DNA of 40,314 nucleotides from an uncultured Bacilli bacterium. Lineage in GTDB: Bacteria; Bacillota_I; Bacilli_A; RF39; UBA660. The stretch is taken from assembly GCA_947624845.1 (NCBI GenBank), contig CANQMB010000002.1, positions 1-40,314 of the forward strand. The letters are read 5' to 3'. The notes beneath the pieces were generated by a model. It ran no database searches and was not told the DNA's origin. It worked only from the letters and a program-made list of their open reading frames with translations. The translations under genes and the position numbers were made by a program. Positions 1 through 40,314 of the stretch are shown piece by piece (position 1 is the stretch's first letter; every line of letters begins with the position of its first letter).

Positions 1-108
1 AATTAACATTTTTACTTTATCATATCGTTTTAATTTTTTTAACTTTTTGGTCTCACATCATTTACAACTACACACAATTACTTTCGTACTTTTTTCTTTT
101 TTTCCTTT

Positions 109-636
109 TTATTTATTATTTTGATTATATTGATTTGGAATACAACGTTTTTTTACTTTAACAAGAGCTTCTTCCACCGAAGAAGAGGTATATAAAGTTT
201 TATAATACCAATTTTGTAAAGTTTCAAAATCACTCCAACTTGGACTTTTCTGCTTAGAAATTAATACATTGTGATTTTCTTTAAAGTTATTTTGTTCATC
301 TTCCTTTTTTTCTCTTGTCTCGATATTAATATATTGATCATATTGAGTATTATCTTCTCTAGTAAATCTTCCATTGTAATAATAGATCTCTGAAGATAAA
401 GAAGTCTTTAATCCATAAGATTTTAAAATTACTAGTAAATCTCGATCAACTTCCCACTGATCTAAATCAAATATTTGCATAATTTCTAAGTATTTTTTGA
501 CCGAAGGATTTTGTTCCAAGTTTTGTTGTTCTTTTTTTAATTTAAAAAATTGATTGGTAGTCAAATTTTTTTTCGGATTTAAATCTAAATATTTTTTAAT
601 TGCTAATCTAAATTCACGATCTGTCATCTTCATCAT
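109..636 (-). CDS. hypothetical protein (175 aa), distal gene of the mnmE-mnmG-rsmG string
   Basis: Uninterrupted ORF beginning 7 nt downstream of rsmG on the same strand. Lys/Asn/Gln-rich with no motif I recognise. No ParA/ParB/Noc motifs, although those genes often occupy this position. Confidence 0.5.
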   Translation of the reverse strand: MMKMTDREFRLAIKKYLDLNPKKNLTTNQFFKLKKEQQNLEQNPSVKKYLEIMQIFDLDQWEVDRDLLVILKSYGLKTSLSSEIYYYNGRFTREDNTQYDQYINIETREKKEDEQNNFKENHNVLISKQKSPSWSDFETLQNWYYKTLYTSSSVEEALVKVKKRCIPNQYNQNNK

Positions 637-643
637 TTCCTTT

Positions 644-1282
644 CTAGTTTTTATTTGAAAGTATTACTAAACTTCGTTTACTATTTTCAATAGGTAGTAA
701 AAACTTTTCAATTTTGATAATTTTATATTTTTGTTCAATCCTTCTTTTTGTTTTTTCAGTAAGTTCAGAGGAAATATCCCCCTTCATGGCAATCAAAACG
801 CCGTTGGAATTTAGTAAGTGCATCGTATATTTTACTAGTTTTTCGATATTGGCAACGGCACGAGAAGTAACAACGTCAAATTTTCCTTGATAATCCTCTC
901 CTCGACAGTGAATCGCTTTTATATCTTTTAATTCTAATTCTTGAATGATTTCATTTAAATAAATCACTCTTTTATTTAAAGCTTCAATCAATGTTATTTT
1001 TAAATTGGGAAAGACAATTTTTAAGACAACACCAGGAAATCCAGCCCCACTGCCAACATCACATAATGTCTCTACATGATTTAAATCTACTCCTTTACAA
1101 ATCGTAAGACTATCATAAAAATGCTTTAAATAAACTTCTTCTCTTTCTATAATTCTCGTCAAATTCATCTTTTGATTCCATTCGGAAAGTAGCCAATAAA
1201 ATTTTTCTAATTTTTCCATTTGATCATCTGTAATCTTTATTCCTAGATCCTCAGTAGCCAATAAAAATTCTTCTTTATTCAT
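644..1282 (-). CDS. rsmG: 16S rRNA (guanine527-N7)-methyltransferase RsmG (GidB)
   Basis: SAM-binding glycine loop LCDVGSGAGFPGVVLKI. The ~210 aa size and the position directly after mnmG (8-nt overlap) are typical. Confidence 0.9.
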   Translation of the reverse strand: MNKEEFLLATEDLGIKITDDQMEKLEKFYWLLSEWNQKMNLTRIIEREEVYLKHFYDSLTICKGVDLNHVETLCDVGSGAGFPGVVLKIVFPNLKITLIEALNKRVIYLNEIIQELELKDIKAIHCRGEDYQGKFDVVTSRAVANIEKLVKYTMHLLNSNGVLIAMKGDISSELTEKTKRRIEQKYKIIKIEKFLLPIENSKRSLVILSNKN

Positions 1283-3137
1283 TATATTCTCTCTTTCTTA
1301 AATAAACCATTAAAATAGAAATATCTGCTGGATTCACACCACTAATTCTCGAAGCTTGACCTAAAGAAGTAGGATGAATTTCTATTAATTTTTGACGAGC
1401 TTCACTGGCTAAATTGGGAATCGTTTCATAGTCTATATCTTCTGGTATTTTTTTATTTTCTAAAGAAAGCATTTTTTCTGCTTCTTTCATGGCTTTTTTA
1501 ATATAACCTTCATAACGAATATTAATTTCTACTTGATAACAGACCTCTTCACTATAAGGTACAGAAATAAAATGTTGAATATCTTCCATGGTAATTTCTG
1601 GTCTTTTAAGTAAATCATATAGCCTAATTCCATCTTTTAATTCTGCACTATTTTTTGATTTTAAATACTCATTTGTCTGTTTTGTAGGTGTAATTTTATT
1701 TTCTTTTAATAATTGAAACAATTCTTTCATTTCTTTTTCTTTTTGTTTTAATTGTTCATACTTTTTCTCATCAATTAATCCGACTTGATAACCATATTTT
1801 CGTAATCTTAAATCTGCATTGTCATGGCGGAGCAACAGACGATATTCAGCTCGAGAAGTTAAAAGACGATAAGGATCTTTTACTCCCTTTGTTACTAAAT
1901 CATCAATTAAAACCCCAATATAAGATTCGTTTCTTTTTAAGATTAGAGGTGATTTTCCTTCTAATTTTAAAGAGGCATTTATCCCTGCGATTAAACCTTG
2001 TCCAGCCGCTTCTTCATAACCACTTGTACCATTAATTTGTCCAGCGGTAAATAAGTTTTCAACTATTTTTGTTTCTAAACTTTGTTTTAATTGCCTAGAA
2101 TCAATCGCATCATATTCAATTGCATAGGCATATTTTTTAATTATGGCATGTTCGAGTCCACTTAGACTATGGACCATTTGTTCTTGAACATCTTCAGGCA
2201 TACTACTTGAAAAGCCTTGAATATAAATATCATCATAATAGCGACTTTCTGGTTCTAAAAATAATTGATGCCGTTCCTTAGATGAAAAGCGAACTACTTT
2301 ATCTTCAATGGAAGGACAATACCTTGGACCAATTCCTTCGACATAACCTCCATACATACTCGATTTATCTAAATTTTCTTTGATAATTTGATGTGTTTTG
2401 TCATTCGTATAAATTAAATGGCAAGGTTCTTGTTCTTCTGGTTGATAATAGGCAATATGATCAAAAGAAAAGGTATGAATTTTCTCATCTCCTGTTTCCA
2501 AAGAAGTTTTTGTAAAATCAATGGAATCTTTTACAATTCTAGGAGGGGTTCCCGTTTTTAATCTTAATATTTTAAATCCTAAATCTTTTAGTTTGTTACT
2601 CAAAAATTTACTTGATTTTTCTCCATGTGGACCTTCTAGTTTTTTCTTATCACCAATTAAAATATTACTTTTTAAATACGTTCCAGTCGTTAAAATTACA
2701 CATTTAGATGAAATTTTCGTTCCATCTTCTAAAATAATTCCTTTAATTTTATTTTTTTCAACTATTAAATCTTCAACAAGAGATTCTTTTATTTCTAAAT
2801 TTGATTGATTATTCAATGTTTTTAACATTTCTTGTGGATAAATAATTTTATCTTCCTGGGCTCTTAAAGCTTGAACGGCAGGGCCTTTTTTAGTATTTAA
2901 CATTTTTACTTGCAGAGCCCCTTTATCCGCATTTCTTCCCATTTCTCCACCTAAAGCATCGATCTCTCTAACGACAATTCCCTTCGCAGGGCCTCCAATA
3001 GAAGGATTACATGGCATATCGGCAATATTTTTTATATTTCCCGTTATTAATAATGTTTGATGGTTCAATCTTGCACTGGCAAGAGCAGCTTCACATCCAG
3101 CATGTCCACCACCAACGACAATGATTTCGTATTTCAT
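1275..3137 (-). CDS. mnmG: tRNA uridine 5-carboxymethylaminomethyl modification enzyme MnmG (GidA)
   Basis: N-terminal FAD fold IIVVGGGHAGCEAA. GidA blocks GPRYCPSIEDK and TSRAEYRLLLRHDNAD. Start placed at ATG 3137; the track ORF extends 3 codons further to GTG 3146. Confidence 0.95.
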   Translation of the reverse strand: MKYEIIVVGGGHAGCEAALASARLNHQTLLITGNIKNIADMPCNPSIGGPAKGIVVREIDALGGEMGRNADKGALQVKMLNTKKGPAVQALRAQEDKIIYPQEMLKTLNNQSNLEIKESLVEDLIVEKNKIKGIILEDGTKISSKCVILTTGTYLKSNILIGDKKKLEGPHGEKSSKFLSNKLKDLGFKILRLKTGTPPRIVKDSIDFTKTSLETGDEKIHTFSFDHIAYYQPEEQEPCHLIYTNDKTHQIIKENLDKSSMYGGYVEGIGPRYCPSIEDKVVRFSSKERHQLFLEPESRYYDDIYIQGFSSSMPEDVQEQMVHSLSGLEHAIIKKYAYAIEYDAIDSRQLKQSLETKIVENLFTAGQINGTSGYEEAAGQGLIAGINASLKLEGKSPLILKRNESYIGVLIDDLVTKGVKDPYRLLTSRAEYRLLLRHDNADLRLRKYGYQVGLIDEKKYEQLKQKEKEMKELFQLLKENKITPTKQTNEYLKSKNSAELKDGIRLYDLLKRPEITMEDIQHFISVPYSEEVCYQVEINIRYEGYIKKAMKEAEKMLSLENKKIPEDIDYETIPNLASEARQKLIEIHPTSLGQASRISGVNPADISILMVYLRKREYNE

Positions 3138-3150
3138 TTCTTTCACTTCC

Positions 3151-4506
3151 CTATTTTCCTACACAGAAGTTTGAAAATAAGTGATCTAATATTTCATCAC
3201 TATATTCCTCACCAATAACTTCTCCTAATAAATCTAGTGCTTGTTTTAAATCAATCGCTAAAAAATCCATAGGTAATTCTTCCTCAATCCCTTTCAATAC
3301 AGATTGAAGCGCTTTTTTTGCTTGATTGATTAAAGATATTTGTCTGGCATTACTCAAGTAAGTGGCATCGTTATTTTCTATTTTTTCTAATTGAAATAAT
3401 TCTTTAATTTTGTCTTTTAATTCATCTGTTCCAGTCATATCCTTTGTATTCGTGCTAACTACATTGTAATTTTTAAAATCTTCTTTTTTTATTTTTTGAT
3501 CTAAATCATTCTTATTTAGAATAATTATAGTCTTCTTTGGATTCACTTTTTCAAGCAATTTTTGATCTTCTTTGGTCATATTTTCTCCACTATTTAAGAC
3601 TAGTAAAATTAAGTTTGCTTCCTCAATTAAAGATAAACTCTTTTCTACTCCTATTTTTTCAATTGTATCTTCGGTTTCTCGAATTCCTGCTGTATCGATC
3701 ATATTTAAATGAATTCCTTCAAATTGAAGACTTCCTTCGACAATATCTCTTGTAGTTCCTTCTATATCTGTAACGATTGCTTTTTCTTTTCCTAATAAAT
3801 GATTTAATATACTACTTTTTCCAACATTAGGACGTCCAATAATAATTGTTTTGATTCCTTCTTTAACTATTTCTCCATTTTTGGCATTTTGTAAAAGGAT
3901 CTCTAATTCTTCTTCTAATTCTTCTGTCGATTTTTTTATTTTTTCTAATGTCATAATTTCAATATCATAATATTCTGGATAATCAATATTGACTTCAATG
4001 GATGCTAATAAATCTTTAATTTTTTCTCGAAATTCATGAATAGAATTTGAAATTTTCCCGGTCAATTGTCCTAATGCTTGTTTTCTAGCAATATCACTTT
4101 TACTTTCTATTAAATCCATTACAGCTTCTGCTTGAGTTAAATCAATACGGCCATTTAAAAAAGCTCTTTTTGTAAATTCTCCGGCTTCTGCTAATCTTGC
4201 TCCATGATTTAATAATACTTCTAAAACTTTATTGGTTGACATAATTCCACCATGACAATTAATTTCTACCACATCTTCGGTTGTAAAAGTTTTTGGAGAT
4301 TTCATGACACTAACTAATACTTCATCGATAATTTCTTCCTTTTCCTTGATATATCCATAATGAATTGTATGACTATCCACTTTCGTTAAATCACAACCAT
4401 GAAATATTTGATTGGCAATGGCAATAGCCTCTTTTCCACTAAGACGTACGATGGATATGGCACCTGTGCCTAAAGCTGTTGATATAGCAGCGATTGTTTC
4501 TTTCAT
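3151..4506 (-). CDS. mnmE: tRNA modification GTPase MnmE (TrmE)
   Basis: G-domain motifs GRPNVGKSS, DTAGIR and NKNDL. C-terminal FCVGK tail characteristic of TrmE. Confidence 0.95.
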   Translation of the reverse strand: MKETIAAISTALGTGAISIVRLSGKEAIAIANQIFHGCDLTKVDSHTIHYGYIKEKEEIIDEVLVSVMKSPKTFTTEDVVEINCHGGIMSTNKVLEVLLNHGARLAEAGEFTKRAFLNGRIDLTQAEAVMDLIESKSDIARKQALGQLTGKISNSIHEFREKIKDLLASIEVNIDYPEYYDIEIMTLEKIKKSTEELEEELEILLQNAKNGEIVKEGIKTIIIGRPNVGKSSILNHLLGKEKAIVTDIEGTTRDIVEGSLQFEGIHLNMIDTAGIRETEDTIEKIGVEKSLSLIEEANLILLVLNSGENMTKEDQKLLEKVNPKKTIIILNKNDLDQKIKKEDFKNYNVVSTNTKDMTGTDELKDKIKELFQLEKIENNDATYLSNARQISLINQAKKALQSVLKGIEEELPMDFLAIDLKQALDLLGEVIGEEYSDEILDHLFSNFCVGK

Positions 4507-4552
4507 TTTTCCACTTCCTAAAAATAACTATCGATATTATACTACAGTACAT

Positions 4553-4580
4553 AAAAAAAAAGAAGAATTATTTTTCTTCT
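4553..4580 (-). terminator. intrinsic terminator after jag (read on the minus strand)
   Basis: Stem AGAAGAA (4561-4567) pairs with TTCTTCT (4574-4580). The jag stop codon sits in the 6-nt loop. On the minus strand a run of about 9 U follows (plus-strand A-run 4553-4560). Confidence 0.6.
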
Positions 4581-5182
4581 CTTGGTTTAATTACTACTGC
4601 ACGGTTTGGTTCTTCTCCAATACTTTCTGTATATACTTTTTTATGATTTGTTAACGCATTATGAATAATTCTTCTTTCATAAGAATTCATTGAATCTAAT
4701 TGAACTTCTATTTTCGTGGATGCTACTTCTCTTGCTGTTTGTTTTGCTAGACGTTCCAATTGTCTTTCCCGATGTTCTTTATAATCACTGACATCGATTA
4801 CAAATTTAAAAGGAACATCGATTTCTTTTTTTAATGCCTGATTGACTAAAACAGATAATGCTTTTAAATTTTTTCCATTTTTTCCAATTAATAAAGCATC
4901 ATGATCTGAATAAATAATATAATTTGGTGTTTCTCCTTTGGTTTTTATTTCAATATTTGCAGTAAAACCTAGATCTTTTAATAGATGAAGAATATACTCT
5001 TTTATAAATTTTACTACTTCTCTTTTCTCAATAACTTCTATTTCTACTTTTTTACTTTTAAATAAACCCGTCTTTATTTCTTTTTCTTGAATAATTAGAT
5101 TTTCTTCTACTTCTTGTAGTTCTAATTTAGCATTACTAATAGCCTCTTCCTTTGTTTTTCCAATATAACTATGCTTTTCCAT
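4568..5182 (-). CDS. khpB: Jag/KhpB RNA-binding protein (KH + R3H domains)
   Basis: C-terminal R3H signature SYERRIIHNAL...EEPNRAVVI. Conserved position downstream of yidC, with a 14-nt overlap. Confidence 0.85.
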   Translation of the reverse strand: MEKHSYIGKTKEEAISNAKLELQEVEENLIIQEKEIKTGLFKSKKVEIEVIEKREVVKFIKEYILHLLKDLGFTANIEIKTKGETPNYIIYSDHDALLIGKNGKNLKALSVLVNQALKKEIDVPFKFVIDVSDYKEHRERQLERLAKQTAREVASTKIEVQLDSMNSYERRIIHNALTNHKKVYTESIGEEPNRAVVIKPREEK

Positions 5183-6107
5183 AAACTTCTTTGCTCCTTT
5201 TTACTAATATATTTTGAACAATGGTAAATACATTGCTTGTAACCCAGTAAATTCCTAAAGCAGAAGGCATAAATAAAGACATTACAATAATCATAACACT
5301 CATCATGATTGGCATCGTCTGCATATTGACGTTGCCACTGGTACCAGCCATATTCATTTTGAAAGAATAAAAAGTAGTAAATGCAATCAAAAGAACTAAA
5401 ATTATATATATATACCATGCACTTGAAGTAAATCCAATCATTGGAGTGGTTCCTAATTGCAATTTAAGAAAATAATCTTCAAAAATTGCTGGCGTTCTTT
5501 GTACTGCTTCAAAAAAAGCTAGTAATAAAGGAAGTTGTAACATTGAAAATAAACATCCAGATAGGGGACTTATATTATATTTTTTGTAAACAGCCATTAA
5601 TTCTTGGTTTTGTCGAATCATCGATTCTTGATCTTGTTTTCCCTCATATTTTTTCTGAATTCGATTAATTTCTGGTTGAGCTTTTTTGATGATTTCAGAT
5701 TGAATTGCCGTTTTTTTCGTTACTGGATAGGCAATAAAACGAATAATTAAACTGATGATAATAATAGATAATGCATAATTTTTCAAAAGTTTTCCAAGAA
5801 TTAAGATTAAGAAGGCAAGTGGTTTTACGAAAATACTCGTCCACAATCCTTCGTATTCTCCAGAAGTTACTTTAAATTCATCACAATTTGGTAATTTTTC
5901 AATATTTACTTTTGTTTTTTCATAAGCTTTAATGGTAGATTTATCTGTTGGTTTACATAATATATTTTCAGTTAAATTCTGACCTGTACTTTCATTTTTT
6001 ACAGGATTATTCTTTTTATCCACTAATGTTTTGGTACAACCAGTAGTAAGCATCAATACCAAAAGGAAAATAACTATAATTTTATTACGATATTTTGATT
6101 TTTTCAT
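5169..6107 (-). CDS. yidC: membrane protein insertase YidC/OxaA (lipoprotein type)
   Basis: Lipobox LMLTTGC near the N-terminus and multiple TM helices. Conserved C-terminal block ALGIYWVTSNVFTIVQ. Canonical rnpA-yidC-jag order. Confidence 0.9.
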   Translation of the reverse strand: MKKSKYRNKIIVIFLLVLMLTTGCTKTLVDKKNNPVKNESTGQNLTENILCKPTDKSTIKAYEKTKVNIEKLPNCDEFKVTSGEYEGLWTSIFVKPLAFLILILGKLLKNYALSIIIISLIIRFIAYPVTKKTAIQSEIIKKAQPEINRIQKKYEGKQDQESMIRQNQELMAVYKKYNISPLSGCLFSMLQLPLLLAFFEAVQRTPAIFEDYFLKLQLGTTPMIGFTSSAWYIYIILVLLIAFTTFYSFKMNMAGTSGNVNMQTMPIMMSVMIIVMSLFMPSALGIYWVTSNVFTIVQNILVKRSKEVYGKA

Positions 6108-6119
6108 CTTTCTGCTCCT

Positions 6120-6446
6120 TTATTTATCTTCTGTCATTAATTTAAAAAAACTATCTTTCATTTCTTGATATGTACATTCGAGACAGGTCTTTCTTAATAT
6201 TATAATATAATTTTGACTATTTTGATAGTCTTTTTTATATTGATCTACGATTGCGCGTATTTTTCTTTTATATTTATTACGAATGACCGCCTTCCCAATT
6301 TTTTTGCCAACAGAAATTCCATATTTATCATAGCCCAAATCATTTTTTTCACAATATATGACAAATTCTTTATTCTTTTTCATTGTTCCTTGATGGATAA
6401 TGCGATTAAAATCTTCTGGTTTTTTTATAATATTTACTTTTTTCAT
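6120..6446 (-). CDS. rnpA: ribonuclease P protein component
   Basis: 108 aa basic protein with the RNR-type motif KAVIRNKYKRKIR, immediately downstream of rpmH. Confidence 0.88.
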   Translation of the reverse strand: MKKVNIIKKPEDFNRIIHQGTMKKNKEFVIYCEKNDLGYDKYGISVGKKIGKAVIRNKYKRKIRAIVDQYKKDYQNSQNYIIILRKTCLECTYQEMKDSFFKLMTEDK

Positions 6447-6464
6447 ATCATCACCCTAAAAAGT

Positions 6465-6488
6465 AAAAAAAGCCACTAAAGTAGTGGA
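6465..6488 (-). terminator. hairpin plus U-run between rpmH and rnpA (partial terminator or attenuator)
   Basis: CCACTA (6473-6478) pairs with TAGTGG (6482-6487). On the minus strand 7 U follow (plus-strand A-run 6465-6471). Confidence 0.5.
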
Positions 6489-6611
6489 TTATTTACAAAG
6501 TATTTTTCTTCCTTTTCTACGACGTAAATTTAAAATATTACTTTTTTTACGTGCAAAAAAACCATGTTTCTTTGCTTTTTTACGATTGTTTGGTTGATAA
6601 GTTCTTTTCAT
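6489..6611 (-). CDS. rpmH: 50S ribosomal protein L34 (40 aa; below the ORF-track size cut-off)
   Basis: My translation is [40 protein letters not shown]. It shows the L34 signatures MKRTYQP and RRRKGRK. An SD GGAGG lies 8 nt upstream on the minus strand. Classic rpmH-rnpA position beside dnaA. Confidence 0.88.
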
Positions 6612-6714
6612 TGTTCCACCTCCAGACATAAATCTACATTATTATAATAGGAAAAACCTTTTTTTGTCAATGAGAAAAAGAAATTAAATTACTTTTTCAC
6701 AGTTTCAACAAATT

Positions 6715-6833
6715 TGTGGATAAAAATTTGCACGATGTGAAGAAAAATTTGTGGAAAATGTGGATAATTCATTTTATTTTATATTTTTCAATTCTTTTTT
6801 ATGTGGAAAAACTTGTGGATTCCTTGTGAATAA
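6715..6833. promoter_or_regulatory. oriC part 1: DnaA-box cluster upstream of dnaA (also the dnaA and rpmH promoter region)
   Basis: Six boxes in one orientation. TGTGGATAA at 6715-6723 and 6759-6767 is the exact complement of TTATCCACA. TGTGGAAAA occurs at 6750-6758 and 6802-6810. TGTGGATTC is at 6814-6822 and TGTGAATAA at 6825-6833. AT-rich tracts lie between them. Confidence 0.85.
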
Positions 6834-6920
6834 AAATTTTTCTTATAAAATTGTTTCTTTTTTTCACAAATTGAGATACACTAAATTTAAGTTTTAACTT
6901 TTTGGTGGGGAGATGGTAGA

Positions 6921-8297
6921 ATGAATGTAGATTCTTTATGGTCTAAATTTTTATCGACAATCAAAGAAGAACTATCCTCCCTTTCTTATAATATTTGGTT
7001 TGCAGACACAGAACTTTATAAATTAGAACAAGACCGAGCCATCATTATTGTTCCAATGCCAATTCACAAAAAACATTTACCTGAAAATTATAAAGAAATT
7101 ATAGAAAGTACTTTAAATTCAATTACAGGTTCCAATTTAGAATTAGAATTTTTATTAAAAGAAGAAATTCCAAATGAAGAAGAGGAAGAAATCAAAGAAA
7201 TTATTACGATTGAAAAAGAAACTTCAACTCCATTGAATCATTCACCAGTTCAAACGAATTTAAAAAAACAATATACTTTTGAAAACTTTATTGTTGGAAA
7301 TAGTAATAAATTTGCCCATGCAGCCGCTCTTTCTGTTGCAGAAAATCCTGGAAAAATGTATAATCCTCTCTTTATTTATGGAAATAGTGGGTTAGGGAAA
7401 ACTCATTTAATGCATGCAATTGGAAATTTTATCGTAGAAAATAGTAATAAAAAAGTCTTATATGTAACAAGTGATCAATTTATTGAAGATTTTATTGGAA
7501 TTAATAAAAAAAACAATCGAGAAAATAATTTTGATTGTGTAGACTTCTTTAAAAATAAATATCGAAATATTGATGTTTTAATTATTGACGATATTCAGTT
7601 TTTAGGACCGGCCACACAATCTCAACAAGAATTTTTCCACACTTTTAATTCCCTATATAATGATTCAAAACAAATTATTATTTCTTCAGATCGATCTCCT
7701 GATGATTTAAAACTTTTAGAAGATCGTCTGAGAACTCGATTTTGTTGGGGTCTTACCGTTAATATTTTTCCTCCAGATTTCAATCTTCGAGTAGAAATAT
7801 TGAAGAAAAAAATTATCGCTGGAAATTTTGAAAAAGAAATTCCGAATGATGTCATTGAATATATTGCTTCTAATATTGGAAATGATGTCCGACAATTAGA
7901 AGGATCTATTACTCGATTAATTGCATATTCCACAATTATGGGAGGTGCTGAAATTAATTTAGATTTAGCCATTGAAGCTTTAAAAGACTTTATTAGCAAA
8001 GGAATGTGTGAAAAAAATGATATTCATCGAATTCAGCGGATTGTATCCGAATATTTTCAAATCTCAGTAGAAGATATTCGAAGCAAAAAAAGAAGTGCCA
8101 ATATTGCTTTTCCAAGACAAATTGCTATGTATCTATGTAGAAAAACAACATCTGAATCTTTTCCTAAAATAGGAACAGAATTTGGGGGAAAAGATCATTC
8201 TACTGTAATGCATTCCGTTGAAAAAATAGAACAAGAAATTAAAATAAATAAAGATTTGGCTAATATTATAGAAAAATTAAAAAAAGATATAGAATAG
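6921..8297 (+). CDS. dnaA: chromosomal replication initiator protein DnaA
   Basis: AAA+ Walker A GNSGLGKTHL and Walker B LIIDDIQF. C-terminal DNA-binding block FGGKDHSTVMHS. Confidence 0.97.
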   Translation: MNVDSLWSKFLSTIKEELSSLSYNIWFADTELYKLEQDRAIIIVPMPIHKKHLPENYKEIIESTLNSITGSNLELEFLLKEEIPNEEEEEIKEIITIEKETSTPLNHSPVQTNLKKQYTFENFIVGNSNKFAHAAALSVAENPGKMYNPLFIYGNSGLGKTHLMHAIGNFIVENSNKKVLYVTSDQFIEDFIGINKKNNRENNFDCVDFFKNKYRNIDVLIIDDIQFLGPATQSQQEFFHTFNSLYNDSKQIIISSDRSPDDLKLLEDRLRTRFCWGLTVNIFPPDFNLRVEILKKKIIAGNFEKEIPNDVIEYIASNIGNDVRQLEGSITRLIAYSTIMGGAEINLDLAIEALKDFISKGMCEKNDIHRIQRIVSEYFQISVEDIRSKKRSANIAFPRQIAMYLCRKTTSESFPKIGTEFGGKDHSTVMHSVEKIEQEIKINKDLANIIEKLKKDIE

Positions 8298-8301
8298 GGG
8301 A

Positions 8302-8413
8302 TGTGGATAATTTTTTATAACTATTTTACTTTTCCACATAGTTTCATGTAAAATAGTCTTTATAAATCAATGGAGATAAAAGTTTTAAACTTTTTCCACA
8401 GTAATAATAACAA
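8302..8413. promoter_or_regulatory. oriC part 2: DnaA boxes and a trio-like repeat in the dnaA-dnaN spacer
   Basis: TGTGGATAA at 8302-8310. TTTTCCACA at 8330-8338 and 8392-8400, in the opposite orientation. The last box is followed by G then TAA TAA TAA CAA (8402-8413) and an AT-rich tract running into the dnaN RBS. Confidence 0.7.
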
Positions 8414-8440
8414 TATAATAAAAAAGAAAGAAGGAATATT

Positions 8441-9568
8441 ATGAAATTAACAATAAAAAAGGAATTATTATTAGATGCTTTAATTAAAGTTTCTAAAGCA
8501 ATTTCTACTAAAAATTTAATTCCTGTTTTAGCAGGGATTCGATTTGATGTTTCAAAAAAGAAATTAACTTTAACAGCATCCGATAACGATATTACAATCG
8601 AAACGACAATTGATGCTAACGATACCAAAGATTTTGTTATTGAAAAAGAAGGTTCTATTATTATTCAAGGAAAATATATATTAGATATTGTAAGAAAACT
8701 TCCTGATGAATATATTAATATAGAATTAATAGATGAATTAAAAATTATGATTTATACAGAAAATAGTGAATTTAATTTAAATGGAATCAATGAAAGTGAA
8801 TATCCTTCCATTGATTTAGAAGAAAGTAAGAAAAAAATTGTGATTTCTAATTCAGTAATGAAAGAAATTGTTTCCCAAACAGCTTTCGCTGCTTCCCATG
8901 AAGAGACAAAGCCTGTATTAACTGGTATTAATTTCAATATCGTAGGGGATACCTTAGAATGTAATTCGACAGATTCTTATCGTCTTGCAAGAAAAATAAT
9001 CAAACTAGAAGAAGCCAGTGATGATAATTATAATATTGTAATTCCTAGTCATAATTTAGAAGAATTTTGCAAAATTTTGGATGAAGATAAAGAAAATATA
9101 GAAATTCATATATTTAATAATAAAATTTTATTTAAATATAAGAATATTAAATTTCAGTCTAGATTAATTAATGGAACTTATCCAAATACATCCAATTTAA
9201 TGCCTACAGATTCCTATTTAATTGTCAGTGCAAATTTAAATGATCTTTATAGTGTCATTGATCGGGCAAGTATTTTAACAAGTGATAAGGAAAAAAATAT
9301 TGTTACTTTGGAAACAGAAGGGGACACATTAATATTAAAATCTTCCTCTGCAGAAATTGGTAGAGTAGAAGAGAAAATGAAAATTCAAAAGAATAATCAA
9401 GAAAATATCAAAATTTCTTTTAGTGCAAAATATATGATGGAAGCATTAAAATCATTTAGAACAGAAAATGTAGAGCTTCATTTTGGCGGAGAAATTAAAC
9501 CTATTGTATTAAAATCGAAAGAAGATGAATCTTTAACTCAATTAGTATTACCAATTCGCACTTATTAA
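8441..9568 (+). CDS. dnaN: DNA polymerase III beta sliding clamp
   Basis: 375 aa. Typical N-terminus MKLTIKKELLL..L..VSKAIS, internal KPVLTGINF, and C-terminal LVLPIRTY. Confidence 0.95.
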   Translation: MKLTIKKELLLDALIKVSKAISTKNLIPVLAGIRFDVSKKKLTLTASDNDITIETTIDANDTKDFVIEKEGSIIIQGKYILDIVRKLPDEYINIELIDELKIMIYTENSEFNLNGINESEYPSIDLEESKKKIVISNSVMKEIVSQTAFAASHEETKPVLTGINFNIVGDTLECNSTDSYRLARKIIKLEEASDDNYNIVIPSHNLEEFCKILDEDKENIEIHIFNNKILFKYKNIKFQSRLINGTYPNTSNLMPTDSYLIVSANLNDLYSVIDRASILTSDKEKNIVTLETEGDTLILKSSSAEIGRVEEKMKIQKNNQENIKISFSAKYMMEALKSFRTENVELHFGGEIKPIVLKSKEDESLTQLVLPIRTY

Positions 9569-9605
9569 AATATTCAAAATTAAATTTTGGATATTTTTTT
9601 TTATT
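9569..9605 (+). terminator. AT-rich hairpin plus T-run after dnaN
   Basis: AATATTCAAAAT (9569-9580) pairs with ATTTTGGATATT (9584-9595), with one G-U pair. A T-run follows. The stem is all-AT, so it is weak. Confidence 0.45.
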
Positions 9606-9693
9606 TTCCAGAAATTTCAACAAATATCGACACCAGAATTTGATATGCTAGAAAGTGAAAACGCAAATTTTGGGTTTTCGGAAAGGGGGTTTT

Positions 9694-10155
9694 ATGAAAT
9701 ACGAAATTAATGAAGGAACACTAGCAATTCTTCCCATTGATTCAGAAAAAAGTAAAGTTTTTGAAGATCAAAAAGAGTATATTATCGATGAAAATCCATA
9801 TCAAATATTGGATGAAAGTTGTAAATACTTTGGAAGCAGTTATCAAGGAAGAAAAGAAGGGGCAAAAAGTATTTTAGGAGATGGCTATAAAATACCTATA
9901 GTTGTAGAAGATGGAAGAAATATTATCTTTTTTCCAACAATTTCTCCATTTGATAAAGAATGTATTTGGTTATCTTCAAAAAATATCCAAGGAATTGAAG
10001 AAATTGATGATGTAACTTCTCGAATTATTTTTAATAATTCAAGAAAAATAGAGATTCCAATTTCTTATCGATCTTTGGAAAATCAATTATTTCGTGCAAC
10101 ACGGTTAGAATCTGTCGTACGAAATAGAAAAATTAATAAGAATATGCAAAATTAG
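9694..10155 (+). CDS. comK: ComK-family competence transcription factor homolog (153 aa)
   Basis: Blocks align with B. subtilis ComK as I recall it: YEINEGTLAILP; SCKYFGSSYQGRKEGA (Bsu SCRFFGSSYAGRKAGT); IPIVV...IIFFPTIS...CIWLS; IEIPISYRSLENQLFRA (Bsu ELPISYNSFENQVYRT). Start moved to ATG 9694, behind SD AAAGGGGG. The track start is GTG 9655. Confidence 0.82.
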   Translation: MKYEINEGTLAILPIDSEKSKVFEDQKEYIIDENPYQILDESCKYFGSSYQGRKEGAKSILGDGYKIPIVVEDGRNIIFFPTISPFDKECIWLSSKNIQGIEEIDDVTSRIIFNNSRKIEIPISYRSLENQLFRATRLESVVRNRKINKNMQN

Positions 10156-10175
10156 GTGCATAAATACCCATATTA

Positions 10176-10184
10176 TGATATAAT
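10176..10184 (+). promoter_or_regulatory. extended -10 element (TGaTATAAT) upstream of recF
   Basis: TG at 10176-10177, one spacer nt, then TATAAT at 10179-10184. No good -35 is visible. Confidence 0.4.
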
Positions 10185-10252
10185 ATTCTCGTAGGTATAG
10201 GAATACTAATACAGGGATAAGGTGATAATATGGGTCTTTTTTTACCTAAATT

Positions 10253-11362
10253 ATGATTTTGCAAAAATTAAATCTTTTAAATTTTAGAAATTATGAAAAA
10301 GCATCAATTTCTTTTGGTCCAAATTTAAATATTATCATTGGTAAAAATGCACAAGGAAAAACAAATATTTTAGAAGCCATTGAAATTCTTGCTCTAACAA
10401 AATCTCATCGTAGTGGAGTTGATCCAAATTTAATTCGAATTGGAAAAGAAAAAGCAATTTTACGGGGAAGAGTAAAAGAAAATAGAATTTTAAATGATTT
10501 AGAAATAGAAATCATTACTGGTAATAAAAAAATTCAAGTCAATCAGAATAATATAAGTAGAGTTGCCGATTATATTTCATATTTAAATATTATTATGTTT
10601 ACACCAGATGACTTAGAATTAATTAAAAATTCTCCAAGTATTCGAAGAAATTTCTTAAATATCGAATTAAGTCAATTATCAAAAACTTATCTAAATACCT
10701 ATAATGAGTATAATAAAATTTTAAAAACTCGAAATGAATACTTAAAACTTCTTTTTACAAATAGTATTGCTGATAAAAAATATTTTGATATTTTAACAGA
10801 AAAATTAATTGAAAAAGCAATTATTATTTATAAAAAGAGAAAAGAATTTATTGATTGTCTAAATCAAAAAATTGATCAAATTTTTTTTGATATTTCTAAA
10901 CAAAAGAGTCTAAAAATTTTATATGAACCAAATTTAGAATTTGAAACGATGGAAGAAGATCATATCCGAGAAGTGATGAGAGAATCGTTTCAAAAAAATT
11001 ATGAAAAAGAATTAAATAATAAAATGACTTTATATGGTCCTCATCGGGATGATTTTTCCTTTTATTTAAACGATATCAATTTAAAATATTTTGGTTCTCA
11101 AGGTCAACAACGTCTTGCTATCATCTGTATGAAGTTAGCAGAAATTCCAATTTTTGAAGAAGTATGTAAGACAAAACCACTTCTTCTATTAGATGATATT
11201 TTTAGTGAATTAGATTTAGAAAAAAGAAAAAAATTATTAAAGTATATTAATAAAGATTTACAAAGTGTCATTACAACTACAGATTTAAAAAATATTCAAA
11301 AAAAATTTTTAGAAAATGCAAATATTTATTATGTTGAAGAAGGTAAAATTACAAGAAAGTAG
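10253..11362 (+). CDS. recF: DNA replication and repair protein RecF
   Basis: N-terminal LNLLNFRNY and Walker [17 protein letters not shown] signature SQGQQR and Walker [13 protein letters not shown]. Confidence 0.95.
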
Positions 11363-11369
11363 GGATAAT

Positions 11370-13286
11370 GTGGAAGAAAAAAAATATGATTCATCATCAA
11401 TTCAAGTATTAGAGGGATTAGAAGCTGTAAGAAAACGTCCAGGAATGTATATTGGAACAACGAGTTCTAGAGGACTCCACCATTTAGTATGGGAAATTGT
11501 GGATAATGCAATTGATGAGGCTCTAGCAGGATTTTGTACTCATATTGAAGTAATTATTGGAAAAGAAAATACAATTACTGTAAAAGATAATGGTCGTGGA
11601 ATTCCTGTAGATATTCATCCAAAAACAAAAAAGAGTACAGTTGAAACTGTCTATACTGTTTTGCATGCTGGTGGAAAATTTGGAGGCGGCGGATATAAAG
11701 TATCTGGAGGACTTCATGGTGTTGGAGCCAGTGTAGTGAATGCTCTTAGTAGTTGGTTAGAAGTTCGTGTTTATCGAGATGGAAAAGTATATTTTCAGCG
11801 ATATAGTAATGGGGGACATGCGGAAGATGAACTTAAAATTATAGAAGAATGTGCAAAAGATCGGACAGGAACAACCGTAACATTTAAACCAGATCCTAAT
11901 ATTTTTACAGAAACGACGACTTTTGAGTACGAAATTTTAAAAATCAGACTTCGAGAACTTGCTTTTTTAAATAAAGGATTACGTATTTCTTTATATGATG
12001 AAAGAGAAGTTGATAAAAGTGATTCTTTCTGTTATGAAGGTGGTTTAAAAGAATATGTTACAATGTTAAATCAATCAAAAAATCCAATTCATGAAACAAT
12101 CATTGATATTTCAGGAGTAGATAAAGATATTTCATTAGAAGTTGCACTTCAATATAATGAAACTTATAATTCTAGTATTTATTCTTTTGTTAATAATATT
12201 ACAACCCCTGAAGGAGGAACTCATGAAGATGGTGTCAGAAGGGCATTAACTAGAATTTTGAACAAATATGCAGTTTCCAGTGGAATGCTTAAAAATAATG
12301 ATGATTCTTTAACAGGAGATGATGTTCGAGAAGGTTTAACGATGATTATTTCCATCAAACATCCAAATCCACAGTTTGAAGGTCAAACAAAAACAAAATT
12401 AGGAAATGCAGAAGTTCGTGGAATTTCTGATAAAATATTTTCTACTGCCTTTGAAAGATTCTTAATGGAGCATCCAGATGAGGCCAGAGCGATTGTCGAT
12501 AAAGGAATGACTGCATCTCGTGCGAGAGTTGCTGCGAAGAAAGCTCGTGAACTTACAAGAAGAAAAGGGGATTTGGATATTACAAACTTCTATGGAAAAC
12601 TTTCTGATTGTAAAAGCAAAGATGCTTCTGTCAGTGAAATATTCTTAGTCGAGGGAGATTCTGCAGGTGGATCTGCAATTAAAGGTAGAAATAGTATGAC
12701 TCAAGCAATTTTACCTCTTCGTGGAAAAATTTTAAATGTGGAAAAAGCTAGATTGGATAGAGCTTTATCCAATGAGGAAATTAGAACAATTATTACTGCT
12801 TTTGGAACAGGAATTGGTGAAGAATTTGATTTAAGTAAATTGAGATATCATAAAATCATTATCATGACCGATGCTGATGTGGATGGATCTCATATTCGAG
12901 TATTATTATTAACTTTATTTTATCGCTTTTTTAGACCAATTGTGGAAGCGGGTCATGTTTTTGCAGCTCAACCACCACTTTTTGTAATCAAACATGGAAA
13001 AACAATTAAATATGTATTAAATGAAACAGAAAGAGATGAATATTTAGCATCTCTTCCTGAAAATACAAAATATGAAATTGCTCGGATGAAAGGTTTAGGA
13101 GAAATGGATGCCGAGGAATTAAATGAAACTACAATGGATATTGAAAAAAGAGTTTTAAGACAAATTACTGTAGAAGATGCAATGCTTGCAGATGAAACCT
13201 TCGCTCAATTAATGGGGGAAGAAGTAGAACCACGACGCAATTTTATTGAAGAAAATGCAGTTTATGTAGAAAATTTAGATGTTTAG
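11370..13286 (+). CDS. gyrB: DNA gyrase subunit B
   Basis: [19 protein letters not shown], the Toprim block [14 protein letters not shown], and [12 protein letters not shown]. Start set at GTG 11370, giving 9 aa before IQVLEGL as in other GyrB. The track ORF start at 11316 overlaps recF. Confidence 0.93.
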
Positions 13287-13298
13287 GAGGTGCGGCAA

Positions 13299-15767
13299 AT
13301 GGATAGATTAGAAAAAAATAATATTGTAAATGAAGTAAGAAACTCCTTTCTAGAATATTCGATGAGCGTTATTGTCGCAAGAGCTTTACCAGATTTAAGA
13401 GATGGATTAAAACCAGTTCATCGACGTATTTTATATTCAATGTATGAATCTGGATATACGCCAGATAAACCCCATAAAAAAAGTGCTAAAACTGTAGGGG
13501 AAGTCATGGGAAATTATCATCCTCATGGAGATTCAAGTATTTATGAAGCGATGGTTCGAATGGCTCAAGATTTTTCTTATCGTTATATGTTAATTGATGG
13601 GCATGGAAACTTTGGTAATATTGAAGGTTATGGTGCAGCCGCTATGCGTTATACGGAAGCACGACTTTCTAAAATTTCTTTAGAACTTCTTAGAAATATT
13701 AATAAAAATACAGTAAATTTTATTCCAAACTTTGATGAAACAACGAAAGAACCAGAAGTTTTGCCTTCTCGTTTTCCAAATATTTTAGTCAATGGTACTA
13801 TGGGAATTGCTGTTGGTATGGCAACCAACATTCCTCCACATAATTTAGGAGAAGTGATTGATGGATGTATTGCCTATATTGATAATCCAGATATTGATGT
13901 CGATGGATTAATGCAATATATTAAAGGACCAGATTTTCCAACAGGAGCGACGATTCTTGGAAATAGTGGAATTAAAAAGGCTTACGAGACTGGTAGAGGT
14001 AGTATTACAATTCGAAGTAAAGCTCGTATTGAAGAAGACAAAGGCAAACATTATATCATTATTGATGAAGTTCCTTATGGTGTAAATACGCTTGATTTAA
14101 AAAATAAAGTTGCTGATTTAGTTCATAATAAAGTAATTGATGGAATCGCGGATTATCATACTGATTTAAAAGATGGTATTAAAATTACAATTACATTAAA
14201 GAAAGATGCCAATCCTCAAGTTGTATTGAATAATTTATATAAACATACTGCCTTTCAAACGAATTTTGGAATTATTTTCTTAATGCTTGATCAAGGAGTT
14301 CCAAAAACATTGGGATTAAAAGAAATTATTTCCAAATATATTGATTATCAGAAAGAAATTATTATTCGAAGAACTCGATTTGATTTAGAAAAAGATGAAG
14401 CTCGTGCTCATATATTAGAAGGCTTGAAAATAGCATTAGATCATATTGATGAAATTATTAATTTAATTCGTTCTTCAGATAGTGATGAAGAAGCAATACA
14501 AGGCCTTATGGGAAAATATCATTTATCTGAGGCTCAGTCACAAGCAATATTAGATATGCGTCTTAAGAGATTAACAGGCTTGGAAAGAACTAAAATAGAA
14601 AACGAACTTGCTGATTTATTAAAGGAAATTGAAGAATTAAAATCAATTTTAGCAAGTGAGGAAAAAGTATTACAAATCATTAAAGAAGAAATGTTAGAAA
14701 TCAAAAATAAATATAGCGATGAACGTCGTACTAACATTGATATGACTGCAATTGAATATATAGAGGATGAGTCTTTGATTCCAGTAGAAGATATTATTGT
14801 AACACTTACAAATAATGGATATGTCAAGAGATTAAAATCAGATACTTATCGTTCTCAAAATCGCGGTGGTGTGGGAATTAAAGGAATGACAACCAATGAA
14901 GAAGACTTTGTTAAACATTTAATTAACATGAAAACTCATGACTATATTTTATTCTTCTCTAACAAAGGCCGTGTTTATCGATTAAAAGGATATGAAATAC
15001 CAGAATTTAGCAGACAATCAAAAGGACTGCCAATTATTAATCTATTATCATTAGAAAAAGACGAAAATATTAGTTCGATAATTAAAATTGATTCAGACCA
15101 AAGTGAAGAAAATGATGAATATTTATTCTTTACAACTAAAAATGGATTAGTAAAACGAACTGCTATGAGTGAATTTGATAGTATTCGCAAAAGTGGAAAA
15201 ATTGCTATTATATTAAAAGATAATGATGAATTAATCAATGTTTCGAAGACAACAGGTGAAAATGAAATTGTTTTAGGTGCTCATAATGGTCGAATGGTTC
15301 ATTTTAATGAAAATGAAGTTCGAATAATGGGACGAAGTACTTCTGGTGTTAAAGGAATGGAATTAGATGGAAGTTATATTGTTGGTGCAGAAGTTATTAA
15401 TCCAAATCAATTAATATTGATTGTTACTGAAAACGGTTATGGAAAACAGACAGCTATTGAAGAATATCGTTTAACTCATCGTGGTAGTAAAGGAGTAAAA
15501 GCATTAAATATAACTGATAAAAATGGTGAAATGGTATCTTTAAATACTGTGGATACATCAAAGGAGCAAGATATTATTATTGTCAGCGATAGTGGAATTG
15601 TAATGAGAATGCCTTTGGAACAAGTATCAACATTAAAAAGAGCCACTCAAGGTGTACGTTTAATTCATTTAAAAGATAATCAAAAAGTTGCTACTGTAAC
15701 CATTGTTGAAAAAGAAAATGAAGAAATGGAAGAAAATACTTCAGATGAACAAATAGAAGCAGAATAA
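13299..15767 (+). CDS. gyrA: DNA gyrase subunit A
   Basis: [19 protein letters not shown] and [17 protein letters not shown] (QRDR). Active-site [13 protein letters not shown] 13299 lies 8 nt after GGAGG. Confidence 0.95.
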
Positions 15768-15783
15768 TGCTTCTATTTGTTTT
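15751..15783 (+). terminator. hairpin overlapping the gyrA stop codon
   Basis: AAATAGAAGC (15751-15760) pairs with GCTTCTATTT (15769-15778). The TAA stop is in the loop and a T-rich tail follows. Confidence 0.5.
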
Positions 15784-15831
15784 ATGTTTCACGTGAAACA
15801 TTGCCAAATTATTTCCCGGGAAATAATTTTA
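15784..15831. repeat. composite palindromic repeat, left copy (PalA + PalB)
   Basis: ATGTTTCACGTGAAACAT (18-bp palindrome), then TGCC, then AAATTATTTCCCGGGAAATAATTT (24-bp palindrome). The 48 bp are the exact reverse complement of 16434-16481. Confidence 0.95.
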
Positions 15832-15850
15832 AATTAAATTTATTAATAAT

Positions 15851-15879
15851 TTGCAATATTTAAATGTTTGTAATATAAT
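15851..15879 (+). promoter_or_regulatory. sigma-A type promoter for the SRP RNA (and probably tadA)
   Basis: -35 TTGCAA (15851-15856), 17-nt spacer, consensus -10 TATAAT (15874-15879). Confidence 0.7.
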
Positions 15880-15885
15880 AAATAC

Positions 15886-15965
15886 GATGCAATGAATAGG
15901 TTGGAATCAGGTCAGAATCGGAAGATAGCAGCCTTAACAATTTTTATTCATGTGCATCATTTATT
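15886..15965 (+). ncRNA. ffs: small (4.5S-like) signal recognition particle RNA
   Basis: Domain IV signature CAGGUCAGAAUCGGAAGAUAGCAGCC, compared with E. coli AGGUCAGGUCCGGAAGGAAGCAGCC. The GGAA tetraloop is closed by AUC/GAU. A long closing helix pairs GAUGCA.UGAAUA with UAUUCA..UGCAUC, followed by a U-run. The ends are approximate. Confidence 0.8.
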
Positions 15966-15980
15966 TTGGAGTGAAAATTT

Positions 15981-16427
15981 ATGTATAATCAAAAATTTAT
16001 GAAACTTGCTATTGAAGAAGCAAAAACAGCCTTAAATGAAGAAGAAGTACCTATTGGTGCTGTTATTGTAAAGAATAATCAAGTAATATCTACAGGATAT
16101 AATCAAAAAAATGGTTCTAATTTTGTTACAAAACATGCTGAAATTATAGCAATTGAAAAAGCAAATCAAATTTTAAATAATTGGCGCTTGATCGATTGTG
16201 ATATTTATATAACTTTAGAACCTTGTCCAATGTGTATGAGTGCAATTCAACAAGCAAGAATAAAAAATGTTTTTTATGGAATTTCTAATCGGGATTTAAA
16301 CAATGAAAAAATTATTAAAGAAATTGCTAAAAAAAATCAAACAAATCCAGAAGTTTTATTACATCACGGATATATGATTTCAGAAATTGAAAATCTTATG
16401 AATAAATTTTTTTTAAAACATCGCTAA
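15981..16427 (+). CDS. tadA: tRNA-specific adenosine-34 deaminase TadA
   Basis: CDA zinc motifs HAEIIAI and PCPMCMSAI. 148 aa. GGAG lies 9 nt upstream. Confidence 0.93.
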   Translation: MYNQKFMKLAIEEAKTALNEEEVPIGAVIVKNNQVISTGYNQKNGSNFVTKHAEIIAIEKANQILNNWRLIDCDIYITLEPCPMCMSAIQQARIKNVFYGISNRDLNNEKIIKEIAKKNQTNPEVLLHHGYMISEIENLMNKFFLKHR

Positions 16428-16433
16428 AAAACA

Positions 16434-16481
16434 TAAAATTATTTCCCGGGAAATAATTTGGCAATGTTTCACGTGAAACAT
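16434..16481. repeat. composite palindromic repeat, right copy (PalB + PalA)
   Basis: Exact 48/48 reverse complement of 15784-15831. It starts 7 nt after the tadA stop codon. Confidence 0.95.
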
Positions 16482-16525
16482 TGCATCGTTGTTTACTAAA
16501 ACTAGTTTAATTATAAGGGTATTTA

Positions 16526-16534
16526 TGATATAAT
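16526..16534 (+). promoter_or_regulatory. extended -10 element (TGaTATAAT) upstream of dnaX
   Basis: TG at 16526-16527 and TATAAT at 16529-16534. The -35 is weak. Confidence 0.4.
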
Positions 16535-16561
16535 ATAAGTATATTGAATGGGGGCAAATGT

Positions 16562-18232
16562 ATGTATCAAGCATTGTATAGAAAGTATAGACCCATTGTC
16601 TTTAAGGATGTTGTCGGTCAAAAATCTATTGTCAAAGTTTTACAAAATTCAATTTTAAATCAACATATTGGTCATGCTTATATGTTTTTTGGTCCTAGAG
16701 GAACAGGAAAAACATCTTTAGCAAAAATTTTTGCCCGAACAATTAATTGTCAAAGTTTATCCGGTGGGGAAATTTGTCAAAAATGTGATTCGTGCAAAGA
16801 AATGTTATCAACAAATTGTGTTGATATTATTGAAATTGATGCAGCATCTAATAATGGTGTTGATGAAATTCGAGAATTAAAAAGTAAAATAAATTTAGTT
16901 CCAGCACAATTAAAATATAAGGTTTATATTATTGATGAAGTTCATATGTTATCCATTGGTGCATTTAATGCTTTGCTAAAAACATTAGAAGAACCACCAG
17001 AACATATTGTTTTTATCTTGGCAACAACAGATCCTCAAAAGGTACCTGAAACAATTAAATCCAGATGTCAATGCTTTAACTTTAAACGTATTAGTCATAA
17101 TGACATTGTTCAAAAATTGACTGAAATTTGTCAAAAAGAAAAGAAAAATGTGGACGAAGAAGTACTTAAAAACATCGCTATTTCTTCTAATGGCGGATTG
17201 AGAGATTCTATTGGAATGTTAGATATGCTTTGTTCTACTTATAATCAAAAGATTACGATGAAAGAATATGTGGAAATTAATGATTTGATAGAAGATGAAG
17301 AAATTCAAACTATTTTAACAGAAATCTTTGAAGCAAAGACGAATGATTTATTAGCACATATTGAAAAAATAAATAATTCTGGAAAAAATTTGTTGTCGAT
17401 TAGTGATTTGATTTTGCAAAAATGTAGAGATTCTATTGTAAATTATTATAGAAATAAAGAAAAATTGGAATTTTCTTTAGATTTGTTAGAAGATTTTGCT
17501 TTTATGTTAAATGAGAAAAATTATGATTTCAAAAGAGCAGCAAATCCAAAAATTTATTTTGAAATGCTATTATTAAAATTTATAAATGATCATATTAAAA
17601 TAGAAAAAGAGCCAAAAATTATTTCCCGGGAAATAATTATAGAACAAAAATTCGATAAAAAAACAGAACAAGAAGTAAAAACTGAAGATTTGAATGAGAA
17701 AAAAGAAAGAGAAACCTTTTCTGAGAAAGATTCTTATGATAAAATAGAAAAAGATTATTTAGATGAATATCACAAAATTATGGATATTCGAGTAAATAAT
17801 ACACTATGTAAGGCAGAAAAAGAATTATTGAATACAACAAAAGAAAAATTTCAATTGTTGAGTGAATATGTTTTTGATCAAGAAATAGGATATTTGGTTT
17901 GTGAATTGATGGATGGAACCGTTCGGGCGGTAAGTCCTGAAAATATTGTTATTAGTTTTGAATATGATTCTATGATTGACACAAATATTAAAAATATTGA
18001 TTTATTACAAAAAACAATGGAAAAAATTACCAATTTAGATCAAAAACTTGCCTTTATTACTGATGAAGAATGGAATCAACAAAGAAAAAAATATATTCAG
18101 TTACTTAAAACAGGAAAAAATTATACTTATATTGATGAGCCTTCTTTACCAGTAATTCCAAAAATCGAAAAGAAAGAAAGTATATTAAATCATGCCCAAA
18201 AATTATTTGGCGATATTGTAGAGGAGGAATAA
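16562..18232 (+). CDS. dnaX: DNA polymerase III subunit tau (DnaX), 556 aa
   Basis: MYQALYRKYRP, Walker A GPRGTGKTS, a Zn module CQSL..CQKCDSC, IIDEVHMLS and NALLKTLEEPP. ATG 16562 sits behind a GGGGG SD. The track start is TTG 16544. Confidence 0.95.
   Translation: MYQALYRKYRPIVFKDVVGQKSIVKVLQNSILNQHIGHAYMFFGPRGTGKTSLAKIFARTINCQSLSGGEICQKCDSCKEMLSTNCVDIIEIDAASNNGVDEIRELKSKINLVPAQLKYKVYIIDEVHMLSIGAFNALLKTLEEPPEHIVFILATTDPQKVPETIKSRCQCFNFKRISHNDIVQKLTEICQKEKKNVDEEVLKNIAISSNGGLRDSIGMLDMLCSTYNQKITMKEYVEINDLIEDEEIQTILTEIFEAKTNDLLAHIEKINNSGKNLLSISDLILQKCRDSIVNYYRNKEKLEFSLDLLEDFAFMLNEKNYDFKRAANPKIYFEMLLLKFINDHIKIEKEPKIISREIIIEQKFDKKTEQEVKTEDLNEKKERETFSEKDSYDKIEKDYLDEYHKIMDIRVNNTLCKAEKELLNTTKEKFQLLSEYVFDQEIGYLVCELMDGTVRAVSPENIVISFEYDSMIDTNIKNIDLLQKTMEKITNLDQKLAFITDEEWNQQRKKYIQLLKTGKNYTYIDEPSLPVIPKIEKKESILNHAQKLFGDIVEEE
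17617..17638. repeat. third copy of the PalB palindrome, inside the dnaX coding sequence
   Basis: AATTATTTCCCGGGAAATAATT is a 22-bp perfect palindrome. It shares the 5' context GCCAAA with the left intergenic copy. It is read in-frame as K-I-I-S-R-E-I-I. Confidence 0.9.
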
Positions 18233-18233
18233 A

Positions 18234-18530
18234 ATGAATATTCAAGCCATGATGAAGCATGCGCAAACATTACAAAAGGAAATGCTAAAAGCAAAAGAAG
18301 AAATTGATAATACTACATTTGTAGGAGAAAGTTCATTTGTAAAAGTTACAGTCAATGGAAAAAAAGAACTTGTCAAGATCGATATATCAAAAGATGAGGG
18401 TATAGAAAAAGAAGATATTGAAATGTTAGAAGATATGATTGTTATTGCCATAAATAATGCAATGAAACAAGTTGATGAAATGACAGAACAAAAAATGGGT
18501 AAATTTGGAAATATGACGGGATTGTTTTAA
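18234..18530 (+). CDS. ybaB: nucleoid-associated protein YbaB/EbfC
   Basis: 98 aa with an MMKHAQTLQKEM start, between dnaX and recR as in most bacteria. Confidence 0.9.
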   Translation: MNIQAMMKHAQTLQKEMLKAKEEIDNTTFVGESSFVKVTVNGKKELVKIDISKDEGIEKEDIEMLEDMIVIAINNAMKQVDEMTEQKMGKFGNMTGLF

Positions 18531-18532
18531 TT

Positions 18533-19129
18533 ATGTATCCAGAAAGTTTGCAAGAATTAATTCAATCTTTTCGTTATTTACCAGGAATTGGGGAAAAAAC
18601 AGCGGAGCGGTTTGCTTTTGCTGTTTTAGGAATGGATGTAGAAAAAATAGAAATATTTTCTGAAAATATTAAACAGGTCAAAGAAAAGATTCATCCCTGT
18701 AAAGTGTGTAATACTTTAACGGAAAAAGAAGTATGTTCCATTTGTTCTTCTGAAAATCGAAATAGCAAACTTCTTTGCATTGTCGAAGATGTCAAAAATG
18801 TCTTTTTGTTTGAAAAACTTGGAATGTATAAAGGATTATATCATGTTTTAAATGGTTTGATATCCCCATTAGAAGGAATCAATCCCGAAGATATTGGAAT
18901 TAATCAGTTATTAAAAAGAATTCAAGAAGGAAATTTTGAAGAAATTATTTTTGCTTTTCGTCCCAGTATAGAAGGAGAGACAACCGCCTTATATATTAAA
19001 CAAATTCTAAGTGGATTAAATATAAAAATTACAAAATTAGCTAGTGGTGTCCCAATGGGTGCCGATATGGAATATTTGGATTCGTTAACCTTAGAAAAGG
19101 CTTTAGTGGATCGTAAAGAAATAACATAA
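18533..19129 (+). CDS. recR: recombination protein RecR
   Basis: LPGIGEKTAERFAF helix-hairpin-helix, C4 zinc finger CKVCNTLTEKEVCSIC, and a Toprim region. Confidence 0.94.
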   Translation: MYPESLQELIQSFRYLPGIGEKTAERFAFAVLGMDVEKIEIFSENIKQVKEKIHPCKVCNTLTEKEVCSICSSENRNSKLLCIVEDVKNVFLFEKLGMYKGLYHVLNGLISPLEGINPEDIGINQLLKRIQEGNFEEIIFAFRPSIEGETTALYIKQILSGLNIKITKLASGVPMGADMEYLDSLTLEKALVDRKEIT

Positions 19130-19167
19130 ATAAAAAATAAAATCATATTCTATATTGGGTGAAACAT

Positions 19168-19353
19168 ATGAAATATATTATTAAATATAGTAAACGTATT
19201 ATTTTAGGTGTTTTTATTTTATATGGTTATAATATGATTGCTTCTAATTTTAATATGATGATTCCAATGAATGTCTTTACAATTGGTATGATTGGAATAT
19301 TAGGATCTCCCGCTTTATTAGCGTTGATACTTCTAAAATTGATAATTATGTGA
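19168..19353 (+). CDS. bofA: BofA-family pro-sigma-K processing inhibitor (61 aa membrane protein)
   Basis: The C-terminal half IPMNVFTIGMIGILGSPALLALILLKLII parallels B. subtilis BofA VPINLVTTAISGILGIPGIAALVVIKQFI (from memory). It lies after recR, as in B. subtilis. Confidence 0.6.
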   Translation: MKYIIKYSKRIILGVFILYGYNMIASNFNMMIPMNVFTIGMIGILGSPALLALILLKLIIM

Positions 19354-19360
19354 GGTTAGT

Positions 19361-20194
19361 ATGAAAGAACACGAAGTAGAAGAAAAAGTATATGGCATGA
19401 TTCAAAATCAATATCAAACTCAAAAATTATCTCATGCTTATTTTATTGAAAAAGGGAATTATGCTAATATTGAAATGTTGATGAAAAAAATCGCCAAACT
19501 CTTTTTGTGTCCAAAAAATGGAGAGCATTTCAACAATTGTTCTACTTGTGATTTGATTGAAAAAGATATTCATCCTGATTTTAAAGAAATTTCTCCAGAA
19601 GGAAATATGATAAAAAAGGAACAACTATTGAATCTAAAACAATTATTTAAAACGACTTCCTCTTCTAATTATCGATTATATGTTATTTATGAAGCGGACA
19701 AGCTAAATCCAGCTTCTGCGAATACGATTTTAAAATTTTTAGAAGAACCAGAACAGGGAATTATTGCTTTTTTGATTGCTGATAATAGATATCAAGTATT
19801 AGAAACATTACTTTCTCGCTGTCAAATTATTAATATGCCTTCTTTATTTTCCTCTGATTTTTCTGATGAAATGATCAATTTACTTAGTGATCTTACTTCA
19901 AGTAAAAAAATTTATTTAGATTTCAAAGAATTATTGGACAGTAGTTTTTCTTTAAAAGAATCAACAAAAGATTTGTTAGATTCTATGGAACTTTATCTTC
20001 ATCAATTATTATTAATAAAAATAGGTAAAAAAATCCCTTTACCAAAACAGGAACTTTTTACAAATTTAACAGAAGATAGTATAATAAAATATATTGCTAT
20101 TTTAGAAGAAGAAAAAAAGAAATTAACATATAATATCAATTATAAACTTTGGCTTGATCATTTTTTAATACGTTTTATGGAGGTGATTTCATGA
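19361..20194 (+). CDS. holB: DNA polymerase III delta-prime subunit
   Basis: AAA+-like clamp-loader fold with LSHAYFIEKG and YEADKLNPASANTILKFLEEP. Confidence 0.85.
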   Translation: MKEHEVEEKVYGMIQNQYQTQKLSHAYFIEKGNYANIEMLMKKIAKLFLCPKNGEHFNNCSTCDLIEKDIHPDFKEISPEGNMIKKEQLLNLKQLFKTTSSSNYRLYVIYEADKLNPASANTILKFLEEPEQGIIAFLIADNRYQVLETLLSRCQIINMPSLFSSDFSDEMINLLSDLTSSKKIYLDFKELLDSSFSLKESTKDLLDSMELYLHQLLLIKIGKKIPLPKQELFTNLTEDSIIKYIAILEEEKKKLTYNINYKLWLDHFLIRFMEVIS

Positions 20195-20976
20195 TTGAAG
20201 TGATTGGTGTTGTTTTAGATTCTTCAAAAAATGTTTATTATTTTTCTCCACAAAATTTAAATTTAAAGAAGGGACAAGTTCTCTTAGTAGAGACCGAAAA
20301 TGGATTACAATTGGGAACTGCTTTTACTGATATAAAAAAAGAACCGAAGGAAAATTTAGTTTTTCCTTTAAAACCTGTGCTTCATATTGCAACAGAAGAA
20401 GAAATCAAAAAGAATGATCAATTAAAAAAAGAAGCAGAAGAAGCTTTATTAAAAGCTAAAAAATATGCGAAGGAATTAAATTTGGATATGCATTTTGTAG
20501 ATGCAAATTATACGTTTGAGAAGAACCAATTGTTTTTTTCTTTCGTCTCAGAAAATCGGGTTGATTTTAGAGAGCTTGCCAAAAAATTAGCCCAAAAATA
20601 TAAAACAAGAATTGAACTTCGGCAAATTGGTGTCCGTGATAAAGCTAAAAAAATTGGAGGAATTGGTCCTTGTGGATTGTTCTTATGTTGTCATACCTTT
20701 TTAACAGATTTTAATAGTGTTTCTATTAATATGGCAAAAAATCAGATGCTAGCACTAAATCCAAATAAAATTAATGGTGTTTGTGGTCGACTTTTATGTT
20801 GTTTAAATTATGAAGATGAAATTTATAGTGAATTAAAAAAGGATTTACCTCAAATTGGAATGATGATGCAAAAAGAAGAAGGAACTGGAAAAGTCGTTTC
20901 AGTGGATGTTTTTAAGAAAACTTACCAGGTAGATTTCGGTTCTAAGGGAATTATTGAGTATAGTAATGAAAATTAA
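20191..20976 (+). CDS. ricT: PSP1-domain protein YaaT/RicT (stage 0 sporulation / RNase Y regulator)
   Basis: ELRQIGVRDKAKKIGGIGPCGLFLCCHTFL and CGRLLCCLNYE cysteine blocks. Follows holB with a 4-nt overlap. Confidence 0.87.
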   Translation: MIEVIGVVLDSSKNVYYFSPQNLNLKKGQVLLVETENGLQLGTAFTDIKKEPKENLVFPLKPVLHIATEEEIKKNDQLKKEAEEALLKAKKYAKELNLDMHFVDANYTFEKNQLFFSFVSENRVDFRELAKKLAQKYKTRIELRQIGVRDKAKKIGGIGPCGLFLCCHTFLTDFNSVSINMAKNQMLALNPNKINGVCGRLLCCLNYEDEIYSELKKDLPQIGMMMQKEEGTGKVVSVDVFKKTYQVDFGSKGIIEYSNEN

Positions 20977-21682
20977 AAAAATATTTCAAGATTTAGAATT
21001 AAAAAAGGAATCTCTTATTCTCTATCAACCAGAAAAAACATTTCATTTGACAACCGATTCTTTATTGTTGACTCGCTTTGTTCATCCAACTCTTCGCACA
21101 AAAAAAATATTGGATATTGGCACTGGTTTAGGAGGAATTCCTTTACTTTTAAGTAGGAATACAAAAGCGCATATTACAGGGGTGGAAATTGATCCTAATC
21201 TTTCCAATTTTGCGAGGAGGGCAGTAAAAGAAAATCATTTAGAAAAACAAATTACAATTATTCATCAGGATATCCGGGAATATGCAAAAACATGTCCAAC
21301 CAATACCTATGATATCATTGTATCGAATCCTCCATATTTTCAAAAAGAAAAGGGGAAAATGAATCACTCTAAAAAAATTGCCACAGCAAAACATGAAACT
21401 AATTTAACTGTGGAAGATATATTTAAAATTTCAAAAAAGCTCTTAAAAGATCAAGGAAAATTAATATTAGTTTTTACAACTGCTCGATTCATAGAAATTT
21501 TAAATTATTATGAAAAATATCATTTTGCAATTAAAAAAATTCAATTTATTCACGGAACTGCCGATCATAAAGCAAAAACATTCTTAATTGAAGGCAGTAA
21601 AAATGGCAAAGCATCTACCCAGGTTCTTTATCCAATTTTATTAGAGAAAGAAAGTGATATCCATGAGTCAAAAAAGTTATGA
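20966..21682 (+). CDS. SAM-dependent N6-adenine methyltransferase (YabB/TrmN6-like)
   Basis: ILDIGTGLGGIPL SAM loop and the catalytic IVSNPPYF motif. Start taken at ATG 20966; the track start is TTG 20954. Confidence 0.8.
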   Translation: MKIKKIFQDLELKKESLILYQPEKTFHLTTDSLLLTRFVHPTLRTKKILDIGTGLGGIPLLLSRNTKAHITGVEIDPNLSNFARRAVKENHLEKQITIIHQDIREYAKTCPTNTYDIIVSNPPYFQKEKGKMNHSKKIATAKHETNLTVEDIFKISKKLLKDQGKLILVFTTARFIEILNYYEKYHFAIKKIQFIHGTADHKAKTFLIEGSKNGKASTQVLYPILLEKESDIHESKKL

Positions 21683-22514
21683 TCAAACACCGACATTATT
21701 TTTGATTCCAACTCCCATTGGAAACTTAGAAGATATGAGTATTCGTTGTTTAAAAACGCTACAAGAAGTGGATTATATCTTATGTGAGGATACGAGAACC
21801 ACGGGAAATTTATTAAAAAAATATGAACTTCGAAAACCACTTGTCAGTTGTCATGAATTTAATGAAAATCAAGTGAAAGAAAAAGTAGTCAAAGATTTGA
21901 AAAAAGGTCTAAATTTAGGACTTGTTACGGATCAAGGAACACCAATTATTAGTGATCCTGGCTATAAAGTAGTAGAGGAAGTCCTTCGAAATGGATTGAA
22001 TGTTGTCTCTCTTCCAGGTCCCACGGCCTTTGTCCCTGCTTTAATTAATTCTGGAATTTCTCCCGCTCCATTTTTGTTTTATGGTTTTTTAAATTCAAAA
22101 GGTGGAAAACAAATAAAAGAATTAGAACAACTAAAACTAAGAAAGGAAACATTAATTTTTTATGAAGCCCCTCATCGGATTCAAAAAACGTTAGAACAAA
22201 TGCAAACGATTTTAGGGGATCGAAAAATTAGTGTCAGTAGAGAAATTTCTAAAATTCATGAAGAAATTTACCGGGGACCGATTTCTAAAGTGAGATTAGA
22301 AATTACAAACCCAAAAGGAGAATTTGTTATTGTAGTCTCAGGTAATTTAGAACTAGAAAACTATGAGGAAATCTCTATAATAGAACATGTTCAATTATAT
22401 TTAGATGAAAATATGACAGAAAAAGAGGCCATTAAAAAAGTGGCACAGGAGAGAAATCTTTCCAAAAGCATTGTATATAAAGAGTATCATCAAAGTAAGG
22501 AAGTGAGAAAATGA
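21663..22514 (+). CDS. rsmI: 16S rRNA (cytidine1402-2'-O)-methyltransferase RsmI
   Basis: TLFLIPTPIGNLEDMS, ILCEDTR and FYEAPHR, which are tetrapyrrole-methylase-fold RsmI blocks. Confidence 0.9.
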   Translation: MSQKSYDQTPTLFLIPTPIGNLEDMSIRCLKTLQEVDYILCEDTRTTGNLLKKYELRKPLVSCHEFNENQVKEKVVKDLKKGLNLGLVTDQGTPIISDPGYKVVEEVLRNGLNVVSLPGPTAFVPALINSGISPAPFLFYGFLNSKGGKQIKELEQLKLRKETLIFYEAPHRIQKTLEQMQTILGDRKISVSREISKIHEEIYRGPISKVRLEITNPKGEFVIVVSGNLELENYEEISIIEHVQLYLDENMTEKEAIKKVAQERNLSKSIVYKEYHQSKEVRK

Positions 22515-23074
22515 AACTTGTTGTCGGATTAGGAAATCCTGGAAAGGAGTATGAAAATACTCGTCATAATTGCGGATTTTATATGTTGGATTTATATTTA
22601 GAATCTAAAAATTTAACAAATTTTAAGAGTAAGTTTCAAGGAATGTATGTACTTGCCAATGTGAACGGCGAAAAAGTGATTTTTTTGAAACCCCAATCTT
22701 ATATGAACTTATCTGGTGAAGTGATTCGAAAATTTATGGATTTCTATAAGATCGATGCAAAAGATATTTTTATCATTCATGATGATTTAGATTTACCCTT
22801 GGGAAGTTTTAAATTAAAAGCATCAGGAACAAGTGGGGGTCATAATGGATTAAAAAATATAGAGGAAAACATTCATACAAAAGATTATAAACGATTAAAA
22901 ATTGGTATTTCTAAACCAGAAGGAGACAAAATAGATTATGTATTAGGAAAGTTTTCTAAAAATGAAGGAGAAATATTAGAAAAATTAAGTATTATTGTTG
23001 GAAATTTATTAGATGATTTTTTTCAAATGAATTTTGATGATTTAATGAATAAATACAACCGGAAAATTAGGTGA
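22511..23074 (+). CDS. pth: peptidyl-tRNA hydrolase
   Basis: LVVGLGNPGKEYENTRHNCGF and GGHNGLKNI. ATGA overlap with rsmI. Confidence 0.94.
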   Translation: MKLVVGLGNPGKEYENTRHNCGFYMLDLYLESKNLTNFKSKFQGMYVLANVNGEKVIFLKPQSYMNLSGEVIRKFMDFYKIDAKDIFIIHDDLDLPLGSFKLKASGTSGGHNGLKNIEENIHTKDYKRLKIGISKPEGDKIDYVLGKFSKNEGEILEKLSIIVGNLLDDFFQMNFDDLMNKYNRKIR

Positions 23075-23079
23075 TTTAT

Positions 23080-26000
23080 ATGAGCATTTTTCGTAATTTA
23101 ATTCAAATTTCAAAATCGACAAACATGGGTATAACGAATCTTACCGATGAGTTTTTTTGTGTCTATTTAAAAAATTTATTAGAAGAAAAAAATCAAAATA
23201 TCTTAGTGGTTGTTTCTTCTTTGTATGATGCCAATAAACTTTACAAGCAACTTTTAACTTATACGGAAGAAGTTTCTTTATTTCCAATGGATGATTTTTT
23301 AACGAGCGAAGCAATTGCTATTAGTCCGGACTTAGAAATGATTCGAATTGAGACGATGATTCGTCTTTGTAAAGAAAAAAAACAAATTGTAATTACCAAT
23401 TTTATGGGATTTTTACGTTATCTTCCAAGTCCTCAAACATTTAAAAAATATCTATTAAAATATCGTTTAAATGATCAAATAGATCCAACATCTCTAGCGG
23501 AAGCTTTGTATCAATTAGGTTATAGTAGAGAAACGATGGTTACGCAAACTGGAGAATTTGCAGTACGAGGTTTTGTGATTGATATTTTTCCACTAACTTA
23601 TGAAAATCCAATTCGTATAGAGTTTTTCGGTGATGAAATTGATGATATCCGTACTTTTGAAATAGAAACTCAAAGATCTATTGAAAAGTTAGAAGAAGTT
23701 ACTTTATATCCTTGTTCTGAGTTTATTTGCAAACAAGAAGTAGAAGAAGAAAAAAGAAAGCAAAAGTATTTAAAAGAATATACCAATGATGTTTCTTCCA
23801 TTGTACAGTATTTGAATTCTTGTATTACAGTTTATAAGGATTATTCTCAACTTGAAGTATTCAATCGACAATTACAGGAAGAAATATTTCATTATCAAAA
23901 GACAAAAGATGTCGACTATTCAGGAAAATACATGTTTTCATGGGATGAGATTTCCACGAAAAATAATATTTATTATATGAATATAAATAACCTAACAACC
24001 AAAAAAGAGCTTCCCTTTATTGATTATCAAGTAAAATCGGTTCCTTTATTTCGAGAAGATATAAAGCTTATTAATCAGTATTTAGAAAAAGCCTTAAAAG
24101 AAGGAAAAATAGTGATTATCGCTCTAAGTAAGATTCAAAGAGAAAATTTAATTTCCAAACTCACTGTTTCATGCCATAAAACAACAGAAGATCATATTGT
24201 GCCTGATAAAGTGAATTTAATTGTAAAACCGATGAGTGAAGGATTTATTTATAAAAATTATATATTTATTTCTCAAAAAGAAATTTATAATGAAAAAAAA
24301 GTAGTGAAAAAACAATCTGTTCATTTTCAATATACGTCTAAAATTAAAAGTTTAGATAAATTACAAATCGGAGATTATGTTGTTCATGATGTTTATGGGA
24401 TTGGAATTTATAATGGCATTCAAGTATTGACTCAAAATGGAGTTTCTAAAGATTATTTAGAGATTCTTTATAAAAATCACGATAAACTTTATATTCCTGT
24501 TGAAAAAATTGATTATTTGAGTAAATATAGTGGAAAAGAAGGCGCAGTTCCTAAAATTCATTCTTTGAGTAGTGGAGAATGGGAAAAAACGAAACGTCGC
24601 GTATCTCAAAAAATTGCCGATATGGCAGATCAATTATTAAAACTTTATGCAGAAAGAGAAAGTAGAAAAGGATATGCTTTTTCAAAAGATCAACCCATGC
24701 TTTTAGAATTTGAAAAAGACATCTCCTTCGAGTTGACTAAAGATCAAAAACTGGCCATCCGTCAAATTAAAGAAGATATGGAAAAAAATACACCAATGGA
24801 TCGACTTCTATGTGGAGATGTTGGTTTTGGTAAGACAGAAGTCGCTTTTGTGGCGGCATTTAAAGCGATTTTAGATTCTAAGCAGGTTTTATTTTTATGC
24901 CCAACGACGATTCTTTCCAACCAGCATTATGAAAATGCAATTCAAAGATTTCAAAATTTTCCTGTCTCCATTGCACTTTTGAATCGTTTTACTCCAATCA
25001 AGGAAGTTCATCGTGTTCTTAAGGGATTAGAAGAGGGAACCATCGATTTGGTTTTTGGAACTCACCGGTTGTTAAGTTCGGATATCAAACCGAAAGACTT
25101 GGGACTTTTAATCGTTGATGAGGAACAACGATTCGGTGTTGGTCACAAGGAAAAAATTAAACAATATAAAACGAACGTAGATGTCTTAACACTAACGGCA
25201 ACACCTATTCCTAGAACTCTACAAATGTCGTTAACGGGGATTCGTAGTCTTTCTTTGATAGAAACTCCGCCACAGGATCGTTATCCAATTCAAACTTATG
25301 TTATTGAAGAAAATAAACCGATGATCAAAGAAGCGATTTATAAAGAATTATCTCGAGGAGGACAAGTATTTTTATTGTATAATCGAGTAGATTTTATTGA
25401 AAGAAAAGCTCAAGAAATTCAAGATTTAGTCCCAGATGCTCGTGTTGTTTTTGCCCATGGACAGATGACGAAAACAGAATTAGAAAACCGGATGCTTTCG
25501 TTTATTAATCACGAATATGATATTTTAGTTTGTACGACGATTATTGAAACTGGGATTGATATTCCTAATGTAAATACACTGATTATCTTAGATGCCGATC
25601 GTTTTGGATTGAGTCAATTGTATCAAATTCGAGGACGGGTCGGTCGTAGTAATAAATTTGCCTATGCTTATTTAATGTATAAACCATTTAAAGCTCTCTC
25701 AGAAACGGCCATTAAAAGACTTCGTGTTATTAAAGAATTTACAGAACTAGGCAGTGGTTTTTCTATCGCAACAAGAGATTTATCAATTCGTGGTGCGGGA
25801 GATATTTTGGGAAGAGAACAAGCTGGTTTTATTGATAGTATTGGTATTGACTTGTATTTAAAATTATTAAATAGAGAAGTAATGAAAAGACAAGGAGAAG
25901 AAGTCGAAGAACAAGAGGATGTTTCAAATCCACTCATTAATGTCAAAACACATATTGAAGATAGCTATGTAGATGAAGAGGATCTTAAAATAGAAATTCA

Positions 26001-26385
26001 TCGTCTAATTAATACGATTGACAGTAGAAAAAAATTAAATCAAGTAAAATTAGAGCTTGAAGATCGATTTGGAAAAATTAATGAAGATTTGCTTATTTAT
26101 ATGCATGAGGAATGGTTTGAAAAACTTGCAGAAAGGATACCAGTAAAAAATTTTAGACAATCTAAAAATTCAATGGAACTTTCCTTTTCAAAGGAAATTG
26201 TAAAAAAATTAGATATGGAACAATTATTTGTCGATGTTTGTAATATTAGTATGATGTTTCGTTTTCAAACATTAGGAGAAGTTTTAGTCATTATTTTGGA
26301 TACGATTAAATTAGATAAACATCCAATCTATTATTTATGTGATTTATTAGAAAAAGTAGAGAAACATTTAAAAAATATTGACTAA
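23080..26385 (+). CDS. mfd: transcription-repair coupling factor Mfd
   Basis: Superfamily-2 helicase motifs GDVGFGKTEVA, DEEQRFGV, TATPIPRTL and QLYQIRGRVGRS. About 1100 aa. ATG 23080 lies 5 nt after AGGTGA. Confidence 0.95.
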   Translation: MSIFRNLIQISKSTNMGITNLTDEFFCVYLKNLLEEKNQNILVVVSSLYDANKLYKQLLTYTEEVSLFPMDDFLTSEAIAISPDLEMIRIETMIRLCKEKKQIVITNFMGFLRYLPSPQTFKKYLLKYRLNDQIDPTSLAEALYQLGYSRETMVTQTGEFAVRGFVIDIFPLTYENPIRIEFFGDEIDDIRTFEIETQRSIEKLEEVTLYPCSEFICKQEVEEEKRKQKYLKEYTNDVSSIVQYLNSCITVYKDYSQLEVFNRQLQEEIFHYQKTKDVDYSGKYMFSWDEISTKNNIYYMNINNLTTKKELPFIDYQVKSVPLFREDIKLINQYLEKALKEGKIVIIALSKIQRENLISKLTVSCHKTTEDHIVPDKVNLIVKPMSEGFIYKNYIFISQKEIYNEKKVVKKQSVHFQYTSKIKSLDKLQIGDYVVHDVYGIGIYNGIQVLTQNGVSKDYLEILYKNHDKLYIPVEKIDYLSKYSGKEGAVPKIHSLSSGEWEKTKRRVSQKIADMADQLLKLYAERESRKGYAFSKDQPMLLEFEKDISFELTKDQKLAIRQIKEDMEKNTPMDRLLCGDVGFGKTEVAFVAAFKAILDSKQVLFLCPTTILSNQHYENAIQRFQNFPVSIALLNRFTPIKEVHRVLKGLEEGTIDLVFGTHRLLSSDIKPKDLGLLIVDEEQRFGVGHKEKIKQYKTNVDVLTLTATPIPRTLQMSLTGIRSLSLIETPPQDRYPIQTYVIEENKPMIKEAIYKELSRGGQVFLLYNRVDFIERKAQEIQDLVPDARVVFAHGQMTKTELENRMLSFINHEYDILVCTTIIETGIDIPNVNTLIILDADRFGLSQLYQIRGRVGRSNKFAYAYLMYKPFKALSETAIKRLRVIKEFTELGSGFSIATRDLSIRGAGDILGREQAGFIDSIGIDLYLKLLNREVMKRQGEEVEEQEDVSNPLINVKTHIEDSYVDEEDLKIEIHRLINTIDSRKKLNQVKLELEDRFGKINEDLLIYMHEEWFEKLAERIPVKNFRQSKNSMELSFSKEIVKKLDMEQLFVDVCNISMMFRFQTLGEVLVIILDTIKLDKHPIYYLCDLLEKVEKHLKNID

Positions 26386-26441
26386 AAAATAAATGATTGT
26401 TATTCTTTTTAATGAAATCATAGAAAGAGGTGGACTAGTTG

Positions 26442-27101
26442 ATGGAAGTAGAAAAACTAAAGCAGCAACACTTAGAAAGTTATAAAATGGCGGTGTTAGA
26501 ATTAATACAAAATAATACAAAAACTTTAATTCAGGAGGATATTACTTCTTTACTTAGAGAACCTCCTCTAGATTCTATGGATTTAGTAAAAAATAAGTTG
26601 CTCCATTATTCTAAACAGGCATCTGTTGTATTAGATATTGATCAATTGAATCCTCTCGTTTCTAATTATCGTAAAAAACTGGTTCAATCTTTTCAAAATA
26701 TTGGAGAGGAGAGAATTTCAAAATTAGGAAAGAGAGTTCAAGAATTTCATCCTTTAAAAGAAAATGAAGTGATCAAGATTCCCAAAAAAGAGTTCACCCT
26801 TTTTAATAAACAACTAAAAAAAGAAGCGAAAGAAAAAATACATTTTTGTAATCAATTTTTATTAGATCAAATTTTTACTCTGTTTAAAGAGGGAACCTCG
26901 GAAAATAGTAAGAAAAAAATTGCAGAACAGATGAATAAATATCTTTCAGGGACATATACGAAAGATTTACTTGATAGTATCGAAATGAAATTAATTATAA
27001 AAGATACGACACTCATGAACAGTATTTTAGAGCAAGGGGAAAGGTATTTATTTACGAAATCGAATTCTCATTTGTTTGATGAAGAAGCACAAGACGAATA
27101 A
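26442..27101 (+). CDS. hypothetical protein (219 aa, probably all-helical, cytoplasmic)
   Basis: ORF with SD GAGGTGG and its own terminator. No TM segment and no recognisable motif. Confidence 0.55.
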   Translation: MEVEKLKQQHLESYKMAVLELIQNNTKTLIQEDITSLLREPPLDSMDLVKNKLLHYSKQASVVLDIDQLNPLVSNYRKKLVQSFQNIGEERISKLGKRVQEFHPLKENEVIKIPKKEFTLFNKQLKKEAKEKIHFCNQFLLDQIFTLFKEGTSENSKKKIAEQMNKYLSGTYTKDLLDSIEMKLIIKDTTLMNSILEQGERYLFTKSNSHLFDEEAQDE

Positions 27102-27115
27102 GTCGTCTTTTTTTA
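27091..27115 (+). terminator. intrinsic terminator
   Basis: AAGACGA (27091-27097) pairs with TCGTCTT (27103-27109). The stop codon is in the 5-nt loop and a T-run follows. Confidence 0.7.
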
Positions 27116-27251
27116 TTTGAAAAAGTTTACTAAATGGAAATATTTACCAAAGGAATTTATAGGAAGAAAGATTATAATATATATAGAAGTAACATAGAGG
27201 TATAAAGTTTTAAAAATTGTGAATGATAATTGTAGAAAGAGAGGAATCACT

Positions 27252-27779
27252 ATGAAGACAACTGGCGTTGTAAGAAGAATAGATGATTTAGGAAGAATTG
27301 TTATTCCTAAAGAAATTAGAAGAACTTTAAGAATCCGAGATGGGGAATCTCTAGAAATATTCGTAGACAAAGAGATGATTACTTTAAAAAAATATTCTTC
27401 TATGGACGATATGATGGAAATTGCAAAGACTTTGTCTGAAACTATTAGTTCTACAATTAAGAAAAATATCTTTATAACAGATCGGGATCGCTTTATTGTG
27501 GCAACAGGTGAAGAAAAAAAATATTTAAGTAAGTCCATTTCTAGATTTTTAGAACAGCAAATGAACGATAGGGAGATTCGCATTGAAAAAAATCTTCATT
27601 CGCTTGAACTTGTGGATGGCAAAAAGGAAGAATACGCATACATTATTCATCCAATTAATGTAAAAGGAGATGTTGTAGGATTAGTTATTATTCTTTCTAA
27701 AGATGAAGCAATAAGCAATATGGATGAAAAAATTGCCGTGGTCATGGCAAATTTTTTAAGTAAACATATTGAAGAATAA
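27252..27779 (+). CDS. spoVT: stage V sporulation transcription regulator SpoVT (AbrB-type N-domain)
   Basis: MKTTGVVRRIDDLGRIVIPKEIRRTLRIRDGESLEIF is the AbrB/SpoVT swapped-hairpin signature. The 175 aa length matches SpoVT rather than AbrB. SD AGAGAGGAA. The track start at 27219 is too far upstream. Confidence 0.88.
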   Translation: MKTTGVVRRIDDLGRIVIPKEIRRTLRIRDGESLEIFVDKEMITLKKYSSMDDMMEIAKTLSETISSTIKKNIFITDRDRFIVATGEEKKYLSKSISRFLEQQMNDREIRIEKNLHSLELVDGKKEEYAYIIHPINVKGDVVGLVIILSKDEAISNMDEKIAVVMANFLSKHIEE

Positions 27780-27797
27780 TTCCTTTTGTGATATAAT
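27769..27797 (+). promoter_or_regulatory. promoter of the metG leader
   Basis: -35 TTGAAG (27769-27774), 17-nt spacer, extended -10 TGaTATAAT (27789-27797). Confidence 0.55.
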
Positions 27798-27802
27798 CTT
27801 TG

Positions 27803-28011
27803 CTATATTAATTAGTGATGACGAAGAGTTTAATAGACCAATCTAGCAAAGAGAATTCTTGAGGGTGAAAATAGAATCTAGAAGTTTATTAAATATGGCT
27901 TTTGAACTATTAAGTCGATAGGTAGGCTTAATCGTAAGTAGGCGTTAACTATTTGAGTGTATAATAGAATTATTATAAAATAAGGTGGTACCGCGAAATG
28001 TTCGTCCTTAT
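27803..28011 (+). promoter_or_regulatory. T-box riboswitch leader, Met specifier
   Basis: GA/K-turn UGAUGA...GAAGAG and stem I distal AGAGA...GGUGAAA. Candidate specifier AUG at 27895-27897. T-box sequence AAGGUGGUACCGCG (27982-27995). Antiterminator helix AUAAGG (27980-27985) pairs with CCUUAU (28006-28011). Confidence 0.8.
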
Positions 28012-28047
28012 ATTATAATAATTTTTTATTTTAAGGAGAGTGAATTT

Positions 28048-29571
28048 ATGAAAGAAAAGTATTATATTTCAACAGCCATCGCTTATACGTCTGGAAAACC
28101 TCATATTGGAAATACATATGAAATTGTTTTGGCAGATGCTATTGCTAGATTTAAAAGATTGAAAGGATACGATGTCTATTTTCAAACAGGAACAGATGAA
28201 CATGGAATTAAAATTGAACAAAAGGCGAAAGCAGAAAATGTAGAGCCTCAACAATTTGTAGATTCTGTTTCCAACGAAATCAAAAGAATATGGGATTTAA
28301 TGAACACGAGCTATGATCGCTTTGTTCGAACGACGGATCCAAAACATGAAAAAGTGGTTCAACATATTTTTAAGAAAATGTACGACAATGGGGATATTTA
28401 TAAAGGAGAATACGAGGGACTCTATTGCACTCCTTGTGAATCTTTTTGGACGGAATCTCAACTTGTCGATGGAAAATGTCCAGATTGTGGCAGAGAAGTC
28501 ATTCCCCAAAAAGAAGAAGCTTATTTTTTTCGTTTAAGTAAATACCAAAAAAAATTAGAAGATTATATTGAGGCTCATCCTGATTTCATTGAACCCGTTT
28601 CTAGAAAAAATGAAATGCTAAATAATTTTATTAAACCTGGATTACAAGATTTATGTGTCTCTAGAACTTCGTTGAAATGGGGGATTCCTGTTGATTTTGA
28701 TGATAAACATGTCGTTTATGTTTGGTTAGATGCGTTGACAAATTATATTACCAATATTGGTTATGATGTAGATGCTCAAACAGAAGAATTTAAAAAATAT
28801 TGGCCTGCTGATCTTCATTTGATTGGAAAGGATATTATTCGGTTTCATTCCATTTATTGGCCTTGCTTCTTATGGTCTTTAGGATTGGAACTTCCTAAAA
28901 AGATCTTTGGTCACCCTTGGCTTTTAATGAACAGTGATAAAATGAGTAAATCTAAAGGAAATGTCATTTATGCCGATGATTTAGTAGAAAAATTTGGAGT
29001 GGATGCCGTTCGATTCTATTTACTTCATGAAATTCCTTTTGCTAGCGATGGAAATATTACTTATGATTTGGTGATTGAAAGAACCAATGGAGAACTTGCC
29101 AATGTTTTAGGAAATCTTGTTCAAAGAACAATTTCTATGGGACATAAATACTTTGATGGTAAAATAGAAAATCGTCAAAAAAGGGAATCTATTGATCAGA
29201 TGCTTTTAGATTCGATTTCTTCCCTAGATCAAAAAGTAACAGAAAAAATGGATCGACTTTTCGTCAGTGATGCTATTACGGAAATCTTTAATGTACTTAG
29301 ACTTTCCAATAAATATATTGATGAGACTACTCCTTGGGTTCTTGCCAAAGAGGAAGAAAACAAAGAACGTTTAGAAACGGTTTTATATCATTTATTAGAA
29401 TCCATTCGTCTTTGTGCTTGCTTATTAGAGCCTTTTATGCCAAATACGAGCAAGGAAATATTGAATCAGTTACAAATGACAAATAAAAATCTTACTTATC
29501 AGGAAAACTTAACTTATCAATTAGGAGAAGCAAGTCCAATTTTTAAGCGTATAGAAAAAAAAGAAAGTTAA
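28048..29571 (+). CDS. metG: methionine--tRNA ligase (short form, 507 aa)
   Basis: HIGH-type PHIGNTYE, the Zn knuckle CTPCE...CPDCG, and KMSKS. ATG 28048 sits behind AAGGAGAG. The track ORF start at 27985 runs through the T-box. Confidence 0.95.
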   Translation: MKEKYYISTAIAYTSGKPHIGNTYEIVLADAIARFKRLKGYDVYFQTGTDEHGIKIEQKAKAENVEPQQFVDSVSNEIKRIWDLMNTSYDRFVRTTDPKHEKVVQHIFKKMYDNGDIYKGEYEGLYCTPCESFWTESQLVDGKCPDCGREVIPQKEEAYFFRLSKYQKKLEDYIEAHPDFIEPVSRKNEMLNNFIKPGLQDLCVSRTSLKWGIPVDFDDKHVVYVWLDALTNYITNIGYDVDAQTEEFKKYWPADLHLIGKDIIRFHSIYWPCFLWSLGLELPKKIFGHPWLLMNSDKMSKSKGNVIYADDLVEKFGVDAVRFYLLHEIPFASDGNITYDLVIERTNGELANVLGNLVQRTISMGHKYFDGKIENRQKRESIDQMLLDSISSLDQKVTEKMDRLFVSDAITEIFNVLRLSNKYIDETTPWVLAKEEENKERLETVLYHLLESIRLCACLLEPFMPNTSKEILNQLQMTNKNLTYQENLTYQLGEASPIFKRIEKKES

Positions 29572-29590
29572 GTTTGTCAATTTACAAGAA

Positions 29591-29617
29591 AGAAAATAAA
29601 AACTATTTTCTTTTTTA
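29591..29617 (+). terminator. intrinsic terminator after metG
   Basis: AGAAAATA (29591-29598) pairs with TATTTTCT (29604-29611), followed by a T-run. Confidence 0.6.
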
Positions 29618-29676
29618 TTGTTTCTTGATAACATGAAAGGAGCAGTTGTAGTAAATCTAAAAGAAAGGAAGGATTT

Positions 29677-29871
29677 ATGGATACATCTCAGCTGTGTATA
29701 CCTAAAGTAGTAATTCGTTTTTTTAATATAAATACACTTTATATTTTGGCTGCTAGCACTTTACTTTTATTAATTTACTTAGGACAGAATATTATGGATG
29801 TTTTATATTTAGGTCTTGTTACTTACTATTATGTTAGAGTGAAAAGACATCGACAAAAAACAGGAAAATAA
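29677..29871 (+). CDS. possible small membrane protein (64 aa)
   Basis: SD AGGAAGG 4 nt upstream, two hydrophobic segments and a basic C-tail. No homolog recognised. Confidence 0.35.
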   Translation: MDTSQLCIPKVVIRFFNINTLYILAASTLLLLIYLGQNIMDVLYLGLVTYYYVRVKRHRQKTGK

Positions 29872-29926
29872 GAGATATCGTTGACAAATGATATTTTTTT
29901 ATTTTTAATGAGAATAGGTGAAGATT

Positions 29927-30673
29927 ATGTTTATTGATACTCATTGTCATATATCTAAAGAGGAAGAAAAGGATCTTTCTTTCTTCATGCAGGAAAATAA
30001 AAAAAATAAGGTAGACAAAATTATTGCTTCTTTTTGTGAAAAAGAATCGATGAAAGACGCCTTTTTGCTTTCTTCTCAGGAAGATATTTATTTGTCTTTT
30101 GGTTATCATCCTTCTGAAGCAGGAGAAATTCAAGAAGAAGATTTAAAATTATTGGAAAAAAATTTAACTTTAAATAAAGTGGTTGCTTTAGGAGAGATTG
30201 GCCTAGATTATCATTATGGAAAGGAAAATAAACTTGACCAACAGGATCTTTTTGAAAAGCAACTACAAATTGCAGAAAAGATGCATCTTCCCGTCATCAT
30301 TCATTCTAGAGATGCCACGTATGATACCATAAATTTATTAAAAAAATATAAAGTCCGAGGCGTCATCCACTGTTTTTCTGGAAGTGTAGAAACCGCTTTG
30401 GAATATATTCGAATGGGTTATTTTTTAGGAATTGGAGGCGTGATTACTTTTAAAAACAGTAATTTACCTCGAGTCATTGAACAAATCCCTCTTTCTGCAA
30501 TCGTTTTAGAAACGGATAGCCCCTATTTATCTCCAGAACCTTATCGAGGAAGAACAAACAGTAGTAAAAATATTCCAATTATCGCTCAAAAAATCGCTGA
30601 AATAAAGAATGTTTCTTTGGAAGAAGTTGAGAACCAAACGACGCAAAATGCGTTTCAAATATTTGACTTTTAA
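29927..30673 (+). CDS. tatD: TatD-family metal-dependent hydrolase (YabD)
   Basis: MFIDTHCHI, GEIGLDYHY, IIHSRDA, VIHCFSG and LETDSPYL. ATG 29927 sits behind AGGTGA. Confidence 0.9.
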   Translation: MFIDTHCHISKEEEKDLSFFMQENKKNKVDKIIASFCEKESMKDAFLLSSQEDIYLSFGYHPSEAGEIQEEDLKLLEKNLTLNKVVALGEIGLDYHYGKENKLDQQDLFEKQLQIAEKMHLPVIIHSRDATYDTINLLKKYKVRGVIHCFSGSVETALEYIRMGYFLGIGGVITFKNSNLPRVIEQIPLSAIVLETDSPYLSPEPYRGRTNSSKNIPIIAQKIAEIKNVSLEEVENQTTQNAFQIFDF

Positions 30674-30715
30674 CCTTGTCTATGTTACTATTTTGTTAAT
30701 CATAGAGGTGGGAAT

Positions 30716-31315
30716 ATGAAGGGAATCTTTCGTAGATATAGTTATCTATTTTTCTCTGTTGTATTTTTCTTTGCAATTTTATTTGTCATTGCAACAGGAA
30801 ATCATCGAATGTCTGTGGTTACTTACAATGTAAATAAATTAAAATCAATTCAGGCCATTCGCATGCAAAATCAATATAGTTTATTTTTATCATCCAAAGT
30901 GGTTGCTACGACACCTGTTATCTATGATTCTTTTTCAGATGCCATTGCTACAGCACAATCTGGTCAGGAAGCTTCTTTTAATGGAAAGTTAACTGGTTAT
31001 GGCCCAGATTGTAAAGGTTGTGGCGGGGCAGGTGCTTGTTCGCCTCGACAAGATTTTCGTAACGGAAATATTTATTTTAACGATGCTACTTATGGTAAAA
31101 TTCGTATTGTTGCCGCTGATCGATCTCTTCCCTGTGGAAGTATTGTAAGAATTCATAATATTAAAATTTATAGTGAACCAATTCTTGCAATTGTAATGGA
31201 CAGAGGTGGCGCTATTAAGGGAAAACATTTAGATTTACTTTTTGAAACTGAAAAAAATCTGCAAGGGTTTAGTACTCAAATGGTTCAGTTTGATATTGTC
31301 CGTTTGGGATTTTAA
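30716..31315 (+). CDS. membrane-anchored 3D-domain (MltA/RlpA-like) cell-wall protein, YabE-like position
   Basis: N-terminal TM helix. C-terminal IVAADRSLPCGSIV...AIVMDRGGAIKGKHLDLLF matches the 3D-domain pattern D..GGAI.G..iD. Confidence 0.7.
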   Translation: MKGIFRRYSYLFFSVVFFFAILFVIATGNHRMSVVTYNVNKLKSIQAIRMQNQYSLFLSSKVVATTPVIYDSFSDAIATAQSGQEASFNGKLTGYGPDCKGCGGAGACSPRQDFRNGNIYFNDATYGKIRIVAADRSLPCGSIVRIHNIKIYSEPILAIVMDRGGAIKGKHLDLLFETEKNLQGFSTQMVQFDIVRLGF

Positions 31316-31342
31316 CTGATTCGTTGAAAGGAGGTATTGTAT

Positions 31343-32020
31343 ATGGAAGAACAACAGAAAAAAGCGAGAGAATTTGTTTTTTCTTTATTGTCGATTGCTT
31401 TTCTTATCGTCGTTGTTCTCGGTGCTACTTATGCTGCTTTTTCTTATACAGGAGTGGGTTCTGCTGATAATACCATTTCTACTAGCAAACTTACTTTTGA
31501 ATATATAGAAGATCGAAATGGAATTAATTTGGTCAATGCTTATCCAATTTCAGATGAAGTAGGGAAAAATTTAATTCAAACCAATGAAGACGATGGTATT
31601 TTAAGTGGTTATTTTGATTTTACAATTTCTAGTAATATAGAATATGCTTTTACGAATGAAGACGAAGAGGTTCCTGTACAAGATCCTGTTCATTATGAAA
31701 TTTATGCAAAAGATATAACCGATGAAGTCATAGCGAGTGAATCAGAGCAATCATTAGAAAAATTGGATGGACAATATGTAAAAGTATATTTGACTTCTGG
31801 GGATTCTGAAGAGTCTCTTATGGGAGATGAGGATACGGTTCCTACGTGGAGCAGTTTGGAAGATTCTACGGAAGAAAACTCTAAAACAATATATAAAGGT
31901 TCTTTTGAAGAAAATGGAAGTCAAAATTTCCGTTTGAGAATGTGGGTTGCTCAAAATTATACAGATGGAAGTGCTCATCGGACATTCGCAGTAAAAGTTG
32001 GTGTCAAAACAATTAAATAA
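31343..32020 (+). CDS. TasA/camelysin-like secreted protein, paralog 1 (225 aa), SipW-type signal peptide
   Basis: TM helix ending GATYAAFSYTG, then NTISTSKLTFEY. Shares blocks with 32085-32732 and 33685-34314 (FDFTIS, YEIYA, VKVYL, YKGSF, FRLRMWV, FAVKVGV). GGAGG lies 8 nt before ATG 31343. Confidence 0.65.
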   Translation: MEEQQKKAREFVFSLLSIAFLIVVVLGATYAAFSYTGVGSADNTISTSKLTFEYIEDRNGINLVNAYPISDEVGKNLIQTNEDDGILSGYFDFTISSNIEYAFTNEDEEVPVQDPVHYEIYAKDITDEVIASESEQSLEKLDGQYVKVYLTSGDSEESLMGDEDTVPTWSSLEDSTEENSKTIYKGSFEENGSQNFRLRMWVAQNYTDGSAHRTFAVKVGVKTIK

Positions 32021-32033
32021 TTAAAAAAAATGT

Positions 32034-32061
32034 TTGCAAAAATTAATTATTATGGTATAGT
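32034..32061 (+). promoter_or_regulatory. strong sigma-A promoter of paralog 2
   Basis: -35 TTGCAA (32034-32039), 16-nt spacer, extended -10 TGgTATAGT (32053-32061). Followed by SD AAGGAGG. Confidence 0.6.
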
Positions 32062-32084
32062 TAGAGTAAGGAGGATAAGATAAA

Positions 32085-32732
32085 ATGGAAAACCAAAATA
32101 ATAATCAGATGAAAGACAATTCATCAAAACAAATATTATTGTCTGTTTTGGGAGTAGCAATCCTAGTTGTAGCTGTTGTCGGTGTTTCGTTTGCAGCATT
32201 TACTTATACTGGAGAAGGTACTGAAGAAAATACAATTAGTACAGGTACTCTTAGTATGACTTATACTGAAACGACAAACGGAATTTCTATTTCAAATGCT
32301 CAACCAACAGAAGATGAAGCTGGAAAGAAATTAAGTTCAGATAATGAAAAATTTGATTTTACAGTTTCTGCTGAAATCAATGGTGAAGCTGAGATTCCTT
32401 ATGAAATAGCAGCGATTAAACAAGTAATTCCTGAACCAATGGTTGCACTTCAAAATAAAGATGTTAAATTATATTTGGAAAAATCTGAAGATGGTATAGA
32501 TTATACCTCAGCAAAAGAACCAACAGCATTTACTCCATCTGGATCTACTACTGAAGCTGGTACTCCAGTTGGTGCCATGGTTTTATATAAAGGTACATTC
32601 CAACAATCAGATGAAGAATATTTCCGTTTAAGAATGTGGGTTGACCACGAAGCTACTTTAGATCCAACCAATTTACAAGCATTTACAGTTAAAGTAAATG
32701 TCTATGGTAAAGCACAAGCTAAAGCAGGTTAA
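32085..32732 (+). CDS. TasA/camelysin-like secreted protein, paralog 2 (215 aa), probable major subunit
   Basis: Helix ending GVSFAAFTYTGEGTEENTISTGTLSMTY, which parallels TasA GGGTWAAFND and CalY TFAFFSD..NTFAAGTLDL. C-terminal YFRLRMWV...FTVKVNVYG. Its codon choice looks biased toward GGT/ACT/GCT/GAA codons; I did not quantify this. Confidence 0.7.
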   Translation: MENQNNNQMKDNSSKQILLSVLGVAILVVAVVGVSFAAFTYTGEGTEENTISTGTLSMTYTETTNGISISNAQPTEDEAGKKLSSDNEKFDFTVSAEINGEAEIPYEIAAIKQVIPEPMVALQNKDVKLYLEKSEDGIDYTSAKEPTAFTPSGSTTEAGTPVGAMVLYKGTFQQSDEEYFRLRMWVDHEATLDPTNLQAFTVKVNVYGKAQAKAG

Positions 32733-32761
32733 AAAAAGGTATCAATGGATACTTTTTTTTT
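32731..32761 (+). terminator. strong (bidirectional-looking) intrinsic terminator
   Basis: An A-run, then stem GTATC (32739-32743), loop AATG, stem GATAC (32748-32752), then 9 T. Confidence 0.8.
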
Positions 32762-32790
32762 GTCTATTTTTTGTCATCCGTGTTTTTTTC

Positions 32791-32819
32791 TTTCCATTTC
32801 GTCTGTTTTATGGTATGAT
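32791..32819 (+). promoter_or_regulatory. promoter of the sipW operon
   Basis: -35 TTTCCA (32791-32796), 17-nt spacer, extended -10 TGgTATGAT (32811-32819). Confidence 0.5.
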
Positions 32820-32875
32820 AAAATCAGAATATAAGATAGAATTTTGGGGAAGGCAAGAGGGAAGCTGGTGAAAAA

Positions 32876-33670
32876 ATGAGTGAGCATACGGTAAAGACAG
32901 ATCTAGATGAAAAAGATCTGCATCCATCAATTTTTACTATCATTAAAAAGATCTATAATTTTGTTGCCAAAGTAATTTTATATTCTATTATTATGGCGAT
33001 GCTCTTCATGGGTGTTTTATTTGTTACTTATTCGATTGATTATATGCAAAATATTTCCAAGGGAAATTACAAACCGTTATATGGTGCCTATATTATTGTC
33101 AGTCCCAGTATGGTCCCTGCCATTCATGTTCAAGATGCAGTCATTGTTAAAAATGTTGCTATGAATCGTCTTCGTAAAGGCGATATTATCACTTTTACTT
33201 CTACGGATTCTAGATACTCAGGATTAATTGTTACACACCGAATTATTGATATTGAAAAAAATGAAGATGGAAAATATTTATTTCGGACAAAAGGGGATAG
33301 TAATAATAGTCCCGATGATGCCCTAGTAACGGAAGATAATATTCATGGAAGGGTGTTTGTAAAAATTCCCAAAATAGGTTATTTACAAAGCTTTTTATCT
33401 CATTCTTATGGTTGGATTATTTGTGTCGTTATTCCATGTCTTGCTTTAATTGCCTATGAAATTTTAAGAATTATTCAAGCGACAAGAGATACCGTCGTAA
33501 AAAAAGTGAGTAAAAAAAATAATCAACAATATAAGACTAAGAAACAAAGAAAAAAACATCAAGTAGAAGTGATTGCCAATGCCAAAGATAAAAAAACAAC
33601 AAAAGAAAAAGAAGAAATTGAAATTATATCTTTAGAAGATGAAAATAATAAATCAAAACATAAAAATTAG
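32876..33670 (+). CDS. sipW: SipW-type (ER/archaeal-type, Ser-His) signal peptidase I with extended termini (264 aa)
   Basis: Catalytic boxes IVSPSMVPAI (Ser), GLIVTHRII (His) and KGDSNNSPDD. TM helices at the N- and C-terminal sides of the catalytic domain. A roughly 70-aa Lys-rich C-terminal tail. Confidence 0.85.
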   Translation: MSEHTVKTDLDEKDLHPSIFTIIKKIYNFVAKVILYSIIMAMLFMGVLFVTYSIDYMQNISKGNYKPLYGAYIIVSPSMVPAIHVQDAVIVKNVAMNRLRKGDIITFTSTDSRYSGLIVTHRIIDIEKNEDGKYLFRTKGDSNNSPDDALVTEDNIHGRVFVKIPKIGYLQSFLSHSYGWIICVVIPCLALIAYEILRIIQATRDTVVKKVSKKNNQQYKTKKQRKKHQVEVIANAKDKKTTKEKEEIEIISLEDENNKSKHKN

Positions 33671-33684
33671 AAAGGAGTATTGAT

Positions 33685-34314
33685 ATGGAAAATAAAGTAG
33701 ATACAGAAAATAAAATTGAGGCAGAAAATACAGTTGATACGGAAAATACAGATAATACAGAAAATAAAGAGAAAAGCCGAAGTAAAGTATTTTTAGAAAT
33801 TTTTATTTGTGGAATCATCCTTTTTCTTTTTTCTCTCGGTACTTCCTTTTTTTGGTATAAGCTTTTTCAAAAAGATAAGGTAGCATTTACAAACTTTGTT
33901 ATTGCTTTAAAAGATGGTGGAAAGGGTGTGGATGTTACTTCTGCAGTTCCTCAAGAGGATAAAATAGGACAAACGACTCCTGGGTACTCATTTGAAATTA
34001 GTAACAATGGAGAAATTCCAGGAAATTATGAAGTGATATTAGAAGATAGTATTGAAAAAGATGAAGATGGATCATCCTTAGAAAATTTATTAACGAGAGA
34101 GCAATTAAGATATCAATTAAGTTTAAATGATCAAGTTATTAATAAAGGATATTTATCTGAATTAGAAGATAGTATTTTAGATATTCGTTCTATCAATAAA
34201 AAGAAAACGAATGTGTATAATTTAAAAATTTGGGTAGCAAAGAATGCCGTCGATTGGGAAAACAAAATCTATCATTATAGAGTCGTTGTAAAACCAATGG
34301 AAAGGGGTAAATAA
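33685..34314 (+). CDS. divergent TasA-like paralog 3 (209 aa), probably membrane-anchored
   Basis: Acidic (T/D)EN-repeat N-tail and a TM helix. GTSFFWY replaces the G.S[FY]AAF cleavage box. The C-terminal domain keeps the family blocks (YSFEISN, YEVIL, YNLKIWVAKN, YRVVVKP). SD AAAGGAG. Confidence 0.6.
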   Translation: MENKVDTENKIEAENTVDTENTDNTENKEKSRSKVFLEIFICGIILFLFSLGTSFFWYKLFQKDKVAFTNFVIALKDGGKGVDVTSAVPQEDKIGQTTPGYSFEISNNGEIPGNYEVILEDSIEKDEDGSSLENLLTREQLRYQLSLNDQVINKGYLSELEDSILDIRSINKKKTNVYNLKIWVAKNAVDWENKIYHYRVVVKPMERGK

Positions 34315-34315
34315 G

Positions 34316-35023
34316 ATGAGAAAATTATTTGGTGAATATAGTCAGATTATCGGTTATACTTGTACAGGCTTAGTTTTTGGGCTTTCTTTCTTTCTTCTGT
34401 TTTTGAATTTTTATCATTATAAAGAAGTATCGATTCAAACAGATAAGACAAAATATGTTGATGATACTTATCAAAAAATAATGACAAATAATGAAAAAAT
34501 AAAAAATATTGTTCAAAATTTTGATGTAAATCGATATACAGGAAGTGAAAACGATTATGGTCTGTTATCGATTCAATCTAGATTAGAGATGTGTACTAAA
34601 GATTTTGAAGATCAAAAAATAGCTTCCTATTTCCAAAAAGAAAAATTATCTGTTTCGGATATCTATGATTTTGGATCTTTATATAATTCTAAAATAGTAA
34701 ATAGTTGTATTGTTAAGGAACTATATGATTTCTTTGCGAGTACGCCTACGAATGCTGATTCAAGATTTTCTTCTCCTAAAATATTAAATGTAACACCCAT
34801 TATGAAGTTAGAAGCGGATTCTTTAATTAGACGTATCGATTATGTTTCTTCAAATCTTGAAAATAACAGTAGTTATTACTTTAATAACAAACGAGCTCGT
34901 AATCATGTATTTAATGTTGCTAAAAGTAGTTATTATGCGATTGTGACTTCTTATGGAGATGCTTCTGATTTTCTTTTAGAAATATCTAATTGGTTTGCTC
35001 GTTATATTGGAGGTGCTGCATGA
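34316..35023 (+). CDS. hypothetical single-pass membrane protein (235 aa)
   Basis: N-terminal TM LVFGLSFFLLFLNFY, then a polar domain of about 190 aa. The start is 1 nt after the upstream stop. SD AGGGG. Confidence 0.55.
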   Translation: MRKLFGEYSQIIGYTCTGLVFGLSFFLLFLNFYHYKEVSIQTDKTKYVDDTYQKIMTNNEKIKNIVQNFDVNRYTGSENDYGLLSIQSRLEMCTKDFEDQKIASYFQKEKLSVSDIYDFGSLYNSKIVNSCIVKELYDFFASTPTNADSRFSSPKILNVTPIMKLEADSLIRRIDYVSSNLENNSSYYFNNKRARNHVFNVAKSSYYAIVTSYGDASDFLLEISNWFARYIGGAA

Positions 35024-35493
35024 AAAAAATATTTAATGGTTTATTTTATTTCTTAAAATTTTTATTGTTTGTTGCCTCTTTTTCTCTCACTTTATTAATT
35101 ATTGTTCAGATGTATAATCGATTAGGCAAAGATGTATTTGATTCTATTCCTGTTTTTGTTCCTTATTTATGTCTATTAATTTTATTTATTATTAATATTC
35201 TTTTAAGACAAAAATCAGTAACTAAATGTGTATTCTATAATATTACTTGTTGTCTAGTTTTTGGAACGATTCTTGTCGTAGGACTTCGAGCTATGTTCGA
35301 CAGTAATATGATATTAAGGGCACAATTAGGTAGAAAGATTAATTTCAACTTTTTTGATTACTTTATACCTTTTATGAAAGTAATGCTATATGGTTTATCA
35401 ATTAGTAATTTCTTTTTGATGTTTACTGGAGAGAAAAAAGAAAAAAAACTAGCGAAATTAATAAAAGAAGAGGATATTGAACAAGTAATTTAA
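35020..35493 (+). CDS. hypothetical polytopic membrane protein (157 aa, about 4 TM)
   Basis: ATG 35020 lies 4 nt behind GGAGG and forms an ATGA overlap with the upstream stop. Four hydrophobic segments and a charged C-tail. Confidence 0.55.
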   Translation: MKKIFNGLFYFLKFLLFVASFSLTLLIIVQMYNRLGKDVFDSIPVFVPYLCLLILFIINILLRQKSVTKCVFYNITCCLVFGTILVVGLRAMFDSNMILRAQLGRKINFNFFDYFIPFMKVMLYGLSISNFFLMFTGEKKEKKLAKLIKEEDIEQVI

Positions 35494-35509
35494 CTTGTTC
35501 CTTTTTTTT
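35479..35509 (+). terminator. intrinsic terminator closing the accessory cluster
   Basis: GAACAAGT (35479-35486) pairs with ACTTGTTC (35493-35500), followed by 8 T. Confidence 0.8.
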
Positions 35510-35514
35510 GTTTG

Positions 35515-35523
35515 TGGTATAGT
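35515..35523 (+). promoter_or_regulatory. extended -10 (TGgTATAGT) upstream of rsmA
   Basis: TG at 35515-35516 and TATAGT at 35518-35523. Confidence 0.4.
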
Positions 35524-35539
35524 GTGAGTGGTGATTTTC

Positions 35540-36334
35540 ATGGGTGAAAAGTTTCATTTTAAAAAGAAGTATGGGCAAAATTTTTTAAAAAATGAGCAGA
35601 TATTAGATTCTATAGTAAAAAAATCTGAAATTCAAGAGAATGCTTTAGTAATTGAAGTAGGTCCAGGGCAGGGGGCACTTACCAAAAAATTGGCCTCTGT
35701 TGCGAAGAAGGTAATTTGTTATGAAATTGATCTAGAATTAAAAGAAAGCTTAACAGAAAATTTAAAAGAATATGAGAATGTTTCTATATTTTATGAAGAT
35801 TTTCTTCGTGCAGATATTTTAAGTGATATTGTAGAAGAATACGATCATATTTATTTTATTAGTAATGTTCCTTATTATATTACAACTCCTATTATTATGA
35901 AACTTACGGATTTAAATCTTTCTTTTGATAAAATTGTTATGATGGTTCAAAAAGAGGTGGGAACCCGGTTTTGTAGTAAAGAGGGAAGTAGAGATTATGG
36001 TTTTATTTCAGTTTATTTAAATTATTTTTATGATACAAAAAAAATATTAGATGTCAGTAGAAAAAATTTTATTCCAGAACCCAATGTGGATAGCGTCGTT
36101 CTTTCGCTAACACCCAAAAAGGAGAAATTAAAAGTATTTGATTTTGACTTTTTTGTTAAGTTAGTTCACGATAGTTTTCAATTTAAAAGAAAGACGATAA
36201 AAAATAATTTAAAAAATTATGATTTAAAAAAAGTAGAACAAGTACTTTCTAAATATCATTATGATTTAAATGTTCGAGCTGAAAGCTTATCTGTAGAAAT
36301 TTTTGTTGAAATTAGTAATACTTTATCAAAATAA
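35540..36334 (+). CDS. rsmA: 16S rRNA (adenine1518/1519-N6)-dimethyltransferase RsmA/KsgA
   Basis: KKKYGQNFL and VIEVGPGQGALT SAM loop, plus SNVPYYITTPI. Confidence 0.93.
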   Translation: MGEKFHFKKKYGQNFLKNEQILDSIVKKSEIQENALVIEVGPGQGALTKKLASVAKKVICYEIDLELKESLTENLKEYENVSIFYEDFLRADILSDIVEEYDHIYFISNVPYYITTPIIMKLTDLNLSFDKIVMMVQKEVGTRFCSKEGSRDYGFISVYLNYFYDTKKILDVSRKNFIPEPNVDSVVLSLTPKKEKLKVFDFDFFVKLVHDSFQFKRKTIKNNLKNYDLKKVEQVLSKYHYDLNVRAESLSVEIFVEISNTLSK

Positions 36335-36405
36335 GTGTCTAATTTCTTAATTCTTGGCATAAACTTAGGTGGAGATGATGCCAATGATGTATGGAGGAAG
36401 TCCAT

Positions 36406-36624
36406 ATGACAATTGAAAAAGTGAAAGAAATGGTCAGCAGAAATACGAATCAACCATTAAAATTTAAATTTAATGGGAGTAGAAATCAAGTAGAAGAATT
36501 TTCTGGAAAAATCGTAGAAGCTTACCCTGCTGTTTTTATTGTCGAGGTGTTGGATGCAACAAATCGTCGTAAATCATTTACTTATAGCGATATTTTAACT
36601 TCCAGTTTAGAAATTATCGAATAA
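36406..36624 (+). CDS. veg: Veg protein (72 aa)
   Basis: Parallels B. subtilis Veg (L.LKANGGRRK..ER.G.L.ETYPSVFVI....SYSYADILT) with LKFKFNGSRNQVEEFSGKIVEAYPAVFIVEV...SFTYSDILT. GGAGG lies 8 nt before ATG 36406. Confidence 0.85.
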   Translation: MTIEKVKEMVSRNTNQPLKFKFNGSRNQVEEFSGKIVEAYPAVFIVEVLDATNRRKSFTYSDILTSSLEIIE

Positions 36625-36659
36625 ATATTTGTTGTCTTTTTAAATCTTTTTGAAAATAG

Positions 36660-36688
36660 TTGCATTTTGTAAACTCTTATTATACAAT
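36660..36688 (+). promoter_or_regulatory. sigma-A-like promoter upstream of spoVG
   Basis: -35 TTGCAT (36660-36665), 17-nt spacer, -10 TACAAT (36683-36688). Confidence 0.5.
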
Positions 36689-36728
36689 AGTCTTATAAAG
36701 TTATAGACTTTAAGAGGGAGGAATACAT

Positions 36729-37007
36729 ATGAAGATTACATCTGTCAATGTACGCAAAATCGAAAAAGAAGGATCACGCATGAAAGGAATTGCTTCTGTC
36801 CTATTAGATGACAGTTTCGCAGTTCATGATATTCGCATTATTGAAGGTGACAATGGCCTATTTATTGCAATGCCTAGTCGTAAAACAGCTACTGGATCTT
36901 ATCGTGATATTGCACATCCGATTAATCCAGAAGTACGTGCTATGTTCGAAGATGCTATTATCGAAGCATATAATAATGCCGATGATGTAGAAGAAGCAAG
37001 TGAATAA
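36729..37007 (+). CDS. spoVG: septation/sporulation protein SpoVG
   Basis: [12 protein letters not shown]...[34 protein letters not shown] is near-invariant SpoVG sequence. Confidence 0.96.
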
Positions 37008-37012
37008 TAAAG

Positions 37013-37036
37013 ATACGGAAATCCGTATTTTTTTTG
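37013..37036 (+). terminator. intrinsic terminator after spoVG
   Basis: ATACGG (37013-37018) pairs with CCGTAT (37023-37028), followed by 8 T. Confidence 0.7.
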
Positions 37037-37102
37037 AGTTAAAAAATTAGAAAAAAGGTATATTTTTCTAATTTTTTCATATATTTTTTTAAGGAGGAAC
37101 CC

Positions 37103-37393
37103 ATGGAAAAAGAAACACATATAAATAATTATAATCATAGCATCAATTTAACAGAGAGAAAAAATTTAATGATTTCTGGAGTAAAAAAAATTGATAATTT
37201 CGATAATGAACAATTTTTAATGGATACGGTAATGGGTTTTTTACTAGTCAAAGGAGAAGGTTTAGAACTCATTAAATTAGATACTTTGCAAGGAAGCGTA
37301 ATTATTAAAGGAATTATTCATAGTATGAATTATTTAGAAGAAAAGACAGGAAAAAATAAAGAAAATACTATTTTTAATCGCCTATTTAAATAA
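37103..37393 (+). CDS. yabP: sporulation protein YabP
   Basis: LMISGVKKIDNFDNEQFLMDTVMGFLLVKGEGLEL parallels B. subtilis YabP (ISGVKEVESFDNEEFLLETVMG). SD AAGGAGGA. Confidence 0.85.
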   Translation: MEKETHINNYNHSINLTERKNLMISGVKKIDNFDNEQFLMDTVMGFLLVKGEGLELIKLDTLQGSVIIKGIIHSMNYLEEKTGKNKENTIFNRLFK

Positions 37394-37701
37394 TGAATTT
37401 ACAAATACAAATTTTTTGTTTTATTTTTTCTTTCCTCTTTGGCGTTCTTTTTGCTATTTTAGTAAATTTTCATTACCCTTTATTGTTTTCTAAAAAGAAA
37501 TGGTTTCGAATTATCATGAACTTTATTTTTGTGATTGATATGGCCTTATTTTATTTTTTAGTTTTAAAAATGATAAATGGTGGAATTGTTCATTTTTATT
37601 TCTATCTTCTGATTTTACTGGGCTTTTTCTGCAGTTATTCGAAGACGAAGAAGATGAGAGATATTCTTAGAAATTTGACAAAAAAGAAAAAAGTGTTATA
37701 A
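37393..37701 (+). CDS. yabQ: spore cortex biosynthesis protein YabQ-like membrane protein
   Basis: Three hydrophobic helices and a TAATG overlap with yabP. The call rests on the conserved yabP-yabQ pairing. Confidence 0.65.
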   Translation: MNLQIQIFCFIFSFLFGVLFAILVNFHYPLLFSKKKWFRIIMNFIFVIDMALFYFLVLKMINGGIVHFYFYLLILLGFFCSYSKTKKMRDILRNLTKKKKVL

Positions 37702-37739
37702 TTTTTTTATCGACTTTGAATGAGAAAAGTACTATTTGA

Positions 37740-37978
37740 ATTTATTTTAGCGAGTTGGAATTTGGTGAAAGTCCAATAATAAACAAATAGGAAAGAACAC
37801 TCAGGAGTTGCTTACCGAACGATTTCTAGTAGGCTAAGCCGGACGGCAGTTCGTTATAAAATGCTAGATTTGATAGAATCGAAAAAGTGATCATAGAAAA
37901 TAAAAGTTTATGATAAATTGGGTGGTACCGCGGAATGCTAGTTTTCGTCCCTTATTGAGGATGAGACTAGCGTTTTTA
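37740..37978 (+). promoter_or_regulatory. T-box riboswitch leader, Asn specifier, with canonical terminator
   Basis: Stem I AGCGAG...GGUGAAAG. Specifier AAC followed by A at 37796-37799. T-box GGUGGUACCGCG at 37921-37932. Terminator GCUAGU (37937-37942) pairs with ACUAGC (37966-37971), followed by UUUUU. Confidence 0.8.
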
Positions 37979-37997
37979 TTTGAAGGGAGAGATTATT

Positions 37998-39581
37998 ATG
38001 TGTGGCTTTATGGTCATGACAAAAAAAGAAATTAGCAAAGAAGAGTTTGCAAAGCATTTTGCAAAAATGAAATACCGTGGTCCAGACGAGACGAGAATTC
38101 TTGAAGGAGATTATTTTTTTGGATTTCATCGACTTGCCATTATGGGACTTACTGAGGAAGGGATGCAACCATTTGAGAGAGATCAAAATATTTTAGTATG
38201 TAATGGTGAAATTTATGGATTCCGTAAAGAAAAAGCGAAATTAGAAAAAGAGGGTTATCAATTTAAAAGTGATAGTGATTGTGAAATTTTACTTCCTATG
38301 TATGAAAAATATAAGGAAAAGATGTTTCAAAAGTTAGATAGTGAATTTGCCCTCGTTTTATATGATGCCAAAAAAAAGAGTTTTATTGCTGCAAGAGATC
38401 CTATTGGGATTCGTCCGATGTTTTATGGATATTCTAAAAAGAGTGGTTCTATTCTTTTTGCTAGTGAAGCAAAAGTATTGATTGATCTATGTTCCTCTGT
38501 TTATCCATTTCCACCTGGGCATTATTATCAAGACGGAAAGTTTATTTGTTATCATGATGCTAGAAAATCTAAATCAAAGAGAGACGATTCTCTAGATATT
38601 ATTTGTGATAAAATTAACGAAAAGTTAACGAATGCGGTTATTAAGAGGTTAGATTCTGATGCCCCTGTAGGATTTTTACTTTCTGGTGGACTAGATTCTT
38701 CCTTAGTATGCAGTATTGCAGCTTCTTATTTAGAAAAACCAATTCAAACTTTTGCGATTGGGATGGATAAAGATGCAATTGATTTAAAATATGCTCGAAT
38801 GGTAGCGGATCATATTCATAGCAATCATACTGAAGTGATTATGGCGAGCAAGGAAGTCATCGAGGCATTGAAAGAAGTTATATATCATTTGGAAACTTGG
38901 GATATTACGACCATTCGTGCTTCTATTGGTATGTATCTACTTTGCAAATGGATTTCTAAAAATACGGATATTCGAGTTTTATTGACTGGAGAAGTAAGTG
39001 ATGAATTATTTGGATATAAATATACGGATTTCGCTCCTAATGCTCTCTCTTTTCAAAAAGAGAGTGAAAAAAGAATTCATGAACTCTACATGTATGATGT
39101 TCTAAGAGCAGATCGTTGTATTTCTGGATGTTCTATTGAAGCTCGTGTTCCTTTTGCAGATTTAGAGTTTGTTGATTATGTTATGGGAATTGATCCTGCC
39201 AAAAAAATGAATACTTATGGGCAAGGAAAATATTTATTACGAAGAGCTTTCAGTAAAAAAGATTATTTACCAAAGACAATTTTATATCGTGAAAAAGCTG
39301 CTTTTTCAGATGCCGTAGGACATTCTATGGTCGATTATTTGAAAGAGTATGCCGAGAAAAAATATAGTGACGAGCAATTTCAAGAGAAATGTAAAAAATA
39401 TTCAAAACATACACCATTTACGAAAGAATCTTTATTGTATCGTGAAATTTTTGAGGAGTTTTTTCCTGGGCAGAGTGAATTGATTGCAGATTTTTGGATG
39501 CCAAATAAAAATTGGAAAGGATGCCAGGTAGATGATCCAAGCGCAAGAGTCTTATCAAACTATGGTGACAGTGGAAAATAA
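37998..39581 (+). CDS. asnB: asparagine synthetase (glutamine-hydrolysing)
   Basis: Ntn nucleophile MCG at ATG 37998 (SD GAAGGGAGAG) and PP-loop LSGGLDSS. 527 aa. The track start TTG 37980 would bury the catalytic Cys. Confidence 0.93.
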   Translation: MCGFMVMTKKEISKEEFAKHFAKMKYRGPDETRILEGDYFFGFHRLAIMGLTEEGMQPFERDQNILVCNGEIYGFRKEKAKLEKEGYQFKSDSDCEILLPMYEKYKEKMFQKLDSEFALVLYDAKKKSFIAARDPIGIRPMFYGYSKKSGSILFASEAKVLIDLCSSVYPFPPGHYYQDGKFICYHDARKSKSKRDDSLDIICDKINEKLTNAVIKRLDSDAPVGFLLSGGLDSSLVCSIAASYLEKPIQTFAIGMDKDAIDLKYARMVADHIHSNHTEVIMASKEVIEALKEVIYHLETWDITTIRASIGMYLLCKWISKNTDIRVLLTGEVSDELFGYKYTDFAPNALSFQKESEKRIHELYMYDVLRADRCISGCSIEARVPFADLEFVDYVMGIDPAKKMNTYGQGKYLLRRAFSKKDYLPKTILYREKAAFSDAVGHSMVDYLKEYAEKKYSDEQFQEKCKKYSKHTPFTKESLLYREIFEEFFPGQSELIADFWMPNKNWKGCQVDDPSARVLSNYGDSGK

Positions 39582-39616
39582 GTTGTAAAATGTTTGTCAA
39601 TGTCTAGTTATTTTTC

Positions 39617-39645
39617 TTGCACTTCTTATTGACATATTCTATAAT
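39617..39645 (+). promoter_or_regulatory. sigma-A promoter upstream of divIC
   Basis: -35 TTGCAC (39617-39622), 17-nt spacer, consensus -10 TATAAT (39640-39645). Confidence 0.55.
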
Positions 39646-39670
39646 TTATAGTAGATAGGAAGGTGGTAAA

Positions 39671-39964
39671 GTGGCTAGAAGAAAAAAAAGCAAAAAAACA
39701 AAACGTCGTCTTTTGTTTTTAGGCTTTACATCTGTTTTAATTATTATGATTACCACAATTTCTATTGGACATTATTGGGTTGAAATATTTGCTAAGTATC
39801 AAGAAAAAAAACAATTAGAAAAAAAATTAGTAAAAATGAAAGAAAAAGAAGAAGCATTGAAAGTGGATGCAGATAAATTACAAGATCCAGATTATATTGC
39901 TCGTTATGCAAGAGAAAAATATTTGTATTCAAAAGATGGAGAATTTATATTAAAAATTCCATAA
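39671..39964 (+). CDS. divIC: septum formation initiator DivIC/FtsB family
   Basis: Basic N-tail, one TM helix, a coiled coil, and DPDYIARYAREKYLYSKDGEFI. GTG start behind AGGAAGGTGG. Confidence 0.78.
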   Translation: MARRKKSKKTKRRLLFLGFTSVLIIMITTISIGHYWVEIFAKYQEKKQLEKKLVKMKEKEEALKVDADKLQDPDYIARYAREKYLYSKDGEFILKIP

Positions 39965-39965
39965 A

Positions 39966-39989
39966 ATGATCGAAAAGATCATTTTTTTG
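39966..39989 (+). terminator. intrinsic terminator after divIC
   Basis: ATGATC (39966-39971) pairs with GATCAT (39977-39982), followed by 7 T. Confidence 0.7.
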
Positions 39990-40006
39990 TTTCAAAAAAA
40001 GGAGGT

Positions 40007-40028
40007 CATAAAGGTAGATACTTTATGG
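40007..40028. repeat. left 22-bp inverted repeat of a candidate invertible element
   Basis: CATAAAGGTAGATACTTTATGG is the exact reverse complement of 40255-40276. Confidence 0.9.
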
Positions 40029-40184
40029 TTTTTTTTAGTGATACGAAGATATAGTAAGGATTTTTAATTTTTTGACTAGAAATTTGACTAATTTTTTTGA
40101 TTGTCGAATTTTATTAGACGAATTATTTTTGAATAAAATTAGACTAGTTTTTGACTGATAATAGCAAAGAATTTGGAAGATTTA

Positions 40185-40213
40185 TTGATAAAAATAGGGA
40201 ATTATTGTATATT
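40185..40213 (+). promoter_or_regulatory. sigma-A-like promoter inside the IR-bounded segment, pointing right
   Basis: -35 TTGATA (40185-40190), 17-nt spacer, -10 TATATT (40208-40213) preceded by TG. Confidence 0.45.
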
Positions 40214-40254
40214 AATAAATAGAAAAGATAAAAATAACACTTATAAATTCGAGG

Positions 40255-40276
40255 CCATAAAGTATCTACCTTTATG
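40255..40276. repeat. right 22-bp inverted repeat of a candidate invertible element
   Basis: CCATAAAGTATCTACCTTTATG is the exact reverse complement of 40007-40028. Confidence 0.9.
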
Positions 40277-40295
40277 GCAAGAGGAAAAAAGGAAA

Positions 40296-40314
40296 ATGAA
40301 GAAGATATGGTATG
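40296..40314 (+). CDS. 5' end of an unidentified ORF truncated by the window edge (MKKIWY...)
   Basis: ATG 40296 follows a purine-rich GAGGAAAAAAGGAAA. An alternative start, ATG 40274 inside the right IR (MARGKKENEEDMV...), is open in another frame. I cannot decide between them from 19-41 nt. Confidence 0.3.

Follow-up and report, generated by a model that had tools for sequence, protein, structure and literature searches.

The locus raises the question of what six co-oriented genes do within an otherwise Bacillus-like housekeeping string, and whether their products form extracellular fibres comparable to those of TasA. The six open reading frames lie on the + strand at 31343-35493 of the window (the whole 40,314-nucleotide stretch of DNA analyzed), in the order A-B-SipW-C-U1-U2. 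Pfam matches identified metG, TatD and a 3D-domain protein upstream, and RrnaAD (ksgA), Veg, SpoVG, YabP and YabQ downstream. Both the six-gene run and its Bacillus-like flanks are as given in the initial annotation of this DNA; the signal peptidase, counted there as the fourth gene, is in fact the third of six.

Gene arrangement and synteny

Gene A (31343..32020, 225 aa) has a strong ribosome binding site (GAAAGGAGG) and is followed by gene B (32085..32732, 215 aa). The spacer between them contains a promoter-like site with an extended -10 (TTTGCA-17-TGgTATAGT, + strand, 32033..32061; consensus scan and sequence) that may be a separate promoter of B; a match to the consensus is its only support, and promoter-like sites were no more numerous in the region than in shuffles. 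The SipW-like signal peptidase (32876..33670, 264 aa), C (33685..34314, 209 aa), U1 (34316..35023, 235 aa) and U2 (35020..35493, 157 aa) are encoded by four tightly coupled genes, with a gap of 14 nt between SipW and C, a U1 start codon 1 nt past the C stop codon, and a U2 start codon overlapping the U1 stop codon (ATGA). The last two junctions agree with the earlier proposal that the downstream membrane proteins are translationally coupled. The cluster ends in an intrinsic-terminator-like hairpin (+ strand, 35479..35510; GAACAAGT...ACTTGTTC, then the T-rich run CTTTTTTTTG; terminator scan and sequence), downstream of which lies a TGgTATAGT -10 element for ksgA.

The cluster occupies the same tatD/3D…ksgA slot in uncultured gut Bacilli represented by approximately 50 species-level MAGs. 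Among 54 loci with SipW, about 46 have the arrangement [1-7 A/B]-SipW-C-U1-U2-ksgA, in which the one to seven tandem A/B copies always stand ahead of SipW-C-U1-U2. A-type orthologs take the first position behind the 3D gene in related loci, C is present as one copy immediately behind SipW in about 48 loci, and the same gene arrangement surrounds the most divergent U1 homolog. Co-occurrence of the six families in other genomes was thus observed; however, all loci examined represent one syntenic slot in one lineage, and the co-occurrence is therefore partly inherited synteny, which weakens it as a test. C, U1 and U2 are not universally required, because two loci (L055 and L057) contain A/B and SipW and are without these three genes. 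The previous description of the cluster as an inserted accessory system is misleading: rather than being recently inserted, it is fixed in this slot lineage-wide as part of the syntenic core genome.

The signal peptidase and its putative substrates

Judged by its sequence, the third gene encodes a genuine SipW-like signal peptidase I of the archaeal/ER type, in line with the Ser-His enzyme of the SipW kind proposed previously. It scored 99.7 bits against TIGR02228 (cutoff 51.85) and 101.9 bits against the SipW model NF046067, under the equivalog cutoff of 190. Hydropathy indicated two transmembrane segments (26-57 and 173-203), the motifs SPSM (Ser), THRI (His) and TKGDxN..D were conserved in 53 orthologs, and the C-terminal tail is Lys-rich.

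A and B are candidate precursors of secreted jelly-roll subunits, with B as the main subunit type. They share 37% identity (E 2e-37) and carry N-terminal signal/TM helices by hydropathy, at residues 7-39 in A and 12-37 in B, with predicted cleavage sites TYA|AF and VSFA|AF, respectively. Their N-termini (GATYAAFSYTG...NTISTSKL in A, GVSFAAFTYTG...NTISTGTL in B) contain the motifs that had been noted for two of the paralogs, and the conserved N-terminal strand region of B reads NTISTGTLSMTYTE. The predicted mature proteins lack Cys and are acidic, with pI values of 4.2 (A) and 4.4 (B) and an Asp+Glu content of 16-19%.

Related loci supplied 222 A/B copies, and cleavage-site statistics were drawn from the 135 that a search pattern retrieved; the pattern itself required Ala at -1 and Phe at +2. 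In these 135 copies, position -3 was Ser in 96%, -2 was Phe or Tyr in 99% and +1 was Ala in 88%; the other 87 were mostly start-truncated ORF calls or had variant sites (SMATF, SYAAI, SFATI). Independently of the search pattern, F39 was invariant in an alignment of 69 A/B sequences. The TM/h-region is the most conserved stretch of these proteins, and their signal peptide is conserved well beyond what is usual for Sec signals. Conservation values for the A/B family and for TasA/CalY were similar in the signal peptide (0.82 vs 0.86), the N-terminal strand region (0.75 vs 0.73) and the core (0.46-0.63 vs 0.38-0.61). TasA is cut at T-W-A|A-F, and because of its Phe at P2' it is poorly processed by LepB and is a substrate of SipW (PMC10269814). 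In AbpX-type fibres, the donor-strand clamp is an aromatic side chain on the second residue of the mature protein. The small-aromatic-Ala | Ala-Phe site is present in A/B, and the reading of these N-termini as TasA-like is upheld at the level of sequence pattern, which makes A and B candidate SipW substrates.

C is a divergent paralog of A and B. It has 21% identity to each (E 2e-4 and 3e-3), and its ortholog profile aligned with the A/B profile in hhalign with 97.3% probability (E 1.9e-11, 166 columns), which joins it to the three-member paralogous group recognized earlier. C has one TM helix (31-58) and is without the conserved strand motif N-x-I-x-T-G-T; the position equivalent to the cleavage site reads TSFF-WY, and of 42 orthologs, 28 have Leu and only 9 have Ala directly ahead of the W. 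These features make C a candidate for a minor subunit or for a base subunit kept in the membrane. No recognizable TapA-like protein is encoded in the cluster, as had been stated.

Searches with U1 and U2 detected no relative of known function. U1 is a bitopic membrane protein with an N-terminal TM helix (~10-33), an invariant Cys pair (C93, C131) and an ectodomain modeled as an all-helical bundle (AF2 pLDDT 81.1); no match was found in Pfam or PDB by sequence, and no structural relative under E 0.08. U2 is polytopic with 3-4 TM helices by hydropathy and has no consistent Pfam match; R34, L35, P48, N59, R90, D94 and YGL are conserved in 40 orthologs.

Fold and comparison with TasA

The initial annotation had described the paralogs as TasA-like, which is compatible with the modeled fold and fails in all TasA/camelysin sequence tests. 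The AF2 model of B (pLDDT 82.8, core above 90) shows, with confidence, a jelly-roll beta-sandwich that spans roughly residues 67-210. Within the mature monomer, confidence was low for residues 40-60 alone, the conserved N-terminal strand, and such poor placement is expected if the native partner of this strand is another subunit. In Foldseek, the TasA fibre 8aur_A matched the B model with E 1.7e-3 and probability 0.99, and had the highest query TM-score among the top 50 matches, although TM-scores were low (at most 0.36). The best match was the CBM32 domain 4lks (E 3.5e-4), and unrelated jelly-rolls (CBM32, the Eph ligand-binding domain, birnavirus VP2) ranked equal to TasA. In these model comparisons TasA is thus one of several jelly-roll matches, and the structural evidence is not specific.

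By sequence, A/B lie outside the TasA/camelysin family. They had no match to PF12389 (TasA/camelysin) or to PDB sequences and reached 16.9 bits against NF046066 (cutoff 450). Full-length hhalign against TasA/CalY gave 15% probability, the match consisting of the signal peptide and ~30 residues; with the signal peptide removed the score was 16.2, compared with 15.2 and 12.0 for reversed-sequence controls, so profile similarity in the mature domain is at the background level.

The A/B family is large and not named in any database: a word index gave 1,290 homologs, and representatives at 50% identity formed 5,572 clusters, none of them annotated. The A/B module is often the N-terminal part of big adhesin-repeat proteins: 60 of 143 new top representatives were multidomain proteins of 280-1,743 aa with the module N-terminal, followed by Big_2, Flg_new (Listeria-Bacteroides repeats) or ALK/LTK Gly-rich domains. 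One MAG contained many scattered A/B-family copies. Within the family, Asn49 is invariant, Glu62 is conserved in 99% and Lys81/Lys112 in 88-91%; these residues merely recall the Asn-Glu-Lys isopeptide triad of BsaA, from which their spacing differs.

Comparison with known systems and probable function

As in B. subtilis tapA-sipW-tasA and B. cereus sipW-tasA/calY, a two-TM archaeal/ER-type signal peptidase adjoins its presumed substrates here. Both kinds of system further share a signal peptide that is the protein's most conserved part, the cleavage pattern described above, a collinear short motif behind the site (N-T-[IF]-[SA]-[TA]-G-T-[LI]), a jelly-roll mature protein and more than one paralogous subunit. 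The mature domain here, however, is without detectable TasA/camelysin homology and has Tyr or Phe at position 4 instead of Asp. The cluster also differs in having one to seven tandem major-type copies and no TapA, the extra conserved paralog C with its non-canonical site, two added conserved membrane proteins (U1, U2), a fixed core-genome location near oriC, and a module that recurs in very large adhesin-repeat proteins.

In C. perfringens, the sipW-bsaA-bsaB-bsaC operon encodes SipW with at least two remote TasA-like paralogs, one of which polymerizes; BsaA oligomers are anchored in the membrane and not sortase-linked, and the family has a conserved structure with highly divergent sequence (PMC7395162, PMC11580942). 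The combination of SipW and several paralogs in one operon resembles our cluster, with BsaA compared here by description, whereas the peptidase gene is mid-cluster instead of first and BsaC (a von Willebrand A protein) has no counterpart. Loci described for TasA, BsaA, AbpX and Tafi combine a dedicated TIGR02228 peptidase with subunits of major and minor type, anchors in the membrane and accessory proteins. The locus logic of the archaeal bundling pili (Tafi TafA/E-TafD-TafG-TafF; AbpX loci; AbpA/AbpB), which rely on strand donation, is also similar: major/minor subunits, a TIGR02228-type peptidase, a predicted anchor, tip/adhesin subunits and small membrane proteins to which no role has been assigned. 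These pili and A/B also have in common that their subunits are acidic and have an aromatic second residue in the mature protein, the Cys-free acidic composition resembling AbpX-type subunits. The archaeal systems differ in host, in the ten TM helices of AbpX-type enzymes (two here), and in their DUF5305 accessory protein and Tat signal, both absent here; no counterpart of the U1 helical bundle or of U2 was detected in them.

These features could also be read as surface display of monomers without a fibre, a possibility that we regard as a serious but clearly less probable one. The signal plus jelly-roll module would then be a lineage-specific sorting or attachment domain, cleaved by SipW or persisting as a signal anchor, with the jelly-roll docking on a C/U1/U2 complex or the wall, and the tandem copies would be antigenically varied surface or glycan-binding proteins. 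The carbohydrate-binding top Foldseek match and high-ranking receptor ligand-binding jelly-rolls fit such a role, as do the N-terminal position of the module in multidomain relatives, the variable number of tandem and scattered copies, and the peak of conservation in the TM/h-region. Yet the conservation profile and A|AF site mirror those of fibre-forming TasA/CalY, the mature N-terminal strand is strongly conserved although badly placed in the monomer model, a single-copy divergent C behind the peptidase suits a major/minor subunit logic, and adhesin-repeat fusions are also typical of tip subunits of strand-exchange fibres.

It is improbable that the SipW-type enzyme is the general housekeeping signal peptidase I of a reduced-genome lineage, with abundant secreted and membrane proteins as neighbors and no dedicated tie to them. 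In favor of this reading, all genomes examined place the cluster in a core housekeeping string near the origin, the peptidase stayed below the equivalog cutoff for Bacillus SipW, and no LepB-type peptidase was seen within the 40-kb window, although the whole genome may still encode one. However, the A/B signal peptide is conserved far beyond an ordinary Sec signal and ends at a site that hardly varies and carries Phe at +2, and the peptidase gene always lies between the A/B array and C, translationally close to C-U1-U2, as in TasA-superfamily loci that have a dedicated peptidase. A type IV pilin-like filament, whose core would be formed by a retained N-terminal helix, is very improbable and was disfavored. 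The helix is very conserved and gave weak matches to archaeal Pilin_N (3/69 members, best E 0.007), PilA4 (2/69) and the archaeal pilin chains 8fjs (E 7.7) and 6nav (E 1.2), but none of the pilin matches was significant and all fell within the TM helix. Furthermore, A/B adjoin a Ser/His signal peptidase I and have a canonical -3/-1 site for such an enzyme instead of a G|F...E5-type class III signal, and prepilin peptidase, assembly ATPase and platform protein are absent from the cluster.

Taken as a whole, the analysis indicates that the cluster most likely builds TasA-like surface fibres, as a further variant of the SipW-dependent TasA-superfamily systems for strand-exchange fibres or surface display. 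We give somewhat better than even chances to a SipW-dependent system for export and assembly of this jelly-roll surface protein family, working like TasA, BsaA and the archaeal bundling pili. A and B would be synthesized with their unusually conserved Sec signal peptide and cut by the adjacent peptidase at [ST]-[FY]-A|A-F, releasing acidic, Cys-free jelly-roll subunits with a new A-F N-terminus. We infer that the conserved strand behind this end (N-x-I-x-T-G-T-[IL]-x-M-x-Y-x-E) belongs to an N-terminal donor strand that would be inserted into the next subunit, so that the subunits would polymerize extracellularly to form a fibre. C, which usually has no small residue at -1, may stay in the membrane as a base or anchor, or be a minor or initiator subunit, functionally equivalent to TapA or to the proteins that serve as membrane anchors in archaeal loci. 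U1 and U2, coupled to C, may act as membrane accessory factors in processing, anchoring or assembly. The large Big_2/Listeria-Bacteroides-repeat relatives encoded elsewhere would be alternative or tip subunits that use the same route.

Gene layout and chromosomal setting of the cluster

Six ORFs, all co-oriented on the + strand, occupy positions 31343-35493. They encode two paralogous proteins, A (31343-32020, 225 aa) and B (32085-32732, 215 aa), a SipW-like signal peptidase (32876-33670, 264 aa), a third paralog, C (33685-34314, 209 aa), and two membrane proteins, U1 (34316-35023, 235 aa) and U2 (35020-35493, 157 aa). The six-gene cluster described in the initial annotation is present, with the correction that the peptidase gene is the third and not the fourth. 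A strong ribosome-binding site precedes A, and extended -10 promoter-like sites, consensus matches only, occur in the spacers between A and B (64 nt) and between B and the peptidase gene (143 nt). An ORF of 57 aa called in the latter spacer (32698-32871) overlaps the 3′ end of B and appears to be spurious. From the peptidase gene onward the genes are tightly packed, with gaps of 14 nt before C and 1 nt before U1 and an ATGA overlap between U1 and U2. The cluster is closed by a hairpin with a T-rich run behind it (CTTTTTTTTG), ahead of the ksgA promoter.

The flanking genes were identified by Pfam as MetG, TatD and a 3D-domain protein upstream, and RrnaAD (KsgA), Veg, SpoVG, YabP and YabQ downstream. 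The cluster had been regarded as an insertion into this string, which would make it peculiar to this genome, and a recent horizontal origin was considered. The GC content of the cluster is about that of its flanks, which argues against recent insertion; no mobile-element genes were found at the cluster, and the same slot is filled in all related genomes. Recent horizontal insertion was ruled out on these grounds. A spore-coat role was also considered, prompted by the name CotN, by which TasA is also called, and by the nearby yabP, yabQ and spoVG genes. This neighborhood is an ordinary conserved Firmicute string and therefore offers no evidence for such a role. Some 900 nt past the downstream end of the cluster is the veg gene (36391-36624, Pfam ‘Biofilm formation stimulator VEG’). 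Veg of B. subtilis is a stimulator of tapA-sipW-tasA transcription; the closeness of veg to the cluster here is probably coincidental, a consequence of conserved ksgA-veg synteny.

The window also spans the chromosomal replication-origin region (1-16000). The GC skew reverses at about position 7,000, an SRP RNA lies at 15876-15973, and the order and sizes of the + strand ORFs fit dnaA (6921-8297), dnaN, recF, gyrB and gyrA, identities that come from size and order only; a divergent minus-strand block precedes them. On this layout, the cluster sits on the leading strand, ~24 kb away from the origin. Two T-box leaders were detected on the + strand. One (105 bits, 27809-28012) lies upstream of metG, the ORF of which was over-extended to a GTG at 27985 and likely starts at the ATG at 28048. 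The other (RF00230, 127 bits, 37707-37955) precedes an AsnB-type asparagine synthase (37980-39581, Pfam Asn_synthase and GATase_7), an arrangement that points to asparagine synthesis under tRNA-sensing control.

The signal peptidase and its predicted substrates

The peptidase scored above the cutoff of the archaeal/ER-type signal peptidase I model TIGR02228 (99.7 bits; cutoff, 51.85) and reached only 22.1 bits on the bacterial LepB-type model TIGR02227 (cutoff, 47). Its score on the Bacillus SipW equivalog NF046067 was 101.9 bits, under the cutoff of 190. Judged by these profile scores, it is the same kind of enzyme as SipW and not the Bacillus ortholog. The catalytic Ser and His, together with a conserved Asp, are present: the SPSM (Ser), THRI (His) and TKGDxN..D motifs are at least 95% conserved in 53 peptidase orthologs. 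With TM segments at residues 26-57 (N-terminal) and 173-203 (C-terminal), the enzyme has two TM helices like SipW, unlike the 10-TM enzymes of archaeal AbpX loci.

A and B share 37% identity (pairwise E 2e-37). Each of A, B and C has a single N-terminal hydrophobic helix. In mature form, A and B are acidic proteins (pI 4.2 and 4.4, respectively) that lack Cys. A search pattern for the site [ST]-[FY]-A/A-F (slash, predicted cut), which itself required Ala at -1 and Phe at +2, matched 135 of 222 A/B copies from related loci; of these 135 copies, 96% have Ser at -3, 99% have Phe or Tyr at -2 and 88% have Ala at +1. The other 87 copies are mostly start-truncated ORF calls or carry variant sites (SMATF, SYAAI). 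The Phe, F39 in the numbering of B, is invariant in a 69-sequence alignment of A/B relatives. A and B would thus carry a SipW-type signal peptide with a predicted small-aromatic-Ala/Ala-Phe site, encoded next to a SipW gene, and the gene for the peptidase adjoins A/B copies in 54 loci. The site resembles T-W-A/A-F of TasA, in which the P2′ Phe is reported to make for a poor LepB, and a SipW, substrate (PMC10269814). In AbpX fibres, the donor-strand clamp is an aromatic residue at position 2 of the mature protein.

Conservation varies along A/B in the same unusual way as along TasA and CalY: the signal peptide is the most conserved part in both (0.82 in A/B vs. 0.86 in TasA/CalY), followed by the first ~25-40 mature residues (0.75 vs. 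0.73), and the core is the least conserved region in both. In the A/B alignment, N49 (B numbering), placed in the presumed donor strand, is invariant, E62 is 99% conserved, and K81 and K112 are ~90% conserved. These residues bring to mind the Asn-Glu-Lys triad responsible for intermolecular isopeptide bonds in BsaA of C. perfringens, though the spacing differs.

Membership of the TasA/camelysin family, as suggested in the initial annotation, proved to be overstated. At E ≤ 1, PF12389 (Peptidase_M73) matched none of A, B and C and none of the 69 relatives (69/69 negative). The TasA model NF046066 gave 16.9 bits on B against a cutoff of 450, covering residues 14-87 only, with comparably weak matches in 10 of the 69 family members, and TasA was not found in PDB sequence and profile searches at E ≤ 10. 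When the A/B profile was aligned by hhalign with a TasA/CalY profile built from 44 sequences (the TasA query used for it is identical to PDB 8aur, residues 28-261), the probability was only 15% over 61 columns. These columns comprise the signal peptide and first strands, including A-A-F, and pair N-t-I-s-T-G-T-I of A/B with n-F-A-A-G-T-L-D-L of TasA/CalY, and N-G-I-s-I-t-N-A-x-P with F-d-L-s-N-l-K-P. With signal peptides trimmed, the score of 16.2 was at background (reversed controls, 15.2 and 12.0), and for this reason A and B were not filed under TasA/camelysin; as sequence models define that family, they are not members. When the six proteins and sets of 69, 43 and 40 family members were scanned with Pfam and NCBIfam, nothing consistent emerged, the sole exceptions being the peptidase and the weak N-terminal TasA matches, and PDB searches with B and with the A/B, C and U1 profiles returned nothing significant.

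The AlphaFold model of B (mean pLDDT 82.8, core >90) comprises the TM helix, a low-confidence linker with the first strands (35-60) and a beta-sandwich; the mature N-terminal strand, conserved in the family, is thus in a low-confidence part of the monomer model. These two features are indirect signs of possible polymerization by N-terminal donor-strand complementation. Foldseek searches of the PDB with this model returned jelly-rolls. The TasA fibre structure 8aur_A ranked fifth (E 1.7e-3, probability 0.99), with a query TM-score (0.36) that was the best among the top 50 matches, and unrelated jelly-rolls, namely CBM32, Eph ligand-binding domains and birnavirus VP2, scored alike. Reports on the BsaA/TasA family describe conserved structure with highly divergent sequence. 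Our own reading is that A and B work like TasA-superfamily subunits, of which they may be very remote relatives. An alternative reading as type IV or archaeal pilins was prompted by the conserved helix and by weak Pilin_N matches. Such matches were insignificant and confined to the TM helix, the cluster encodes no prepilin peptidase, ATPase or platform protein, and A and B lack a class III signal, having instead a signal peptidase I-type -3/-1 site after the helix; the pilin reading was rejected. The proposed logic of a SipW-type peptidase with cognate jelly-roll substrates was borne out by the TIGR02228 score, the TasA-like site and the model of B, and we regard A and B, with good confidence, as SipW-processed exported jelly-roll proteins.

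The partner proteins C, U1 and U2

C shares only 21% identity with A or B (pairwise E 2e-4 and 3e-3). Its profile, built from 40 orthologs, matched the A/B profile with 97.3% probability (E 1.9e-11, 166 columns), and the match still reached 94.9% after removal of the TM region; on this profile evidence C is a true, old paralog of A/B. The N-x-I-x-T-G-T strand motif is absent from C, in which the stretch corresponding to the cleavage site is T-S-x-L-W-Y. Of 42 orthologs, 28 have Leu and only nine have Ala at -1, a pattern suggesting that C mostly escapes cleavage here and keeps its membrane helix. C could then serve as a membrane-proximal base or anchor, or as a minor subunit. Sub-threshold matches to the archaeal DUF1616 (PF07760), spanning the TM helix together with the N-terminal half of the beta domain, were seen for C (33685-34314, E 4.9e-4) and for a paralog in a related locus (L028:7215-7796, E 1.8e-4) and may represent a remote link to archaeal membrane-anchored proteins.

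U1 is bitopic, with an ectodomain modeled as an all-helical bundle (pLDDT 81) that holds an invariant Cys pair; Foldseek comparison of this model with the PDB gave no relative under E 0.08. In U2 there are three or four TM helices, and several polar residues are invariant. Neither protein had relatives in Pfam, NCBIfam or PDB sequences, and no Pfam or NCBIfam match linked C, U1 or U2 to proteins of the TapA, AbpB or DUF5305/TafG kinds. The lack of a recognizable TapA, remarked on from the sequence, agrees with these Pfam and NCBIfam scans of the cluster proteins.

Distribution, family size and proposed function

A pattern scan with one genome per species yielded 237 stretches encoding relatives, and 77 loci were kept. 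All are from metagenome-assembled genomes (MAGs) of uncultured gut Bacilli, with record labels that include Candidatus Onthousia, ‘Clostridium sp. CAG:451’ and ‘uncultured Tenericutes’; on some records a Muribaculaceae label looks mistaken. As sampled, the family derives from mouse, rabbit, chicken, ruminant and human metagenomes. By tblastn and ORF classification, the order nearly everywhere is metG-tatD-(3D)-[1 to 7 A/B]-SipW-C-U1-U2-ksgA-veg-spoVG, the complete downstream set being present in ~46 of the 54 SipW-bearing loci, and the most divergent U1 homolog (31% identity) has the same gene arrangement. Given this near-uniform order, the predicted co-occurrence of the six families was confirmed, with the qualification that all the loci share one ancestral slot. 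Two loci from Hadza gut MAGs (L055 and L057, ~6770-9600) have three divergent A/B-like genes and SipW with ksgA directly next; C, U1 and U2 are missing from the slot, and the canonical S-[FY]-A/A-F site is absent from two of the A/B-like genes. This layout is either a degenerate or a simplified variant.

Family members also occur away from the slot. In the rabbit gut MAG Lapin-012 bin84, family members lie on at least 13 additional contigs outside the SipW cluster (loci L010-L016, L022, L028, L029, L031, L033, L043, L060 and L069), which suggests either massive paralog expansion or assembly fragmentation caused by repeats. In locus L007, a 464-aa extra member encoded between veg and spoVG (13542-14933) joins the N-terminal signal and jelly-roll module to a glycine-rich domain of the ALK/LTK type (PF12810, E 2.8e-35). 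Weak matches of the same kind were seen between veg and spoVG in L018 and L024, and the window has no extra family gene between these two genes.

An exhaustive search with the A/B profile recovered 5,572 representative clusters (50% identity) at E ≤ 1e-3 and 2,535 at E ≤ 1e-10. None of the proteins inspected bore a Pfam domain or a name, and the A/B family has no existing Pfam or NCBIfam model. Long relatives (280-1,743 aa) account for 60 of 143 new top representatives; all 60 have the module at the extreme N-terminus and retain a G-[IV]-[ST]-[YF]-A/A-F site and the N-x-I-x-T-G motif, and their C-terminal parts consist of Big_2 or Listeria-Bacteroides repeats or an ALK/LTK-type Gly-rich domain. 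Since the same module stands before such varied C-terminal parts, it is a general N-terminal device for the export, assembly or display of surface proteins in this lineage.

In the loci described for TasA, BsaA, AbpA/AbpB, AbpX and the haloarchaeal Tafi pili, genes for major and minor jelly-roll subunits occur together with those for a dedicated TIGR02228-type peptidase, a membrane anchor, tip subunits and small membrane proteins. The present cluster fits this kind of locus. Its subunit family and gene order are new, subunit genes are amplified in tandem, and two conserved membrane partners have no counterparts in the described loci. We lean slightly toward a model in which A and B assemble into strand-exchange fibres, with C as the base and U1 and U2 as accessory factors. 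A broader and rather doubtful proposal is that the locus forms the core of a lineage-specific, sortase-independent system for sorting and assembling surface proteins in small-genome gut Bacilli, in which the SipW-type peptidase, membrane-retained C, U1 and U2 would recognize one signal-plus-jelly-roll module and polymerize or display thousands of proteins; tentatively, the displayed range would extend from 200-aa fibre subunits to 1,700-aa adhesins. If this were true, U1 and U2 would be the first factors known to be dedicated to assembling or anchoring a TasA-like fibre in bacteria.

TasA-type strand-exchange fibres are an emerging cross-domain route to biofilm matrix and bundling pili. To our knowledge, bacterial examples are few (Bacillus and C. 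perfringens), and we know of no dedicated membrane assembly factors for them. The general principle is no longer surprising; what the locus contributes is a large, unannotated family confined, as sampled, to uncultured gut commensals among the Bacilli, together with the conserved partners C, U1 and U2, a variable dosage of the major subunit (one to seven tandem copies) and an N-terminal module that is reused to bear adhesin repeats in far larger proteins. If the model holds, it would explain the main surface structure of abundant uncultured commensals, supply candidates for fibre anchoring and assembly factors, and provide seed alignments for new models with which thousands of ‘hypothetical’ proteins could be annotated.

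Follow-up and report, generated by a model that had tools for sequence, protein, structure and literature searches.

The window (the whole stretch of DNA analysed, 40,314 nt from an uncultured Bacilli bacterium) was an entire contig that stopped 38 bp past the right arm of a pair of 22-bp inverted repeats located downstream of divIC, and this locus raised the question of whether the repeats bounded a promoter segment that is flipped as DNA, as the first-pass annotation had proposed, or simply formed two RNA hairpins. The sequence comparison made it very likely that the 270-bp element was a flip-flop promoter in the ON position for a surface-protein gene, and a probability of about 0.85 was given to the reading that 40006-40277 was a site-specific invertible promoter (inverton) of a TasA/camelysin-like membrane-anchored surface protein gene, captured ON.

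Genomic context and anatomy of the element

The window represented the replication-origin region of a low-G+C Firmicute, with dnaX, recR, mfd, metG, ksgA, spoVG, yabP, yabQ, asnB, and divIC downstream of the origin. Three other features of the window were recorded: (i) inverted repeats with TTATCCAC / GTGGATAA (6013-6033, 6706-6736, and 6938-6960) flanking the dnaA start, which we take to be DnaA-box-like words consistent with oriC; (ii) a perfect 48-nt inverted repeat (15784-15831 and 16434-16481; each arm made of two palindromes, ATGTTTCACGTGAAACAT and AAATTATTTCCCGGGAAATAATTT) around 602 nt with a tadA-like deaminase ORF (15981-16427), which may represent a second invertible segment or a pair of bidirectional terminators; and (iii) six consecutive plus-strand ORFs of 167-264 aa (31337-35493) with no significant Pfam family. 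The host lineage was labelled Tenericutes, Mollicutes, or Mycoplasma by several submitters, yet it encoded CotE, SpoVG, YabP, and YabQ (L147 1-306, GCA_949481315.1; window 36729-37701), a gene content that suggests a spore-forming member of the Bacilli and not a true mollicute. Two MAGs carrying the switch family (see below) were labelled Muribaculaceae, probably by mislabelling.

The closest MAG was CAMNSB01, whose AsnB and DivIC were 75% and 81% identical to those of the window; in this closest species (L001), a different gene followed divIC, and no switch or repeat was present there. The 22-mer arm had no match in the genome contig collection, and exact-protein look-ups for DivIC and AsnB gave no match. 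The window's species was represented by one further contig only, L082 (ENA assembly ERZ27249266; 1287 bp, 3.8x coverage), which was reached through a 72-aa alternative DivIC call (P0046). L082 overlapped the window over 959 bp and extended 328 bp beyond it. One switch copy was visible in this species. The two contigs displayed five differences in the 959 shared bases, all of them between 40029 and 40040, on the inner side of the left arm (TTTTTTTTAGTG in the window and CTTTTTCAAATA at 674-685 of L082); they may stem from patchy gene conversion by a paralogous switch, from a terminator tail that varies between strains, or from an assembly artefact at low coverage.

The upstream neighbour on the non-target side was divIC (septum formation initiator; 39671..39964, plus strand; Pfam DivIC, E 1.6e-16). 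The divIC terminator annotated just before the element was recovered as a terminator-like hairpin plus U-run at 39963..39989 on the plus strand (RNA fold −8.4 kcal/mol, z −3.0); a consensus terminator scan missed it because its stem contained too few G-C pairs. A search of 39500-40314 against Rfam gave nothing above noise.

The 22-bp repeats were as originally described: CATAAAGGTAGATACTTTATGG occupied 40007-40028, and its reverse complement was found without mismatch (22/22 nt) at 40255-40276, with 226 nt in between. These were the only two copies of the arm in the 40-kb window with up to three mismatches allowed, and arm matches appeared in 0/100 dinucleotide-preserving shuffles of the window. 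The segment was AT-rich as stated, the G+C content of the region being 23-24% versus 30-36% in neighbouring coding DNA. The earlier annotation overlooked that each arm was itself an internal palindrome with a 7-7-7 layout (CATAAAG-GTAGATA-CTTTATG). Since the rest of the arm was palindromic, its direction (inverted versus direct) was set by the 7-nt centre alone, and the two centres in the window were inverted at 7/7 positions. The resulting core sites were (i) IRL (40006-40028), composed of the TCATAAAG half-site (40006-40013), the centre GTAGATA (40014-40020), and the CTTTATGG half-site (40021-40028), and (ii) IRR (40255-40277), composed of CCATAAAG, the centre TATCTAC (40263-40269), and then CTTTATGG; the half-sites of IRL and IRR recurred in 44 other pairs (see below).

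Between the arms, the element harbored two GACTA box pairs on the plus strand, namely pair 1 at 40072-40090 (TTGACTA at 40072-40078 and again at 40084-40090) and pair 2 at 40139-40157 (TTAGACTA at 40139-40146 and TTGACTG at 40151-40157), together with the single related boxes GTCGA and GACGA (40103-40121). The rightward promoter of the first-pass annotation was found at 40185-40213 on the plus strand (−35 TTGATA at 40185-40190, 17-nt spacer, and −10 TATATT at 40208-40213 preceded by TTG), 42 nt from the right arm and aimed at the target gene. A promoter scan by itself did not exceed chance (2 sites versus 5.2 expected), and the promoter call was credible because homologous promoters were conserved in the related elements. 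Being conserved and aimed at the target gene, this promoter placed the window copy in the ON state; the earlier assignment of that state thus agreed with the common plan of the related elements, in which the promoter faces the target gene.

The downstream ORF was indeed cut by the window edge: a ribosome-binding site GAGGA (40281-40285) and the start of the target gene (40281..40314, plus strand, including both) were present before the contig end, with the ATG at 40296, the product starting MKKIWY..., and the first 19 nt alone in the window. The distance of 19 nt from arm to ATG matched the about 20-23 nt seen in the family. L082 carried the ORF on through 115 codons, giving a protein that began with MKKIWYELKKRF..., continued with a hydrophobic anchor, and then read ...ESRGSLNIVTGNLY...; through this contig and the relatives described next, the gene left unnamed at first was identified as encoding a membrane-anchored TasA/camelysin-like surface protein.

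A first homologue search with the 115-aa N-terminus retrieved P0121 only; no switch was seen within the 88 bases upstream of P0121, and this gene (L083 89-1385) was cut short beside an opposite-strand IS3-family (rve) transposase gene. The protein search yielded relatives at 25 loci in uncultured gut "Bacilli/Tenericutes" MAGs, and the wider target family had 2,048 members at E below 1e-30. Most members had no Pfam match; the N-terminal domain of P0216 passed the threshold of Pfam Peptidase_M73 (camelysin/TasA), and others matched DUF6273 or, weakly, FGE-sulfatase. No name for the family was available in NCBIfam, and none of the target proteins matched a lipoprotein family. The products of the family are exported or surface proteins. 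Most other target relatives had no inverted repeats upstream, and the nearest of these (L084 and L086) displayed a fixed promoter instead.

The switch family and its core sites

A blind inverted-repeat search was applied to the regions upstream of the 25 relatives found by the protein search, and it returned 23-24-nt perfect repeats at three loci of the mouse-gut MAG MGBC137871 (CAJUHO01). These repeats shared the half-sites TCATAAAG...CTTTATGA with the window and had different centres; the loci were tandem arrays repeating about every 2.1-2.2 kb, in which each paralogue of ~600 aa was preceded by a repeat pair. When 185,579 species genomes were then scanned for paired sites (CATAAAG-N7-CTTTATG, 228-258 nt, CATAAAG-N7-CTTTATG), 44 pairs on 38 stretches were recovered. 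They came exclusively from seven related MAGs, of which MGBC137871 contributed 32 pairs, CAJLUG01 four, CAOJZZ01 three, CANTCS01 two, and CAMNSB01, CAJUTW01, and CAZWXX01 one each. With the window included, the switch family comprised at least 45 elements from eight related gut Bacilli genomes. The same scan gave no pairs in viral contigs, and ~1.2 Mb of other fetched loci contained just one unrelated single site (in L062).

The 44 related elements supported the invertible-promoter reading through their shared site type, plan, and position before a gene. The plan common to the elements was arm, two GACTA box pairs, promoter, and arm, followed at the target-family loci by about 20-30 nt to the start codon. 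Read with the promoter pointing right, the consensus of the 32 copies in MGBC137871 ran as arm, short T-run, TTGACTA-N5/6-TGACTA, ~60 nt, TTGACAA-N6-TTGACTA, TTGATT-17-(TTG)TATACT, ~35 nt, arm, ~20 nt, and the start codon. The window and the elements of the other MAGs broadly matched this consensus; in the other MAGs, the promoters had the form TTGxxA-17-TATAyT at 22-42 nt from the proximal arm, and most elements had a GACTA box pair ~35-55 nt from the promoter-distal arm. A target-family gene was present on exactly one side of 29/32 switches in MGBC137871 (the remaining three adjoined other genes), and the other MAGs had the same switch type before different surface genes, such as that for a VWA/tip-pilin-like adhesin (L143).

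All 90 sites conformed to T/C-CATAAAG, N7, CTTTATG-A/G. The invariance of the half-sites in the 44 scanned pairs was partly built in, because the scan demanded CATAAAG/CTTTATG exactly; the eighth position, left free by the scan, was nonetheless T...A in 38/45 pairs. The centres behaved differently from the half-sites: the 45 pairs (window included) contained 26 distinct centres, and those of partner sites were exact reverse complements in 41/45 pairs, with a 6/7 match in three more, whereas non-partner sites agreed at a mean of 4.2/7 positions and perfectly in 4.4% of comparisons. The centre ended in TA on the inner side in 40/45 pairs, extending the half-site to TCATAAAGTA and thereby making the site polar (TCATAAAG-N5-TA-CTTTATGA). 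Co-varying centres are what is expected if strand exchange within the centre needs identity between partners, and they are not expected of hairpins or transposon ends. The centre CAAAATA was common to seven loci in one MAG, and addressing of individual switches by their centres would be partial at best. Neighbouring switches always differed in their centres, but this was not statistically significant (estimated P about 0.3), and selection for such differences was dropped as a claim.

Some sites departed from the family pattern. The two centres of one pair (L142 524-815) differed at several positions, marking a decayed or odd member, and in another (L149 837-857) the left centre TAAAATA was one base off its partner and its orthologue L118. 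Two solo sites (L127 2191-2211 and L120 3129-3149) had no partner within 450 nt, one of them lying before mraZ with its promoter half truncated. A search of metagenome contigs with the 22-mer arm gave one match, centre included (L081 393-414, Ga0209834_10078948; CCATAAAGGTAGATACTTTATGG). The contig in question was an unrelated, phage-like one of 1.4 kb, and the match followed an A-run where a small Cys-rich ORF ended; with a rough chance probability of about 0.1, this match may be coincidental or genuine, for example as an attP-like site. Contig ends of these genomes often fell inside or less than 100 bp from switches, as at the window end (40314), L151 1-197, L114 1-227, L118 3278-3547, L149 2988-3214, and L109 1-26; the window itself stopped 19 nt into a gene whose 5′ end was conserved among paralogues. 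Such breaks fit assembly across mixed orientations or repeated gene starts.

The statement that the window contained no recombinase gene held in a Pfam search of 28 ORFs and in XerD/Hin probe searches of all ORFs of at least 100 aa, and XerD/Hin probes (single sequences) likewise found none in ~220 kb around the related switches. The class of the enzyme was considered from the core site, which consisted of two inverted half-sites around an asymmetric 7-nt centre and hence had the geometry of tyrosine-recombinase core-type sites. Tyrosine strand exchange at lox, FRT, dif, and att cores needs identical centres between partners, and the sites of serine invertases are symmetric about a 2-bp crossover dinucleotide; on geometry, the odd, asymmetric centre of 7 nt did not have the hix/gix-type form. 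The 8-7-8 geometry and the matching-centre rule together favoured the tyrosine type over a serine invertase, and judged from site geometry alone, the recombinase is probably of the tyrosine type and encoded elsewhere. A real switch catalysed instead by a serine invertase (Hin/Gin/Mpi type) or a DEDD recombinase (Piv/IS110-type) is improbable, though it is the strongest of the competing accounts: the searched loci held no enzyme to fix the class, and global serine invertases flipping many promoters are known (e.g., Mpi of Bacteroides fragilis), but by inference from geometry, an odd asymmetric stretch of 7 nt flanked by 8-bp half-sites agrees with tyrosine recombinases, whose overlap measures 6-8 nt, and tyrosine-type strand exchange characteristically demands matching centres.

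Inversion, probable terminator stems, and competing readings

The sequence comparison was also applied to independent assemblies of the same loci. L149 (ERZ13410476) and L118 (MGBC137871 contig 57) represented one such locus, and L150 (ERZ14864033) and L115 (MGBC137871 contig 65) another; in both comparisons, the 200-bp flanks were 100% identical, and the inner segments were 100% identical as reverse complements only. Identical flanks around reversed inner segments indicated that the switch family inverts in place, precisely at the arms. The paralogues L091a and L089d displayed the same relationship at lower identity: their flanks were colinear (72% and 89% identity), and their inner segments matched at 86% when reversed versus 48% forward, with homology reaching both arms. 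A third comparison of assemblies (L150b and L151b) showed one orientation in both, and the contigs with P0139, which came from two MAGs of a single species, did not differ in orientation and were uninformative. Among the 29 switches of MGBC137871 next to target-family genes, three were ON and 26 were OFF.

The invertible promoter originally proposed was thus borne out in both orientations for the family (L149/L118 and L150/L115), while the window copy was ON in both assemblies holding it (window and L082). Because these two assemblies had the same orientation, we infer switching of the window's own copy from its family membership, and on this sequence-based argument, such switching is likely. 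The opposite case, a family member locked ON in this species (for instance, through loss of the recombinase), is given a small chance, slightly below that of a serine or DEDD enzyme: besides the ON orientation of both assemblies, it could draw on the lack of any recombinase found in the window or the fetched loci and on the decayed or solo sites elsewhere in the family, but decay would be expected in the arms first, as in L142, and the window's arms were perfect (22/22, centre included) with promoter and boxes intact, and a minority orientation would escape two consensus assemblies of low coverage.

The arms were also analysed as RNA. A T8 run on the plus strand (40029..40036) lay just inside the left arm and, with the arm hairpin, had a terminator-like form that would act against divIC read-through in the ON state; the fold of 39998-40042 (arm 1 plus U8, plus strand) gave −10.6 kcal/mol (z −3.7). 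The right arm formed a 9-bp hairpin in the 5′ UTR (−11.5 to −12.4 kcal/mol). The outer flank of the left arm (39993..40006, minus strand; ACCUCCUUUUUUUG) was a predicted terminator U-tail for leftward OFF-state transcripts: when the OFF state was modelled by reverse-complementing 40029-40254, the minus-strand RNA contained a 4+7-bp hairpin (−11.8 kcal/mol, z −3.9) followed directly by CU7 and positioned before divIC. In MGBC137871, a T-run was present at the equivalent place in most of the 26 OFF loci, where AATTTTTTATTTT mostly stood immediately outside the arm faced by the promoter, and the three ON loci had the same run on the far side. A consensus terminator scan reported none at the arms because the stems were AT-rich. 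From these folds and models, the arms probably double as terminator stems.

This terminator role retained part of the independent-hairpin alternative raised by the first-pass annotation, namely that the arms probably serve as terminator stems too; hairpins alone failed to explain the co-varying centres and the in-place inversions. The full form of that alternative, in which the arms are independent RNA hairpins only (divIC terminator plus 5′-UTR stem) with no DNA inversion, could account for the folding of both arms (−10.6 and about −12 kcal/mol, the first followed by U8) and for the T-runs common beside arms across the family. It is nevertheless very improbable: loops need not be reverse complements, yet the centres were exactly inverted in 41/45 pairs while differing between loci; the stems kept one sequence rather than co-varying; and the segment was flipped in place at two orthologous loci, which contradicts this alternative for the family. 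No better supported was a MITE with 22-nt terminal inverted repeats and many copies, since the short, AT-rich, non-coding form and the 32 copies in one MAG suit such an element, but there was no target-site duplication (left flank GGAGGT, right flank GCAAGA). In addition, copies at target-family loci kept a distance of ~20-23 nt to the start codons of a single gene family, as though gene and switch had been duplicated together; where copies differed, the changes clustered in the 7-nt centre and had their mirror image in the partner arm; copies flipped with flanks unchanged; and viral contigs contained none.

For the invertible promoter, the following mechanism is proposed. A recombinase encoded elsewhere would bind four half-sites and synapse the two arms, and strand exchange would occur within the 7-nt centre; the need for matching centres in this exchange would make partner centres co-vary while loci differ. 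In the ON state, the promoter would drive the surface-protein gene, and the left arm with its inner U8 would block divIC read-through; in the OFF state, the promoter would be flipped toward divIC, and the left arm with its outer U7 would terminate its transcripts. The GACTA boxes are candidate accessory/arm-type sites or regulator sites. A more elaborate version, offered tentatively and held to be possible rather than favoured, is a genome-wide bank of at least 30 switches in these gut Bacilli with small genomes, served by one recombinase encoded elsewhere, each switch being addressed by its own 7-nt centre; the 23-bp sites would also be orientation-dependent terminator stems insulating neighbours, and a heterobivalent invertase resembling lambda Int would use the paired GACTA boxes as arm-type sites and set directionality or frequency. 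If this were true, partners would recombine and many non-partner combinations could not, so that tandem gene arrays would be protected from deletion.

The results point to large-scale phase variation of an uncharacterised, roughly 2,000-member TasA-like surface-protein family in uncultured gut Bacilli, and such variation is relevant to colonisation and to the evasion of immunity or phages. The defined consensus TCATAAAG-N5-TA-CTTTATGA, with sites about 250 bp apart, allows members of the family to be located in metagenomes without recourse to reads, the co-varying crossover centres are a natural set of heterospecific sites, and the loci caught in both states are ready test material.

Comparison with known systems

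The switch family of uncultured gut Bacilli was apparently undescribed. A full-text search for the half-site words, in a searchable literature that is incomplete, returned nothing relevant, and Tenericutes, Mollicutes, and Bacilli went unmentioned in a survey of gut invertons (PhaseFinder/DeepInverton, PMC11602134). Within that incomplete literature, no published description of the site, the target family, or the host lineage was found, and the elements apparently make up a new family of a known kind.

With respect to the sites, the known tyrosine core sites are loxP (13-8-13), FRT, dif (11-6-11), and the lambda att core (7-7-7), and inverted orientation of such sites leads to inversion. The sites of the present family resembled them in having two inverted half-sites around a 6-8-nt asymmetric overlap that sets direction and matches between partners; they differed in their short half-sites of 7-8 nt, and the likeness is geometric only.

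Two further systems are functional analogues. The Mpi promoters of Bacteroides fragilis are similar in that a single trans enzyme probably inverts many scattered promoter segments, which have a repeat motif in common and precede surface-structure genes of gut bacteria, whereas Mpi is a serine recombinase, and phylum and motif differ. The flgB and cwpV switches of Clostridioides difficile have roughly 21-nt inverted repeats around 150-200 bp and are flipped by RecV, a tyrosine recombinase; fewer than ten are known per genome, and at least part of their action follows the start of transcription (an effect in the leader through a terminator or Rho) instead of depending on a promoter carried by the switch. 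The present family shared with them a Firmicute host, inverted repeats upstream of a surface or motility gene, and a recombinase encoded elsewhere, but it was distinguished by the promoter carried within the element and by more than 30 switches in one genome.

The closest known system is the mpl family (P35) of Mycoplasma penetrans, likened here by description. The two systems differed in (i) targets, which were TasA/camelysin-like proteins with an N-terminal anchor here and are P35 lipoproteins in mpl; (ii) hosts, which here were apparently spore-forming gut Bacilli; and (iii) the longer element found here, Horino et al. reportedly having described in 2003 M. penetrans repeats of 12 bp around about 135 bp. 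According to one account (PMC2268961, citing Horino 2003), most of the 38 mpl lipoprotein genes have their own invertible promoter. By that description, both systems are composed of many paralogous surface-protein genes, often in tandem, each with its own short, independently switched promoter, and in both the recombinase is not part of each unit.
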